From an uncultured archaeon (GTDB lineage Archaea > Asgardarchaeota > Lokiarchaeia > Sigyniarchaeales > SOKP01), in the NCBI GenBank assembly GCA_964486045.1, contig CAZALK010000002.1, positions 256,001 to 320,000 of the forward strand: 64,000 bases of DNA. Direction: 5' to 3'. Both the position numbers and the translations under genes were made by a program. The notes beneath the pieces are model-generated. The model was not told the origin of the DNA and did not search any database. It saw only the letters and a list, made by a program, of their open reading frames with translations. Shown one piece after another: positions 1-64,000 of this stretch (the stretch's first letter is position 1; each line of letters starts with the position of its first letter).

Positions 1-1833
1 TACATGAAATTTTCGGGTTTTGATGCTATTGAAATACAAGGTAAGGCTGAAGAGGAGGTGTTTATTTACATTGATGGTGTTGAGGGATTAATCCAAATTG
101 AAGCTGTAGAGGAAAATGAAAATTTTTCTGAATATTCACATGAACTTACTCAACAATTAACTGAAAGATATGCTCAAAATGAAAATGAAAAACAACGAAT
201 TTCGGTAGTTAGTACTGGTCCTGCTGCAAAACATACGAAATGGGGGATGCTTAATTTTTCATGGTTTGTGCGAGGACGTAACTGGGCTTCATGTAAACAA
301 GCTGGTAGAGGTGGAATTGGGACAGTGTTTACAGATAAAAATATAAAAGCTTTGGTTTGCCGAACTCCAAAGGTTACCATCAAATCAAATAATCCCGATA
401 ATCTAGAAGCAGCAAGAGACTTAGGTAAAAAACATAGTCAAGAAGTAATTGAATTGGATCCTACTCAAAATGAAATGAGAAGAGTCGGTACCGGTCATCT
501 TCCTGATATAATGAATGTTACCGACTTATTACCAACTGAAAATTTCAGATATGGCCGACATAAAGAAATTAGCGGAAAAGATATTCCGTATAATAGGGAA
601 TTCATGAGAGAGATCTATTCTGGAAAAGAAGGAGCTGATGGATGCTGGTTGGGTTGTACAGTAAGTTGCTCACATTACTCAGATAATTATGAAGTCATGA
701 CAGGCCCTTTTAAAGATCAAAAAGTAATTGTAGATGGTCCAGAATACGAAACTATAGCGGGATGTGGTTCAAATTGGGGTGTATGGGATGTTAATTGGGT
801 ATTAGAAGTAAATTTTTATTGTGATACTTACGGTCTTGACACAATAAGTGTGGGAACAGGAATTGCATTCATTATGGAATGTTATGAAGAAGGTATCCTA
901 AACAAAAAGATTACAGGTGGACTGGATCTTAGTTTTGGAAATGCTGAAGCTGCAATAGAATTAATACACCAAATGGCAAAGGGAGAAGGATTTGGTTTAA
1001 TTGTTGGGCAAGGTGTTAGTGAAATGAAAAAAAAATTTAAAGAAGAATATGGGGCAGATCCAAAATTTTTGCAAGACATCGGAATGGAACATAAAGGGTT
1101 AGAATTTTCTGAATATATGACAAAAGAATCTTTAGCCCAACAAGGAGGTTATGGTTTCACTAACAAAGGAAGCCACCATGATGAGGCGTGGTTAATTTTT
1201 GAGGATGTAATTAGAAACTCTATTCCCACCCTTGAGGACAAAGCAAAAGCTTTGTATTGGTTTCCACTGTGGCGTACATGGTTTAGTCTTAACGGCCTTT
1301 GTAAGCTCCCTTGGAACGATATTCAACCAAAGTCTCAAAAAGACTATCCAATTAAAGACCTTGCTACAGGAGAACTAACGCGAGCAAAAGTCCCTGATCA
1401 TGTTGAATGGTATGCCAAATATTTTTCTGCGGTAACAGGACTCAAGTCGAGTCCAACAGATCTTATAAAAATGTCCGAAGTTGTTTATAACTTTCAAAGA
1501 ATATTTAACATAAGACAAGGTAAAGGGCTTAGAGAGAATGATTCAAACTTGCCGTATAGAGCAATGGGTCCGGTTACTCAACTAGAATATGAAAGTCGTA
1601 CTGAACGGTATGATAACCAGCTGAAAGATTTAGGTTATAATATCGATAAAAAGACTACTGAAGAGAAAATAACCTTACTCCGGAAATATAGAGTAGAGCA
1701 ATATGAAAAACTTCAAGAAGCAGTTTATAAGGAACGTGGTTGGAACCAAAATGGTTGCCCTACAATCGAAAAAGTAAAAGAATTAGGAATTGATTTCGAT
1801 GATGTCATCTCAATTATTAAACCTTATCAATAA
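1..1833 (+). CDS. aor: Tungsten-dependent aldehyde:ferredoxin oxidoreductase family protein (5'-truncated by window edge)
   Basis: AGRGGIGTV, C-x-x-G-C-x-x-x-C (CWLGCTVSC), DGPEYET and YGLDTIS motifs; C-terminal RGWNQNGCPT. Frame is open from the window start. Confidence 0.9.
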   Translation, partial: YMKFSGFDAIEIQGKAEEEVFIYIDGVEGLIQIEAVEENENFSEYSHELTQQLTERYAQNENEKQRISVVSTGPAAKHTKWGMLNFSWFVRGRNWASCKQAGRGGIGTVFTDKNIKALVCRTPKVTIKSNNPDNLEAARDLGKKHSQEVIELDPTQNEMRRVGTGHLPDIMNVTDLLPTENFRYGRHKEISGKDIPYNREFMREIYSGKEGADGCWLGCTVSCSHYSDNYEVMTGPFKDQKVIVDGPEYETIAGCGSNWGVWDVNWVLEVNFYCDTYGLDTISVGTGIAFIMECYEEGILNKKITGGLDLSFGNAEAAIELIHQMAKGEGFGLIVGQGVSEMKKKFKEEYGADPKFLQDIGMEHKGLEFSEYMTKESLAQQGGYGFTNKGSHHDEAWLIFEDVIRNSIPTLEDKAKALYWFPLWRTWFSLNGLCKLPWNDIQPKSQKDYPIKDLATGELTRAKVPDHVEWYAKYFSAVTGLKSSPTDLIKMSEVVYNFQRIFNIRQGKGLRENDSNLPYRAMGPVTQLEYESRTERYDNQLKDLGYNIDKKTTEEKITLLRKYRVEQYEKLQEAVYKERGWNQNGCPTIEKVKELGIDFDDVISIIKPYQ

Positions 1834-1868
1834 TTTATTTGTGACTTAATTTTCAAAAAAGATCTCAT

Positions 1869-3953
1869 ATGGAGAATATAACTACCCATCCTATACTAAA
1901 TATACCTGATAGAAAAAAGATCACATTCAATTTTGATGGACATGAATTAACAGGTTATGAAGGAATGGTTATCTCTTCAGCACTTTTTCTTAACAAAATT
2001 AAAGTGTTTGGGCACCATGTTAAGGATTCGAGTCCTCAAGGAATATTTTGTGCTAATGGTCAATGTTCACAATGTAATGTAATTGCTAATGGAATACCAG
2101 TTAAAGCCTGTTTGACTAGTCTAACAAGTGGTATGTCTATCGAAAGTTGTAATGATCTACCGGAATTACCTGCTGAAGATAATCCCGTAAGTATAGAAGA
2201 TGCAGAAATTATGGATGTTGAAGTACTTGTAATAGGGGGTGGACCTGCAGGCCTTTCAGCTGCAAAAATACTAGGGGAGCATAACTTTAATGTTATTTTA
2301 ATTGATGATAAAAACCGACTAGGTGGGAAGTTAATTCTTCAAACCCATAAATTTTTTGGTTCTCAAGAAGAAGTCTATGCCGGGAAACGAGGTATTAATA
2401 TTGCAGAATTACTTGGTAAATCTATTCAAACAATATCAACCATTCAGGTTTGGTTAAATAGTATATGTCTGGCAATTTTTAGCGATGGATTTGTTGGGGT
2501 TTTAAAGAATAAAATTGAATATGTTTTATTAAAACCGAGATATCTTTTAATTGCCACAGGGGCTCGTGAGAAGATGCTAGTTTTTTCAGGTAATACTCTT
2601 CCAGGAGTATATGGAGCTGGCGCATTTCAAACCTTAGTTAATCGTGATCTAGTTAAAGCAGCAAATAGAGTTTTCATAATTGGTGGAGGTAATGTAGGAC
2701 TAATTGCCGGTTATCATGCACTCCAAGCAGGAATTGAAGTTATTGGTTTAGTTGAAGCGATGCCTCAATGCGGGGGATATAAAGTCCATGAGGATAAACT
2801 CAGACGCTTAGGAGTTCCAATTTATATTAGCCACACAATTATATCCGCAAATGGTAAGGATAAAGTAGAATCAATAACAATAGGGCAGATTGATAAAAAT
2901 AAAAATATTATAGCTGGAACTGAAAAAACATATTTATGTGATACAATTTTAATCTCTGTAGGATTAACTCCTGTAAACGAGTTTTATAAGAAGGCTGAAG
3001 AATTTGGCTTAGAAGTTTGGGTTGCAGGGGATGCTAAAGAAATCGCTGAAGCCTCTGCTGCAATATTAACTGGTAGAATTGAAGCGTTAAAAATTTTAAG
3101 AGAAAATGGAATTCCTTTTTCAGATAGTATAAATGATCTCCAAAATTTCGCAAACTTAATGAAAACCAAACCACTTCAACCCCTTAAAAAAGAAATTCAA
3201 TTTAAAGAAGAAGGGATTTTTCCAGTATTTTATTGCACTCAAGAAATACCGTGTAATCCATGTACTTCGGTATGTGACCAAGAGCAAATTAAAACTATGG
3301 ATGATTTAATTGTCAAATTGCCATACTTTAAAGGAGAAAAAGATTGCATTGGGTGTGGAAAATGTCTTGCAGTTTGCCCCGGATTAGCAATAGTGTTACA
3401 TGATTATAGAAAAGATAAAAAAAATCCATTAGTCACCTTTCCACTAGAGCTTTCGGATACCAAACTAGAAACGGATCAAAAAATAATTGTTGTAAGTAAT
3501 AACGAAGAATTAGGAGAATTTGAAATACATAGATCTAGAATACTTAAAGAATTTCCAAAAACTCAATTAATAACCATAAAATTACCTTCAGAGTTAGCAA
3601 AAAAAGCTGTTGCTATAAAACTTGTAAGAATTAGTTATAGTGAACCCATTGAAAGTTATCAGAAATTATTTACTGAGGATGATACAATCGTCTGTAGATG
3701 TGAACGAGTCTCTGTTGGAGAGATACGAAAATGGATTATATCTGGAGTAAAAGATTTTAATGAATTAAAAGCTTTAACAAAAGCTGGAATGGGATCTTGT
3801 GGAGCAAAAACTTGTACTACACTAATTTACCAAATATTTAGAGAGGAAGGAATTCCTATTGAGGATATTACACCAGGAACAAAACGACCATTATTTATTG
3901 AAGTGTTTATGGGGACATTTGCTGGAATTAGAAAGAAAAAAGAAAGTCGATAA
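1869..3953 (+). CDS. Proline/sarcosine dehydrogenase alpha-like subunit (2Fe-2S + FAD + 2x4Fe-4S + BFD-like domains fused)
   Basis: N-terminal CANGQCSQC, GGGPAG and GGGNVG Rossmann motifs, CNPCTSVC and CIGCGKCLAVCP, C-terminal CRCERV...GSCGAKTC. Confidence 0.8.
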   Translation: MENITTHPILNIPDRKKITFNFDGHELTGYEGMVISSALFLNKIKVFGHHVKDSSPQGIFCANGQCSQCNVIANGIPVKACLTSLTSGMSIESCNDLPELPAEDNPVSIEDAEIMDVEVLVIGGGPAGLSAAKILGEHNFNVILIDDKNRLGGKLILQTHKFFGSQEEVYAGKRGINIAELLGKSIQTISTIQVWLNSICLAIFSDGFVGVLKNKIEYVLLKPRYLLIATGAREKMLVFSGNTLPGVYGAGAFQTLVNRDLVKAANRVFIIGGGNVGLIAGYHALQAGIEVIGLVEAMPQCGGYKVHEDKLRRLGVPIYISHTIISANGKDKVESITIGQIDKNKNIIAGTEKTYLCDTILISVGLTPVNEFYKKAEEFGLEVWVAGDAKEIAEASAAILTGRIEALKILRENGIPFSDSINDLQNFANLMKTKPLQPLKKEIQFKEEGIFPVFYCTQEIPCNPCTSVCDQEQIKTMDDLIVKLPYFKGEKDCIGCGKCLAVCPGLAIVLHDYRKDKKNPLVTFPLELSDTKLETDQKIIVVSNNEELGEFEIHRSRILKEFPKTQLITIKLPSELAKKAVAIKLVRISYSEPIESYQKLFTEDDTIVCRCERVSVGEIRKWIISGVKDFNELKALTKAGMGSCGAKTCTTLIYQIFREEGIPIEDITPGTKRPLFIEVFMGTFAGIRKKKESR

Positions 3954-3955
3954 AA

Positions 3956-5122
3956 ATGGTTGTATATGATGTTATTATCATAGGTGCTGGAAGTATTGGT
4001 GTTCCAACAGCCTTAGCAACTGCGAAAGATGGATTGAAAACACTTGTCCTCGATTCTTTACCTTCAGTTGCTCAAGCAGATAATAAACATGCAATAGGTG
4101 GTATTAGAGCAACTCATTCAAACATAGGAAAAGCTTTATTATGCAAAAAATCAATTGAAATTTTCTCTAAATGGGAAGAAAAGTATGCAGACGACATTTG
4201 GTGGAATCAAGGAGGGTATACTTTTCTAGCTTTTAATGAAAAAGATGAAAAAATGCTGAAAGACACCGTTAAACTCCAGAAAAGTTTTGGATTGAATATT
4301 GACTTCATAACTATTGAAAAAATTAAAGAATTAATACCAGGAATCAATGATAATGGTTTATTAGGAGCAACTTATAGCCCTGAAGACGGTAATGCTTCTC
4401 CCTTATTATCTTTGCATGCATTTTTTAGACGGTCAAAGAACATTGGTGCTGAATATCGTTTTAATCAGAAAGTTATTGATATTAAAATTAAAAAAAATAC
4501 GATCGTTGGAGTTAAAACAACCAGAGCAAAGTATAAAACAAATATGGTGATAAATGCTGCGGGAGCGCAAGCAAAAAATGTAGGTAGATTAATAGGATTA
4601 AATTTACCTGTTGAGCCAGAATCTCATGAAGCAGGTATTACCGAACCTGTTAAAAAATTTTTCTCACCTATGGTTGTCGACATTAGACCGTGGATAGATA
4701 AAAAATTTGGTAATTCTAAAAATTATTATTTTTATCAAAATAATGAAGGAAAGATTATTTTCTGTTTAACTCCTAATCCAGGCATTTTAGGTAGTGATCG
4801 TAGTGAAACTTCTTCATTTTTACCTCAAATAGCGAAGAGAATGGTTCAACTTTTACCGCGTTTAAAAAATATTAAAATAAGAAGAACATGGCGCGGTTTA
4901 TATCCTATGACTCCCAGTGGAAATCCAATTATAGGCACTGTCAATAAAGTGGAAGGATATATTAATGCTGTCGGTATGTGTGGACAAGGATTTATGTTAG
5001 GACCCGGAACAGGAGAGTTAATAAGCCGTATTATATCAAATAAAACAACTCCCGGAGATACATTAATTTTGAACAATTTATCTACAGAAGATGAATTCTT
5101 TGATGGAGAGATACTAAGATAA
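3956..5122 (+). CDS. FAD-dependent oxidoreductase, sarcosine oxidase beta / proline dehydrogenase beta family
   Basis: IIGAGSIG, INAAG, TWRGLYPMTPSG and GMCGQGFMLGP motifs; 2 bp downstream of the alpha-like gene. Confidence 0.85.
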   Translation: MVVYDVIIIGAGSIGVPTALATAKDGLKTLVLDSLPSVAQADNKHAIGGIRATHSNIGKALLCKKSIEIFSKWEEKYADDIWWNQGGYTFLAFNEKDEKMLKDTVKLQKSFGLNIDFITIEKIKELIPGINDNGLLGATYSPEDGNASPLLSLHAFFRRSKNIGAEYRFNQKVIDIKIKKNTIVGVKTTRAKYKTNMVINAAGAQAKNVGRLIGLNLPVEPESHEAGITEPVKKFFSPMVVDIRPWIDKKFGNSKNYYFYQNNEGKIIFCLTPNPGILGSDRSETSSFLPQIAKRMVQLLPRLKNIKIRRTWRGLYPMTPSGNPIIGTVNKVEGYINAVGMCGQGFMLGPGTGELISRIISNKTTPGDTLILNNLSTEDEFFDGEILR

Positions 5123-5296
5123 ATTTTAATTCTATAATTGTCTGAACTCAACATCTCAAGATCAGGGATTTATTACGGAAATGTTTGGATACTTTTTTGA
5201 AATTGACTTTTTCTAAGAATAAGATTTTAAGAAAGAAGTGACATTAATTAAATACTTAATTTTAAGATCACATTTATAGTATTTTGGTGGTAGTTA

Positions 5297-6478
5297 ATGA
5301 AGATATTTTTCAGTTATGCAAGTGTTGATACAACGGAATATAGGATAGAAGATATTGTTGATTTTTTAGAATTTCAGGAGGATATTGAATGTGTGTTTTA
5401 TTGGGAGCGTGATACAAAAGGAGGGGAATCCTTTGATGACTATATGAGGAACAACATTAAAAATAGCGACTTAATTATTGTTTTGTTCACTTCCAATACC
5501 GCAACGTCAATTCCAGTTTTCATAGAAATTGGGATGTCAAAAGCTTTTCAAAAACAAGTTATGCCTGTATTTGATAAAGTTGATCATATTGTGGCTGATA
5601 TGCAATCAAGTAGAGGTGTTCAATTTAATTCGAATTTTCGTATGTTTTGTGAAGATTTGTGCTTTAAAATAACGGGAAAAAGAGCCAAATTTAAAGAATC
5701 TAACCCAATGGTAGATTATCGACGCGACTTGTTTGAATCCTTTAGTTTTAATAAATCTTCATACGTAGAACCCGATGTTAGAGATGTTACCGATACCTAC
5801 AAAGAAGAAGAGAAGAACCAAAAGAAGCTTCCATTGATCAGTTATCGAATATTCGAATTTATTCTATTCGACCCTTTAAATCGAGGATCTCTTAACGTTA
5901 TTACTGCTCCTCCTGGTTCGGGCAAGTCTATATTATTAAATTCCATTACGCATGACATATTACATCAAGAGCATTTATCAAGTTACACACCTTTCACAAT
6001 AAATGCAGAAATCTTAAAACTCACCAATGATGAATTATTAGAAGAATTTTATAGATACCTATTTCCTGATACTGAAGGGAGATATTATACAAGTTTTGAA
6101 AACATAGTTAAATCTGGGAGAGGTATCATCCTTTTAGATGGCTTAAGTAAAAACCCTAATGCACATGAGTTACTTACTGACCTTCATAAATTTATCCTTA
6201 CAAACAACGCGAGGATAATTATCACTTGCAGACCGGTCATTCACGATTTTATTCGAAGTTCTCCAAAAATAAAAGAAAAAACCCACTTATATGAGCTCAA
6301 TTCATTCAAGTCATCATCTCTTTTTGAATGGGTTGTTTTAAATAAAAACAATTATGAACAAACTCGGCATCTTCAAGCGAGAGAGATTTACATAGTTTTA
6401 AGAGAACACGTTAAAGAACATGAAGAAAAAGGAGAACGAGTCTCTCTTCCATCTATGATGCAAGAATTTTCTATGTAA
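5297..6478 (+). CDS. TIR domain + NACHT/STAND-like NTPase
   Basis: N-terminal KIFFSYA box, SDLIIVLFT and Glu in VFIEIG; Walker A APPGSGKS; Walker B IILLDGL; sensor-like IIITCR. Confidence 0.75.
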   Translation: MKIFFSYASVDTTEYRIEDIVDFLEFQEDIECVFYWERDTKGGESFDDYMRNNIKNSDLIIVLFTSNTATSIPVFIEIGMSKAFQKQVMPVFDKVDHIVADMQSSRGVQFNSNFRMFCEDLCFKITGKRAKFKESNPMVDYRRDLFESFSFNKSSYVEPDVRDVTDTYKEEEKNQKKLPLISYRIFEFILFDPLNRGSLNVITAPPGSGKSILLNSITHDILHQEHLSSYTPFTINAEILKLTNDELLEEFYRYLFPDTEGRYYTSFENIVKSGRGIILLDGLSKNPNAHELLTDLHKFILTNNARIIITCRPVIHDFIRSSPKIKEKTHLYELNSFKSSSLFEWVVLNKNNYEQTRHLQAREIYIVLREHVKEHEEKGERVSLPSMMQEFSM

Positions 6479-6606
6479 TTCTAAAACTCTTTTTTATTAC
6501 ATTTGCTTTTCCTTTCTTTTCAAGTATTCTAATTATACTTTTTAGAAAAAAGAAATTTAATTAAAATTGCAAATTTAAGAAATTAATTTAGAATAGGTAA
6601 TTTTTC

Positions 6607-7755
6607 TTAGTTATCAAGACCCAATTTAGTATAGATTGAAATCATATCACCATCCTCAATTATGTGGTTTAAATTAGCGATTTTTTGACCTGGATGTTTT
6701 GCTGAATTCCCCCATATTTGTGAAAACCGAAAATCTTGTACAAATCTTTTATGAATCTTACGACAAAGAGTTTCCATTGTGTCTCCTCTATGAAGAATTA
6801 TAGGCTCATCCAAATCTGCTTCTTTTTTAGGAGGTTTCAGATAAACTCGAATTAAATTCAATTCTTGGAAAATTCGATGGCGAAGAGCATTTATATTTTC
6901 TTTCTTTTTTGCTGAAATCATAACCCAATGATTGTGTCCAATAGATTCAGTGATTTCTTCTGGTAAGAGTGGAATCTTCATCAAATCTACTTTATTAATA
7001 ACAACAAATTCTTTTGTATAAACCCGATTTCCCATTACAAAATCAATTAGTTGATCTGGTGTAGTATTTGGTTCAGAAAAATGCACTCCTGCATTACGTA
7101 AACCTAATTCATTTAATAAAGCTTTAACCTCATTTTGGTCCATTAATTGAGGACCTTTTGAGGCGAAGTGAATACCACCTCGATTTTGTTCTTTAATAGA
7201 AATACGTGATGGTCGACTATTTAAACGTATTCCCGCATTATTAAGTTCATTCCTAATTTTTTTTAAATCTAGAAAATTGATGGTTCCATCTTCTCGAAAG
7301 CAAATAATTATTAGAACCAATTCAGCTGACCGTACAGCGCCTAAGACTTCTTTCCCTTTCCCCTTTCCGGTTGCTGCCCCTAATATGATACCTGGTAGAT
7401 CTATCAGCTGAATTTTAGCATCTTCAATATCCATCATACCGGGGATAGCGGTTATTGTAGTGAAATTATAAGCTGCCACTTTTGAATGAGTATCTCCTTC
7501 AGTCAACAAGTTAAGCAATGATGATTTCCCAACAGAGGGAAATCCAATGAAAGCGACTTGAGCATCTCCCGATTTCTTAATCCCAAAGCCACCACCACCA
7601 CCCTTTTTAGAACTTACAATCTTAATTAAGCTTTCTCGTAGCTTGGCTAATTGTGCTTTAATAAAATTTATACTTTTTTGTGTAGCTTTGTTTACTTTGG
7701 TGGCGGCCAATCGTTCTTCTAATTCTTTTATTCGATCTTCTACTTTTTCACTCAT
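6607..7755 (-). CDS. DRG/OBG-family GTPase with C-terminal TGS domain
   Basis: GFPSVGKS, YNFTT, DLPG and NKVD motifs; TGS tail WGNSAKHPGQ. Confidence 0.92.
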   Translation of the reverse strand: MSEKVEDRIKELEERLAATKVNKATQKSINFIKAQLAKLRESLIKIVSSKKGGGGGFGIKKSGDAQVAFIGFPSVGKSSLLNLLTEGDTHSKVAAYNFTTITAIPGMMDIEDAKIQLIDLPGIILGAATGKGKGKEVLGAVRSAELVLIIICFREDGTINFLDLKKIRNELNNAGIRLNSRPSRISIKEQNRGGIHFASKGPQLMDQNEVKALLNELGLRNAGVHFSEPNTTPDQLIDFVMGNRVYTKEFVVINKVDLMKIPLLPEEITESIGHNHWVMISAKKKENINALRHRIFQELNLIRVYLKPPKKEADLDEPIILHRGDTMETLCRKIHKRFVQDFRFSQIWGNSAKHPGQKIANLNHIIEDGDMISIYTKLGLDN

Positions 7756-7889
7756 TCCAAATAAATAAAACTACATTAACCAAAAAATTTTTCTTAAATT
7801 GTATAACAATACGGTTTTTCAATAAGTACTTTTTTGTCTTATGGTTTATTATTAAAAATAATGTTTAACGATGGAATAAGCACATAAAG

Positions 7890-9191
7890 TTGAATTCAAA
7901 AATGGTTGATATAAAAGAAATTTTTGAAGAAGTCGATAATTTAGAAACAGATGATGTTATGGATTTAATGAGGGTTCTTATAAACATTAATACAGTCGTC
8001 CCTCCGGGTAGAAATTATCGTGAGTATGTTGATGCGATTTCACCATATTTCAATGACTTAAGTTATTCATTGGAAGAAGTAATAGTACCAGAAGAGTTAA
8101 TTCAAGAGATTCCGCTTGATCTAATAGGTCCACGAGTAAATTTATTGGCAAAAAAAGATTTTGGTCAAGAAAAATGGGTAAATTTTTATGGACACATGGA
8201 TGTTGTGCCGGCACCAAATAGTGGGGTTGGAAAATGGCAATCTCCACCATTTGAAGCTGAAATCTTAGACAACGGAGAAATCTATGGTCGGGGTGTTGCT
8301 GATATGAAAGGATCTATGGTCTGCTTAATACTAGCGCTTCAAATAATAGAAAGATTAAATCTCAATCCTTTGTTTAATGTCCTTGTTATGAATTGTACAG
8401 ATGAAGAGATTGGTGTTTGGCCAGGAGTAAAATATTTAGCAGAAAAAGGTTATATAGAAGGAACAGTTTATTGCATGGAAGGAAGAATCTATCCTATTAT
8501 ACTTTCTGGAGCTGCAGGAAATTTAGATGTCATCGTTGAAACTATCGGAGTAAGTTGTCATTCCGGAATGAATTATTTAGGAGTGAATGCATTGGAAGAA
8601 ATGGTTCCAATTTTAGTAGAACTTATGGAACTCAAGAAGATTGTAGAAAAACGCGAAAGTATAGATGCTTCTGGTCCACCAAATATTAAAACAGGGAAAA
8701 AATGTAATTTAACGCCAATGTTTAATCTGGATATTATTCGATCAGGTGAGAAATCAAATATTGTTCCGGATTTATGCAAATTAGTTATTAACAGAAGAAT
8801 AATCCCTGATGAGAAATATTCAGAAGTAAAACAAGAAATTATTGATGCTATTGAAAGGGGGAAAAAAAAAAGTAAAGCAGTTGATGTGGAAGTAACATTT
8901 AATTATTCATACCCTCCTCTTAAGATAGACACAAATAGCCCGGGGATAAAAAGAATGAAAAAAGTCTTGAATCTAGTGCATGGTATTCCTGAAGAAAAAA
9001 TTATCTCGATGGGAATGGGTGGATCATTAGACATGAGTTTTATCACCCAAATCTTAAACACTCAGGATATTATAATTCATGGTGTAGGAACTAAAGATTC
9101 TAATATACATGGGGTGAATGAAAATATAAAATTGGATGATGTAAAAATTTATATTAAAGAAATATTAGCGTTCTTATTAGTTGAGTTTTAG
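7890..9191 (+). CDS. M20 family metallopeptidase/deacylase (ArgE/DapE-like)
   Basis: GHMDVVP, GRGVADMKG, DEE and HGVNE motifs. TTG start; ATG at 7902 is an alternative. Confidence 0.85.
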   Translation: MNSKMVDIKEIFEEVDNLETDDVMDLMRVLININTVVPPGRNYREYVDAISPYFNDLSYSLEEVIVPEELIQEIPLDLIGPRVNLLAKKDFGQEKWVNFYGHMDVVPAPNSGVGKWQSPPFEAEILDNGEIYGRGVADMKGSMVCLILALQIIERLNLNPLFNVLVMNCTDEEIGVWPGVKYLAEKGYIEGTVYCMEGRIYPIILSGAAGNLDVIVETIGVSCHSGMNYLGVNALEEMVPILVELMELKKIVEKRESIDASGPPNIKTGKKCNLTPMFNLDIIRSGEKSNIVPDLCKLVINRRIIPDEKYSEVKQEIIDAIERGKKKSKAVDVEVTFNYSYPPLKIDTNSPGIKRMKKVLNLVHGIPEEKIISMGMGGSLDMSFITQILNTQDIIIHGVGTKDSNIHGVNENIKLDDVKIYIKEILAFLLVEF

Positions 9192-9279
9192 CACGTTATA
9201 AACTATCAAAAATTAGATCGAAGAGGATTCAAAAAAAGGATTAAAACAAATAAATATTAAAAAAAACATGTGATTAGTT

Positions 9280-10212
9280 ATGGTTCGACATTTATTAAAA
9301 ATTTCAGATTTTTCAAAAGTTGAATGTGAAGAAGTTATAGATAAAGCAATTGAGATCAAGAACAACCCTAAAAAATTTTATAATTTACTAGAAGGAGAAA
9401 CCCTTTTAATGCTATTCGAAAAACCTTCCTTAAGAACTCGAATATCTTTTGAGACTGGGATGCAACAATTGGGTGGTCATGCAATTTTTTACTCAATAAA
9501 GGATTCACCTTTAGGTAAAAAGGAAAACATTTCTGATACAGCAAAGGTTGTTTCTAGATTTGTAAATATAATTGCTGCTCGTGTTTTTAAACGTCAAGAT
9601 ATCTGGGATCTCGCTAAACATGCAGGTATTCCCGTAATCAATATGCTTGATGATTTTGCTCATCCCTGCCAAATTCTTGGTGATTTTCAAACAATAAAAG
9701 AAAAGATGGGGCGACTTGACAATTTTAAATTATCTTATTTCGGAGATGCATATAATAATGTTACTTATGATTTGATGCGAATGTCTGCCTTATTTGGTAT
9801 ACGAATGGATGTTGCTTGCCCTAATGGCTCTGAATATTCTCCTGAGCAAATAGTTTTAGATGAAGTTGAAGAGATTTCTAAAAAAACTAGTGCTGTTGTA
9901 CGAGTTATTCATGATGTGACCCAAGGTGCAAAGGAAGCCGATGTAATCTACACAGATAGCTGGATGAGTTACGGAATACCACAAGAACAAGAAGAAATAC
10001 GGAAAAAAGCTTTTATGCCTTTTCAAGTTACATCATCAGTTATGAAAGCAGCAAAATCAAATGCAATTTTTATGAATTGTTTACCGGCAATGAGGGGATA
10101 TGAACAAACTACTGAAGTAATTGATAGCCCCCAATCTATTGTTTTTGATCAAGCAGAAAATAGATTGCATATTCAGAAAGCTATAATGCTATTTTTACGA
10201 GAAAAATTTTAG
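9280..10212 (+). CDS. argF: Ornithine carbamoyltransferase (probably catabolic)
   Basis: KPSLRTR, HPCQ, DSWMSY, MNCLP and QAENRLH motifs. Confidence 0.93.
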   Translation: MVRHLLKISDFSKVECEEVIDKAIEIKNNPKKFYNLLEGETLLMLFEKPSLRTRISFETGMQQLGGHAIFYSIKDSPLGKKENISDTAKVVSRFVNIIAARVFKRQDIWDLAKHAGIPVINMLDDFAHPCQILGDFQTIKEKMGRLDNFKLSYFGDAYNNVTYDLMRMSALFGIRMDVACPNGSEYSPEQIVLDEVEEISKKTSAVVRVIHDVTQGAKEADVIYTDSWMSYGIPQEQEEIRKKAFMPFQVTSSVMKAAKSNAIFMNCLPAMRGYEQTTEVIDSPQSIVFDQAENRLHIQKAIMLFLREKF

Positions 10213-10237
10213 ACTTAAATAAAATTTCTCTAAATTT

Positions 10238-10265
10238 ATGTATGTGTATGTATATGTGTATACAT
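10238..10265 (+). promoter_or_regulatory. Probable antitoxin operator (TGTAT repeats ending in near-palindrome ATGTGTATACAT)
   Basis: atgtatgtgtatgtatatgtgtatacat lies directly before the likely vapB ATG at 10266; operator role is inferred. Confidence 0.4.
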
Positions 10266-10505
10266 ATGACCTCTAAAAATATTAGTATTACTGAGGAAGT
10301 ATATAAAAAATTAATGAAGATTAAACGAGAGAATGAAAGCTTCTCTGAACTTTTCCTAAGACTGTTAAAAATCCAAAAAACCAACATGAAAAGAACTTTT
10401 GGAGCGTGGAATTTATCAAAAGAAGAGGAATCTGAGATATGGAAGGCTATTTCAAGTCGTTCTGGTCGAAAATGGGAACGATCAGAAATGGGTGAAATCA
10501 AGTGA
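10266..10505 (+). CDS. vapB: Archaeal VapB-type antitoxin
   Basis: KNISITEEVYKKL...KRENESFSEL pattern; stop overlaps the PIN gene start. Start moved from 10242 to ATG 10266. Confidence 0.8.
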   Translation: MTSKNISITEEVYKKLMKIKRENESFSELFLRLLKIQKTNMKRTFGAWNLSKEEESEIWKAISSRSGRKWERSEMGEIK

Positions 10506-10909
10506 TAATTCTTGATACTTCTGCATGTATAGATTATCTAAATGGTAATCCTAATCTTAAAAAAGTTATATTTGAACAAGAGAATCTTGTACACCTTACT
10601 TCAATTACAATATATGAAGTAAATATTGGTTTAGAACGAACAAAAAGGAAGATTTCCGAAACTAGATATAAAGAACTATATAAATTTTGGATGGAATTCA
10701 TTAGTGGTATGGAAATCTTCTCTTTAGGATTAAAGGAAGCTGAAAAAGCAGCAGAAATTCATGATATTCTTGAATCTAAAGGAAAAATGATTGATGATAA
10801 CGATATCTTAATTGCTGGAATTATGCTTTCAAATGGTATAAATAAAATTATAACTAAAAACATTAAGCATTTTGAATTAATCCAAGAATTAGAAATAATT
10901 CAATATTAA
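10502..10909 (+). CDS. vapC: VapC PIN-domain toxin
   Basis: ILDTS...E...DILIAG...TKNIKHF PIN signature. Confidence 0.9.
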   Translation: MIILDTSACIDYLNGNPNLKKVIFEQENLVHLTSITIYEVNIGLERTKRKISETRYKELYKFWMEFISGMEIFSLGLKEAEKAAEIHDILESKGKMIDDNDILIAGIMLSNGINKIITKNIKHFELIQELEIIQY

Positions 10910-11006
10910 AATCAAATAGAAAACTTATGTGAAAAATTTTAAATAATAAGTTAAATACTATAATTTTTCCATTTGTGTTAATTATTTTAGCATTAGAGGT
11001 TTTTCT

Positions 11007-11915
11007 TTGAAAACATTAATTGTAGCATTAGGTGGGAATGCTTTAATAAAATTTGGTGATGAGGGTACAACAGAAGAACAATTTCGAAATTTACGTGTTC
11101 CCATAAGTCAAATCGCAGAATTAGCTAAAGAATATAATATAATTATAACCCATGGTAACGGTCCCCAAGTAGGAAACTTATTGTTACAACAAGAAGCTAC
11201 TAAAGCAGTTTCGAAGAGACCATTACAAATTTTAGTTGCTGAGACTCAAGGCCAAATAGGCTTCATGATTGAGTCTACCTTAGATGAAGCACTTATGAAA
11301 ATTGGTCTTGATAAAGAAAAGCTGTTTCTTACTGTTCTTACTTATGTTGAGGTAAATTCTGAAGACCCTGCATTTTTAAATCCTACTAAACCGATAGGTC
11401 CCGCTTATTCGGTGCCAAAAGCGGGATATGTTAAAACAGTAAAAGGATATCGCCGTGTAGTTCCCTCACCAAAACCCATTAAAATATATCAATGGCGTGA
11501 GATAAAAAGATTAATGGAATTAGGAAGTTGGATTATAATTGCTTGCGGAGGTGGCGGAATTCCTGTAATAAAAGAAAAAAAAAGACTTTATGGTGTCGAA
11601 GCTGTAATAGATAAAGATCTTGCAAGTGCTAAATTAGCTGAACAAATTAATGCTGATATTTTATTAATAGCAACTGATGTAGAAAAAGTTTCTCTTAATT
11701 ATGGAAGGTCAAATCAAGTGGATTTAGATAGTGTTTCTGTTTCTGAAGCAAAAAAATATTTAGAAGAAGATCAATTCCCACCAGGAAGCATGGGACCTAA
11801 AATTCAGGCAGTTATAAACTTTTTAGAATCAGGTGGAGAAAAAGCAATAATAACTTCTATCGATAAAATAATTAAAGCTTTAGATGGAAAAGCGGGGACA
11901 CAGATATATATATAA
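11007..11915 (+). CDS. arcC: Carbamate kinase
   Basis: ALGGNAL, THGNGPQVG, PTKPIGP, GGGGIPV, VIDKD and GSMGPK motifs. Confidence 0.95.
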   Translation: MKTLIVALGGNALIKFGDEGTTEEQFRNLRVPISQIAELAKEYNIIITHGNGPQVGNLLLQQEATKAVSKRPLQILVAETQGQIGFMIESTLDEALMKIGLDKEKLFLTVLTYVEVNSEDPAFLNPTKPIGPAYSVPKAGYVKTVKGYRRVVPSPKPIKIYQWREIKRLMELGSWIIIACGGGGIPVIKEKKRLYGVEAVIDKDLASAKLAEQINADILLIATDVEKVSLNYGRSNQVDLDSVSVSEAKKYLEEDQFPPGSMGPKIQAVINFLESGGEKAIITSIDKIIKALDGKAGTQIYI

Positions 11916-11977
11916 GATTATGATTATTTAGGTAAACAATAAATCTCCAATGATAAAACAAAAATTTTGAGCCATAT

Positions 11978-13240
11978 TTAGTCTCGAATTAGGATCTTTT
12001 CTATAATTTCCAGAGCCCAATCAATTTCCTCTCGAGTTATTACTAATGGTGGAGCAAATCTAATCGTAGTCGAATGGGTATCCTTTGCAAGTATCCCATT
12101 ATTTTTTAAGTCTTCAACAATTTGCCTAGCATCTTTAGTAAATTCAACTGCAATAAGCAAACCCTTACCCCTTATGTCTTTAATTGGAATTCTTGTTTTC
12201 TTTTCACCAATTTCTCTTAGTCTCTTGATAAAATATGCTCCCATTTCCTTTGATCGTTCAGCGAGGTTTTCACGTAAGTGAATATCGATGGATTTCATTG
12301 CAACAGCACATGCCAACGGATTTCCCCCAAATGTACTTCCATGAGTGCCGGGTGTAATTACATCAGGTCCGACTATATCTTTAGTTGTTACGCACGCAGA
12401 AACAGGATAAATACCACCTCCAAGTGCTTTGCCTATTAGTAACATATCTGGCTTCACGTCTTCATGATCACAAGCAAAAAATTTCCCAGTTCTACAAAAC
12501 CCAGTCTGAATTTCATCTAAAACCATTAGAATATTATATTTTGTACAAACTTCCCTTACACTTCTTAGATAACCCTCCGGAGGGATGTTAACACCAGCTT
12601 CTCCTTGTATTGGTTCAAATAAAAAACCAGCTACTTTTTCAGGTCCAGTTTCTAGAATAATACTCTCTAATTCTTCTATATCTCCGTAGGAAATTATTTT
12701 AAATCCTGGTGTGTATGGTCCAAAATTTCCGTAATACCTGACTGCCGAGATGTCAGAACTAAAACCGATAATTGTTATCGTTCTTCCATGAAAATTATTT
12801 CTACATACTATAATTATCGCTTCGTCTTTTGGTATCTTTTTCTTAATATACCCCCATGCCCTTATTATTTTCAAACCTGTAGAAACTGCTTCTGTTCCAG
12901 TATTCATTGGAATAGACATTATTCCTGAATCTGATGGATCATTAATATGAGGACCAACAATTTCAGCTAATAATTTCAAGAAAGGCCCCATCATATCATT
13001 ATGAAAAGCCCTTGAGGTTAAAGTAACCTTACTAGCTTGTTCTGTTAAAGCGGCTATGATTTCTGGGTGACAATGGCCAGTGTTTTGACTTGAGTATGCT
13101 GATAAACAGTCAAGATACTTTTTTCCTTCCGGATCATAAACCCAAACTCCTTCTGCTCTAGAGATTACCACGGGAATCGGATGATAATTGTGAGCGCAAT
13201 ACTTTAAATCCATATCAATATAATCTTTTGAGGTTGGCAT
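11978..13240 (-). CDS. rocD: Ornithine--oxo-acid aminotransferase
   Basis: AHNYHP, CLSAYS, LTSRAF, EPIQGEAG, DEIQTG, GKALGGG and HGSTFGGNP motifs. Confidence 0.9.
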   Translation of the reverse strand: MPTSKDYIDMDLKYCAHNYHPIPVVISRAEGVWVYDPEGKKYLDCLSAYSSQNTGHCHPEIIAALTEQASKVTLTSRAFHNDMMGPFLKLLAEIVGPHINDPSDSGIMSIPMNTGTEAVSTGLKIIRAWGYIKKKIPKDEAIIIVCRNNFHGRTITIIGFSSDISAVRYYGNFGPYTPGFKIISYGDIEELESIILETGPEKVAGFLFEPIQGEAGVNIPPEGYLRSVREVCTKYNILMVLDEIQTGFCRTGKFFACDHEDVKPDMLLIGKALGGGIYPVSACVTTKDIVGPDVITPGTHGSTFGGNPLACAVAMKSIDIHLRENLAERSKEMGAYFIKRLREIGEKKTRIPIKDIRGKGLLIAVEFTKDARQIVEDLKNNGILAKDTHSTTIRFAPPLVITREEIDWALEIIEKILIRD

Positions 13241-13372
13241 AATACTTCAAATAACTTTACTTAAAAAATTATTACTAAATTAAATGAAAGAATTCATTAA
13301 AGTTTTAGATTTTTTGTAAAATAAGCCTTGGGAAAGCGATGGGAATTCTTTATACTTAGAGACAAAATTCAA

Positions 13373-13867
13373 TTAAAATTCAATATTATCTCCAAATTCT
13401 TTTATAGGCCATTGCCAATAGAGATCTGTTTTAATAACTCCCTTATCTTTTAATTCTGTAAATAACTTTTCTCTTAAATTATGAAGAAAATTATCGGGAT
13501 CATAGAGAATCTGACCTTCATCTAATGCATCTAAAATTAAATAATATTTTGAATCCGCATAACTTTTCATTTCCTTTGAAGTTCTCCAGAGAGCTTGAAT
13601 ACCTGAACAAACAGACATAGTTAAATTAATACCCCACTTACTCCTCTTAAGAAGATCAACAGTAATTTTATCAGAAATAATAAATAAATCAATATCGCTT
13701 ATATATTCTGAATCATCCCTAGACCTTCCAGTTGCAACAGACCCATAAAGTAAGATTGAGCGTATTTCTAAGTCTAATTTAAAAATATATTGAAGAAACT
13801 CACTTAGTTTGTTTTTAAAATACTCTTCTTTAATAAAAAATAGGTTTATATCCTCAACTTGAGTCAT
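13373..13867 (-). CDS. Minimal nucleotidyltransferase (MNT) antitoxin
   Basis: LYGSVATG...SDIDL motif; overlaps the upstream HEPN gene. Confidence 0.85.
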   Translation of the reverse strand: MTQVEDINLFFIKEEYFKNKLSEFLQYIFKLDLEIRSILLYGSVATGRSRDDSEYISDIDLFIISDKITVDLLKRSKWGINLTMSVCSGIQALWRTSKEMKSYADSKYYLILDALDEGQILYDPDNFLHNLREKLFTELKDKGVIKTDLYWQWPIKEFGDNIEF

Positions 13868-14373
13868 TTTTCAATCAAATCATTACATTCTTTTATGAAA
13901 TTTGATAATAATATTATTTCTTGTTTGAGATTTGGTAATTCATTAATTAGTGCCTTAATATTTATCATAATTTTTTCTAAGTCTTTTAAATATTTAATTG
14001 CTTCTAATTTATCGTATTTCTCCTCTGGAGTGATTAATTTACCCTCTTTCATAATTCCATATCTAGTGGAGGGTCCTTCTCCTTCAATCCCTTTTGCTAG
14101 AGCTGCGACGTTTTTTATTTTCTCAAGAATTTCTTTTTCAATATTAATATTTTTATTAGTTTCAATGGATTCTAATATTATTGATGGATTGTGAATTTTG
14201 CGAAATTTAAATCCTAACAATAGGATTAATGCTTTTTGCAGTTGTTCTATTGATAATTGAATTTTAAAGACACACTCAGAATAGTCATTAATTTTATAAT
14301 TCCTAATTACTCTTTCTATATTTTTAAACGCTAAATCTATCCATTCCTTAGTTTTTTCGTAATTAGTGGTCAA
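13864..14373 (-). CDS. HEPN-domain protein (MNT partner)
   Basis: QLSIEQLQKA...KIH...STRYG pattern of the archaeal MNT-associated HEPN class. Confidence 0.8.
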   Translation of the reverse strand: MTTNYEKTKEWIDLAFKNIERVIRNYKINDYSECVFKIQLSIEQLQKALILLLGFKFRKIHNPSIILESIETNKNINIEKEILEKIKNVAALAKGIEGEGPSTRYGIMKEGKLITPEEKYDKLEAIKYLKDLEKIMINIKALINELPNLKQEIILLSNFIKECNDLIEK

Positions 14374-14555
14374 ATTGATAATGAAAGTATTTAATATTCT
14401 AGTCTATAAATAATACGAATTCTATTTTTAAAAAAATTTAGCACTCATTTATATCTATTAATCTTTTTTATGATTAATAACAAAAATCATAATCTAGAGA
14501 ATTAAAAGTTTACAGAGAATTTTAAATGCACAACTTCAATCATCACTCTTATTAG

Positions 14556-15365
14556 TTAAGATATTTTATTTTTATTTTCTCTATTTCCTCGTTTTATAAT
14601 TTCTTTAATAAAATAAGTTGCAACCATATTAGCCTTAGCACCTGAACCAAAACCTGCATCATATCCTAGCTCTTTTGCCAATTCATTACTTATTCTTGCT
14701 CCACCACATATTAAAATTACTTTATCACGTATTTCTTCTGCTTCTAATAGTTCTACTAAATTAGTTAAATTCTTTACATGAATATTTTTTTGGGTAACTG
14801 TTTGAGACACCAGTAATACATCTGCTTTTAATTCTATAGCCTTTTTTACAAATTCTTCATTTGTTATCTGGCTTCCGAGATTATAAGTTTCAATCATTTC
14901 AAATCTTTCAAGCCCATAATGACCCGCGAAGCCTTTCATATTCATAATAGCATCAATACCTACTGTATGAGCATCTGTACCTGTTGATGCCCCAAGAATT
15001 ACAATTTTCCGCTTAAGGTTTTTTTTTATGAGTTCATTTATTACTTCAATTGACAAAGTTTCTACCTCAACAGATTCTGCTTGAATTGTTGTATAATCAA
15101 CTGTATGATCTATACTGCCATACACTACAAAAAATGTAAAATCTTTATCTAAGGAGCTATGATAGGCTACAGTTGGATCTTTTAATCCCATCTTTTTTGC
15201 TAACTCTTTAGCTGCTACAACTGCTTTTTCATCATTTTCAATAGGAAGCGTAAAACTTAATTGAACTTTTCCATCGTTCATCGTATCGCCATAAGGTTTA
15301 ATTTTTGTTAAATCGAGATGTTGATCAAATTCCCTTTTTTCAGTCGAATATAATCCCCCACCCAT
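14556..15365 (-). CDS. kamE: Lysine 5,6-aminomutase beta subunit (cobalamin-binding)
   Basis: KPYGDTMNDGKVQLSFTLP, DAHTVG B12 motif and NMKG PLP lysine. Confidence 0.95.
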   Translation of the reverse strand: MGGGLYSTEKREFDQHLDLTKIKPYGDTMNDGKVQLSFTLPIENDEKAVVAAKELAKKMGLKDPTVAYHSSLDKDFTFFVVYGSIDHTVDYTTIQAESVEVETLSIEVINELIKKNLKRKIVILGASTGTDAHTVGIDAIMNMKGFAGHYGLERFEMIETYNLGSQITNEEFVKKAIELKADVLLVSQTVTQKNIHVKNLTNLVELLEAEEIRDKVILICGGARISNELAKELGYDAGFGSGAKANMVATYFIKEIIKRGNRENKNKIS

Positions 15366-15366
15366 A

Positions 15367-16947
15367 TTAATTCCCTCCTTTTATTAAATCATTTATCATA
15401 ATTTCCATAAATGGATTATAATATTCTTCCTTTTTTTGAACTACCCCATCCATCCCCTTACCCCCATCTGTAGGTCTTTTAATTCCCGCGAAAATACCTT
15501 TTTCAATAGTCGTAAATAGTCCTTGTTTTTCAATTTCCTTTAGCAAATTGTAAGCATTATTAATGACTTCATTAGCTCTTTTTTCTATTACTCCACCTTT
15601 CTTAAAAATGATTTCTTCACTTATAGATTTCATATTATTAAAAATATATTTAGCGTTTTCTATCGATAGTGCTCTATCAGCCATAAAGGGGGTGTGTATT
15701 GCCTCTGTCAACATACCTAGGAGATGAATCCGTTGGTTAGTCATAATTGTAATCATATTGAATAGTGCATCTTGAATATGGCCCTTGAAGATATTTCCAT
15801 TCATAAATTTTGTCGGAGGCATATATTTAAGGGGAGCGTTAGGAAAAATCTCTCGTGCCATTTGGGCTTGGGCAAGTTCATACAAAAAGCCATTCTCCAA
15901 ATCAGGATTCATTTCAAAAGCATGTCCTAGCCCCATAAGTTCCTCTTTTAACCCTGCGAGTAAGGCAAATTGTTCATTAATAAATTCTGAAGCGAGAACA
16001 GTATGCGCCGCATCAAATGCATCAGCAGTAGTTAAATAGTTATCTTCACCAGTATTAATTGTTATTCCTGCATATGCATTTATCATTCTTGAAAAATACT
16101 GATCAACAATCGTTCTTTTCATATTGATATCACGAAATAAAATACCATAAAGGGCGTCATTAAGCATCATATCAAGCCTTTCAAATGCTCCTATTACAGC
16201 AATTTCAGGCATACACAAGCCAGAGCAATAATTGGTTAACCTGATGTATCGTCCTAATTCTTCACTAACTTTATCCAATGCCGTTCTCATTAATCGAAAG
16301 TTCTCCTGAGTAGCATATGTTCCCCCAAATCCTTCTGTTGTAGCACCATAAGGAACATAATCAAGTAGACTCTGTACAGTAGATCTAATTACAGCGATTA
16401 TATCTGCTCCTTGACGTGCTGCAGCCTGAGCCTGAACAATGTCTTCATAGATATTTCCCGTTGCTACAATAACATAAATAAGAGGTCCATCCTTTTCTCC
16501 ATACTTAGTAATTAATTGATTTCTTTTGCTTTTATTGAAAGAAATTTGCTTCAAATTTTCTTGAGCAATTAATTTTATTTTTGCCTTTATTTCTGAAATA
16601 TCTTCTAAAGGAAGATCTACTAGATCCAATTCACCTCTACTAACTTTTTCAGCAATCTCTTGAGGTGTAAGATTAGTTTGTAATATAGCATTCCCAATAT
16701 ATAGTGCTACTCCAACTCCCAAATTGTTTTTAATGTTATCAATTACAACGTTTGGTAAGGGAACATCAAACTCATCTACACCATCAATACCAAAGAATCT
16801 ACACACAGTCCTCTCAACGGTTGTAGTAGTATATTGATCTATAAATTTTTGAGTATCTAAAGCAATATTTTTTGCTGATTCTCTTGCTTTACTTACAGTT
16901 GAAAAATCTAAATTTAACTTACTTTCTTTTTCCATCATAATTTTCAC
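15367..16947 (-). CDS. kamD: Lysine 5,6-aminomutase alpha subunit
   Basis: VATGNIYED, YVPYGATTEGFGGTYATQEN, NYCSGLCMPE, GEDNY and MLTEAIHTP motifs. Confidence 0.95.
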   Translation of the reverse strand: MKIMMEKESKLNLDFSTVSKARESAKNIALDTQKFIDQYTTTTVERTVCRFFGIDGVDEFDVPLPNVVIDNIKNNLGVGVALYIGNAILQTNLTPQEIAEKVSRGELDLVDLPLEDISEIKAKIKLIAQENLKQISFNKSKRNQLITKYGEKDGPLIYVIVATGNIYEDIVQAQAAARQGADIIAVIRSTVQSLLDYVPYGATTEGFGGTYATQENFRLMRTALDKVSEELGRYIRLTNYCSGLCMPEIAVIGAFERLDMMLNDALYGILFRDINMKRTIVDQYFSRMINAYAGITINTGEDNYLTTADAFDAAHTVLASEFINEQFALLAGLKEELMGLGHAFEMNPDLENGFLYELAQAQMAREIFPNAPLKYMPPTKFMNGNIFKGHIQDALFNMITIMTNQRIHLLGMLTEAIHTPFMADRALSIENAKYIFNNMKSISEEIIFKKGGVIEKRANEVINNAYNLLKEIEKQGLFTTIEKGIFAGIKRPTDGGKGMDGVVQKKEEYYNPFMEIMINDLIKGGN

Positions 16948-16961
16948 TTATTTTTATTAAT

Positions 16962-17996
16962 TTACTCATTAACTCCAAGGTTATAAACAGGAATAGTGAG
17001 TAGTTCAGTAAATGACTTTAAAAATAAATCTTTATCGAACTCATATCCATTTGGAGATGTAGGATTTATTGTTACAGCGATAATTTTTATAGGTTTTAAT
17101 ACTTTTATGATTCCTTCATTCTTTTGGAATTTCATTAGAGTATTATTACTTAAAAATAATTTTGTTCCATCCTTTACCAAAAAAGTGCAACCCTTATACT
17201 TTTGGGTAGATTTCATTAAGTCTTCTAATAACCTATCTGTAATGGCGCCATTTATTACGATATATTTTGAGTCTTCATCTAAATTTTCAACAATTTCTTG
17301 AGCTGAATCTAATGCTGTGGGGACTTTTAAAAACTTAATCGAATTAGTTTTACTGATAATACCTATTTTTGATTTTTTCATTATTTCTTTTGAGAGATTT
17401 ATAGTTTTTTCATTAACCTCTTGCTCCAAATTTAATAAGTTAATAGTATGAATTGTTAAATCTATAACCTCACTCATGTTTCTGGATACCGAAGCTCCTG
17501 TCGAGATGATAGTAGCATCTGAGATTAAAGGAGTTGAATAAGATCTTCTATCAAACGCTCCATCGACCAGTATGAGATCGCAACCAAGGTTTTTTAATTC
17601 TAAACAGATCTTCTTTAATTGGATGTTTATTGAAGGTCCAGCTAATTCAATATACCCCTCCCCTTCTGTTTTTAAGATCATGACCTCTCCTAAGGGAGTA
17701 TAAAATCCTGTATTTTTAATAACCTCAAAATCTATTTTACTATCTTCAAAACATTGTTTTGCTGTAACTACAAAAGTCCCTTTCTTAACATAAATTTGCG
17801 GTTTAGGTAAATCAGTTATAACATCATATTTTTCACCATCTCTCCCAATTGAAGTGAGACCTAAAACATAAGTTTCTTCTATATTTCTTATAATATAATT
17901 TAAGGTAGTCGTTTTAGAAACATTTTTAGCAAGCCCTATTATCGAGATTACTCTTGGTTCATCAGTTTTATTGAAAAAGTCAGATATAAAGTCCAT
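16962..17996 (-). CDS. kamB: KamB-like P-loop accessory protein of lysine 5,6-aminomutase
   Basis: SIIGLAKNVSKTTT, LTSIGRDGE and DGAFDR motifs; located between kamA and kamD as in bacterial kam operons. Confidence 0.7.
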   Translation of the reverse strand: MDFISDFFNKTDEPRVISIIGLAKNVSKTTTLNYIIRNIEETYVLGLTSIGRDGEKYDVITDLPKPQIYVKKGTFVVTAKQCFEDSKIDFEVIKNTGFYTPLGEVMILKTEGEGYIELAGPSINIQLKKICLELKNLGCDLILVDGAFDRRSYSTPLISDATIISTGASVSRNMSEVIDLTIHTINLLNLEQEVNEKTINLSKEIMKKSKIGIISKTNSIKFLKVPTALDSAQEIVENLDEDSKYIVINGAITDRLLEDLMKSTQKYKGCTFLVKDGTKLFLSNNTLMKFQKNEGIIKVLKPIKIIAVTINPTSPNGYEFDKDLFLKSFTELLTIPVYNLGVNE

Positions 17997-18119
17997 TTTC
18001 TCACTAAAAAATTAATGAGTTATTAATAATATGAGAAATAGTTCTTGCCTATTTAAATTTTAAATTAAGTATAAATATTAACTCGATTTCTGTTATAAAT
18101 CTCAATATAATTTACTGTT

Positions 18120-19358
18120 TTATTTACTTAATTTCTTCCTTCTTAACTTTCTTACCATATCTTCTGGTTCGATAGTCATTTTCTGTCCACTCAATAAAGC
18201 ACTAACTCCAATTTGTTTCTCACAATCTTCGCAATGACAATTTGGAATATAATCGTTAGGTTCTTCATATGTAGTTATAACGCCCTCAAAGTTTCTTAAA
18301 ACAACACGAGTATTTCCCTGAGAAATAACGTAATCTGGCATCACTGGAATTTTTCCACCACCTCCAGGGGCATCAACGACAAATGTAGGTACACATAATC
18401 CAGAAGTATGACCCCTCAAACCTTCAATAATTTCAATACCCTGAGCAACACTAGTTCTAAAATGTCCTAGCCCTATAGAGAGATCGCATTGATAAATATA
18501 ATAAGGTCTGACTCTTATTTTTACTAGTTCCCGTACTAATTTCTTCATTACATGAATACAATCATTTACTCCTCTTAAAAGAACAGACTGGTTTCCCATA
18601 GGGATTCCCGCATCTGCTAACATCTCACAAGCTCTCGTAGAATCTCTTGTGATTTCATTTGAGTGATTGAAGTGTGTATTAAACCAAATAGGTTGATTTT
18701 TTTTAAGTATTTCACATAACTCTGGAGTAATTCGATGAGGATTTGTAACAGGGGCTCTAGAACCTATACGTATTATTTCTACGTGATGGATCTCTTTCAA
18801 TCCCTTTAAAATTTCTTCCAGTTTCCTATCGGATATTAATAATGCGTCACCTCCTGATAAAAGGACATCTCTAATAGAAGGAGTGTCTCTTATATACTCA
18901 ATGCATGCATCAATTTGAGGTTGTGGTGGTGACATATCATGATGACCTGCAAATCTTCTTCTAGTGCAATGTCTACAGTACATGGAGCAATTTTCTGTTA
19001 CGAGAAATAATACTCGATCAGGATAACGATGGGTTAATCCTTCGACAGGAGAATCCACATCTTCGCTTAGAGGGTCTTCAAGGTCACCAGTATATCTCTG
19101 TAATTCGTGAATAGTTGGGATAGCTTGTTTTCTGATTGGATCAAAAGGATCGTCGGGGTCAATTAAAGATAAGTAATAGGGGGTAATCGCCATTCGATAT
19201 TCTTTCAATAATCTAGGATCATCTTCTTCATTAGTCAACTTAATATATTTTTTAAGTTCTTCAAAAGTGGTTATTCTATTTTTAACTTGCCAATGCCAGT
19301 CATCCCAATCCTCATCATTTACATGAGAAAACAAATCATTACGTCTATTAACTTTCAT
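18120..19358 (-). CDS. kamA: Lysine 2,3-aminomutase (radical SAM, PLP)
   Basis: GLTHRYPDRV, CSMYCRHCTRRR, DAPGGGGK and Zn site CHCEDC. Confidence 0.95.
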   Translation of the reverse strand: MKVNRRNDLFSHVNDEDWDDWHWQVKNRITTFEELKKYIKLTNEEDDPRLLKEYRMAITPYYLSLIDPDDPFDPIRKQAIPTIHELQRYTGDLEDPLSEDVDSPVEGLTHRYPDRVLFLVTENCSMYCRHCTRRRFAGHHDMSPPQPQIDACIEYIRDTPSIRDVLLSGGDALLISDRKLEEILKGLKEIHHVEIIRIGSRAPVTNPHRITPELCEILKKNQPIWFNTHFNHSNEITRDSTRACEMLADAGIPMGNQSVLLRGVNDCIHVMKKLVRELVKIRVRPYYIYQCDLSIGLGHFRTSVAQGIEIIEGLRGHTSGLCVPTFVVDAPGGGGKIPVMPDYVISQGNTRVVLRNFEGVITTYEEPNDYIPNCHCEDCEKQIGVSALLSGQKMTIEPEDMVRKLRRKKLSK

Positions 19359-19500
19359 GTCATTAAAATTGTAAATGTAATTAGATCTTATAATCTGTAA
19401 AGTTTTCTATACTAAAAATATTGTTTAATTAGATGAATTGAAAGATTCTTTAAAATAGTAAAATTAAATTCATTTAATTCTTTCTAATTTTTGGAACAAA

Positions 19501-20616
19501 ATGAATCCGGATCAAATAAAGACTAAAAGAATATTTACTAACCAAAATTCTGATATCAAAAAGAAAAAGTCGAGAACTACAGAAAACCCAGAAGTTAAAT
19601 ACTTAACCAGGTGTCGTGCATTCTCAGATCGACTAATAACTTCTGATGAAAATTCGACTCAAGAGGGATTTGAATATCTTTATAAAAATTATAAAAAATC
19701 AGAACTTTTTAAGCCTGAAACAACCGATTCAAAAATTCGAAGAAGAAACACTTACGGAAAGTATGGGTTTAAAATATTTAATGCTATGGTGAAAAGCTAT
19801 AGTGATATAAATCCCTATTTATCTGAAGTAGAGCAAAAGGAGCATTTTAGCCCAATTAATCAAGTTCTTCAAAATATTATTGGTTTATATCCTAATAAGG
19901 AGTTATGGTCTAATCTTCAAAAATATGCTGAGAAAAAATGGGAGATTATAAAGATAGGATTTACTGAACTCCCAGAATCATTAATTTTCAAGAACAAAAT
20001 GGTTTTGTTTCGATACGTGTTAGTTTTCATGCAAGAAATGAAGAAGAACAAAATCGATAAAGCTCCGAATATTGAAGCCAGTGATGAAACTATGCGAGTT
20101 TACGCAGCGTTAGGTGAGGCTGTGAATGATATTGCTAATTGGCTTCGTTCAAAGGGAATAAGAAGCCAGAGTAATCATCCAATGGGAGGTTTAGTATGCA
20201 CCCCACCGCTTGCAGGAAAAGCAGGAATGGGTTGGCAGGGTAAACAAGGAATATTAATTACACCAGAATTTGGACCTCGTCAAAGATTAGCCCCTATTTT
20301 TATTAAAGAGAAGATCTTTGAATTTACTGATAGTAAAGAACATAGGTGGATTGAAGAATACTGTGTTACTTGTGATTTATGTCAAAAAAATTGTCCAGGT
20401 AAAGCAGTTTATACTGAAAAAAAAGTCACCATTGAAAATATACCTACGATTGGGGCTATGAAAACTTGTATTGATAATGCTAAATGTTATCCATTTTTTC
20501 TTAAAAATATGGGATGTTCAATATGCATTGCGGTATGTCCATTTTCAGAAGGACAAATAATATATTCTAAACTGAAAAAATATGTGGAAAAAAAGTCTGT
20601 ATCTGGAAAGTTATAA
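19501..20616 (+). CDS. Reductive dehalogenase/QueG-like cobalamin 2x[4Fe-4S] protein
   Basis: AGMGWQGKQG..ITPEFGPRQRL, CVTCDLCQKNCP and C...CSICIAVCPF motifs; no TAT signal seen. Confidence 0.7.
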   Translation: MNPDQIKTKRIFTNQNSDIKKKKSRTTENPEVKYLTRCRAFSDRLITSDENSTQEGFEYLYKNYKKSELFKPETTDSKIRRRNTYGKYGFKIFNAMVKSYSDINPYLSEVEQKEHFSPINQVLQNIIGLYPNKELWSNLQKYAEKKWEIIKIGFTELPESLIFKNKMVLFRYVLVFMQEMKKNKIDKAPNIEASDETMRVYAALGEAVNDIANWLRSKGIRSQSNHPMGGLVCTPPLAGKAGMGWQGKQGILITPEFGPRQRLAPIFIKEKIFEFTDSKEHRWIEEYCVTCDLCQKNCPGKAVYTEKKVTIENIPTIGAMKTCIDNAKCYPFFLKNMGCSICIAVCPFSEGQIIYSKLKKYVEKKSVSGKL

Positions 20617-21660
20617 CTAGCTCTTAACATATTTTTCCTCGAATATTTTCCTTAAAGTACTTGATTCTCTCAGAACATCTAACGCAATTTGACCATGGTT
20701 TTTAGTATAACCATTACCAATAATCATTGTGACATCTTTTCCTACACCTTCCGCCCCTAAAGCGGCTTTAGTAAAACTGGTGGCCATTGAGAAAAAATAT
20801 ACAATACCTCCATCTCGAACAGGAAGAATACTTGACATTTCCGTATTTGGTATGCTCAAACAATTGATTGTGAGATCTACTTCTTGTCCTTTATTAATTT
20901 TTAACATTTCTTCTAGCACTTCTACTGGTTTCAATACGTCAGCAATAATAATCTCATCACAAAATTCTGTTTTTCTAAGAAATTCGGCTCGAGCATCATT
21001 TCTTGCCTGACCAATTACTTTTCCTTCCTTACCAACAAGTTTTTTAGCAACATAGGAACACATTAACCCAGATTTACCAGTTGCACCTAGAACTAAAACA
21101 ATATTGCCATTTTTCACTAAGCGCTTAACCTGAGCTGGTGCTCCAGCCACATCCAAAGCGGCTAATGCTAATGTATCTTCCATATCAGTAGGAAGTATAG
21201 TAAATATTCCACTCTCAAAAAGAATAGCCTTCCCCTTTATTTCAACTCTATCAATGTCAGGATTAATATTCAAGATTTTATCTATTCTAAGAGGAGTTAA
21301 AGATAAAGACACTAGCGTAGCAATTTTATCACCCTCATTAATCTCAAGTTTACCTTTTAAATCATCCCCAATCTTTTCGATTTTGCCGATCAGCATCCCA
21401 CCCGAACCGGTTATTGGATTTTGCATTTTACCTCTTTCGTTTACAATTTCTATTATTTTTAGTTTAACTTTTTCCATATCATTCTGTGCTTCTTCTTTGA
21501 GTTGGGTAAAACTCGCGGAATCAATATTTAAATACTCTACATCAATTAAAATTTCATTATCAAATATAATCATATCGTTTGAAACCTTTGTTGCGGGTTG
21601 AGGTAAAGCTCCTTTTGGTTCAATTACTCTATGAGTTCCATATTTATTTCCTTTTTTCAT
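20617..21660 (-). CDS. kdd: L-erythro-3,5-diaminohexanoate dehydrogenase
   Basis: YGTHRVIEPKG.LPQPA, LNIDSASF, TLVSLSLTP, DVAGAP and FFSMATSF motifs. Confidence 0.93.
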   Translation of the reverse strand: MKKGNKYGTHRVIEPKGALPQPATKVSNDMIIFDNEILIDVEYLNIDSASFTQLKEEAQNDMEKVKLKIIEIVNERGKMQNPITGSGGMLIGKIEKIGDDLKGKLEINEGDKIATLVSLSLTPLRIDKILNINPDIDRVEIKGKAILFESGIFTILPTDMEDTLALAALDVAGAPAQVKRLVKNGNIVLVLGATGKSGLMCSYVAKKLVGKEGKVIGQARNDARAEFLRKTEFCDEIIIADVLKPVEVLEEMLKINKGQEVDLTINCLSIPNTEMSSILPVRDGGIVYFFSMATSFTKAALGAEGVGKDVTMIIGNGYTKNHGQIALDVLRESSTLRKIFEEKYVKS

Positions 21661-21668
21661 ATCACATC

Positions 21669-31340: not shown

Positions 31341-33221
31341 CTATTTACTTATCTTTAATTCATTCAATTTCTCTTCTGTTGGTCTTCCAGTTTCCCAATC
31401 CCAACCTCTAAATTTATAGTATTTTTGTAAATTGCCTTCTAATTCAATTTTTACATCAGTAGTTTTTCCAGATTTTAAGACTTTCAGCAGATGGCTAGGT
31501 AATCTATCATCAGTCCTTGTTATCCCTAAATTACAATTTATTACTCTTTTCAAAGTATTGATTCGTTCACCAACAGTTGAAATTGATTTTACATCATAAT
31601 TAAAATTAGTCGAGGCATTTATATGTCCCACTATGTCTTCTAGACTTGGATGTGGAAAGTTACAGTTTACAGCAGAATCATCAATAGCTCTTATATCTTG
31701 CAATGCCATAACACCTTTCTCTCTTCGTTTAACTGTAGTTCTGTCTCCCCCTTGTATTTTTAATTTAGGGTAATTTATAGAACCAATCTCTACTGTAAAC
31801 CAATCACATTTTTCATGGTTGGCACCAACACAACAAGTTATATAACTTAAAGCTTGTCCGGCAAATGCTCTAGGATCATGCATAGGTACTTCCAATCCTT
31901 TTACATGAGCAGCTAAGCCTGGGTCTACTTCAAATTTCTCTGCCATTGAACGTACACCTTCAGCAAGAATATTTCCAATACCTTTTCTCTTAGAAATCAT
32001 TTCTATTAGTTTTAAAAGCAGATCCCCATTGCCCCAATGAATATCTTCAATGCTAAGATCATTTAAGTTTTGTTTTATTCTTTCAATGCCAAGCTTGTTT
32101 TCAACTAAATATATTAAGAACGCAATGCTTACACCACATGAAATTGTATCTACACCATAAACATTGCTCAAATGATTAGCTAAAATTACTTTTTTAGAAT
32201 TAAACACGCCACACAAAGGACCGAAGGCAGCAACTGACTCATATTCAGGACCATCTACCTTAATTTCTTTGCCGTTATCCTCAACGATTGTTTGTTTTCC
32301 ACACTTTAACGTACAACCAGCACATCCATAATCAAGCACCGGGTATTCTTCTCTTAACGTCTTTCCTGTTAATCTTTCTGCTAAAAACTCCGTTTCTGTA
32401 TAATAATAGGCGGGAGTATCCCCGAGTGCCATTCCTATATCAAGATAACCATTTGTACCATATAATGTATATAAAAAAGATCCTAATCTCGCGGTGGCAT
32501 CTCCTCTTAGCGCATCTTCAGCTTCTTTAATTAATACCTTTCCGATTTTATTATCATGTATTTGAACTCTACCACTTCCTATAACAGCTAAGGCTTTAAC
32601 ATTTTTCGAAGCCATAAGTGCCCCTAATCCACACCTACCAATCGCTCTTCCCTCATCATTTATCATTGCTGCATATTTCACTAAATTTTCTGCTGCTAAA
32701 CCAACGGTAACTACTCTTACTCGTTCACTATTTAAGTCTCCTTTTATAAGTTCCTGTGTTTCGTAAGTATCTTTTCCCCAATATTTACTTGCATCTTTAA
32801 ACTCAATAGTCTTATCATGAATATACAAATAAGTAGGAGATTCAGATTTTCCGGTAATGACAATTGCATCAAAACCACTATTTCGTAGTGAAATACAGAA
32901 ATATCCCCCAGAAGAACCTTCACCCCATATTTTTGTAAGAGGTGATATCCCTGTTACAGTATATCTGCCCGAAGATGGTCGAATTGTGCCCGTTACAGGT
33001 CCGGTTGCAAAGATTAAAGGATTAATTTCATGGAAAGGATCATTTTTCAAGGTTTCATAATCATTATCTGACAGTAAATCATATGTTAATTTTGCACTTA
33101 ATCCTGTTCCACCTAAATATTCCTTGGCAATTTGAGGATCTAAATCTTTAGACTCCCACTTTTTATTACTTAAATCGACATATGCGATTTTTCCATTATA
33201 ACCAATTAAATTATTACTCAT
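31341..33221 (-). CDS. aor: Aldehyde:ferredoxin oxidoreductase family protein
   Basis: ISPLT, GRCGLG, CAGCTLKC, GPEYES, GVDTIS and KGLEVPMHDPR motifs. Confidence 0.92.
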   Translation of the reverse strand: MSNNLIGYNGKIAYVDLSNKKWESKDLDPQIAKEYLGGTGLSAKLTYDLLSDNDYETLKNDPFHEINPLIFATGPVTGTIRPSSGRYTVTGISPLTKIWGEGSSGGYFCISLRNSGFDAIVITGKSESPTYLYIHDKTIEFKDASKYWGKDTYETQELIKGDLNSERVRVVTVGLAAENLVKYAAMINDEGRAIGRCGLGALMASKNVKALAVIGSGRVQIHDNKIGKVLIKEAEDALRGDATARLGSFLYTLYGTNGYLDIGMALGDTPAYYYTETEFLAERLTGKTLREEYPVLDYGCAGCTLKCGKQTIVEDNGKEIKVDGPEYESVAAFGPLCGVFNSKKVILANHLSNVYGVDTISCGVSIAFLIYLVENKLGIERIKQNLNDLSIEDIHWGNGDLLLKLIEMISKRKGIGNILAEGVRSMAEKFEVDPGLAAHVKGLEVPMHDPRAFAGQALSYITCCVGANHEKCDWFTVEIGSINYPKLKIQGGDRTTVKRREKGVMALQDIRAIDDSAVNCNFPHPSLEDIVGHINASTNFNYDVKSISTVGERINTLKRVINCNLGITRTDDRLPSHLLKVLKSGKTTDVKIELEGNLQKYYKFRGWDWETGRPTEEKLNELKISK

Positions 33222-33242
33222 AATCTTCCCTCAATGTATTTG

Positions 33243-34535
33243 TTAAAAATCTATATCTTTTCCATCCCATGCATATTCATATATTTTTTTAAAAAGATTT
33301 TTAGACATAGGTCGATAAGAAGTAAGAGCGACGGCATCATTATCAGCATATTCTGCTAATATATCAACCTTTTCTATATACTCCTCCTGAGTAATTGGTG
33401 GTTCCTTTAATTCTTTTACACAGGAGGGACCCTCAATAGAATGGATGAAATCTTTTACTGCAGCCAAAAACTCTTTTAATAACATATCTTTGTCTTTACC
33501 TTCAGTTCTAACACCAAAAACAGGACATAAATCCATCCATCTTTCTGTTACTTTTGCTTGGAACCCAACTGAATAAGGTAAAAACAGACCTACAGAAAGT
33601 CCATGATGCACCTTGAATATTTTCCCAAAACTATGACCTAAAGCATGATCAATTCCGGGCATAGTGTTTCCAAATCCAAGCCCTGCTAAAGCTGCTGCTA
33701 ATTGCATATGACTCCTAGCTTCTATATCTCCCTTTCCATATTTATAAGCACGTGGTAGATATTTTAAGGTCTCTTTTATTCCAGCTATATTCAATGCATC
33801 AGCAAGGGGGTTTCCCCAATTAGATACATAACTTCCAACAGCATGCGCAAGAACATCTAATCCAGATCCTCTTGTTAAAGAAGGAGGCATATCTTCTACA
33901 AAACTAGGATCCAAAATTGCAATATCTGGTACTATTTCGGGATTTGAGATTGTTAACTTCTTGTGAGGTGTTCTATTAGTATCCGTCAAAACGGCAGCAG
34001 GAGTTACTTCCGAACCTGTTCCTGATGTAGTAGGAATAGCTACTAAATATCTAATTTTCTTTCGTAATCCTAATGGGTCACCAATTGGTAGCATCATATG
34101 AAAGTTTGCTTCGGGTTTTTCGTATTTAATCATAATAGCTTTAGCAGCATCCATTACACTCCCTCCACCAATCGCTATTAGGACTGTAGGTTTAAATTCT
34201 TGGCATATTTTTACCCCACCATCAACATTTGCTAATGGTACTTCTGGTTCTACTCCAGAATAAATCTTATACTCTATTTCGCAAAAGTCAAGGTTTTCAG
34301 TAACTATACTAGAAAACTTTTGTGTAAAGGAATCAACAATGATTAAAGCTCTTCTATCTTTTTTATCAATAACAGCTTTAATCAATTGTGCCATCGTAAG
34401 AACCCCAGCTTTACCCATAAAAATCTTCGATGAACTAAATGTTGATGTGATACCTCTAATGGCTTTTCCCCCAAACAAACCCATCATATCCTTAACAACT
34501 TGTTGTTCATACCAAGTAGGTTGATTTTGACTCAT
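33243..34535 (-). CDS. Iron-containing alcohol dehydrogenase
   Basis: GGGSVMDAAK, PTTSGTGSE and D...H, HALGH, HGL metal ligands; co-oriented with aor. Confidence 0.9.
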   Translation of the reverse strand: MSQNQPTWYEQQVVKDMMGLFGGKAIRGITSTFSSSKIFMGKAGVLTMAQLIKAVIDKKDRRALIIVDSFTQKFSSIVTENLDFCEIEYKIYSGVEPEVPLANVDGGVKICQEFKPTVLIAIGGGSVMDAAKAIMIKYEKPEANFHMMLPIGDPLGLRKKIRYLVAIPTTSGTGSEVTPAAVLTDTNRTPHKKLTISNPEIVPDIAILDPSFVEDMPPSLTRGSGLDVLAHAVGSYVSNWGNPLADALNIAGIKETLKYLPRAYKYGKGDIEARSHMQLAAALAGLGFGNTMPGIDHALGHSFGKIFKVHHGLSVGLFLPYSVGFQAKVTERWMDLCPVFGVRTEGKDKDMLLKEFLAAVKDFIHSIEGPSCVKELKEPPITQEEYIEKVDILAEYADNDAVALTSYRPMSKNLFKKIYEYAWDGKDIDF

Positions 34536-34694
34536 ATTATATCTACTCTCTTTAATTTTTTTATTTTTTTTGGGTTTCTTTTAAAGTTGTTAATAGGTAT
34601 TAGTTAAGGTCATTAATAAATGCTTTAGGATTAAATTAATTTGCTATTGTGCATATAAATTACTAATCTAGTCAAATTCAAAGGATAGCATATT

Positions 34695-35537
34695 ATGGAT
34701 AGAGAAATTAATATTGTATCTGTTATAGGTGCGGGTTATTTGGGAAAACAAATTATTGAGAAATCACTCCTTTATAATTATAAATTTAAAGTTTTTGATA
34801 CCAATAAGGATGATTTAGACGCTTTCACAAAAAAAATGGAAGAAAAAATTAAACGTGAAAATTTAGGAAGTTCAATAACTCAATATTCTTCTATTGCTGA
34901 AGCAGTTAAGGAGGTTGATCTTGTCATTGAAGCTGTTCCTGAAAAGCTCGAGTTAAAACGTGAAATCTTCCCTAAGATAGATCAAGCTGCTTCACCTCAC
35001 ACAATTATCGCCACAAATAGTTCATCCATACCGATTTCAAAGATTGAAGACGTTGTAGAAAGAAGAGATAAGGTCATGAATATTCACTTCTACGATCTTT
35101 TTACTCTCCCTGTAGCTGATATTATGCGGGGAACTCAAACAAGTGAAGAAACCTTCGATAAGGGTAGGACTTGGTTAGAGAGTATCGAAATCACGCCCCT
35201 TGAAGTTAAAAAAGAATGTTATGGTTTTGTCATGAATCGGATTTGGAGAGCTATTAAAAAAGATTGTCTAAAGATTTGGGCGGGTGGTCATGCGGATATA
35301 GAAACTGTTGATAAGGCATGGAAATTTTTTTGTCAATTTTTCCTCAAAAATGATTATGGACCTTTCCAATTCATGGATCGGATTGGATTAGACGTAGTTC
35401 GTGATATAGAGATGTCCTACTTTAAAAATACCGGTCTCCCTGATGATAAACCACCAGACCTGTTGGATGAGATGGTTGATAGAAGCGAATTGGGGGTTAA
35501 AACGGGAAAAGGATTTTATAATTATGAAAACAAATAA
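34695..35537 (+). CDS. 3-hydroxyacyl-CoA dehydrogenase family protein
   Basis: IGAGYLG, EAVPE, TNSSS, HF, GPF..MD.IGLD and GVKTGKGFY motifs. Confidence 0.9.
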   Translation: MDREINIVSVIGAGYLGKQIIEKSLLYNYKFKVFDTNKDDLDAFTKKMEEKIKRENLGSSITQYSSIAEAVKEVDLVIEAVPEKLELKREIFPKIDQAASPHTIIATNSSSIPISKIEDVVERRDKVMNIHFYDLFTLPVADIMRGTQTSEETFDKGRTWLESIEITPLEVKKECYGFVMNRIWRAIKKDCLKIWAGGHADIETVDKAWKFFCQFFLKNDYGPFQFMDRIGLDVVRDIEMSYFKNTGLPDDKPPDLLDEMVDRSELGVKTGKGFYNYENK

Positions 35538-35602
35538 TTTTATTTCAATTTTTAATTTAAAAAAGTAATCCTTATAGTCTTTTTTTATATTTATTAATAA
35601 GA

Positions 35603-36319
35603 ATGTCAGAAAAAAGAAAACAAGAAATTCAACGGATAAAAGAACTAGAGAGTATTAATTTAGCTACAGACGATATTAGAGATCTTGTAGTTCAAACTAA
35701 AATGGAAGTAGAAAAAGATAATGAAAACCTGGCACAGCAGAATAATCAAGAACTAAAGAAGTTTAATATAAAATCAGTGGACATTGTTGGAGCTATTGGT
35801 GCTGGAAAAACTGCAATCATTGAAAAAATTGTTGAAATCTTATCCAAGAAGTATAGAATTTTAGTAATTTGTGGTGATATAACTACAAGAGTAGACGCGG
35901 ATAGAATCCAATCACATAATGCTGAAACGATTCAGATAAACACCGGTCGAGAATGTGCCTTAAATGCATATCATATTCATCAAATTATCGAAAATAAAGA
36001 TCTAAACAACTATGATTTACTATTCATTGAAAATGTGGGAAATTTGATTTGCCCGTCTGATTTTACTCTTGGTACTGATAAACGTATTACTATCGTCTCT
36101 ACAACTGAGGGAGAATGGGTTATAGAAAAGCATCCTATGCTATTTAAAATGTCTCAAGTTGCCGTTATTAATAAAATTGATTTAGCGGAGAGATTAGGAA
36201 CTGATATTCAAAAGATGATTCAGGATGCTAAAGAAATTAATCCTGAAATCCATGTTATAACTACAAGTGCTAAAACTGGGAAAAATATTGAAAAATTAAT
36301 TGAGATATTAGAATTATAA
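35603..36319 (+). CDS. hypB: HypB-type metallochaperone GTPase
   Basis: GAIGAGKT, ENVGNLICP, NKID and SAK motifs. Confidence 0.85.
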   Translation: MSEKRKQEIQRIKELESINLATDDIRDLVVQTKMEVEKDNENLAQQNNQELKKFNIKSVDIVGAIGAGKTAIIEKIVEILSKKYRILVICGDITTRVDADRIQSHNAETIQINTGRECALNAYHIHQIIENKDLNNYDLLFIENVGNLICPSDFTLGTDKRITIVSTTEGEWVIEKHPMLFKMSQVAVINKIDLAERLGTDIQKMIQDAKEINPEIHVITTSAKTGKNIEKLIEILEL

Positions 36320-36331
36320 TTCTTCTTTTAA

Positions 36332-36763
36332 ATGAGAATAATGAAAGAATTACTAAAGCAATTAGAGAATCTACTTAACGAAAAAGAAATTGATTTAGCA
36401 AAAATTAATCTATTAAAAACGAAACTTTTAAAGGACCATATTAATGGATTAAAAATAGATAATTTTATAGGGGACTACCCTACTTTCATGGAACCCGTTA
36501 TTCTTGGAGACAAAGTCAAAATAGGTGATGATGTGCTCATTGGTCCCAAGGTTTACATTGGAAATAATTCGGATATTAAGGACTATTCAGAAATTTCTAA
36601 TTGTATAGTATTTGATAATGTTACAATTGGGAATAACTTCAAATTAAATAATTGTATAGTCGTAAAAGGTAGTAAACTTAATTTTGATAATTTCAGCGAT
36701 CAGAATTGCATCTTAAAGGGAAAAGCAGAATCTAAGGAAGAGTTAGAAATAATTTTACTTTAA
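36332..36763 (+). CDS. Left-handed beta-helix (hexapeptide repeat) protein
   Basis: PVILGDKVKIGDDVLIGPKVYIG repeats, resembling the C-terminal domain of NDP-sugar synthases. Confidence 0.75.
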   Translation: MRIMKELLKQLENLLNEKEIDLAKINLLKTKLLKDHINGLKIDNFIGDYPTFMEPVILGDKVKIGDDVLIGPKVYIGNNSDIKDYSEISNCIVFDNVTIGNNFKLNNCIVVKGSKLNFDNFSDQNCILKGKAESKEELEIILL

Positions 36764-36794
36764 ATCCACGATTTAAATTTTAGGAATTTATCAA

Positions 36795-36923
36795 ACGACA
36801 CCAGGTTACGCGCAACTCGCCTCGGTGCGCTATAACAATTTGTACCATTTAACATGGAACCTTCGGTTAATGAACCAAATTGTTATTTTTATCATCGATA
36901 CCCTTCGCTGGAGTGTTGTAACC
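36795..36923. repeat. Structured palindromic intergenic element
   Basis: Perfect 11-bp inverted repeat ATAACAATTTG (36832-36842) / CAAATTGTTAT (36876-36886), a GCGCA/TGCGC hairpin (36810-36830), and imperfect end-to-end pairing. Confidence 0.55.
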
Positions 36924-36977
36924 AAATGTGAGCACTTCATTATATATTGATATTCATTTTCTAAATATTAATGTTTT

Positions 36978-37943
36978 TTGAATTCTTTTAGAATATATTA
37001 TAAAATGAAAGATAGAAGATTAGGGAAGGTAAAGAAGATTCTCCAGAAAAAAGAGGAATTTTCTGATTTAAGCAATTGGGAAATTGAAAAAATTAAAGTG
37101 GGAAATACCAGTCCGATTAAGTTAAAATTATCTATAGAAAGCACCAAGTATTTTGTTAAACTGATAAAAGATAATGAGAAACAAATTCTTAAAATCTTGA
37201 GTTCCATGAATTCGGAATTGATTCCAAAGGTAATTTATCCTGACTTGCTTGATCAAAACATTCTTTTATGCCAATTTATTGATGGAGGTACCCTTAAAAA
37301 TCGAAATCTTGATCCCGAACTAATAAAAAATTTTGCTCAAATGCAAAATCTATTGAATGATGATATATTCATAAAATGGAGCAAATTTCTAGATGGATAT
37401 ATTAGAACAAAAATAGATAATGGTATGTTCCGTAATTATGTCTTGGAAAGCATTCCTCTAGGATATGATAACTTGCTTGAACTAAAAAAATTAAGATTGG
37501 ATATCGTTGAAGATTTTCTAGAAATCTTTGATGTTTTAATAAAAAAGTCCGATTTAATCGCCCGTGAATACGCAAAAATGCCATTTGCAAGGCAACATCA
37601 TGATTTCAGAGAGGATAGTATTACTAGATCACCCCAAAAACTTGTGGATTGGGGATCTTCATATGGTCATGGTCCTTTTCTTTTTGATCTATCTCCATTT
37701 TTGTGGAAGAATCCGAAAAGTCTCAAAATCTTTATGGATAGTTCATCAATTTGTCGGAATTCGAATGAAGAGCATATTATGAGATGGTTGTTTATTGCTA
37801 CATGCTTCAGATTTATCTTAATGTGTAGATACTTTCTGTTGATTATCAGAAAAGGCTTTAAATTCAAGCAGCGCCTCGAAGAATTTTTCATTTATAACCA
37901 TGAAACATATAAAAATCTGACCGAACAGGAACATTGGATTTAA
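36978..37943 (+). CDS. Aminoglycoside/choline phosphotransferase-like kinase
   Basis: YFVK, HHDFREDS and LVDWG motifs. Confidence 0.6.
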   Translation: MNSFRIYYKMKDRRLGKVKKILQKKEEFSDLSNWEIEKIKVGNTSPIKLKLSIESTKYFVKLIKDNEKQILKILSSMNSELIPKVIYPDLLDQNILLCQFIDGGTLKNRNLDPELIKNFAQMQNLLNDDIFIKWSKFLDGYIRTKIDNGMFRNYVLESIPLGYDNLLELKKLRLDIVEDFLEIFDVLIKKSDLIAREYAKMPFARQHHDFREDSITRSPQKLVDWGSSYGHGPFLFDLSPFLWKNPKSLKIFMDSSSICRNSNEEHIMRWLFIATCFRFILMCRYFLLIIRKGFKFKQRLEEFFIYNHETYKNLTEQEHWI

Positions 37944-38010
37944 TACTGACTTTGTAGTATTCTTCAAAAAATCTATGGATATCAATAAACATTATCGAGA
38001 TTAAATCCTT

Positions 38011-38859
38011 TCATCGAAATGAAGGAATTATTTCCTCAGCAAATTGTTTTATTGTATCCGTCATTTTTGTACCTCGTTGAAAACTTGCTAGAAAATAACC
38101 TGCACCAGAATCTACAGCCTGTTCCACTTTTGTACGATATTCTTCTACATCAGGAGGTCTCATTTCTCCTGCCATGAATGAGACTTCATCAACTCGATTA
38201 TGAAATCGTGCCGATTCAATAACAATTTTCCTCATTTCCTCCGGATCACTCCCCGGCCAAGGTGGGAGAAAACAAATGTTTCCATATTGACCTACTAGTT
38301 TCAACATTCGTGTTCCTCGACTTCCAAAAAGGATTTTTGGGTAAGGTTTCTGTACAGGTTTTGGATCCAAAATCGCTCCTTTAGCTTGATAATATTTTCC
38401 TTCGAAATTAACCTCTTCTTTAGTCCATAATTGGATCATCAACTCAAGACCTTCATATGTTTTATCTACTCTCACTTTTGGCCCATTCCATTCACTATAT
38501 CCTTCAAATTCTATTTGAGACCATCCAGCACCTACTCCAACTATAGTACGTCCACCAGATAAAACATCTGCAGTTGCTATCATTTTAGCTAATACCCCTG
38601 GAGGTCGAAAAGGGACGGGGGAGACAAGTGTACCTATTTTGATATTTTCTGTTTTTGCTAATAAATATGTTATAGCTATCCATGTTTCAAGAGTTCTATT
38701 TGTATCTGGTCTAGGAAGCCAAGGTAATTTTCCCCACATATAATGATCAGGGAGTATTGCTCCATCAAAACCAGATTTATCCGCTTCTATAATAGCTTCT
38801 TCAATCATTTTATAATCATTATACCAGTTTCCTAAACCACCTAAAATGAATTTCATCAT
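38011..38859 (-). CDS. LLM-class oxidoreductase
   Basis: PDHY, IGTLVSP, LSGGR..VGVGAGW..EF and PKPVQKP motifs. Confidence 0.9.
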   Translation of the reverse strand: MMKFILGGLGNWYNDYKMIEEAIIEADKSGFDGAILPDHYMWGKLPWLPRPDTNRTLETWIAITYLLAKTENIKIGTLVSPVPFRPPGVLAKMIATADVLSGGRTIVGVGAGWSQIEFEGYSEWNGPKVRVDKTYEGLELMIQLWTKEEVNFEGKYYQAKGAILDPKPVQKPYPKILFGSRGTRMLKLVGQYGNICFLPPWPGSDPEEMRKIVIESARFHNRVDEVSFMAGEMRPPDVEEYRTKVEQAVDSGAGYFLASFQRGTKMTDTIKQFAEEIIPSFR

Positions 38860-38990
38860 ATAAATATTATATACCTCAAGTTTTATTAATTAATGGAGTA
38901 AGTTTTATCTGTCAACCTTTCCATTTTTATTTCCCCAAATGCAATCAAAATATCTTCCATCTAATTTAATAAGATTAATTGATACTTATA
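38838..38990 (+). repeat. Diverged direct repeat, copy A (left of MNT-HEPN pair)
   Basis: 21-bp exact core CACCTAAAATGAATTTCATCA (38838-38858) plus ~130 bp of collinear similarity to 39758-39910. Confidence 0.8.
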
Positions 38991-38995
38991 CAATA

Positions 38996-39343
38996 ATGAT
39001 CCATAAAGTTAGATTGCTTAAGGAGAAGCATTTAAAAGAGTTAGAACAAGAATTAAGTCGTGTAATTTCAGAATTAATTAAATTGGGTGCTATAAAAATT
39101 ATACAATTTGGATCATCCATCCGAGAGGAATTAAGCTTAACAAGTGATATTGATTTAATTGTAATCATTAAATCTGAACAAAATTTTATAGAACGATCAG
39201 CAGAAATTTATAAAAAGATAAAACCTAAAGATGTTGATTTGCTCATCTATACTCCTATTGAGTTTAAACATATGAAAGAAGAAAATTTATTTATACAACA
39301 TGTATTAAAAGAAGGAAAAATTATTCATGAGCGAATTAAGTAA
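38996..39343 (+). CDS. MNT nucleotidyltransferase antitoxin
   Basis: FGSSIR...SDIDL...VDLLIYTPIEF. Start moved to ATG 38996 because the upstream extension lies in the duplicated spacer. Confidence 0.85.
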   Translation: MIHKVRLLKEKHLKELEQELSRVISELIKLGAIKIIQFGSSIREELSLTSDIDLIVIIKSEQNFIERSAEIYKKIKPKDVDLLIYTPIEFKHMKEENLFIQHVLKEGKIIHERIK

Positions 39344-39740
39344 ACATTCTAAGGAAGCAAAAAGATGGTTTGATCAATCATTAGAAGATTTAAAGAGTGC
39401 TACAATTCTATTTGAAAATGAACGCTATTATCTCGTCTGTTTTATATCTCAACAAATTGTTGAAAAAGCTTTAAAATCTGTGATTTATTTTAATAAAGAA
39501 GATCTCGTTCTAGGGCATTCAGTTAAGAAATTGGCTGATTGGGCTGGTACTTTCGATAATAAGTTTGCAAAGTTGGGCGAAGATGTATCTATTTTAGATA
39601 GTTATTATATTCCAACTAGATATCCTAACGGACTACCAGAGGGGATACCTGCTGAAGTATTTAACAAAAAGTATGCTAAGGATGCCTTAGAATTAGCTGA
39701 AACTACTATTAAAATAGTAAAATCATATCTAAACTCATAA
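39327..39740 (+). CDS. HEPN-domain protein
   Basis: CFISQQIVEKALK...GHS...LDSYYIPTRYP. Confidence 0.88.
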   Translation: MSELSKHSKEAKRWFDQSLEDLKSATILFENERYYLVCFISQQIVEKALKSVIYFNKEDLVLGHSVKKLADWAGTFDNKFAKLGEDVSILDSYYIPTRYPNGLPEGIPAEVFNKKYAKDALELAETTIKIVKSYLNS

Positions 39741-39757
39741 AAGAAGATATGGTATTT

Positions 39758-39910
39758 CACCTAAAATGAATTTCATCACAATTGTATTTTATATCTCAAG
39801 TTTTATTTATTATTAGATTTAGTATTATTTCTCAATCTTACCCTTTTTAATTCATGAGGTGTAATACAAAATTCTTACAAATTCTTTAGTCAGATTAATT
39901 CTTACTCACG
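39758..39910 (+). repeat. Diverged direct repeat, copy B (right of MNT-HEPN pair)
   Basis: Same 21-bp core at 39758-39778; continues collinear with copy A at an offset of 920 bp. Confidence 0.8.
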
Positions 39911-39913
39911 TTA

Positions 39914-40531
39914 TTATTCAATTTTTCGCAGCATAGCCCAATACGGAATACTAGTTTCTGGAATTATTCCTTCTTCAACAATTTTAAATCCAAAATATTG
40001 ATAGAAAGTTACATTTTTTTCCTTATTAGTTTCTAAATAACAAGGTACATTTTGCTTATCAATCTCCGCAAGTTTCGTTCTTAATAATTGACCTGCATAA
40101 CCTTTACCCTGATAAACAGGATCTACACCAATAGGATATAAGTACCAATGAGAAAAATTAGCATACTTTTTATGGCATGATTCTTCACATTTGAATATAG
40201 GTTCATACCTCTTACTATACTCTTTTCCCAAACTTAAACCAAGTTCTCTACCACCACATTTATACCTCTTCTCTCGTATCATTTCAGCTTCCCAAAAAGG
40301 CAGCCAAACAGCAACTCCTTCGAGATTTGGAGAAGTACCAAATACTTCACCGAACATAATTCCATAGCGTACAAAAAACTCATAAATTTCTGGCAGTTTT
40401 ACTCTTTTTTCATATATATTAGGAAATAAGTGATCAAATGTTGGATAATCGTAGAACGCTCGAGTAAGCATTTTACCTGCTATCTTAGCTTGTTCTTCAG
40501 TTAAACGAATAAGATTATTTGATCCACTCAT
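39914..40531 (-). CDS. GNAT family N-acetyltransferase
   Basis: HWYLYPIGVDPVYQGKGYA and YLET..N..FY..FGF motifs. Confidence 0.9.
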   Translation of the reverse strand: MSGSNNLIRLTEEQAKIAGKMLTRAFYDYPTFDHLFPNIYEKRVKLPEIYEFFVRYGIMFGEVFGTSPNLEGVAVWLPFWEAEMIREKRYKCGGRELGLSLGKEYSKRYEPIFKCEESCHKKYANFSHWYLYPIGVDPVYQGKGYAGQLLRTKLAEIDKQNVPCYLETNKEKNVTFYQYFGFKIVEEGIIPETSIPYWAMLRKIE

Positions 40532-40753
40532 AATAATAAAATATATTTAAATTTGTTTTTAACATTTATTTAGGCACCAATTGAGAATTCTGAACAAGTG
40601 GAATAATGTGAACTAAGATATTTCATGTAATAAAAAATATTGAATTAAAAAATAATTATTTCAAATTCGTGAAACAGACCTTTCACGAAGATCTCAATTT
40701 ATAAGGATCGATTTGAAGTAAAATTATATATTAAAAAAATAATCTTATCATAT

Positions 40754-41137
40754 ATGCATAAGGAAGAAGTAGAGCTGTTTCTTAAACGAGCTGAAAATTT
40801 TTTGGATGGAGCCCAAGAAAGATTCCAGAAAAATGATTGGGATTTAACTTGTTTTATGGCAGAACAATCAGCTCAACTTTTTGTAAAAGCGATTATTCTT
40901 GAAAAAGGTGGAGAGCTTCCAAAAACCCATTCAATTAGAAAATTATTTGGGATGCTCTATCAATTAACCAACAACGAAATATTTAAATACGATAGAAAAG
41001 CCCTAATATTTCTCGAAAGTGCATATTTGAATACTCGATATTTTAATTTCAAGTATGAAAAGGAAGATGCTGAAGAAGCTCTAAAGATAGCAGAAGAGGT
41101 AAAAGGATATGTCAAAGATGTTAGAGATGATGATTAG
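40754..41137 (+). CDS. HEPN-domain protein
   Basis: CFMAEQSAQL.VKA...PKTHS...AYLNTRY. Confidence 0.85.
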   Translation: MHKEEVELFLKRAENFLDGAQERFQKNDWDLTCFMAEQSAQLFVKAIILEKGGELPKTHSIRKLFGMLYQLTNNEIFKYDRKALIFLESAYLNTRYFNFKYEKEDAEEALKIAEEVKGYVKDVRDDD

Positions 41138-41462
41138 GATGAGGGAGATGCTTAAAAATTATAGGGTATATTTAAAAAGGATTAATGAGAGCATTAGAAC
41201 TGTTTTAGATGATTCAGAAGTCTATTTGTTCGGCAGTATCATTGACGGAAATCTAGTCGGTGCAAGTGATATTGACATACTCATAGTCGCGGATGTCCCC
41301 AAGAAACACTTGAGAAGAGCCGAAATAATCGCTAAAATTGAGGAGAATGCAGGTTTACCTCTTAGTCATCCATTTGAATTTCATCTAATAACTGAAAATG
41401 AACTCAATACTTGGTTAAAAATTTATAAACTAAAAATTGAGAAGATCTCATCATATCTATAG
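41109..41462 (+). CDS. MNT nucleotidyltransferase antitoxin
   Basis: VYLFGS...SDIDILI...PFEFH. Confidence 0.87.
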   Translation: MSKMLEMMIRMREMLKNYRVYLKRINESIRTVLDDSEVYLFGSIIDGNLVGASDIDILIVADVPKKHLRRAEIIAKIEENAGLPLSHPFEFHLITENELNTWLKIYKLKIEKISSYL

Positions 41463-41631
41463 ATTAAAAATTATTCTTTCTGAATTCTGAATATATCGAC
41501 AAGAATATTTTCGATCATGGGGATATCTTGTAATTCAGCGACTTGATTCGTCTTAGAAAATTTTTCGAAAGTCCAGGCATATTTTTCACGTATGTCAATT
41601 ATATTTTGTTTTAAATAGGAGACTTAACTTC

Positions 41632-42009
41632 TTATCCTCTTTTTACTTGCCCTTTAAAAGATGAAAATTGGTTGAAGATTTTAGCATCTCCTTCAACTTT
41701 AGCAAAGATATTTACGGGAGAAGCTGCTTTTGGTTTGTCGTCTTTACTAGCAGGGGTAGGTCCAAAAAAGATACAAAATCCATTCCCACTGGGCCAAAAC
41801 CCAATATCTCCTACTTCACATTCAACTTGAGAATTTTCTTGCCCCAAAGAGACGGGAATTTCACCATACAATTCTTCCCCCCACCGGGTGAGATTTACAG
41901 TAAAGGGTAATGCATTCCATATTTCTTCACATGTCTTAGGGTTCTTATCTTTGAGGAGTCTAGCTTTTATTTGCCCTATTTTTTCATTTTCAATAATAAT
42001 ATATTCCAT
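41632..42009 (-). CDS. Cyclophilin-like fold protein (DUF369/TM1367-like)
   Basis: RWGEELY, GDIGFWPSG..FCIFFGPTP and ASPVN motifs. Confidence 0.85.
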   Translation of the reverse strand: MEYIIIENEKIGQIKARLLKDKNPKTCEEIWNALPFTVNLTRWGEELYGEIPVSLGQENSQVECEVGDIGFWPSGNGFCIFFGPTPASKDDKPKAASPVNIFAKVEGDAKIFNQFSSFKGQVKRG

Positions 42010-42091
42010 AGGAAAATCAAGATTTAAAGAAATTTTTAATTCTAAGTAAGTGATTTTATTATTTAAACGAAATTGATTTTTACCAATTTAG

Positions 42092-42904
42092 ATGATTTTA
42101 GAAAGAACTGTAGAATTTGTTAACCAAACCTTTATTAGTTATAACATTAAACCTCCAAAAATTTCCAAGATTGTAGTAGGCTTAGGTTATACAGGTGTAG
42201 AAGTTTCAGCTAATATTTATGATCCTATTCTAGGATTAGCATCTACTCTTATGAATGTGATTACTATGAAAGATCGTTCTACAATTGAATTCGCAGGAAA
42301 TTTAACTAACAAAACTCTAATAGAATTAATGAATTGGTCTTACGAGCCACCAAGTATAAAAAGAATTATAGGAATAGCAACTCTTAATGCAGCTTCTCAA
42401 TATCTTTTTAAATTAATACAACCTCCTGCTAGATTGAACAGAGCCTTAATTCAACAATTAGCGATTAAAAGAGATACAACAATTACAGTTATTGGATTAA
42501 TGAAACCTTTAGTACGAAAACTAAGCAAATACACAAAATATATCTCATTAATAGAGGATGTTATTCCGATCTCACCAGAATTTAATAAATTTAGTTTTAA
42601 AAATACTATCGATAAATTAAATGATACTAATCTCGTCACTGATATCTTAATTTGCACTGGAACTGTTTTGATAAATAATACTATTGAAAAAATTTTAAAA
42701 TTATTCAAGAATAAAGCTCGAAAAATAATTTTAATCGGACCCTCTGCAAGTATGATCCCGGATATATTATTTGAAAATGGTGTTAATATAGTTGGGGGCA
42801 TGGAAATAGTTGACTCAGAAGCAACATTACGAGTTTTACAAGAAGGAGGAGGAACTAAGTTATTTAAGCAATATGGAAAAAAGTACAATTTAATAAAGGA
42901 ATAA
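42092..42904 (+). CDS. DUF364/DUF4213 Rossmann-like protein
   Basis: IGIATLNA, ICTGTVLINNT, GPSASM and GGG motifs. Confidence 0.8.
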   Translation: MILERTVEFVNQTFISYNIKPPKISKIVVGLGYTGVEVSANIYDPILGLASTLMNVITMKDRSTIEFAGNLTNKTLIELMNWSYEPPSIKRIIGIATLNAASQYLFKLIQPPARLNRALIQQLAIKRDTTITVIGLMKPLVRKLSKYTKYISLIEDVIPISPEFNKFSFKNTIDKLNDTNLVTDILICTGTVLINNTIEKILKLFKNKARKIILIGPSASMIPDILFENGVNIVGGMEIVDSEATLRVLQEGGGTKLFKQYGKKYNLIKE

Positions 42905-42942
42905 CGTATTATTGAATTATAAGAACTTTAAACCTTCTAACA

Positions 42943-43470
42943 ATGACAGCAGAATATACTTTTAAGTGTATAGTGATTGGACCAGGTGCTGTAGGAAAGT
43001 CCAGTCTTGTGCGTCGATTTGTTGATAATAAATTCGAGCTTAGTTATAAATTTACAATAGGAGTAGATTTTTTTGCTAACATTATAGAATATGAAAAGAG
43101 GAAATTTGCTAAACTCTCAATTTGGGATGTAGGGGGTCAAGAACGCTTCAGAGTTCTACGTCGTAGTTTTTATGAAGGAACGCATGGTGCCCTATTGGTT
43201 TTCGATCTTTCGAGGGCAAACACGTTTCATAAAATGAAAGACTGGTTTATAGATTTATGTAGCTTAATTAAAGAAAAGATACCTATTGTAGTTTTAGGTA
43301 ATAAAGCTGATTTAATACCTGATATTGGTGAAGTAATAAATAAAAATGAGCCTAAACAATTTGCAGAAGGAGAAGAAAGTGTATATATTGAAACTTCTGC
43401 AAAAACTGGTGATAATGTTGAAAAAGCGTTTGTTGAGCTTACACGGCGAATGAAGAAGCACAATTCTTAA
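42943..43470 (+). CDS. Rab/Ras-like small GTPase (eukaryotic signature protein)
   Basis: GPGAVGKS, TIGVDF, WDVGGQ, NKAD and ETSAK motifs; no C-terminal Cys. Confidence 0.93.
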   Translation: MTAEYTFKCIVIGPGAVGKSSLVRRFVDNKFELSYKFTIGVDFFANIIEYEKRKFAKLSIWDVGGQERFRVLRRSFYEGTHGALLVFDLSRANTFHKMKDWFIDLCSLIKEKIPIVVLGNKADLIPDIGEVINKNEPKQFAEGEESVYIETSAKTGDNVEKAFVELTRRMKKHNS

Positions 43471-43704
43471 TCCGGCTATTATTTATGTCTAGATGCGTAG
43501 ATTCCAAGAATAATTAACTTTCGGTATTGAAAATATTTAAATATCTAACCAAGATTATTTAATAAACCATATTTTAATCTTAAAAAATATTAATAATTTC
43601 AAGTATAGTAGACACACTTCAGCAAAGTGAGGTGTTTTAAAGTCTCCCTCTTAAAAAACCAGTTTATTGTGGTTTTTTCTCGAAGTGGCGCAGCTTGGTG
43701 ACCT

Positions 43705-44247
43705 ATGATGGCAAGTCTCTATGTTTTTAAAGTTATTTTGATCGGATCAGGAGCGGTGGGAAAGACAAGTCTATTGCATCGATTCGTCGAGAATCAATTC
43801 ACCTTTCGTTATAAATTAACGATAGGAGCAGATTTCCTTTCAAAAACTATCGATGGATACCCAAAACCAGATATTAAATGTAAATTACAAATATGGGACA
43901 TTGGTGGACAAGACCGATACAAATTCCTTCGAGCAAGTTTTTTTGATGGAGCTAATGGGGCATTAGTGGTTTTCGATATCTCAAGATGGCATACATTCAA
44001 AGAACTAGATGATTGGATTTCAGATTTACAAGAATTTGCAAGAAAAGATATACCTTTTGTATTGATTGGAAATAAAGCAGATTTAATAGAAGATATTGGT
44101 GGAGAGTATGATAAAGATAGTGCTGAAGATCTAGCTAAAAGAGAAAATAGTATGTTTATCTCTACCTCTGCCAAAACAGGTGAAAATGTTGAGGATGCCT
44201 TTTTAAATCTAACTAGTAAAATGTTTAAAAATGCAAAGGTTAAGTAG
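43705..44247 (+). CDS. Rab/Ras-like small GTPase (eukaryotic signature protein)
   Basis: GSGAVGKT, TIGADF, WDIGGQ, NKAD and TSAK motifs; no C-terminal Cys. Confidence 0.93.
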   Translation: MMASLYVFKVILIGSGAVGKTSLLHRFVENQFTFRYKLTIGADFLSKTIDGYPKPDIKCKLQIWDIGGQDRYKFLRASFFDGANGALVVFDISRWHTFKELDDWISDLQEFARKDIPFVLIGNKADLIEDIGGEYDKDSAEDLAKRENSMFISTSAKTGENVEDAFLNLTSKMFKNAKVK

Positions 44248-47200
44248 AATCTTCGATTCGTATAATAGCAAGGGATAGCAGGTTCGTATAGAATTTAGCT
44301 AAGTTCCTTCTTTTCATTTCATTTTTTACATCCTCATATTCAAAGGATAAACCGTCTAATTTTTTTTTTGCTATCTGGATATCCTTCTCAATAAACCGTA
44401 TTTCCTCCTCGAATTTCTTGATTTTTTGAATTCTTTCATACTTCTTTGTTTCATCTCTTAAATTGTTAATATTCTGAAGTTGTCGACTAGTAGGTTTTTT
44501 GTTTTTATTATTAAGTAGTTTTTGATTTAATGATTCTATTTTAATATTTAACACCTTTCTGTTATGTGAATAAATTTTCTTCTTTTTCTCTTGTTCCTTG
44601 GCAAATATTTTGTCGTTGAGAGTTTTAATTTCTCTTTTCCATATGGATGTTTTAGATTTTATTATTCTTTTAGCCTGGGTTTGAAGATTTGGTATAACTT
44701 CAGTTTTGTTATCTAAAGATATGGGATGATGATTGAACTCAAAACTATTTTCAAAGTTTTCCATATTTAAAACAAAATCCTGTAAATCCTTTATTTCTCT
44801 TCCATCTTTATCTACTAGTACAGGTAATATCTGGTTTTCAATTATGTATCCTTGAAACTTAACTGTAAAAACAAATAAGTAGAATTCATTTTGGTGTGAA
44901 ATTTTAGAATCAATATTTACTGGTAAAGATTTTCTCTTCAAATTCAAGATTGTGTAAGTTCCTTTAAATGAATCACTTAAACAATAATTAAGAATTGTAT
45001 TAATTAGAGGGTGCCCTAAAGCAAAAAAATCAAATTCCTCTCTCTCTCTTGCCAAATCTAAATTAAATGTTCCAATATATTCATCTAGGAGCTTATATTT
45101 CTGGTTTTTTACTAATTCCTCACTTACTCTTATTTTTGAAAGAAATCGGTCAATTATTCCTGTATTATCTACTTTTTCTTGAAGTTTTTCCAATATTCCA
45201 TATTTATTATTTTTAAGATTTAGAAAGTAGGTAATGAGTAAATAAAGTTCATTATGAGTAAGTTTTACATCTAAGCAAGATGCCAACGAACTAATAGAAC
45301 TTTCCATTTGAAAAGACTTCTTATCAATCATTAAGTCATCTAATTGCATTTCAATTTCTTTTGCCCTATGAATTTCTTCATCTAATGTTCGATAAAATTC
45401 GTTCAATTTCTTTCTCTTTTTCCTGTCATCCTCAGCAAAAATAACGTTTTTTAGATCACGTTCAATTCTCCCTATTATGGGTTCTAATACACCTACTGAT
45501 TCTTCGAATAAGTTGATTCTTTTTAACAAAGCAAAAATTACGTCTGTTTCAACTGTTCCCTCCATATAGAAGTTGTAGATAAATATCTCTCTGGATTCTT
45601 GTCCTATTCTGTCAAGGCGCCCAATTCTTTGTTCTAGTTTCATTGGATTCCATGGTAGATCATAATTTATGAGCGTTCTACAGAATTGAAAATTACGACC
45701 CTCACCTCCAATTTCTGTGGATAACAATATTGAAAAGTTTTGATCACCCCGAAATCTCTCAACTGCTTGATCCTTTTGATCTTTGTCTAATCCTCCATAA
45801 AATATTTCTATAGAATAATCACTATTTTGTTTTTTTAGCAAATCCTTTAAATAATTAAGTGTATCAACGAATTGGGTAAATATTATTAACTTCTCTTTTG
45901 GATTACGAGAATAAATCTGATGAAGAATCTCGAGCAATTTATCAGATTTTGAATCGTAAGAGATATTTTTTAATTTAATATAGAATTCATTTAGGATCTT
46001 TTGTTGGTTAAACACATTTGAACCTAATTCAATTTGTTCTTCAGTAAATTTATCTTTATATTTTTCGAATGCAACTGAATCGAGAAACTCATCTTCTAAC
46101 TCTAACTCATAAAATTCTGGATCCTCTTCTTTAATGGCATCAAAATTTAGAAAAATATTTTTATACCTTTTAATCTGTTCTAATCTTCTTTCAAGACTTT
46201 TTAAAATGGCATATTTTGAGCTAGTTAACAATTTCTGTAAAGTTGTTAATACAAATCCTAAGCCTACATTTTCTTTACTTGGAGATGAATTATAAATCTG
46301 AGCGAGATATAGACGAATTTCATTATAGACGCTTAACTCTTCTTTAGTAGGATTGACAACAATGGTGTAAACAATTCTTTTGTTAAGATATTCTTCAGTG
46401 AAAATGTTTTTCTTTCGATTTCTTATTAAGAATTTTGACAACGTGTGGTCCTGTTCAATTTTCGTTAATATTTTCTGTCTAAAAGATTCGTTTTTAATTT
46501 CTGTTAGTATTTGCCTATTACTTTTGTCTTTACTAATGTATTTAAGATCTTTTAGAAGGTTTACTGTAGTTTTTACTTCGAAATTATTTAATCTATCAAT
46601 TTGTTTTATATTGTTAATTAGAAGATTGATAAAAGGCATATTCTTTCGAAAATGTTCAAAATCACTGAAAGAATTAAATGATTCAGGCGAAATCAGCTCA
46701 ATCAATGAAAATAACTCAAATGAATGGAGTTGCAATGGTGTAGCTGTTAACAATAGCATGCATTCTGAGTTAAAGCTTAAACTTTTAGCTAATTCATAAT
46801 TTAACGTTTCTCTGTATCTACCTGTAGTTGAATTGATTAAATATCGCCTTAAATGATGAGCTTCATCAAATATTACAATATCCCAGGAAATTGCAGATAT
46901 TAATTCAATATATTTTTGATTTCGAGCAAATTGGAGTGAACAAATAATTAAATTTTCATAATAAAAAGGATTTTGATACTTCTCGGCACTTCTATAGTTT
47001 CCTATACGCTCTAATTCCTTTATTTTTTTCCCATCATAAATAGTGAAATTGATTGAGAACTTATTTTTCATCTCAAACTGCCATTGTTTTACTAATGAAG
47101 CAGGTACAATTATTATAATGCGTTCGACAAGATTTCTTGCCATCATCTCTTTTATGTATATTCCAGCTTCTATTGTTTTCCCTAGTCCAACTTCATCTGC

Positions 47201-47854
47201 TAGGATAATCCTTGGAAAAAATTCTTCAGATAATCGATGGGTAACATTTATTTGATGTGGCATTAACGTTAAACGAGAATTCGTAATACATTTAATCTGA
47301 TATGAGGTATAATACGAGCTAAAGAGATTTGCCCAATATTTAATCAAGAATTGTTGTGGGGGGTCAATTTGACCTTGGGAAATTTGCATATGGATATTAG
47401 GTATATATTTAGAATAAATCTCAGATTCATTTATTTGAGATAATTTTCCACTTTCTTTTAAAAATTCATAAGAGATTTTCCCATCCCTAATTATAAAGTC
47501 TTTAGAATTTATTATCCCAATTCCTTGTTTACTTTGAACTTTTTCGTCTATATCAAAAATAAAATGAATCAAATCAATAGGATGTATAATTTTTACTATA
47601 TCATTTTTGAAACGGACTTTAAATTTCGAGAATAATCGAGTATCATCGTCATCCAAAGATTTTGAAGTAGGAATTTCGATTTTTCTCATAATTCTCCCAA
47701 TTCCTAAATCAGGATTTAGCCTATAAATAATTAAATTTCCCTTGTTAAACTTCTGACCCTGGCAATAGATATTAAAACATTTAGAATACTTCGATTCTAA
47801 TTCCTTCCTACAGAATGGACAATTAAACTTATAGTGATTTATCTTGGGAATCAT
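44240..47854 (-). CDS. SNF2-family helicase (RapA/HepA-like) with N-terminal Zn knuckle and C-terminal coiled coil
   Basis: LADEVGLGKTIEAG, DEAHH, LTATP, GGEGRNFQF and PWNPMKLEQRIGRLDRIGQ motifs; CPFC..CFNIYC. Confidence 0.9.
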   Translation of the reverse strand: MIPKINHYKFNCPFCRKELESKYSKCFNIYCQGQKFNKGNLIIYRLNPDLGIGRIMRKIEIPTSKSLDDDDTRLFSKFKVRFKNDIVKIIHPIDLIHFIFDIDEKVQSKQGIGIINSKDFIIRDGKISYEFLKESGKLSQINESEIYSKYIPNIHMQISQGQIDPPQQFLIKYWANLFSSYYTSYQIKCITNSRLTLMPHQINVTHRLSEEFFPRIILADEVGLGKTIEAGIYIKEMMARNLVERIIIIVPASLVKQWQFEMKNKFSINFTIYDGKKIKELERIGNYRSAEKYQNPFYYENLIICSLQFARNQKYIELISAISWDIVIFDEAHHLRRYLINSTTGRYRETLNYELAKSLSFNSECMLLLTATPLQLHSFELFSLIELISPESFNSFSDFEHFRKNMPFINLLINNIKQIDRLNNFEVKTTVNLLKDLKYISKDKSNRQILTEIKNESFRQKILTKIEQDHTLSKFLIRNRKKNIFTEEYLNKRIVYTIVVNPTKEELSVYNEIRLYLAQIYNSSPSKENVGLGFVLTTLQKLLTSSKYAILKSLERRLEQIKRYKNIFLNFDAIKEEDPEFYELELEDEFLDSVAFEKYKDKFTEEQIELGSNVFNQQKILNEFYIKLKNISYDSKSDKLLEILHQIYSRNPKEKLIIFTQFVDTLNYLKDLLKKQNSDYSIEIFYGGLDKDQKDQAVERFRGDQNFSILLSTEIGGEGRNFQFCRTLINYDLPWNPMKLEQRIGRLDRIGQESREIFIYNFYMEGTVETDVIFALLKRINLFEESVGVLEPIIGRIERDLKNVIFAEDDRKKRKKLNEFYRTLDEEIHRAKEIEMQLDDLMIDKKSFQMESSISSLASCLDVKLTHNELYLLITYFLNLKNNKYGILEKLQEKVDNTGIIDRFLSKIRVSEELVKNQKYKLLDEYIGTFNLDLAREREEFDFFALGHPLINTILNYCLSDSFKGTYTILNLKRKSLPVNIDSKISHQNEFYLFVFTVKFQGYIIENQILPVLVDKDGREIKDLQDFVLNMENFENSFEFNHHPISLDNKTEVIPNLQTQAKRIIKSKTSIWKREIKTLNDKIFAKEQEKKKKIYSHNRKVLNIKIESLNQKLLNNKNKKPTSRQLQNINNLRDETKKYERIQKIKKFEEEIRFIEKDIQIAKKKLDGLSFEYEDVKNEMKRRNLAKFYTNLLSLAIIRIEDST

Positions 47855-48076
47855 TCTCTTTATATATGATTTAATGTAAACAAAAGTAAAAATTTTTGTT
47901 TTTTCGATTTAAGCAATTTAAATGTCTGTCTTAAGGAGTTCCTAGGATATAAAAATCGAAATTATGATGCGAAAAAAGCAGTTATAAGTTTTTAAAATCA
48001 AAGTGTAATAGTTAGATTCAAATTAAAACAACATTTTAATTTAACAGTACTATAAACATATTTTTATTTAGATAAT

Positions 48077-50839
48077 ATGACTGAAATTGAGGATAAATCA
48101 TCTGAGGAAAAAATTACAAGTAGTGCTTCATTAGAATTGCTTAAAAAAGTAAACTCTGCCGCAAATTATTGTTACTCTTGTAATCGTTGTAATAATGTTT
48201 GTCCAACAGCATATCTTGATATTTTTTACCCTCGGAGTTTAATAATGGATCTAACTTTTTCGACACCGGAAGAATCTTTAGAGAAAAATGATATTTGGAA
48301 ATGTCTTACTTGCGGTTTATGTTCAGTATACTGTCCTATGACTAAAGAGGAAATTGGAGTTAATTTTACAAAAATAATTAAAGATCTTCGGTCTTTAGCT
48401 TCAGAGTATCAACCACTACAAGAGGCATTACAAAGCTGTAATCACGAAAGAGTGTATTCAAGCTTGCCAAAATTAATGGCTGAGGATAAGATCAAATTTC
48501 CAAATAAAACAGGATTTTTAGCAGGAACAGGATTAAAGACAACCAATATGGGAGAGATTGCCTATTTCATGGGGTGTGTGCCCTTTTTATCAGGTACAGC
48601 TCCTTGTGTGATTGGATGTCCTGCGGGTGTTGATGTTCAAGGTTATGTGTCGTTAATTTCAGAAGGCAAGTTTCAAGAATCTATCGATCTTATTCGAGAT
48701 AAAAATCCATTACCTTATTTATGTGGAAGGATTTGTACTGCACAATGTGCATTAAATTGTAATCGTGAGTTTTTTGATGATCCTGTTGCTATCCGGGAAC
48801 TTAAACGATTCGTATCTGATTGGGAAGTTGAACATCCTAATCAAAGTAGGATAAAGCCTGTACATCAAACCAAAGAAAAAGTAGCGATAATTGGAGCGGG
48901 TCCTGGTGGATTATCAGCTGCTTATTTTCTTGCTCGAATGGGATATAAGCCCACGATTTTCGAAAAGGGCGACAAAACGGGTGGTGCGGTTAGATATGGT
49001 GTTCCACAATACAGAATTTCTGATAAAGCACTTGACCATGATGTTGATTTTATAAAAAAAATGGGAGTAGAGATTGTTTTAAACAAAGAATTTGGTCCAA
49101 GTTTCACATTGGAAGATATCTGGAAAGAAGGATTTAAGGCTGTCTTCATTGCTGTTGGTTTATATGTGCCAAAAACTTTAAGGCTTGAAGGGGAAGATTT
49201 ACCTAATGTTCATGTAGCACTTGATTTCCTCTTAGACCGAAAATATAAATGCGTTGAAAACCCAGATGAATTCAAAGGGAAAACTTTTGGAATTATTGGC
49301 GGGGGAGCTGTAGCCGTCGATGTAGGTGAGACAGCTATAAGGTTAGGGGCAACTAAAGCTGATCTCGTAGACATACTTACCGAAGATGCTTTAAAGAATG
49401 TTCTCAAAGACTTACATAAAGCTGAACGCGAGATAATGGAATTTCATTTTGAAACATCAACAGCGAACATCACGAAAGAATTTGATGGAAAATTAGCTTT
49501 AAATTGCTATAAGATTGAATGGGGAGATCCAGATCCTGAAACAGGAAGAAGACCCTTAGACAAAGTTGAAGGATCAGAATTTAAAATTGTCGTTGATTAT
49601 ATTGTAATAGCTATTGGTCAAGGTCTTGATCCTGAGCCTATTAATGCTGCCACGGATAATAAATTAAAACTTGAAAGAGGTAAAATTGTAGTCGATAATT
49701 TAACTTATGAAACAGGCATTCCAGGCGTATTTGCTGGTGGAGATATTATTTATAATTCATTGATGTGCGCAGTTGATGCTATAGGGGATGGTCGAGAGAC
49801 GGCTTTCACTATTGACAGGTATCTGCGAGGACGAGATTTAAAAGAAGGAAGAATTGTGAAAGGTAATTTAAAACGTTCAACAATACCTAAAAAATATATC
49901 CAAACTAATTCATGTCAAGAAATGAATTTCATGCCTGGTGAGGAAAGACTTGTTTGTTTTGATGAAATGGAATTAGGTTTTACTGAAGAACAAGCCAAAA
50001 GAGAGGCAAATAGATGTTTAAACTGTAATTGCTGCTGTAATTCTGACCAAATCCCTGAAGATTTTGAAAAAGCCTTAGACGCTTCAGGAATAATGATATC
50101 TAATTATGGAAGTCAAGATAATTGGAGCTCATTAAATGCCCCCGATTATTTACAAATCCCTAAAAGTGTAATTGGTATATTAAATCAGAACGATATTATA
50201 CCAGTTGTCTTACCTGAAGAAAAATGCTGCGGTCACGATGCTGTATGGCGTGGGGATATTGAAACTTTTTATACTTTAGCAGAATATAATGTAAATCTAT
50301 TTAAAGATGCAGGAGTCAAGACTCTTATCTTTAGCTGTGCTGAAGGCTATTATACGTGGAAACATGATTATAAAAATTTATTCAAAGGTAAAGAAGAGTT
50401 TAATTTTGAGATCTATCACATTACTGAATATATCTTAAAGGAGAAACTATTAGAAGATATTTCATTTCCGAGTCTAAATAAAATTAAGGTAACATACCAT
50501 GACCCCTGCAGACTTGGGAGGATGAGTAATGTTTTCGATGCACCCAGAGACGTGTTAAAGCAAATTCCAAATGTAGAAATGATTGAGATGGAAGATACTA
50601 TGCAAGATGCGGAATGTTGTGGTGTATCCGCATACATATCTTGTAATGAAGATTCAAAAAAATTACAAGCGAAAAAAATACACCAAGCAATAGAAACAGG
50701 CGCTGAATACCTAATTACCTCATGTCCTAAATGTATTGCTCACCTCAATTGTTATATCAATGAAAACAGAGAATTAAAAGATAAAATTAAGGTTATTGAC
50801 ATTGTAAGTTTTCTTGGGAAACTACTCTTTCTGATATAA
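48077..50839 (+). CDS. HdrC/HdrD-like Fe-S/CCG protein with inserted GltD/NfnB-like FAD module
   Basis: CYSCNRCNNVCP and CLTCGLCSVYCP; APC..GCP, GRIC...C and GAGPGG; CCGH, HDPCRLGR, CCG and TSCPKC. Confidence 0.82.
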   Translation: MTEIEDKSSEEKITSSASLELLKKVNSAANYCYSCNRCNNVCPTAYLDIFYPRSLIMDLTFSTPEESLEKNDIWKCLTCGLCSVYCPMTKEEIGVNFTKIIKDLRSLASEYQPLQEALQSCNHERVYSSLPKLMAEDKIKFPNKTGFLAGTGLKTTNMGEIAYFMGCVPFLSGTAPCVIGCPAGVDVQGYVSLISEGKFQESIDLIRDKNPLPYLCGRICTAQCALNCNREFFDDPVAIRELKRFVSDWEVEHPNQSRIKPVHQTKEKVAIIGAGPGGLSAAYFLARMGYKPTIFEKGDKTGGAVRYGVPQYRISDKALDHDVDFIKKMGVEIVLNKEFGPSFTLEDIWKEGFKAVFIAVGLYVPKTLRLEGEDLPNVHVALDFLLDRKYKCVENPDEFKGKTFGIIGGGAVAVDVGETAIRLGATKADLVDILTEDALKNVLKDLHKAEREIMEFHFETSTANITKEFDGKLALNCYKIEWGDPDPETGRRPLDKVEGSEFKIVVDYIVIAIGQGLDPEPINAATDNKLKLERGKIVVDNLTYETGIPGVFAGGDIIYNSLMCAVDAIGDGRETAFTIDRYLRGRDLKEGRIVKGNLKRSTIPKKYIQTNSCQEMNFMPGEERLVCFDEMELGFTEEQAKREANRCLNCNCCCNSDQIPEDFEKALDASGIMISNYGSQDNWSSLNAPDYLQIPKSVIGILNQNDIIPVVLPEEKCCGHDAVWRGDIETFYTLAEYNVNLFKDAGVKTLIFSCAEGYYTWKHDYKNLFKGKEEFNFEIYHITEYILKEKLLEDISFPSLNKIKVTYHDPCRLGRMSNVFDAPRDVLKQIPNVEMIEMEDTMQDAECCGVSAYISCNEDSKKLQAKKIHQAIETGAEYLITSCPKCIAHLNCYINENRELKDKIKVIDIVSFLGKLLFLI

Positions 50840-50873
50840 TCTAAGCTAAAATTCTTTAAATTTTCTAATCCAA

Positions 50874-50933
50874 TAAACTTTTAGTGGTAAATTTAAGCTT
50901 TTATCAGTAAATTTAAACTTTTGATGGTAAAAA
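50874..50933 (+). repeat. Three imperfect 20-bp tandem repeats
   Basis: taaacttttagtggtaaatt / taagcttttatcagtaaatt / taaacttttgatggtaaaaa. Confidence 0.65.
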
Positions 50934-51277
50934 CTTTCAATATTCTTTTTAAATACTTTTTCTTTGATATATAAAAGAAACCATCACGTTTTTGGTGTAA
51001 GGAAAAATCGAAATCGATCCTTAATATATTATTGAAGTGAATGTTATGAAATCGTATACTAAAATGAAAATTTCAGAGATTTTCTTATGAAAATTACCAT
51101 TATTGAGACCAAATATATCTTACTATTTTACTTGTCTAAACCTTACTATTATTATACATAACAACAATTGATCAAATTCAATAAGAAGAAATTAAAAAGC
51201 TTAAATAAAAACTTGTCCAACTATATTATAGCGAAATATATTAAAATTCTTCATAGCTTTTCAGTGATAATAGAATC

Positions 51278-52123
51278 ATGAAGAAACAAAGGGAAGAAAA
51301 GAGAGATTTTATGGACTTAACTTGGTTAAATAGTCAGTATTATGAGTTGGGGAGATCTATTCAAGATATCGCGGATGATCAAGGCGTAAGTATGATAACA
51401 ATCAGGAAGTGGGTCGATAAAATTGAAAAACCAATTTCAGACAAAAAAGACAAAAAGGAAGAAAAAATTGTAAAATTTTTTAATAAATCAATTAAAACAT
51501 GCCCTCATTGTGGGCAAAAGTTAAACCTAAGAGCAAGTTTTTGCATTAGATGTGGAGAAAAAGTCGAAGACAATCAGGTACTTCCGTCAACTTCGGATAA
51601 AAAAGAAGAAACACTGGTTTCAGACAGTCCCCAGATGAAATTTGCACAGAAACAATTGATTCCATCAATTTCAGACACAAAAGAAGAAAAAACCGTAGTA
51701 AAAATTCCGCTAATAAAAAATGAACAGGTACCAACTCGAAAAAAAACAAACTTAAAAAAACAGAGATTTTGTCCAAATTGTAATGCCATCATAGGCAGAT
51801 ATAGTGAAATATGTAAACAATGTGAATTTATACTAATAAAAAGATGTCCTTTATGTGGAGATTATTTCAGTCATGATAAACAGCATATCTGTAAAGAAAC
51901 GAAAGGAACTAAAATTAAAGAGGTAAAAGATGAAAGGCAGGTAACAGAAGAATCTTTAACTGGAACTGAGGAAAAACGACCTGTTCAGCCTATTTTAGAA
52001 GCAATAGAGAAAAAATCTAAAGTAATTCAACGTTTTTGTAAATTCTGTGAATTGAAATTAAATAAAAAGGCAACATTTTGTCCGCAATGTGGGACAAGAG
52101 TAAAACAAAGTAAATTATTTTGA
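51278..52123 (+). CDS. N-terminal HTH + multiple zinc-ribbon protein
   Basis: SIQDIADDQGVSMITIRKW; CPHC/CIRC, CPNC/CKQC, CPLC and CKFC/CPQC pairs. Confidence 0.8.
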   Translation: MKKQREEKRDFMDLTWLNSQYYELGRSIQDIADDQGVSMITIRKWVDKIEKPISDKKDKKEEKIVKFFNKSIKTCPHCGQKLNLRASFCIRCGEKVEDNQVLPSTSDKKEETLVSDSPQMKFAQKQLIPSISDTKEEKTVVKIPLIKNEQVPTRKKTNLKKQRFCPNCNAIIGRYSEICKQCEFILIKRCPLCGDYFSHDKQHICKETKGTKIKEVKDERQVTEESLTGTEEKRPVQPILEAIEKKSKVIQRFCKFCELKLNKKATFCPQCGTRVKQSKLF

Positions 52124-52283
52124 AATTTTTCTTTAATATTTTTTCTTATCTTTTTTGGTCATTCAGAATCTGCCTAATTTAAAGAGAGATATTTTTAGAG
52201 TTAACAAGAAAATAAATAAATACTGGAATATTGAAAATAAATATTGAGTTAATATATTTTAAAATTCAACCACACAATTAATT

Positions 52284-54218
52284 GTGAAAAACATGAGTAA
52301 AACTAAGGAAATACCAGTTCCTGATGAAGTTAAAGGATTTACGCAAGTAAGACTTGATGTGGATCTCACTAATGGAAAAATTGGAAAAACTAAACTATCT
52401 AATGAATTCTGTCGCGACTGGATTGGGGGATATGGATTCGGTGCTAAAGTACTTTGGGATGAATGTCCAGCTGGAGTTGACCCCTTAAGCCCAGAAAATG
52501 TATTTGTGTACGCACAAGGTCCATTTCCGGGAACCATCCTTCCTACAAGTTCTAAATATGGTGTATTTGCGAAATCTCCGTTAACTGGTATGTTTGGGAT
52601 GGCAATCTCTTCTGGATCTGTCGGTGCTCAAGCTCGACGCGCTGGAATCAATATGATTGTGATTAAAGGAAAAGCTCCAGAACCTGTTTACTTGGTTGTC
52701 GACGACGATGATTATTATCTCGTTCCTTGTAAAGATAGTGTTTGGGGAAAAGGTTGTTGGGAGACGGAAGAACTTTTAAGAGAAGAATTTCAAGATCAAC
52801 GACTAGGAATAATGACTATAGGGCCAGGAGGAGAACGTGGTGGGTTTATGGGATGTATCACTAATGATCGCAATAGACAGGCTGGAAGAACTGGAATGGG
52901 TGCCGTAATGGGATCCAAAAACCTTAAAGCAATATGTTTTAGAGGTACTAAAGGTATTAGTGTTGCTCATCCTGTTGAGTTCTTCAAACTTGCTAAAAAA
53001 CTAATAAAAGTCGCAAATGGTCCTGCTACAGCAAAATATCGTGATTTAGGCACTCCTGCAGGCATTACAAGTTATAATAAGTTAGGGATGATGCCAATAT
53101 TTAATCATCGTGAAGGTACCTGGGATAAGATTGATGATGGAACTTTTACAGGTGATATACTTAATCAAGACTGGGTAGTTAAAAAGGTTGCTTGTTCACA
53201 ATGCTCGATAGGCTGTGATCACATTACTAAGGTACCAAAAGACCATCCGAATTGGCCTAATCTCTATTCAAGTATTGATCAAGAATTATGTTATAGCTTT
53301 GGAACTGCATGCGGTAATTATGATTGGCCAAGTGTTTTCAAATGTGTCTCACTTGCTGATGATTTGGGTATTGATGCTATAAGTGGAGGGGCCACAGCTG
53401 CCATGGCTTGTGAGTGCTTCGAGGAAGGTATTATCACTAAGAAAGATTTAGGATATGAACTACCTTTTGGCTCTACTATCAATCTAGTAAGATTTACTGA
53501 GGAAATGGCTCTAGGTAAAGGCTTTGCGGGTAAGATTTTTGGAGATGGAACAAGAGTAGCAGGAAAACGATTAGAAGAAATGGGTAGAAAAAATGCAAGC
53601 TATTATGCCATGCATGTAAAAGGTTTAGAAATACCTGCTTTTGATGTACATGGAATGAGTTCATTCGCAGTTGGAATGAGCGTTTCTATTCGTGGTGCAT
53701 GCCACTTGCGTAATGGTTCTTACGGTCTTGATGCTAAAGGTAAATTTGACAGATTTGGTTACGATAAACCAGTTGAAAGAGGGGAAGCAATAAAAGTATT
53801 AGAAGATATCTATGGGATAATTGATTCTTATATCGTTTGCAAATTTACTCGGGGAATTTACGAAAATGATGCTGAAATGGCTAAAGTTTTCGAACTTGTT
53901 ACTGGAATCCCTGTAACTGAGAAATTCATACAACATCGAGGAGAAGCGATAGTAAACCTTTCAAAATGCTTTAATATTCGAGAAGGATGGAAACGAGAAG
54001 ACGATCATCCTCCAGAAAGATTTTTCAAGCAACCTCATACAAGAGGTCCTGCAAAAGGCGTTGTTTTGAAGGAAGATGGATATCAAGAGGTGCTAAGTGG
54101 TTATTTTGAAGCTCGTGGATGGGATACTAAAACAGGAATTCCAACTGATGAGAAGTTAAAATCGCTTGGATTAGACTTTGTTGTTGGTAAATTACAACCT
54201 GCTGGAGGGAAGAAATAA
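52284..54218 (+). CDS. aor: Aldehyde:ferredoxin oxidoreductase family protein
   Basis: KSPLTG, AGRTGMGAVMGSKNLKA, CSQCSIGC, GIDAIS, KGLE and RGACH motifs. Confidence 0.92.
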   Translation: MKNMSKTKEIPVPDEVKGFTQVRLDVDLTNGKIGKTKLSNEFCRDWIGGYGFGAKVLWDECPAGVDPLSPENVFVYAQGPFPGTILPTSSKYGVFAKSPLTGMFGMAISSGSVGAQARRAGINMIVIKGKAPEPVYLVVDDDDYYLVPCKDSVWGKGCWETEELLREEFQDQRLGIMTIGPGGERGGFMGCITNDRNRQAGRTGMGAVMGSKNLKAICFRGTKGISVAHPVEFFKLAKKLIKVANGPATAKYRDLGTPAGITSYNKLGMMPIFNHREGTWDKIDDGTFTGDILNQDWVVKKVACSQCSIGCDHITKVPKDHPNWPNLYSSIDQELCYSFGTACGNYDWPSVFKCVSLADDLGIDAISGGATAAMACECFEEGIITKKDLGYELPFGSTINLVRFTEEMALGKGFAGKIFGDGTRVAGKRLEEMGRKNASYYAMHVKGLEIPAFDVHGMSSFAVGMSVSIRGACHLRNGSYGLDAKGKFDRFGYDKPVERGEAIKVLEDIYGIIDSYIVCKFTRGIYENDAEMAKVFELVTGIPVTEKFIQHRGEAIVNLSKCFNIREGWKREDDHPPERFFKQPHTRGPAKGVVLKEDGYQEVLSGYFEARGWDTKTGIPTDEKLKSLGLDFVVGKLQPAGGKK

Positions 54219-54221
54219 GAA

Positions 54222-54776
54222 ATGTCAAAAACTACCAAAAAGAGAGGCGGAGTTATTCATCAGTTTATTATTGTTGACCCTAATTTATGCAGTGGATGCG
54301 AAACATGCGAATCTGTATGCTCTTTTGTGCATGACGGAGAATTTAATCCAATAAATACAAGAATTCACAGAGTAAGAATTGAACCAGTTTTAAATGTCGC
54401 ATTAGCGTGTCAGAAGTGTGATGATGCGCCATGCGTTCGTAGTTGTCCTGAAAAGGCTTTGGAACAAGATAAAGAAACAGGTTCTATTATTGTAGATGAT
54501 GATAAGTGTAACGGATGTGCTTTTTGTATTCGTGCGTGCGACTTTGGCGTTCTCAACTTACATATACAATCTCAAAAGGCGCTTATTTGTGATCTATGCA
54601 TTACCATGAGAGATGACTATATCAATCCTGAAAGAGGAGAAAAATATCCCGCATGCATTGATCTCTGTCCAAAAGAAGCGATTTCATTGAAAGACGTAGA
54701 ACAAATCGGTGAAGAGAAGCGGATCGATGCTGTCAAACGGCTTTTTGGTGAAATTCTTTCAGAATCCGAAGGATAA
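54222..54776 (+). CDS. Polyferredoxin subunit (4Fe-4S dicluster, DmsB/CooF-like) of the AOR
   Basis: CSGCETCESVC, CQKCDDAPCVRSCP, CNGCAFCIRAC and CDLC...CIDLCP; 3 bp after aor. Confidence 0.9.
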   Translation: MSKTTKKRGGVIHQFIIVDPNLCSGCETCESVCSFVHDGEFNPINTRIHRVRIEPVLNVALACQKCDDAPCVRSCPEKALEQDKETGSIIVDDDKCNGCAFCIRACDFGVLNLHIQSQKALICDLCITMRDDYINPERGEKYPACIDLCPKEAISLKDVEQIGEEKRIDAVKRLFGEILSESEG

Positions 54777-54801
54777 ATCTTACTTTTTTTTATATTCTTT
54801 T
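54722..54801 (+). repeat. 80-bp perfect direct repeat, left copy (3' end of ferredoxin gene + T-tract)
   Basis: Identical to 58101-58180 by base-by-base comparison. Confidence 0.95.
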
Positions 54802-55568
54802 TTTTCTAACTCTTTAATTAATTTTACTATCTTTTTTTCTCCATTAATGCTTAGATAGCATACTCCACTTTTACGGTAGATTAACCTTTTATTCTCCAAG
54901 TTATAAAGTGAGGTTGTTATATTTGCTTTTGAATGAAGTTTAATCATCTCTTTTATTTTATCGATCTCACATCTTCTATCTACGGAAAAGTATAATAAAC
55001 TTAATATTTCATTAGCAGCAGATAGAGAGGCTAATACCAAAATGTCGCCTTCAAATCTCTGAATATGCGGTGTTGGAATTTCAATAATTTCATCAATCAG
55101 TGAATTACTATCCACTAAGCTCATATTTGAATAAATACGGATCATTTCAGCTAAGGACCACTTGGATATACTTATTACATAATAGGCATCAATCTTATTA
55201 GATATAAAATCATTTGAATGTGCACCATCACGAGAATTTCGAAACTTATAAGCAATTTTAAGTGAATCAGCGACAAGTGATTTTACGGATGGTTGAATTT
55301 TTTGAAGTGTTATTGCAGTTTTAAGTCTTTTTCTAATTTTCGTAAGATTTGGTTTAGAAGCGATGCTTTGCCTAGCAGCAAAGTCTAAAACTTGGTAAAA
55401 ATCTTCAATAAATTTGCCACATTTTACAAGAACTATTTCGTAATTATTTAAAAGAAATTCAGAGACCATTTCTTCATATTTATCTACTAACTTATCTACT
55501 TGGTTGATGTTAGCAACAGATTTTAAAATTTTGTTTATTTGTCCTTTTTTTTCCTTTGCAGAAATCAT
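54780..55568 (-). CDS. HEPN-like putative RNase (RNSRDGAH) with C-terminal winged helix
   Basis: R-x6-H in YKFRNSRDGAH within an all-helical domain; C-terminal NITTSLYNLENKRLI...YLSINGEK. Stop codon lies inside the direct repeat. Confidence 0.6.
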   Translation of the reverse strand: MISAKEKKGQINKILKSVANINQVDKLVDKYEEMVSEFLLNNYEIVLVKCGKFIEDFYQVLDFAARQSIASKPNLTKIRKRLKTAITLQKIQPSVKSLVADSLKIAYKFRNSRDGAHSNDFISNKIDAYYVISISKWSLAEMIRIYSNMSLVDSNSLIDEIIEIPTPHIQRFEGDILVLASLSAANEILSLLYFSVDRRCEIDKIKEMIKLHSKANITTSLYNLENKRLIYRKSGVCYLSINGEKKIVKLIKELEKKEYKKK

Positions 55569-55571
55569 TTC

Positions 55572-56054
55572 TTATAGTTGTCCTTTCTTTTTAATTAGTT
55601 CTTCAGCATTTAGGATCCCAGTTTTTGTGATCTCGAACCCTTTTTTATTATCAATTTCAGAAGAGCTTCTTAGTAATCCTCTTCTTATAAGGTTATTCAA
55701 TGTATCTGACATATTTTTAGGTTTAACTGCTCTTGTTTTATTGAATCTATCTTTAATGTGATCAACATTAAAATTTGTAATATTCTCAAATTTAAATAAG
55801 TAGTAACTTATTATTAAAGCCGTATCAGAATATGTACCAGGTCTAATTCCTGCAATTAATTCCGATAATGTTAAGGGTGTCTCTTGCTGAATTTCATTGA
55901 TAATTTTTGGTAAGTGTCTAGTATTTTGAAGTAAATAAGATAAAACAACCTTAAAAGCCTCTAATTTATATTGATTATCAATTTTATCAACAATGCTAAT
56001 TGCAAATTCGATCTTTTCTTTCAATTTTTTTTCAAGTTCATTCATATCTATCAC
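55572..56054 (-). CDS. Winged-helix protein of unknown function
   Basis: PKNMSDTLNNLIRRGLL...FEITKTG wHTH-type tail. Confidence 0.65.
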   Translation of the reverse strand: MIDMNELEKKLKEKIEFAISIVDKIDNQYKLEAFKVVLSYLLQNTRHLPKIINEIQQETPLTLSELIAGIRPGTYSDTALIISYYLFKFENITNFNVDHIKDRFNKTRAVKPKNMSDTLNNLIRRGLLRSSSEIDNKKGFEITKTGILNAEELIKKKGQL

Positions 56055-56066
56055 ATAATAATAATT

Positions 56067-56657
56067 TTAAATCTCTTCTAAGATTGTTTTTAAATAATCT
56101 GGTGCACAATATATATTGACTCTATACTCTCCACGTTCGACTCTTTTTAATTTATCTTCCTTGACTAAGTCAGATAACCTTGAGCGAACTTGTTGGATTT
56201 CTAAATTCAATTTTTCAGATATATATTCAGCTGTCACGGTATCTTCCTTTATTAGATTTTCTTCAAATAAAAGCATTTTTTCAAGAGAAGAAATATAAAT
56301 TTGTTCAACATTTTTTAAATCTTTTAATCTAATTTTATAAATCAAGTCTCCTTCCCTACTAAATTTAAAGAATTTGCTAGCTAACATTTTAGTTTTAGAA
56401 ATAAAACTAGAAAAATCTTCGAAAAGAATTGAATTTTTAATATCATCTGGATTACTAATATTTTCATTTCTTTCATTATGATCTATTACTTTTAATTTGG
56501 GTTTAGGTTCATGAAAATTATTGTTTTGTAATAATTCTCTTTTTTCATCTATGAAGTTTAAAAATTTATCTAAAAAACTAAAAAAATCACCCTCTTTAAT
56601 AGAATCTTCAACTTCTAAATTAAATCCGATATAACTAAAATTTATTTTAAAATTGAT
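56067..56657 (-). CDS. Winged-helix protein, 196 aa with probable non-canonical ATC start (track shows only the last 106 aa)
   Basis: Frame is open 90 codons upstream of ATG 56387; GAGGTG lies 8 nt before the ATC; the N-terminus is homologous to the upstream gene; C-terminal VRSRLSDLVKEDKLKRVERGEY. Confidence 0.65.
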   Translation of the reverse strand: MNFKINFSYIGFNLEVEDSIKEGDFFSFLDKFLNFIDEKRELLQNNNFHEPKPKLKVIDHNERNENISNPDDIKNSILFEDFSSFISKTKMLASKFFKFSREGDLIYKIRLKDLKNVEQIYISSLEKMLLFEENLIKEDTVTAEYISEKLNLEIQQVRSRLSDLVKEDKLKRVERGEYRVNIYCAPDYLKTILEEI

Positions 56658-56662
56658 AGTAT

Positions 56663-57286
56663 TTACACCTCAACAAGTTCGCTCAATTGCTTCAAACATT
56701 TCCTAGCTTCCAAAATCCCTTGCTGAGTAATTCTATAAGTTTTACCATCAATTTTTACAAATTTAGTATAATTTCCTCTAAACGCTTTTGATAAAGAAGT
56801 CGGATCGATGTTTGATTTTGTTAAAATCGGTGTGAGGATTTTTGAGGAAACTTTATCCTCATTATTGATTAAATTATTTTCATAAAGGAGCACTAAAATT
56901 GCTATTCGTTGTTGCTCCGTTCTTGTATCCTTTTCTATTGGTATTAAAATTGGGGGAATTTTTGTTTCAGCTCCAAAATCAAAGATCATTTGAATTTTAT
57001 CAGGTGAAATTCTTGAATCTTTTGCGAGTAGAAAAATCTCATCAGAAGTTTTATCACTTTGAATATTTATTGAATTGGTTAATTTCCCAATTCTCTTTCT
57101 ATAAATTTCATCATGTGCTAAACGAGGTATTTGTGATTCCATCTCTTTCATAGAAATAATACTTTCATTAGATGAAATGAATTCTATTATTCTCTCGAAA
57201 AACTCAAATATATCACCGTCGTACTCAAAATTTTCTACTTCAATAAGTACTCCTTTTACATTCAATTTTATCTTTATATTTGTCAA
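56663..57286 (-). CDS. Hypothetical protein with C-terminal winged-helix-like tail
   Basis: TTG start; C-terminal TYRITQQGILEA; first gene of the island operon. Confidence 0.65.
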   Translation of the reverse strand: MTNIKIKLNVKGVLIEVENFEYDGDIFEFFERIIEFISSNESIISMKEMESQIPRLAHDEIYRKRIGKLTNSINIQSDKTSDEIFLLAKDSRISPDKIQMIFDFGAETKIPPILIPIEKDTRTEQQRIAILVLLYENNLINNEDKVSSKILTPILTKSNIDPTSLSKAFRGNYTKFVKIDGKTYRITQQGILEARKCLKQLSELVEV

Positions 57287-58100
57287 AATTCTAACCTTAA
57301 TGTGTTTATCAATATTTTTAAAGAAAAATCAAATTTAAAGTTTTGTAAAAAACATTTAGATGATTTTTTTTTTGCTTCGTTTATTCTTTTAAATAGGGAA
57401 TTCGATGTCTTTTTTAATAAAATAAACAAGAGTTCATCAATTTCTACATATTCAACGGTATTATGTACATATTATATTCGGATTTATTTTATAGTGTTAA
57501 TATTAATTAGTTAATATATAGGTTGTAGATTTATGTTTAAATTCATTTATAAATAAAACCATTTTTTTTAATAAAAATACAATAGTTTTTATATATTCAA
57601 TATTCCTTTATTTGAGATTAATAAGACTGAATTATCCCTTACAATTATTTGGTTAAGTTTGCAAACAGTTTCTTAGGACAGATTTAACTATGATTTTGGT
57701 TTTTACTAGAATGAAGGGAAAGTGATAACTCGATTTATAAGAAAAAACGAATCAATATCTACTTGTGAGTAGATGTGTATTATTATCTCAAATCTATGTT
57801 ATTGCTAAATACTAACAAACATACTTTTTATTTGAAATTATCTATTCGTTTTACAGAAATTATGATGAATCAAGATTCGTATAATATTATTTTAAAATTT
57901 TTAATTGCTTTTGGTAGATAATAAAAGATCTCAAATAATTTAAAAAGGAGAAGTGGACTAGTTCTATTAAGTTTTTTCGAGTTTATCTAAAAAAACTGAA
58001 GATTAACTATTTGCTTTTTTTTGTTTGATTTTTTTATTTGAATTTTTCAGTTGATTGGGTTGAATTCTCCATCACTGACAAATAACGAACAGATTAAGCA

Positions 58101-58180
58101 GATCGATGCTGTCAAACGGCTTTTTGGTGAAATTCTTTCAGAATCCGAAGGATAAATCTTACTTTTTTTTATATTCTTTT
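58101..58180 (+). repeat. 80-bp perfect direct repeat, right copy
   Basis: Identical to 54722-54801. Confidence 0.95.
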
Positions 58181-58299
58181 ATTTTTAGTTTCTTATATGT
58201 AAATCTTGCTTAATTTAGATTCACATAGAACATTAAAAAAAGTTAATTTTATTAAGACTTACGTCGTTAATTACTTTAAAATTATCTTAGTGAAATTAT

Positions 58300-59436
58300 A
58301 TGGTTGAAATACATGGATTTTGTGATGAGCAATTTAAATCAGTTAAAGAGGCTTTTACTCAAAATTTTGAGGAAGGATTAGAAGTCGGTGCCTCTTTTGC
58401 AGCTACTTTAAACGGTAAACCTGTAATAGACATATGGGCGGGATATAGTGATGCCGCCCAAACAAAACCTTGGGAAAAGGATACCATAGTAAACGTATAT
58501 TCAACGACAAAGGTAATGACTGCAATATGTACACTCATGTGTGTTGATCGAGGATTATTAGATCTCGATGCACCTGTTGCTAAATATTGGCCAGAGTTTG
58601 CTCAAGGAGGTAAAGAGAAAATACCAGTTAGAAATCTCCTCAGCCATACTGCAGGTCTTTCTGGTTTCGATAAACCTATTTCAATAGAAACTTTGTATAA
58701 TTGGGAAAAAGTTGTAAACTTACTGGCTGCGCAAAAACCTTGGTGGGAACCCGGAACTAAAAGTGGTTATCATGCTATTACATTTGGTCATCTTTTAGGC
58801 GAACTAGTACGTCGAGTAACTGGGAAAACTATTGGAACATTTTTCAAAGAAGAAGTAGCAGATCCCCTTGGCGCAGATTTCCATATTGGTCTTCCTGAGG
58901 AACATGATTCTCGGGTTGGTGAATTAATCCCACCTCCCGAAATGGATTTGAGTCAGTTAGGAGCTGTTGATCCAAACTCTGTAGCAGTAAAGACATTTAT
59001 GAGTGTTGCAACTAGTCCTGCAGAAACTAAGACTCGTGCTTGGCGTGCTGCTGAGATTCCTGCCGCTAATGGACATGGAAATGCTCGGGCTGTGGCTAGA
59101 ATAACATCTGCAGTGGCATGTGGTGGTGAAATTGATGGAGTACGTTTATTTTCCTTAGAAACAATAGAAAAAGCTTTAGAGGAACAATCCTATGGAACGG
59201 ATTTAGTACTTATGGTGCCAATACGTTTTGGTTTAGGTCTTGGTCTCCAGGGAAAAGAAGCTCCTATAGGACCGAATCAACGTGTTTTATACTGGGGCGG
59301 ATGGGGAGGTTCTGTAAGTATAATGGATCTTGATGCTAAGTTAAGCATTGCCTATGTTATGAACAAAATGGTATCAACCTTGACAGGAGATCCTCGAAGT
59401 GTAAGACCCATTGAAGCATTATATAACTCATTGTAG
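58300..59436 (+). CDS. Serine hydrolase, class C beta-lactamase / family VIII esterase
   Basis: S-x-x-K (STTK), LLSHTAG, YHAITF and WGGWGGS motifs. Confidence 0.9.
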   Translation: MVEIHGFCDEQFKSVKEAFTQNFEEGLEVGASFAATLNGKPVIDIWAGYSDAAQTKPWEKDTIVNVYSTTKVMTAICTLMCVDRGLLDLDAPVAKYWPEFAQGGKEKIPVRNLLSHTAGLSGFDKPISIETLYNWEKVVNLLAAQKPWWEPGTKSGYHAITFGHLLGELVRRVTGKTIGTFFKEEVADPLGADFHIGLPEEHDSRVGELIPPPEMDLSQLGAVDPNSVAVKTFMSVATSPAETKTRAWRAAEIPAANGHGNARAVARITSAVACGGEIDGVRLFSLETIEKALEEQSYGTDLVLMVPIRFGLGLGLQGKEAPIGPNQRVLYWGGWGGSVSIMDLDAKLSIAYVMNKMVSTLTGDPRSVRPIEALYNSL

Positions 59437-59469
59437 TTCTTCTTTTTTTTTTTGGTAATTCGAGAATCT

Positions 59470-59519
59470 GAATCCGAAGGGTAAAAATTAATTTTTTTTA
59501 ATATCTTTTTTATTTTAGT
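59470..59519 (+). repeat. Degenerate third copy of the distal half of the island repeat
   Basis: GAATCCGAAGG exact; 27 of the first 31 bases match 58141-58171. Confidence 0.6.
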
Positions 59520-59594
59520 AATTTTTCTTTTATGAAAAGTATAATTTACTGCTCATTTTTTCTATTATCAAGAATTTCATTTTTTATTGTTCGA

Positions 59595-59880
59595 TCAAGG
59601 ATTAACTACCTCTGTCTCAGTTCCAATAACAATAAATGATCCATCTCCAGAAATAGCAAGAGCATCTGTATAAACTTGACTTCCGTGATCATAACTCCAA
59701 ACCTCTTGTACACTAGACATATGAAGGTTTTCCGTTTTTTGTTGTATATAATTGCCATTCAAAACTAAGGGAAAAATATTTATTCTCACAATTTTTTTCA
59801 AGGAAATTCAAGTTGAATAAAAAATGAGAAGAGAATGAGTCCTCCTATAGCAATTACTAATTTAATGAGAAATCCAGCAA
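59595..59880 (-). pseudogene. Remnant of a secreted beta-propeller (WD40/PQQ-like) gene
   Basis: VWSYDHGSQVYTDALAISGDGSFIVIGT resembles one propeller blade; an upstream hydrophobic stretch in another frame is stop-interrupted. Confidence 0.4.
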
Positions 59881-59989
59881 AGCGGAGTCAGTCACGGGTC
59901 TTATGTAAGATGTAAAAGAAATATATAGCAATTTATATCAAATTGAGAATTGAGTGAAAATAAAAAAAAAAGAGAGTTAATGACTTTTT

Positions 59990-62134
59990 TTAGCTGAATC
60001 TAATTTTTCCTTTGATTTGTTTATGCAAATAAGACAGTATAATCAACGACGCAATTGAAATAAATAATAGTGAATAACCTGGAATTCCGGGTTCCACAGG
60101 GACTTCCATTTTAGACTCTACAGTGACAATAACGATATCTTCAGCAGTTTCATTGGCATTGTGTATTTCAATGCGATATTCATAAAATCCAACGGGAAGA
60201 GCATCAACGCTAATAACAACAGGTATTCCTGATACCCATGAATCCGTGTTACTAAATGAACTATTTTGATAGACGGTATAGCTATGATTAAAAGTGTAAT
60301 CTGCAGTTATGATCCATGTAATAGTATTACCAGTGCTACCAAACTCGTAATTAATGTCTAATGGATGTGATACTACTATGGAATAATCATAGGGAGCATA
60401 AAAAGCCCATTGGCAAGAATAGAAATCTAGTTTTTCATAAGCATTTGGCTGAAATCCCGTTAAATTGACGTTGTAAGCATAATATAATTTGTCTACATAA
60501 ACCCAAGCCCATGGATAGTCTCTTTCAATCAAGAGTTCTTGAATCCTATCATAATAAGCTTCTCTTAAAGCAGGGTCAGTTTCTATAAGAGCAATTTCCA
60601 TCAAGAGCTGGACATTATCATTTAGAACGGTTGAATTGCCTGATGAAAGCCATCCATTATACTGTGCTCCATTAGAAGCAATAGATCTATTAGTAAACAA
60701 ATTATTAATGTAGTGGCTCGGATCGTTATAAAGTGGTTTCCAATCTAGCCAATAAAGTTCCAACATATCTCTATGACGAATACCTATTTCATATAACCTG
60801 TAAATTAATTCCATGAACGTCATGCCATCATCTATCACTCTAATGCCAATTTTTGACAGATTATTCTGCAGTAAAACTAGTATACCCTCTCGAAAAGTAT
60901 TACCGATGTTATAGCTATAATTAAAAATTGCAAAAGGAGAAGTGGATTCTTGATTTACCCATTCTGTATCGTCACTCACGTTGAACCCCATCCCAAATCC
61001 CATGGATTGCATTATTAGTCTTGCGTGAGTGAGATTAAAGATCGGCGCATCAAATGTGGCATTAGAATACCTAATGCCTAACGGAATAGGAGATTTAGCT
61101 CTTACAGCATTACCCCCTTTAAGGGTATTGATACTGTAATCATAATCCAACGCATAAGAAATTGCCTTCCTAAAGGTTACATTTATCAGGTTGTTATTCA
61201 TCCCTAGGTACTGAAGAATTACACTTTGTGGCCCTTCTTCGAAGGTAAGACCCGCTGTTGAATTTAATACTCCGTAATATGATTCTGATGGATCATATAG
61301 AAAATGGATATCCCCCGCTAATAAAGCCAAACTTCTAGCAGTTGTATTGGTAATTTCTTTAAAAACTAATTCTTCAATACTCGCTTTTCCTTTCCAATAA
61401 TCGTCGAAGGCGTGAAATTTTACATCGACACCCACTTCGTACGAATCATAAACAAAAGGACCTGTGCCAACGATATCTCCAGTATACGTGTCAATGTAAG
61501 TATTCGAGAGCGAAGTTATATATGTAGGTGATTGAATATATGAGCCACTGAAGGCTAACAAAGCTTCAAAAGGTACATAAGGGCCATTCAGGAAAAACGT
61601 TACGGTGTTATCACCATTATCAACAACATTACTTACGATGGGCGTACGATTTGGAAATTCATATAATTCTCTTAACTGTGTTATACTAATCGTGTTGGTG
61701 CCAGTAGTGTTTAAAGCCCAAGCCATTCTATCCCAGTGGGCAACAACAGCAGCCGCATTAAAGTCTGTTCCGTCATGAAATTTAACGCCAGTTCTGAGAG
61801 GTATTGTATATTCATCACCACTAGCATTCCACGTGCCCAAAGCGGAGGCTAGTCGTGGTATTAAGGCAAGATTAGGATCACCTAAATCATAAGCAAATAA
61901 ACCCTCAACTACTTGATCAATTACATCAAAGGCCGGGTAACCCCAAGCTATAATTGGATCAATATCTGCTGGTAAATACGGTAAGCCAACTTTAAAAGGA
62001 ATGACGGGGAATCCAGCACTAGCAACCAAGTTAAGATCTCTAAGATTGTTGTTTCTTTTGAAATTCACAAAACCAATAGAAAAAGATGAAGTCACTACAA
62101 TTATTATTATTATATTTTTAAAACTTTTTTTCAT
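59990..62134 (-). CDS. Family 5 ABC transporter substrate-binding protein with Loki-type C-terminal anchor
   Basis: LRTGVKFHDGTDFNA, VGTGPF and RKAISYALD motifs; C-terminal IPGY + TM + basic tail. Confidence 0.88.
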   Translation of the reverse strand: MKKSFKNIIIIIVVTSSFSIGFVNFKRNNNLRDLNLVASAGFPVIPFKVGLPYLPADIDPIIAWGYPAFDVIDQVVEGLFAYDLGDPNLALIPRLASALGTWNASGDEYTIPLRTGVKFHDGTDFNAAAVVAHWDRMAWALNTTGTNTISITQLRELYEFPNRTPIVSNVVDNGDNTVTFFLNGPYVPFEALLAFSGSYIQSPTYITSLSNTYIDTYTGDIVGTGPFVYDSYEVGVDVKFHAFDDYWKGKASIEELVFKEITNTTARSLALLAGDIHFLYDPSESYYGVLNSTAGLTFEEGPQSVILQYLGMNNNLINVTFRKAISYALDYDYSINTLKGGNAVRAKSPIPLGIRYSNATFDAPIFNLTHARLIMQSMGFGMGFNVSDDTEWVNQESTSPFAIFNYSYNIGNTFREGILVLLQNNLSKIGIRVIDDGMTFMELIYRLYEIGIRHRDMLELYWLDWKPLYNDPSHYINNLFTNRSIASNGAQYNGWLSSGNSTVLNDNVQLLMEIALIETDPALREAYYDRIQELLIERDYPWAWVYVDKLYYAYNVNLTGFQPNAYEKLDFYSCQWAFYAPYDYSIVVSHPLDINYEFGSTGNTITWIITADYTFNHSYTVYQNSSFSNTDSWVSGIPVVISVDALPVGFYEYRIEIHNANETAEDIVIVTVESKMEVPVEPGIPGYSLLFISIASLIILSYLHKQIKGKIRFS

Positions 62135-62262
62135 TAAAAATACCCAAAATTTTTGGTCTATAATATTTTATCCTTAGATTATATAAAAGTTATTATTTTC
62201 TCACGATAACAAGAAATTCAAATTTATTTCATAATAAAGTAATAAACTGATTTCTTAATCTT

Positions 62263-62487
62263 TTGGATGCTCTAAAAGAATCTTTATTTAAAAAAGGGTA
62301 TAAGGAACACAAAAGTGGGAAGGGAATGGGATTTGAATTATCCCTTGTCAAAACAATCATCAATCCTTATGAGGAACTCTTCTGGGTAGAGAATTGGGTA
62401 GAAGAAAATTACACACACGGCAGTTATTTTACCATATTATTTATTATTTTTCCGAAGATCCTTCACAATTTCACTATTACTGCATAA
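62263..62487 (+). pseudogene. Histidine kinase HATPase_c C-terminal fragment
   Basis: KGMGFELSLVKTII...WVEN...GSYFTI is a degenerate G2 box and final strand; no upstream domains. Confidence 0.6.
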
Positions 62488-62592
62488 TTGTTCTTTATAA
62501 TCAAGATGAATGTTTTCTTCAATCCTATTTGGAATTAAACTCTCCAAAAAATCTTGATTTACTTCATTAATTCGGTCTGCTGTGATTAACAT
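62437..62592 (-). pseudogene. N-terminal fragment of an AlbA_2/Schlafen-like protein
   Basis: Manual translation: MLITADRINEVNQDFLESLIPNRIEENIHLDYKEQLCSNSEIVKDL, cut off before the expected SAFAN..GG motif. Confidence 0.5.
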
Positions 62593-63111
62593 TATCAATC
62601 TATTGGTTATATTTACACCTATTTATTATTATTTTTGTCTTAACCCATAACAAATGAAACAGAAATATATCCTTTTCCCCATTCTCTCCTATGATTATTA
62701 TCTCCCTCCCCTGTGGTATCCTCTCCTAAAAAAGCGAAGTATTGCCTTACCCCATTCTTTTTCTTGAAATAGGAGACTCCTACCAGCAAGACCTAATTCT
62801 AAGGTCAAAATTTAATCAGGGTGAGGAGGGCGAAATTAGAGTGTAATTCCTTACACTACCAAAAGACAAAAATCCAGGGTGCTTGGTAGGAGTCATGGTT
62901 GGTTTTTTTATCTTTTCTCTAATAATATTTTTTCATCTAATCCATTTAATAGTTTGGATTTTAGATTTTTTAAAGGAAAAGTCTCTATCGGAAATCATCA
63001 AAATATCAGAAAAATTCATTCAACATCAAATTTTAATGTATCAAGGTGTGCCAAAGCGAATACCAATAAAAATTATATATTAATTATCCTTATATTCTTC
63101 TTGAAATTAAA

Positions 63112-63477
63112 ATGACAAAAAGAATTCAAAATATTATTTTTTTTCTTATGGGCTTCATTTTTCTAGCGGTTGCTATCTACCCATTAGTTTATTTTATTGT
63201 AATATTTTCCGTTAAGAGCAATAGCTCTGTCTATTCCTACTTTCGAAATAATACTTTTTACAATTTAATCTTTTTTACATTTATATTCTTTTTCTTTAGC
63301 CTTATTTTTATAATTCCTGGAACTGGTTTGTTCCAACGTGAAAAAGTAAAGAAACTATTCTCGTTTAAACGAACCTTTTATATCCTTATGTACGTCTCAC
63401 TAATTGAAGTTTTAATAATGATAATTCTTTTTCCAGAACCAATCAACATATACAGAATAGCACCCCCTCTAAATTAA
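63112..63477 (+). CDS. Small 3-TM membrane protein
   Basis: Three hydrophobic segments; paralog immediately downstream. Confidence 0.65.
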   Translation: MTKRIQNIIFFLMGFIFLAVAIYPLVYFIVIFSVKSNSSVYSYFRNNTFYNLIFFTFIFFFFSLIFIIPGTGLFQREKVKKLFSFKRTFYILMYVSLIEVLIMIILFPEPINIYRIAPPLN

Positions 63478-63635
63478 CTTTATAATTAATAAAGTCATCT
63501 TTAAAATACTGACGATATCAGTAACCTCATTTATCATAAAAATTATTTACCTAGAATTAAATTTTTCTGTGGAGAAGCGAATATTATGAAAAATTGTAAA
63601 ATTAATTGTGTTTATATCCTACCTGAAAAAAGACG

Positions 63636-64000
63636 ATGAAAAAAAAAATTCAGAATGTTACAAATTTTATTTTTCTTCTTATTGGCTTCATTCTGATATC
63701 AATTGCTATCTTCCCAATAGTTTATTTTCATGTAATTTTTTTAGATCGTAAGTATGGCATTGCTTATTACTACTTTCGAAATTTGACATTTCACATGGTA
63801 TTTTTGTTTTCATTTATTTTCTTTTTTTTAGGCTTCATGTTTATAAGTTCTGGAATAAGTTTGTTCCTACGTGGAAAAATAAAGGAACCATACTCATATA
63901 AACAAAGTTGTTATATTCTTCTATTTATATACATAATTGAAATCTTTGTAATGCGTGCTCTTTTCCCGGAAGCAATCATAGGTTGGCTTGCTCCTAATTA
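63636..64000 (+). CDS. Paralogous small 3-TM membrane protein (reaches window edge; not in ORF track)
   Basis: Manual translation MKKKIQNVTNFIFLLIGFILISIAIFPIVYF...YFRNLTF...LFPEAIIGWLAPN aligns end to end with 63112-63477. Confidence 0.7.
   Translation, partial: MKKKIQNVTNFIFLLIGFILISIAIFPIVYFHVIFLDRKYGIAYYYFRNLTFHMVFLFSFIFFFLGFMFISSGISLFLRGKIKEPYSYKQSCYILLFIYIIEIFVMRALFPEAIIGWLAPN

Follow-up and report, generated by a model that had tools for sequence, protein, structure and literature searches.

The window analysed here, 64,000 nt of DNA from a Lokiarchaeon, carries a 3.3-kb island lodged between a ferredoxin gene and a spare copy of that gene's 3' end. We consider it highly probable that the island is a non-autonomous insertion of the Campbell type, because it lacks a recombinase and because both its layout and its cassette of genes recur elsewhere. 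That host homologous recombination made the insertion, which is the full statement of our reading, is a tentative proposal to which we give somewhat less than an even chance. A preliminary description of this DNA had already proposed Campbell-type integration. The succession of gene, foreign DNA and spare gene end, classically the mark left when a DNA circle recombines into a gene, bears this out in part, as does the presence of the cassette behind another gene in a second genome; no circular form and no empty site within the species came to light. The phenomenon extends beyond this single island. The end of the ferredoxin gene is a hypervariable edge bearing three scars, and roughly 18 loci with the same layout are scattered through the genome.

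The target gene encodes a 4Fe-4S ferredoxin subunit of 184 amino acids (54222–54776, plus strand; Pfam Fer4_11 and others). Directly upstream lies the gene for aldehyde:ferredoxin oxidoreductase, AOR (52284–54218, plus strand; Pfam AFOR_N, E = 1e-64, and AFOR_C, 4e-98). Orthologs of AOR (78–94% amino acid identity) adjoin the ferredoxin gene at 13 congener loci among those inspected, and the ferredoxin orthologs themselves are 90–95% identical at the amino acid level. The closest of these is found in G013, which shares the terminal SESEG* with our genome (G000). A target other than a tRNA gene had been proposed, correctly: it is the ferredoxin gene end, and no tRNA or other Rfam RNA was matched in the island.

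Repeat search and alignment place one copy of the gene end, R1, at 54717–54808 and the spare copy, R2, at 58096–58187, both on the plus strand and resembling attL and attR, respectively. Together they form a 92-nt direct repeat in which 89 of 92 nt (97%) are identical. The perfect 80-bp duplication reported earlier (54722–54801 = 58101–58180) is exact and lies inside this longer repeat. It had been described as the last 18 or so ferredoxin codons plus a T-tract; R1 contains codons 166/167–184 (the last 17–19), the TAA stop and a T-rich tail of 25 nt. When the 92-mer is used as the query against the whole 5.18-Mb assembly, it finds R1, R2, a degenerate third copy at 59467–59511 (82% over 45 nt, E = 5e-6) and, on contig C12, just 24 nt of the T-rich tail.

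Sequence derived from a ferredoxin gene also extends to the left of R2, a feature missed in the preliminary description. The identical block is abutted there by a diverged ferredoxin 3' stretch with a 9-nt deletion (58074–58100, plus strand; ..LTNNEQIKQ in the alignments). The codons for GEE(K/T)R, kept in all 13 full-length ferredoxin copies (12 from congeners and the one in G000), are partly deleted in this stretch. Next to it lies an inverted scrap of a diverged ferredoxin gene (58050–58073, minus strand), encoding the peptide DGEFNPIN that is also encoded at 54333–54356; 19 of 24 nt are identical and all five differences are synonymous. Judged by these alignments, the sequence left of R2, inverted scrap included, is ferredoxin of another lineage.

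The island has an older neighbour. Beyond R2 lies a gene for a Beta-lactamase-family serine hydrolase (58300–59436, plus strand; Pfam Beta-lactamase, 4e-75), and behind this gene is R3 (~59446–59515, plus strand), where the ferredoxin gene end occurs a third time in decayed form; R3 retains ..ESEG* and the T-tract and matches R2 at 80% over 49 nt. An older insertion here probably brought the hydrolase as its cargo. Orthologs of the hydrolase are patchy: counting G000, 29 of the 54 genomes in the genus have one, and they lie in other contexts, without R2 or R3. To the right of R2 or R3 there is no synteny with any congener, and the insertion region therefore has no defined right border. Across the genus the ferredoxin 3' end marks the edge of a hypervariable region, with different genes beyond it in each congener. 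In G004, a different insertion at this end is flanked by a 247-nt duplication of 87% identity, and the ferredoxin gene is chimeric: its 5' part is nearest to G019 and its 3' 220 nt are nearest to G002. At the ferredoxin locus itself, the identity of R1 with R2 and the mosaic make-up of the G004 copies keep the comparison from telling native from incoming ends. The left boundaries of the three ferredoxin-end scars lie ~57, 35 and 220 nt upstream of the stop codon, and the scars are independent events.

What does the island carry? It consists of four minus-strand winged-helix genes and an AT-rich spacer of 0.8 kb. Its GC content is 25.9%, compared with 31.2% for the genome and 37–42% for the flanking genes, a composition that marks it as foreign. 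Cargo gene 1 (56663–57286; 207 amino acids) has no assigned family, with no match in Pfam, PHROGs or PADLOC. Its N-terminal beta-hairpin domain has a paralogous counterpart in gene 2, and the C-terminal part resembles a winged helix; the AF2 model (pLDDT 45) is unusable, and orthologs occur in G045 (43%) and G071 (33%). Cargo gene 2 (56067–56669) encodes 106 amino acids from the first ATG and ends in an AbiEi/TrmB-like winged helix (PADLOC AbiEi, 2.5e-6). Its frame stays open for ~94 further codons upstream without ATG, GTG or TTG, and the extended frame aligns with a 185-residue G045 ortholog whose start is TTG. Cargo gene 3 (55572–56054; 160 amino acids) has only weak Pfam matches to EarA and RecQ-HTH; it probably ends in a C-terminal winged helix, and its G045 ortholog is 51% identical. 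The spacer (57287–58049, unstranded; GC ~22%) forms the right end of the island. It encloses no ORF of 70 amino acids or more, although it is overlapped by one of 70 residues (57302–57514) and three of fewer than 55, and no gene relic, integrase remnant, or Rfam or tRNA match is detectable in it.

Cargo gene 4 (54780–55568; 262 amino acids) lies next to the ferredoxin gene and takes its stop codon and its final seven to nine codons from R1, as had been noticed before. The accompanying claim that this gene stays intact in both the integrated and the circular form holds by geometry. The tail itself is not conserved: KKEYKKK occurs in none of the 12 homologs aligned, which suggests chance read-through into the T-tract of the ferredoxin gene and not a conserved design. 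The protein had been labelled HEPN. In an alignment of 13 sequences R110 is invariant and H117 is present in at least 90%, with the spacing Rx6H, and the AF2 model (pLDDT 86) predicts a helical, HEPN-like N-domain followed by a C-terminal winged helix of the MarR/PadR type (wHTH Z 11–12). The best match of the N-domain is the C-terminal domain of LinB (Z 9.9, 122 aligned, rmsd 3.9), and comparison with the AF_0298 HEPN gives a Foldseek probability of 0.89 and a TM of 0.48; both sets of scores lie below the level that is decisive for helical bundles. The PADLOC CARF3 model matches at 3.5e-6, and there is no Pfam match, to HEPN or otherwise. The HEPN assignment is plausible. Only five close relatives of the protein exist among 5.8e9 proteins.

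The island was described earlier as free of integrases and transposases, and searches with Pfam, PHROGs, PADLOC and tblastn agree. None of the four ORFs matches a recombinase in the first three of these, the island proteins give no Resolvase or Phage_integrase signal, and no transposase is matched in Pfam or PHROGs. With the genome's own tyrosine recombinases as tblastn queries, no integrase remnant appears in 54700–58300. The genome encodes five such recombinases, four of them non-Xer-like and none in the island, and no serine recombinase.

The cassette is absent from all 15 of the congener ferredoxin loci inspected. Among the other genomes of the genus, strong matches to the 262- and 207-residue proteins occur only in G045, at a different locus, and a weak match in G006 (E = 4e-5) is likewise at another locus. 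The full cassette is found outside G000 only in G045 (Promethearchaeota LW40_87, JAHPZE010000017.1), with the four genes in identical order and at 45–60% amino acid identity. There, a FucI-like gene is followed by the cassette, a 0.55-kb spacer and a FucI 3' fragment. The duplicated FucI sequences are 72% identical over 556 nt aligned without gaps, and the fragment is still open over 186 amino acids. Compared with the G000 ortholog, the fragment is 76% identical, the present gene end 70% and the gene body 74%; by this measure the displaced fragment is demonstrably the native 3' end. FucI in G000 directly abuts the gene found beyond the fragment in G045, and G000 thus represents the empty site. 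The G045 copy, only distantly related, has no integrase and its spacer is similar to that of the island. To judge from these two copies, the cassette stays together as a unit at two different targets.

The layout itself is widespread in G000. About 18 loci read as a gene, 0.9–16 kb of cargo and a downstream 3' fragment of the gene, compared with about four mirrored loci of the 5' type. The cargo is heterogeneous, and many of the islets are ~1 kb long with a single gene. Only one locus, on contig C23, has a tyrosine integrase: its island of 8.2 kb encodes a 413-residue enzyme adjoining the fragment. Mismatches between gene-end copies fall at the three codon positions in the ratio 71:43:213. Few gaps, if any, interrupt the alignments between the displaced fragments and the gene copies, and several of the fragments are still open (143 amino acids at C7). 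No boundary motif common to these loci is visible by eye. At both the integrase-less islet on C7 and the integrase-bearing island on C23 the fragment is native, and congeners show precise empty sites. At C7, G045 and C23 the displaced fragment is native nearly from its first base and the present gene end is foreign, 70–78% identical to congeners; such comparisons show the native status of the displaced fragment at these three comparable loci. The copies at the diverged loci are 72–77% identical, and the longest exact run at C7 is 17 nt. Ordinary homologous recombination by the host would be inefficient at such identities, a counterpoint to its involvement at these loci.

How might the island have reached its present position? 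The cassette would have travelled together with a ferredoxin 3' end on a DNA circle, or on a linear piece whose two ends were directed into the same target. By recombining once with the ferredoxin gene of the chromosome, within the stretch common to both, this DNA would leave the cargo between the gene, now completed by R1, and the spare copy R2. The serine-hydrolase gene and R3 may stem from a similar event at an earlier time, in which case the newer cargo is the one nearer the gene. In the version that we tentatively prefer, host homologous recombination would act across the 80-nt identical block, and the carried gene end would serve as an exchangeable address. That the intermediate was circular or ends-in, that there was one crossover, and which enzyme made it are inferences on our part. 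Guidance by homology is suggested by the abruptness with which the perfect 80-nt block meets the strongly diverged ferredoxin stretch and the inverted scrap, by the use of another gene's end by the G045 cassette, by the unequal left boundaries of the three ferredoxin-end scars, and by the lack of a common motif, as judged by eye, at the boundaries of the many targets.

The same geometry would result if a site-specific tyrosine integrase acted in trans; the island would then be a satellite or mobilizable mini-element and the 80-mer would hold the att core. A regenerated gene with a displaced native fragment is the textbook signature of an integrase (PMC4383910), and the C23 island, with its integrase next to the fragment and empty sites in congeners, has exactly such a layout. 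Fragments that are native from near their first base at C7, G045 and C23 fit an exchange with a fixed boundary over few identical bases. Because the fragment at these loci is native almost throughout, the crossover there falls at its left boundary, as a site-specific integrase would place it, and this counts against host recombination. The ferredoxin end, however, harbours no integrase-bearing element in G000 or in 15 congeners, its three scars differ in their left boundaries, and the island spacer shares no sequence with the elements on C23, C25, C29 and C1. Moreover, at least 16 different integrase-less targets are implausible for the four non-Xer-like tyrosine recombinases. For the island we favour a homology-guided crossover over an integrase in trans, which we rate as possible but rather unlikely. 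A third reading holds that the island is the remnant of an autonomous element whose integrase was deleted after integration, a CIME in the strict sense. CIMEs and degenerate elements that keep their att scars are common (PMC5704250; 10.1101/2020.12.28.424599), and the 0.8-kb non-coding spacer sits where the C23 island has its integrase. Yet neither this spacer nor the G045 copy with its similar spacer holds a trace of an integrase, many islets of this layout comprise just ~1 kb and a single gene, and the repeats are still identical at 80 of 80 positions, so the event looks recent. Decay of this kind is unlikely.

Three further readings fare worse. An assembler could have threaded together an empty-site chromosome and a free 3.4-kb circle sharing the 80-mer; the exact repeat of 80 nt exceeds the apparent k-mer overlap of 55 nt between contig ends in this assembly, so the integrated and the circle-plus-empty-site topologies give the same graph. 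But reads of ordinary length span 80 nt, and R3 and the diverged flank left of R2 belong to unique sequence. The integrated layout in G045 is no graph artefact, because its repeats are only 72% identical. We give such a mis-join a slim chance, and since the circle would carry the gene end anyway, the biology would stand. The cassette could instead be autonomous if one of its four proteins were an unrecognized recombinase. Its genes have been kept together at two targets, winged helices apparently enable all four proteins to bind DNA, and two of the proteins have no known family. Against this, the 262-residue protein is a helical bundle with a MarR-type winged helix and no recombinase fold among its matches, the other proteins (160–207 amino acids) have short N-domains, and the cargo in other islets of this layout is quite different; an enzyme of the island's own is very improbable. 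Direct repeats can also come from slippage or unequal exchange, and a local tandem duplication or unequal crossing-over would involve no foreign DNA. The DNA between the repeats nevertheless bears no relation to its surroundings, has a lower GC content and recurs at a different locus in a second species, and the ferredoxin sequence of another lineage and the inverted scrap left of R2 contradict this origin, which we find scarcely credible.

Homology-guided insertion, if it holds for the island, may have a wider bearing. Lokiarchaeia might gain many accessory genes by an integrase-free 'gene-end displacement', in which cassettes carry the 3' end of a host gene as their address; we regard this generalization as doubtful. 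Were it true, host recombination would put a cassette behind the matching gene, leaving that gene intact and its old end as a scar. The repeats would permit later pop-out and onward spread, and the island would be a fresh example (80/80) of a class of mobile elements defined by address and not by recombinase.

Among known systems the island appears, by analogy, closest to CIMEs and to the partial-tRNA scars of tycheposons. As in CIMEs (PMC5704250), repeats resembling attL and attR flank DNA without integration and transfer genes, and a second segment of cargo adjoins it in tandem at the same gene's 3' end. Unlike CIMEs, the island has no autonomous partner integrated in tandem, and it resides in an archaeal host without a conjugation context. 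Descent from a decayed ICE or IME seems unlikely, because the repeats are perfect and relics are absent. In the tycheposon arrays of Prochlorococcus (10.1101/2020.12.28.424599), as here, successive integrations at one site push older elements outward, parted only by partial copies of the target, and small genes for adaptation or defence make up the cargo. What defines tycheposons, however, is a tyrosine or large serine recombinase of their own, and their targets are mostly tRNA genes, whereas the island has no recombinase and a ferredoxin target. Islander/TIGER islands (PMC4383910) share with it a target gene kept whole by incoming sequence and a spare, direct 3' fragment at the far end (R2, 3.3 kb downstream); the native fragments at the comparable loci C7, C23 and G045 and the precise empty sites for these loci in relatives are further likenesses. 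The differences are the lack of an integrase inside the island, the protein-coding target in place of a tRNA or tmRNA gene, the Asgard archaeal host and the three scars with differing boundaries at one gene.

Displacement without an integrase also occurs at the C-termini of rhs and polymorphic toxins (PMC2935791), where homologous incoming DNA supplies a new 3' end with downstream genes and the old 3' end stays downstream as an orphan fragment. There the new end is a new toxin tip and the homology lies in a conserved core; here the peptide is the same for both ends, and the payload has no relation to the target gene. In 'pop-in' insertion-duplication, a circle with a chromosomal fragment integrates by a single crossover, the duplicated segment flanks the insert, and the event is reversible by 'pop-out'. 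Its layout is exactly that of the island, although it is known as a laboratory procedure in archaeal and bacterial genetics; we know of no description of a natural cassette population that spreads by pop-in.

A transposon or IS element with a target-site duplication was rejected, given the lack of a transposase and of inverted ends (score 7 against a shuffle mean of 8); the comparable duplications are 45–~560 nt long and diverged. A diversity-generating retroelement was likewise dismissed, as the island ORFs have no RT domain and the repeats are identical over 80 nt. With respect to integrons, this part of contig C2 lacks all five tyrosine recombinases, and the R repeat represents a gene's coding end, not an imperfect palindrome.

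The end of a 184-aa 4Fe-4S ferredoxin gene (54222-54776), directly preceded by an aldehyde:ferredoxin oxidoreductase (AOR) gene, occurs twice in the window, which spans 256001-320000 of contig C2. A repeat search identifies a direct repeat of 92 nt at 97% identity: R1 at 54717-54808 and R2 at 58096-58187. It covers ferredoxin codons 166/167-184, the stop codon and a T-tract of 25 nt. As the preliminary description stated, 80 bp of this gene end and T-tract are perfectly duplicated; 54722-54801 and 58101-58180 agree at 80 of 80 positions. That description also proposed a search for further copies, which we ran with the 92-mer over the whole assembly (5.18 Mb in 45 contigs, Lokiarchaeial, Promethearchaeota). 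Besides R1 and R2 it contains only a decayed copy, R3, at 59467-59511 (82% over 45 nt, E 5e-6), adjoining the 3' side of a beta-lactamase-family serine-hydrolase gene (58300-59436), and a 24-nt match on contig C12 to the T-rich tail alone.

The 3.3-kb island between R1 and R2 holds four minus-strand ORFs of 262, 160, 106 and 207 aa, followed by about 0.8 kb without a convincing gene. At 25.9% GC it is richer in AT than the genome (31.2% GC) and the flanking genes (37-42%). The island had been described as lacking an integrase or transposase, and this is borne out: none of its ORFs matches a recombinase or transposase in Pfam, PHROGs or PADLOC. A genome-wide search for recombinases, also suggested earlier, turned up five tyrosine recombinases and no serine recombinase. 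The 0.8-kb spacer resembles none of the integrase-bearing elements on contigs C23, C25, C29 and C1 beyond chance matches of 15-19 nt. Several familiar classes of element can be set aside. A transposon is rejected because there is no transposase match and no terminal inverted repeat was found at the island ends; a tRNA-targeted element, because the island has no tRNA or Rfam match and the target is the protein-coding ferredoxin gene; and a DGR, because the ORFs lack an RT domain and the repeats are identical over 80 nt. An integron cassette stays a candidate reading: none of the five tyrosine recombinases maps to this stretch of C2, and the repeat is a coding gene end, not an imperfect palindrome.

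Left of R2 the DNA is still ferredoxin-derived. At 58074-58100 it can still be aligned with the ferredoxin (..SLTNNEQIKQ vs ..SLKDVEQIGEEKR) but is strongly diverged and lacks 9 nt; the GEE(K/T)R codons partly lost here are kept in all 13 full-length ferredoxin copies, 12 from congeners and the resident one. Read in reverse complement, the adjoining 58050-58073 gives DGEFNPIN, a peptide that the ferredoxin gene encodes at 54333-54356; 19 of 24 nucleotides match and all five differences are synonymous. The diverged stretch and this inverted scrap make the right arm of the island a mosaic. It contains scrambled ferredoxin pieces from another lineage, with a sharp boundary to the 80 nt that match the resident gene. 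The resident ferredoxin shares its SESEG* end with that of the closest congener, G013, whose downstream DNA matches R1 and R2 equally well. The native copy at this site cannot be assigned by comparison, since R1 and R2 are identical and both copies in another congener, G004, are mosaic.

How could a gene acquire a second end 3.3 kb downstream? Incoming DNA would carry a copy of the target's 3' end together with cargo and undergo a single recombination with the target; one end copy would complete the gene and the other would remain downstream. A single crossover that yields insertion-duplication is a standard procedure of archaeal genetics. The preliminary description proposed Campbell-type integration, and its geometry is right: one end copy completes the gene and a spare lies 3.3 kb on, but the mechanism is unproven. 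We consider it probable that the layout is that of a non-autonomous Campbell-type insertion. Integrative islands are classically recognised by a regenerated gene with a displaced fragment (PMC4383910), CIMEs are derivatives that lack an integrase but retain att sites (PMC5704250), and rhs genes offer a precedent for integrase-free displacement of 3' ends (PMC2935791).

The same cassette of four genes occurs in G045 (Promethearchaeota archaeon LW40_87, JAHPZE010000017.1), in the same order and at 45-60% amino acid identity. There, a FucI-like gene is followed by a 624-aa gene, the four genes, a 0.55 kb spacer and a 186-aa FucI-like 3' fragment. An ungapped alignment of 556 nt puts the two FucI copies at 72% identity, and their mismatches fall 43:17:103 by codon position. 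With repeats this dissimilar, the G045 layout is no assembly artefact and is hence biological. To the FucI ortholog on contig C10 of our genome, the G045 fragment shows 76% identity, more than the present end of the gene (70%) or its body (74%); on C10, FucI is directly followed by a methylase gene, the same gene that lies beyond the fragment in G045. The fragment in G045 is therefore the displaced native end, and the present end came with the island. The C10 locus shows the empty site for the G045 insertion, and the cassette has entered two different protein-coding genes, one for ferredoxin and one FucI-like. No further copies were found in viral contigs or in two scans of metagenome contigs; GTDB representative contigs returned G045 alone, plus a spurious 35-residue bacterial match, and a phylum-wide search returned just distant homologs of the 262-aa protein. 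The 624-aa gene of G045 (L045:7637-9511) has no Pfam domain and no name; it has some 20 relatives of 570-900 aa at 60-87% identity in Promethearchaeota and marine-sediment metagenomes.

The layout recurs across our genome. We compared the assembly with itself and kept nearby direct repeats with one copy inside a long ORF and the other outside; the resulting counts are approximate, coming from a simple filter of our own and including one paralog cluster. The type with a gene 3' end and a fragment downstream accounts for 25 pairs at about 18 loci, and the mirrored 5' type, roughly fourfold rarer, for 9 pairs at about 4 loci. Examples are C4:66881-68711, C7:57459-59353, C12:1921-3760, C13:131481-133182, C15:54335-55872, C15:88342-91387 and C6:144732-153588. 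Repeats measure 45-371 nt at 77-98% identity and spacers 0.9-16 kb; similarity starts abruptly within the gene and stops at or just past the stop codon. The cargo is mixed: PIN toxins, an MFS transporter, an M28 peptidase, a transglutaminase-like protein, a histidine kinase and many unknowns. Over all loci together, the two copies differ at first, second and third codon positions in the ratio 71:43:213, the fragments show few or no gaps relative to the gene copies, and several are still open frames. The copies have thus diverged as coding sequence in separate lineages rather than decayed in place. The 1.15-kb integrase-less islet on C7 behaves like the C23 island described below: its fragment is 88%/83% identical to G049/G013 and the present end 77%/78%, and 1.1-1.5 kb of downstream synteny begins right after the fragment.

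A recombinase is present at only one of these loci, C23:49447-60122 (L054), where a conserved VWA-domain gene is followed by an island of 8.2 kb. Its 413-aa tyrosine integrase (C23:57646-58887) adjoins a displaced 3' fragment of 195 nt at 82% identity. The fragment is nearer than the present end to most congeners, and the DNA past it matches what follows the gene in congeners, their site being empty. This is a bona fide integrase-bearing element that targets a protein-coding gene in a Lokiarchaeon. An integrase 42% identical to it lies at C25:2013-3233. Contig C29 (25,965 nt) carries another tyrosine recombinase of 302 aa (17158-18066); its first ~1,035 nt recur at 100% in its last 935 nt (1-640 = 25031-25670 and 741-1035 = 25671-25965, a 100-nt shift in offset). 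Nothing else in the assembly resembles it, no gene-end mimic was found on it, and it probably represents a circular plasmid or virus some 25 kb in size.

The ferredoxin end is itself a place of repeated change. In congeners that have the AOR-ferredoxin pair, the genes right after the ferredoxin stop differ in every one: MFS transporter, TPR proteins, GNAT, cupin, DUF998, a B12-binding/URO-D pair, FGGY kinase. Beyond the variable genes, most of these loci share a conserved block of three genes; in our genome that block is on C17, and the end of C2, the contig of the window, overlaps C13 and C42, not C17. The proposed comparison with relatives thus revealed variable genes after the stop, but no congener is syntenic to the right of R2 or R3, and the right border of the inserted region is not definable this way. 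In G004 (C95:48093-50054 joined to C103:1-3278 through a tandem-repeat, LVIVD-like surface-protein gene; L032, L037), the ferredoxin gene is followed by ~4.4 kb of other, unrelated cargo and then by a 247-nt, 87% copy of its 3' end. The gene is chimeric: its 5' part is nearest G019 (89%) and its last 220 nt nearest G002 (91%). The three ferredoxin-end scars begin at different points, ~57, 35 and 220 nt before the stop. The serine-hydrolase gene between R2 and R3 is patchily distributed, in 29 of 54 genomes of the genus, ours included; the other genomes have it at different locations, with neither R2 nor R3. The simplest reading of the order of R2 and R3 is serial accretion, in which the hydrolase segment would have arrived first, leaving R3, and the four-gene cassette later, leaving R2; tycheposon arrays have likewise been described as serial accretion (10.1101/2020.12.28.424599). 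Right of R3, a family-5 solute-binding protein gene (59990-62134, minus strand) has no ortholog in 53 congeners, so the DNA beyond R3 is also accessory; the gene is most similar to paralogs on C3 (73%) and C15 (71%) of our own genome. Two ferredoxin orthologs, G016:C31:18716-19287 and G018:C24:120942-121516, align as two segments that abut near residues 103-106 and, in G016, are separated by a stop codon; a frameshift or mini-intron could account for this.

What brought the cassette to the ferredoxin gene? We favour host recombination guided by the carried gene end over an integrase acting in trans, and hold this view tentatively. The incoming DNA would be a circle or an ends-in fragment. The perfect block of 80 nt stops sharply at old, diverged ferredoxin sequence, the scars differ in their starts, and in G045 the same cassette travels with the end of another gene. 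At least 16 integrase-less targets stand against four candidate integrases; no motif common to the left boundaries of 16 loci was seen by eye, and no integrase was found after the ferredoxin stop at the 15 congener loci inspected. A site-specific integrase supplied in trans is rather unlikely, yet it has a precedent in C23, where the same layout comes with a resident integrase. Moreover, fragments at the diverged loci are native from nearly their first base onward, which implies exchange at a fixed boundary between sequences only 70-77% alike.

Other explanations of the focal island carry less weight. We doubt that it is a decayed autonomous element; relics of the genome's five tyrosine recombinases were sought throughout it, the 0.8-kb spacer included, and none was found. 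A mis-join of the chromosome and a free circle is very unlikely. Contig ends overlap by 55 nt, less than the exact 80-nt repeat, so for the focal copy integration rests on how the assembler resolved the repeat; the G045 layout, however, has repeats far too different for such an error. We give still less credence to a recombinase hidden among the cargo proteins, no recombinase fold being among the structural matches of the 262-aa protein. Least credible of all is a local duplication: the intervening DNA is foreign, as its lower GC and the presence of the cassette at another locus in G045 indicate, and a tandem duplication is rejected on these grounds.

The focal island is CIME-like and integrase-less; it sits behind a protein-coding gene of an Asgard archaeon, at that gene's 3' end. 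Asgard archaea, the prokaryotes most closely related to eukaryotes, have large, flexible genomes whose uptake of genes is little understood. Work on other Asgard lineages has so far described integrase-bearing elements, viruses and aloposons (PMC11529989, PMC8813620). Together with its roughly 18 look-alikes in one genome, the focal locus suggests that genes are often added directly after intact ones, in most cases with no recombinase on site. Should the carried gene end guide insertion, mobility would here take a simple form, independent of recombinases, that could carry defence or toxin modules, transporters and enzymes between species. If integrases act in trans, the genome would instead house a large population of satellite mini-islands, unreported for Asgard archaea. 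In either case the scars, each a native fragment and a foreign replacement end, date and orient transfers and make it possible to trace gene flow in metagenome-assembled genomes. The interest lies chiefly in the recurrence of the layout, which makes recombinase-independent, address-guided gene gain testable from read data.

The cassette itself looks like a small defence or toxin-type module. In the AlphaFold model of the 262-aa protein (pLDDT 86), a helical N-domain precedes a winged helix of the MarR/PadR type at the C-terminus, the latter with structural matches at Z 11-12. The N-domain best matches LinB, a nucleotidyltransferase, in that enzyme's helical C-domain (Z 9.9), and AF_0298, a HEPN protein (Foldseek prob 0.89). 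Among 13 aligned homologs R110 is invariant and H117 present in at least 90%, giving Rx6H spacing. The earlier naming of this gene as HEPN is, on this model and motif, plausible and no firmer. The gene does end inside R1, as had been noted, its last residues, KKEYKKK, being read off the complement of the ferredoxin T-tract; the tail is missing from all 12 aligned homologs, however, and its position within the repeat looks incidental. The remaining three proteins likewise seem to have winged helices at their C-termini, as AbiEi/TrmB-like matches indicate for the 106-aa ORF, and weak matches and reading of the sequences for the 160- and 207-aa proteins. The model of the 207-aa protein (pLDDT 45) was too poor for structure searching, and an ESM Atlas search on the cargo proteins gave only unnamed bacterial clusters. 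Upstream of the 106-aa ORF, ~94 open codons (56388-56669, minus strand) without ATG, GTG or TTG align both with the N-terminus of the 207-aa protein next to it and with the N-terminal half of its 185-aa G045 ortholog, whose start codon is TTG. The true length of the 106-aa ORF is about 200 aa; either a non-canonical start codon is in use or the start has been lost.

The 262-aa family is very rare, with five close members among 5.8 billion proteins; the homologs from this search include four from metagenomes, and the phylum-wide search found distant homologs in seven other Asgard genomes. In one genome of another Asgard family (G256:C51:1546-5548, L079), a distant homolog and a neighbour resembling the 160-aa protein lie between 282-nt direct repeats at 84% identity, one of which overlaps the 3' end of a 402-aa gene.

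Follow-up and report, generated by a model that had tools for sequence, protein, structure and literature searches.

A compact cassette of four genes, g1 to g4, is the only cargo of a 3.4-kb, low-GC island in a Lokiarchaeial (Asgard) genome, within the 64,000-nucleotide stretch of DNA analysed here (the window), and its last gene encodes a protein in which a predicted HEPN-superfamily domain is followed by a winged-helix (wHTH) domain. The HEPN-wHTH family to which g4 belongs was previously unannotated and occurs in Asgard archaea and on at least one haloarchaeal plasmid; in Asgard genomes the conserved core is the HEPN-wHTH gene together with one wHTH partner of the class of g1 or g3, often accompanied by a g2-class protein. 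In our judgement there is about an even chance that the cassette is a mobile HEPN-based toxin or abortive-infection module held in check by its wHTH partners.

The cassette and its island

The features of the locus are listed in Table 1. The two copies of the 92-nt direct repeat that flank the island are 97% identical, and GC content is 0.21-0.31 within the island as against 0.37-0.42 outside. The left copy takes in the final 60 nt of the ferredoxin gene and the 32 nt that follow it, and the final 10 codons of g4 overlap with it, while the ~25 nt at 58071-58095 extend a diverged copy of the ferredoxin 3′ end (plus strand, EQI..K). Homology with relatives ends ~30-45 nt beyond the ferredoxin stop codon, and one relative (G230) has an island-free site, in which the ferredoxin gene is followed directly by an esterase remnant. 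Direct repeats duplicating the 3′ end of the target and an empty site, which are features of site-specific integration, are both seen, and a recombinase is absent: no recognisable integrase or recombinase gene was found in the window's island, where the four cassette genes are the only ORFs. The first-pass annotation had described the genes as the sole cargo of a repeat-bounded island, and the repeats, the drop in GC and the empty site bear this out.

Table 1. Coordinates of the island, its genes and the g4 domains in the window
Feature	Position	Strand	Remarks
Ferredoxin gene	54222-54776	+	
Left 92-nt repeat copy, attL-like	54717-54808		repeat family D1
g4	54780-55568	-	262 aa; N-terminal HEPN-superfamily domain (by model), C-terminal MarR-like winged helix and terminal helix
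g4 HEPN-superfamily domain (by model)	~residues 20-150		E55, R110-N-x5-H117, D127
g4 MarR-like winged helix	~residues 180-240		followed by the terminal helix
g3	55572-56054	-	160 aa from GTG; helical N-terminus and C-terminal wHTH (g3C)
g2	56067-56657	-	196 aa from ATC 56657; strand-strand-helix-like N-terminal motif and C-terminal wHTH (g2C)
g1	56663-57286	-	207 aa, TTG start; N-terminal motif weakly like that of g2 and conserved wHTH-like C-domain (g1C)
AT-rich non-coding part of the island, 5′ of g1	57287-58095		GC 0.21-0.24
Right 92-nt repeat copy, attR-like	58096-58187		97% identical to the left copy

A second island, in another Promethearchaeota genome (LW40_87, also G221), carries all four genes in the same order at 41-56% identity and is a different integrative island in a different target gene. 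Its distal fragment is 89-94% identical to the orthologues of close relatives, as against 75-77% for the present 3′ end of the gene, identities that mark this fragment as the 3′ end that the host gene had originally; by comparison with LW40_87, the right repeat of the window would be the native ferredoxin 3′ end in a displaced position. The conserved att-adjacent gene of the LW40_87 island, which is separate from the cassette, encodes a 624-aa protein, and a sister island at the same site in G219 encodes an 874-aa version of this protein, which has no recognisable family, and does not contain the cassette.

The operon promoter presumably lies in the 809-nt non-coding part of the window's island. 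An RNA antitoxin or a retron ncRNA was considered for this part and rejected, because it is poorly conserved relative to the LW40_87 island and contains no notable tandem repeat or repeat array, and because positions 54000-59600 gave no Rfam match.

The four genes occupy 54780-57286 with gaps of 5, 12 and 3 nt (g1-g2, g2-g3 and g3-g4), in agreement with the tight packing first reported for them, the 196 aa given for g2 being obtained only from an ATC codon. The longest canonical ORF of g2 is 106 aa long and starts at ATG 56387, and the 90 codons upstream of this ATG are open; in alignment they correspond to the N-terminal end of the LW40_87 homologue, whose translation starts with TTG at the position equivalent to ATC 56657. 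Because g2 has no canonical start codon for this form, the window's copy of the gene, or of the cassette, may be decaying. For g3, ATG 56045 (157 aa), which matches the database entry, is more likely to be the true start. The homologous N-terminal domain attributed to g1 and g2 is only marginal at the sequence level: within the window BLASTP gives 28% identity over 61 aa (E 3e-5), and between the LW40_87 paralogues the similarity is not detectable. Among partner proteins of distant loci a shared N-terminal motif is significant for G055 only (E 6e-4) and plausible by eye elsewhere.

HEPN and winged-helix domains

The N-terminal domain of g4 was modelled alone with AF2 (pLDDT 85.6, pTM 0.83); the full-length model gave wHTH matches only in Foldseek. 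The model consists of helices at residues 22-39, 43-66, 93-114 and 121-147, with an insert helix (75-87) between HEPN helices 2 and 3. When it was compared by VIA-align with 48,161 PDB representatives, the six best matches were all HEPN-superfamily domains, with 104-125 residues aligned: 2hsb (Z 9.9, 123/126 aligned), the LinB C-domain (9.9), sacsin HEPN (9.1), 1wol (8.8), 3c18 (8.7) and 1ufb (8.7), followed by Csm6, LsoA, HepT and Csx1. Z values of 9-10 are modest, and helical bundles can match at such scores by arrangement alone. The top-probability Foldseek matches were likewise the HEPN proteins 1o3u, 2hsb and 1ufb (probability 0.91-0.97, E>0.1).

HEPN enzymes are usually dimeric, with a composite Rx4-6H site, and their chemistry acts on RNA. 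The motif R110-N-S-R-D-G-A-H117 (RNSRDGAH), pointed out in the first reading of the sequence as R-x6-H, occupies the end of helix 3 (93-114) and a low-pLDDT loop (114-117), and it is not a chance occurrence, since its R and H are invariant in 5 close relatives and in all 74 diverse family sequences (~20-25% identity). The spacer is 6 residues long in 71 of the 74, and the position after the arginine (111) is N in 37, S in 36 and D in one. The defined HEPN hallmarks include an acidic residue in helix 2, typically as Ex3[KR] (PMC3710099); all 74 sequences have E55, which is located in helix 2 (43-66), and 47 of them have Ex3[KR], whereas g4 itself has Ex3Q.

Sequence searches with the same domain returned little. 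Pfam gave no match to it at E<=1, nor to the N-domain of any of the 74 relatives at E<=0.01; hhalign of the g4 family against 23 PF05168 domains from related genomes reached a probability of 11% over helices 1-2 only; PDB sequence searches with close and broad profiles found MarR-type wHTH matches and detected no similarity of the HEPN part to any chain; and the ESM Atlas yielded only unnamed clusters for this domain and for g1. On the model, the N-terminal domain of g4 has the fold and motifs of the HEPN superfamily, as had been proposed for the 262-aa protein, and g4 is predicted to be, probably, an RNA-cutting enzyme of the HEPN type.

The assertion that all four proteins end in a winged-helix-like tail was upheld. 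Residues 180-262 of g4 match MarR/PadR structures with Z 10-11.7 and rmsd of about 2-3 Å, and the g4 family profile matches the MepR sequence (E 6e-4). In hhalign comparisons with the g4 wHTH profile, g3C, g2C and g1C gave probabilities of 96.5%, 90% and 74%, respectively, and controls against the g4 N-domain stayed below 4%; judged by these profiles, the C-domains of g1, g2 and g3 are winged helices homologous to that of g4. Winged-helix proteins are the commonest regulators of archaeal plasmids and viruses, and the partners could be mere regulators of the element.

Distribution of the module

Gene contexts were taken from Asgard genomes, one further genome-contig match and one metagenome contig. 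The distribution is patchy, with the module in 10 of 400 Asgard genomes from 6 families, and decayed copies occur. The gene-order search suggested at the outset recovered the full set in LW40_87, g2-g3-g4 on the metagenome contig (1.5 kb) and looser versions, in which the HEPN-wHTH gene is accompanied by one to three partners, in eight further Asgard genomes. An adjacent wHTH gene of the g1C/g3C class is present at all ten Asgard loci with a full-length family member, and the g2C-class domain at six of them; G210 encodes its g2C and g1C domains within a single 456-aa fusion protein. Because the conserved core is smaller than four genes, the four-gene form is one elaborated variant. The partner genes lie upstream of the HEPN-wHTH gene, with gaps of 3-12 nt or overlaps, in the window, G055, G006 and G269, and one partner lies downstream in G163 and G320.

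The HEPN-wHTH family has about 700 members at the level of cluster representatives (693 at E<=1e-3) and is not covered by Pfam, NCBIfam, PHROGs or PADLOC, none of which gave anything useful for any of the four proteins. PADLOC-DB v2.0.0 assembled no catalogued system and produced isolated weak matches for g2 and g4 and none for g1 and g3, consistent with the earlier remark that the architecture was not recognised as a named system. The weak single match of g4 to 'CARF3--CARF' (E 3.5e-6) was not accepted as its identity, since none of 73 other family members matches in a PADLOC scan of the whole family. A close-profile search found no relatives in IMG/VR, tblastn with g4 found no match in phage records, and plasmid records, searched by tblastn with g4 and with three distantly related members of the family, yielded one haloarchaeal plasmid gene only.

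Possible function and comparison with known systems

If the cassette is a HEPN toxin or abortive-infection module, the island would be the cargo part of a Lokiarchaeial integrative element that was inserted at the ferredoxin 3′ end and has lost its own recombinase. The four genes would form one operon, a toxin-antitoxin or abortive-infection type of conflict module, with g4, a metal-independent RNase of the HEPN superfamily, as its effector. The products of g1, g2 and g3 would bind g4, the operon DNA or both, so that the RNase is silent and the operon autoregulated until a trigger arrives; the element might be lost, foreign nucleic acid might enter, or a partner might be titrated or degraded. 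Once released, g4 would cleave RNA and halt growth. That g4 is a toxic RNase, that the partners neutralise it and that the cassette serves in defence or addiction are all predictions.

Mechanistically, restraint of a HEPN RNase by a wHTH partner has its best precedent in the type IX retron (Retron-Kva2), whose DNA-binding winged-helix protein is wrapped around the HEPN subunit and keeps the active site of that subunit covered until phage triggers the system, with abortive infection as the outcome (bioRxiv 10.64898/2026.07.14.738597). Both systems combine a HEPN protein with a separately encoded winged-helix protein. However, the retron requires a reverse transcriptase and ncRNA/msDNA, whereas the cassette has neither, no reverse transcriptase ORF being present in or adjoining the island, and the retron HEPN lacks the canonical Rx4-6H (bioRxiv 10.64898/2026.07.14.738597), which is invariant in the g4 family.

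The best fold matches of the g4 N-domain include members of the HEPN-MNT systems (HepT/MntA; PF05168), namely 2hsb, 1wol, 1ufb, 1o3u and 7ae2. The cassette differs from these systems in that it contains no nucleotidyltransferase partner (g1-g3 match none) and no PF05168 match, the spacer of its family is 6 residues long instead of 4, g4 is fused to a MarR-like wHTH, and the partners are wHTH proteins. As in Csx1/Csm6 (CARF-HTH-HEPN), a HEPN domain and an HTH or wHTH domain reside in one polypeptide, and the Csm6 and Csx1 HEPN domains are among the g4 fold matches (Z 6.9-8.3), but g4 has no CARF domain and no CRISPR-Cas neighbour, and its domain order is reversed, HEPN preceding wHTH. The C-terminus of g2 resembles the winged helix of AbiEi (PADLOC, E 1.4e-5), although an AbiEii nucleotidyltransferase is absent. 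AbiV is a HEPN RNase abortive-infection toxin restrained by a co-encoded antitoxin; this antitoxin is an RNA, whereas the cassette island yielded no sign of a conserved or structured RNA, and there is no sequence match to AbiE or AbiV beyond the generic wHTH. The small adjacent genes, and the DNA-binding-type partners upstream of the HEPN-wHTH gene in the window, G055, G006 and G269, resemble the arrangement of type II toxin-antitoxin systems; the downstream partners of G163 and G320 depart from it.

A more specific version, which we regard as possible but tentative, is that the cassette represents a new type of immune system, self-contained and mostly archaeal, in which a wHTH assembly formed by g1-g3 and the wHTH of g4 surveys nucleic acid and holds the HEPN RNase inactive, and invader DNA or loss of a partner leads to its release and abortive infection. 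Such a system, if real, would parallel the HEPN-WH pair of the type IX retron without reverse transcriptase or msDNA.

It is unlikely, though worth weighing, that the four genes are ordinary maintenance or regulatory genes of a small plasmid or virus remnant that has integrated, for example genes for transcription regulators or for copy-control or partition adaptors, with the HEPN-like domain in a structural or ligand-binding role and not a toxic one. The cassette is indeed carried on integrative islands, the g4 C-terminus matches SSV1 F-93 and STIV F93 among other structures, and in the window no defence gene adjoins the island, whose neighbours are housekeeping genes. However, non-catalytic HEPN domains typically lose Rx4-6H (PMC3710099), whereas E, R and H are invariant in the 74 sequences; the module is also found outside recognisable elements; in G176 it has type I R-M genes on both sides, alongside an MNT-HEPN pair and a PLD nuclease, and in G210 it is directly upstream of an OLD/GajA-like ATPase-TOPRIM gene; and no replication, partition or capsid gene lies beside it at any examined locus.

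Somewhat less probable still is that g4 is a one-component transcription factor in which a nucleotide- or ligand-sensing HEPN-like domain controls the MarR-type wHTH, with g1-g3 as co-regulators, and that the module regulates element or host genes without killing the cell. A MarR-like wHTH with a terminal helix is a dimeric-repressor architecture, nucleotidyltransferase HEPN domains bind nucleotides, and the fold matches include the C-domains of LinB and ANT; on the other hand, nucleotidyltransferase-fused HEPN domains are those that lose Rx4-6H (PMC3710099), and three extra wHTH genes, the domain fusion and the defence-gene neighbours would be left unexplained. Finally, it is very improbable that the cassette itself recombines or mobilises the island, with wHTH proteins recognising att and g4 serving as a nuclease or recombinase of an unconventional type. 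The lack of a recognisable integrase in the window's island, which does have repeats and an empty site, would then be accounted for, but the att-adjacent gene of LW40_87 encodes a different protein, the G219 island, without the cassette, against that of G221, with it, led us to reject the cassette as the island's own recombinase, many family members lie at loci without repeats, and HEPN chemistry is directed at RNA.

To our knowledge, Asgard archaea have few recognised defence systems besides R-M, CRISPR, viperins and Argonautes. The islands indicate that such cargo in Lokiarchaeia moves within small islands; insertion gives a protein-coding gene a replacement 3′ end, and the native one persists as a fragment. 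The HEPN family combines ~700 clusters with fixed candidate catalytic residues and recurrent winged-helix partner genes, and the cassette is a small (3 kb), concrete candidate for a new toxin or abortive-infection module; even if the module were only a regulator of an element, it would still represent a new HEPN-wHTH domain architecture.

Genes of the cassette and their winged helices

The window, whose closest matches are Promethearchaeota (Lokiarchaeial Asgard) MAGs, belongs to a 5.18-Mb genome and carries a cassette of four genes arranged head to tail, in which g4 encodes a HEPN-wHTH protein and g1, g2 and g3 encode winged-helix (wHTH) partners (see the table). The tight packing described in the first-pass annotation was recovered, the ORFs being separated by 5, 12 and 3 nt (g1-g2, g2-g3 and g3-g4). 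The probable start of g3, ATG 56045, yields 157 aa, the length given in the database entry. The sole irregular gene is g2, whose longest canonical ORF encodes 106 aa from ATG 56387. The 90 codons 5′ of this ATG are open, contain no ATG, GTG or TTG, and align with the N-terminus of the homologue in LW40_87 (a Promethearchaeota MAG, JAHPZE010000017.1), in which a TTG start lies exactly opposite ATC 56657; the 196-aa reading is therefore right, and in the window translation begins at a rare ATC, unless the start codon has (recently) been mutated or lost. GAGGTG is found 8 nt upstream of this ATC (56655-56671).

Coordinates of the features discussed (G000, genome of the window; L-numbers, loci in other genomes)
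Feature	Sequence	Position	Strand	Remarks
Cassette, g1-g4	window	54780-57286	-	
g1	window	56663-57286	-	207 aa, TTG start
g2	window	56067-56657	-	196 aa if ATC 56657 is the start
g3	window	55572-56054	-	160 aa from GTG
g4	window	54780-55568	-	262 aa
g4 C-terminal extension	window	54780-54808	-	KKEYKKK and stop
Ferredoxin gene	window	54222-54776	+	
Left direct repeat	window	54717-54808		92 nt
Right direct repeat	window	58096-58187		92 nt
Ferredoxin-like scraps	window	58050-58095		
DGEFNPIN	window	58050-58073	-	
Esterase/beta-lactamase-family gene	window	58300-59436		
Decayed repeat copy	window	59467-59500		
PF05168 HEPN gene	window	13966-14349	-	
PF05168 HEPN gene	window	39357-39725	+	
PF05168 HEPN gene	window	40769-41119	+	
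Partial target-gene duplicate	LW40_87 (L004)	7202-7762		compared with 12849-14279
624-aa protein gene	LW40_87 (L004)	10949-12823	+	
874-aa protein gene	G219 (L096)	2459-5083	-	
Fragment of 624/874-aa protein	G000, C13	51491-51817		C-terminal
Fragment of 624/874-aa protein	G000, C1	32263-32433		C-terminal
Fused wHTH protein gene	G210 (L036)	8777-10147	-	456 aa
AAA_15 + TOPRIM nuclease gene	G210 (L036)	5915-7903	-	
WP_011324391.1	PL131 (L085)	6944-7816	+	290 aa

The C-terminal wHTH of g4 matches MarR/PadR structures (Z 10-11.7) and, by sequence profile, MepR (E 6e-4). When the C-domains of g3, g2 and g1 were compared with it by hhalign, values of 96.5%, 90% and 74% were obtained, against <4% for the same profiles in a control comparison with the g4 N-domain; all four proteins therefore end in a winged helix, as had been claimed. 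Otherwise, g1 and g3 were named by no library searched, and g2 showed a weak resemblance, in its C-terminus, to AbiEi and TrmB-type winged helices. The homologous N-terminus attributed to g1 and g2 is marginal: it is seen in the window (BLASTP E 3e-5) but not between the LW40_87 paralogues, which give no match. With such tails, g1-g4 might be ordinary regulators of the element, a reading that we consider unlikely.

A HEPN-like domain in g4

In a word-indexed search, only four relatives of g4 (46-57% identity) were found, in which RNSRDGAH is invariant. Searching 1.84 billion cluster representatives with a profile gave 693 matches at E<=1e-3, of which 374 had E<=1e-10; almost all were ~250 aa long and aligned over their full length, and the named relatives are all labelled 'hypothetical'. 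The full-length AF2 model (pLDDT 74) consists of an all-alpha N-domain and the C-terminal wHTH, and the N-domain modelled alone from nine diverse Asgard sequences reached pLDDT 85.6 and pTM 0.83. Its six top matches among 48,161 PDB representatives are all HEPN-superfamily domains, namely AF_0298 (2hsb; Z 9.9, 123/126 residues aligned), the LinB C-domain (Z 9.9), sacsin HEPN (Z 9.1), ST0689 (Z 8.8), 3c18 (Z 8.7) and TT1696 (Z 8.7), with Csm6, LsoA, ANT C-domains, HepT and Csx1 ranked lower. Foldseek E-values were weak (>0.1), and its highest-probability matches were again HEPN (1o3u 0.97, 2hsb 0.94, 1ufb 0.91).

All HEPN hallmarks listed by Anantharaman et al. 2013 (PMC3710099) were found in the family. 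In an alignment of 74 members (~20-25% identity), E55, R110, H117 and D127 are invariant; the R-to-H spacer has 6 residues in 71, the polar residue after the motif R is N in 37, S in 36 and D in 1, and the invariant helix-2 glutamate (E55) takes the Ex3[KR] form in 47. The last part of helix 3 (93-114) and the flexible loop preceding helix 4 contain the motif, and helices 2 and 3 are separated by an additional helix (75-87). Pfam HEPN-clan models gave no match, and hhalign against 23 classical PF05168 domains gave only 11% probability, over helices 1-2. The R-x6-H motif and HEPN assignment proposed earlier are thus upheld by the invariant R and H and by the fold matches, and g4 very probably represents a new family within the HEPN superfamily. 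That g4 is a one-component regulator with a HEPN-like sensor is somewhat less likely still than the regulator reading of the whole cassette; judged from its motif, g4 is probably catalytically active, because loss of the motif is characteristic of HEPN domains that are non-catalytic (PMC3710099).

Recurrence and mobility of the cassette

The order g1-g2-g3-g4 is kept in LW40_87 (41-56% identity), and g2-g3-g4 occur on a 1.5-kb metagenome contig. A family-profile scan found full-length members in 10 of 400 Asgard genomes, from six families, besides decayed copies. When neighbours at these full-length loci were classified with iterated domain HMMs, a gene of the g1 or g3 C-terminal wHTH class adjoined the family member at every Asgard locus examined, so that the expected co-occurrence is borne out; the g2 class is also present at six loci, and in G210 one g2-class and two g1-class domains are fused in one protein. 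The conserved core thus consists of the HEPN-wHTH protein and either a single wHTH partner or two of them; the four-gene form of the window is an expanded version. Two loci lie among defence genes: in G176 the cassette stands between type I HsdM/HsdS with an MNT-HEPN pair and a PLD nuclease (MkoC/DrmC-like), and in G210 the HEPN-wHTH gene is directly upstream of an OLD/GajA/AriA-like nuclease gene on the same strand. The sole annotated non-Asgard record found, a hypothetical protein of Natronomonas pharaonis plasmid PL131, has the same N-domain (RNNRDSVH; E 1.5e-41 against the family HMM) and a different C-terminal half, which is acidic; the range of the family thus extends to haloarchaeal plasmids. 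HEPN toxin modules are abundant in this part of the chromosome, since the window contains, outside the cassette, three HEPN genes of the classical PF05168 type (MNT-HEPN-type modules).

The direct repeats bracketing g1-g4 (97% identical) comprise the final 60 nt of the ferredoxin gene and 32 nt beyond, and GC is 0.21-0.31 between them versus 0.37-0.42 in the flanks. The AOR-ferredoxin region is 81-84% identical in eleven same-genus genomes, with homology ending 30-45 nt past the ferredoxin stop. In G230 an esterase-gene remnant with a large internal deletion comes directly after the ferredoxin gene, whereas the esterase of the window lies beyond the island. Apart from g1-g4, this island holds only 809 nt of AT-rich non-coding DNA (no Rfam match, notable tandem repeat or conserved sequence) and no recombinase gene, in agreement with the claim that the four genes are its only cargo. 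The C-terminal extension of g4 is encoded within the att-like repeat and is missing from close relatives, which suggests that a deletion joined g4 to the att region and remodelled its C-terminus; this junction fits a loss of DNA, perhaps a mobility gene, between g4 and the repeat. A third, decayed repeat copy (distal half; 85% over 34 nt), 31 nt after the esterase gene, points to the esterase having inserted earlier at the same site. On the inner side of the right repeat, GAA CAG ATT (EQI) on the plus strand extends a diverged ferredoxin 3′ end with a 9-nt gap, and the minus strand encodes DGEFNPIN, which is identical to an internal ferredoxin peptide.

Integrative elements bring their own target 3′ end and displace the native copy. 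The LW40_87 cassette is part of a 5.65-kb island, which sits at the 3′ end of another target gene and is flanked by a 560-nt partial duplicate of that gene (69% identical). The distal fragment is 89-94% identical (protein) to orthologues of close relatives, whereas identity to these orthologues is only 75-77% for the 3′ end that the intact gene now has; the element therefore imports its own target 3′ end (~560 nt), displacing the native one, now the fragment. Between g4 and the target gene lies a 624-aa protein of no recognised family, and at the same site in G219 an island without the cassette carries the full-length 874-aa version and a 201-aa gene. Two genomes thus have this gene next to the junction of an island that occupies the 3′ end of one and the same target gene; it is a candidate mobility gene, which would encode an unrecognised integrase or mobility protein. 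Loki-type metagenomes contain ~21 homologues of the protein (60-87% identity); no Pfam or PADLOC model matches this family, whose long form carries a Zn-ribbon-like N-terminus (CxxC..C..HH). The window's island has the topology of the LW40_87 island but not this gene, of which its genome carries only fragments. The cassette is cargo; that it serves as machinery for mobilising the island is highly improbable.

Proposed function and novelty

The best-supported mechanism, which we hold with moderate confidence, makes the cassette a mobile module that serves as a HEPN toxin or in abortive infection; beyond fold, motifs and synteny, this reading is inferred. In such a module, g4 would be the RNase, the wHTH partners would bind g4 and/or the operator, silencing g4 and autoregulating the operon, and a trigger would then free g4. 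The type IX retron, in which a WH protein masks the HEPN active site, is a direct structural precedent for restraint by partners (bioRxiv 10.64898/2026.07.14.738597); its defining RT and ncRNA are absent from the window's island. Pfam, NCBIfam, PHROGs and PADLOC do not contain the family, and the architecture likewise matched no named system in them, as the first-pass annotation had supposed. HEPN-based conflict modules are a well-known kind; what is new is an unannotated family with the architecture HEPN then MarR-wHTH and with recurrent wHTH partners, a finding that is useful rather than startling to specialists.
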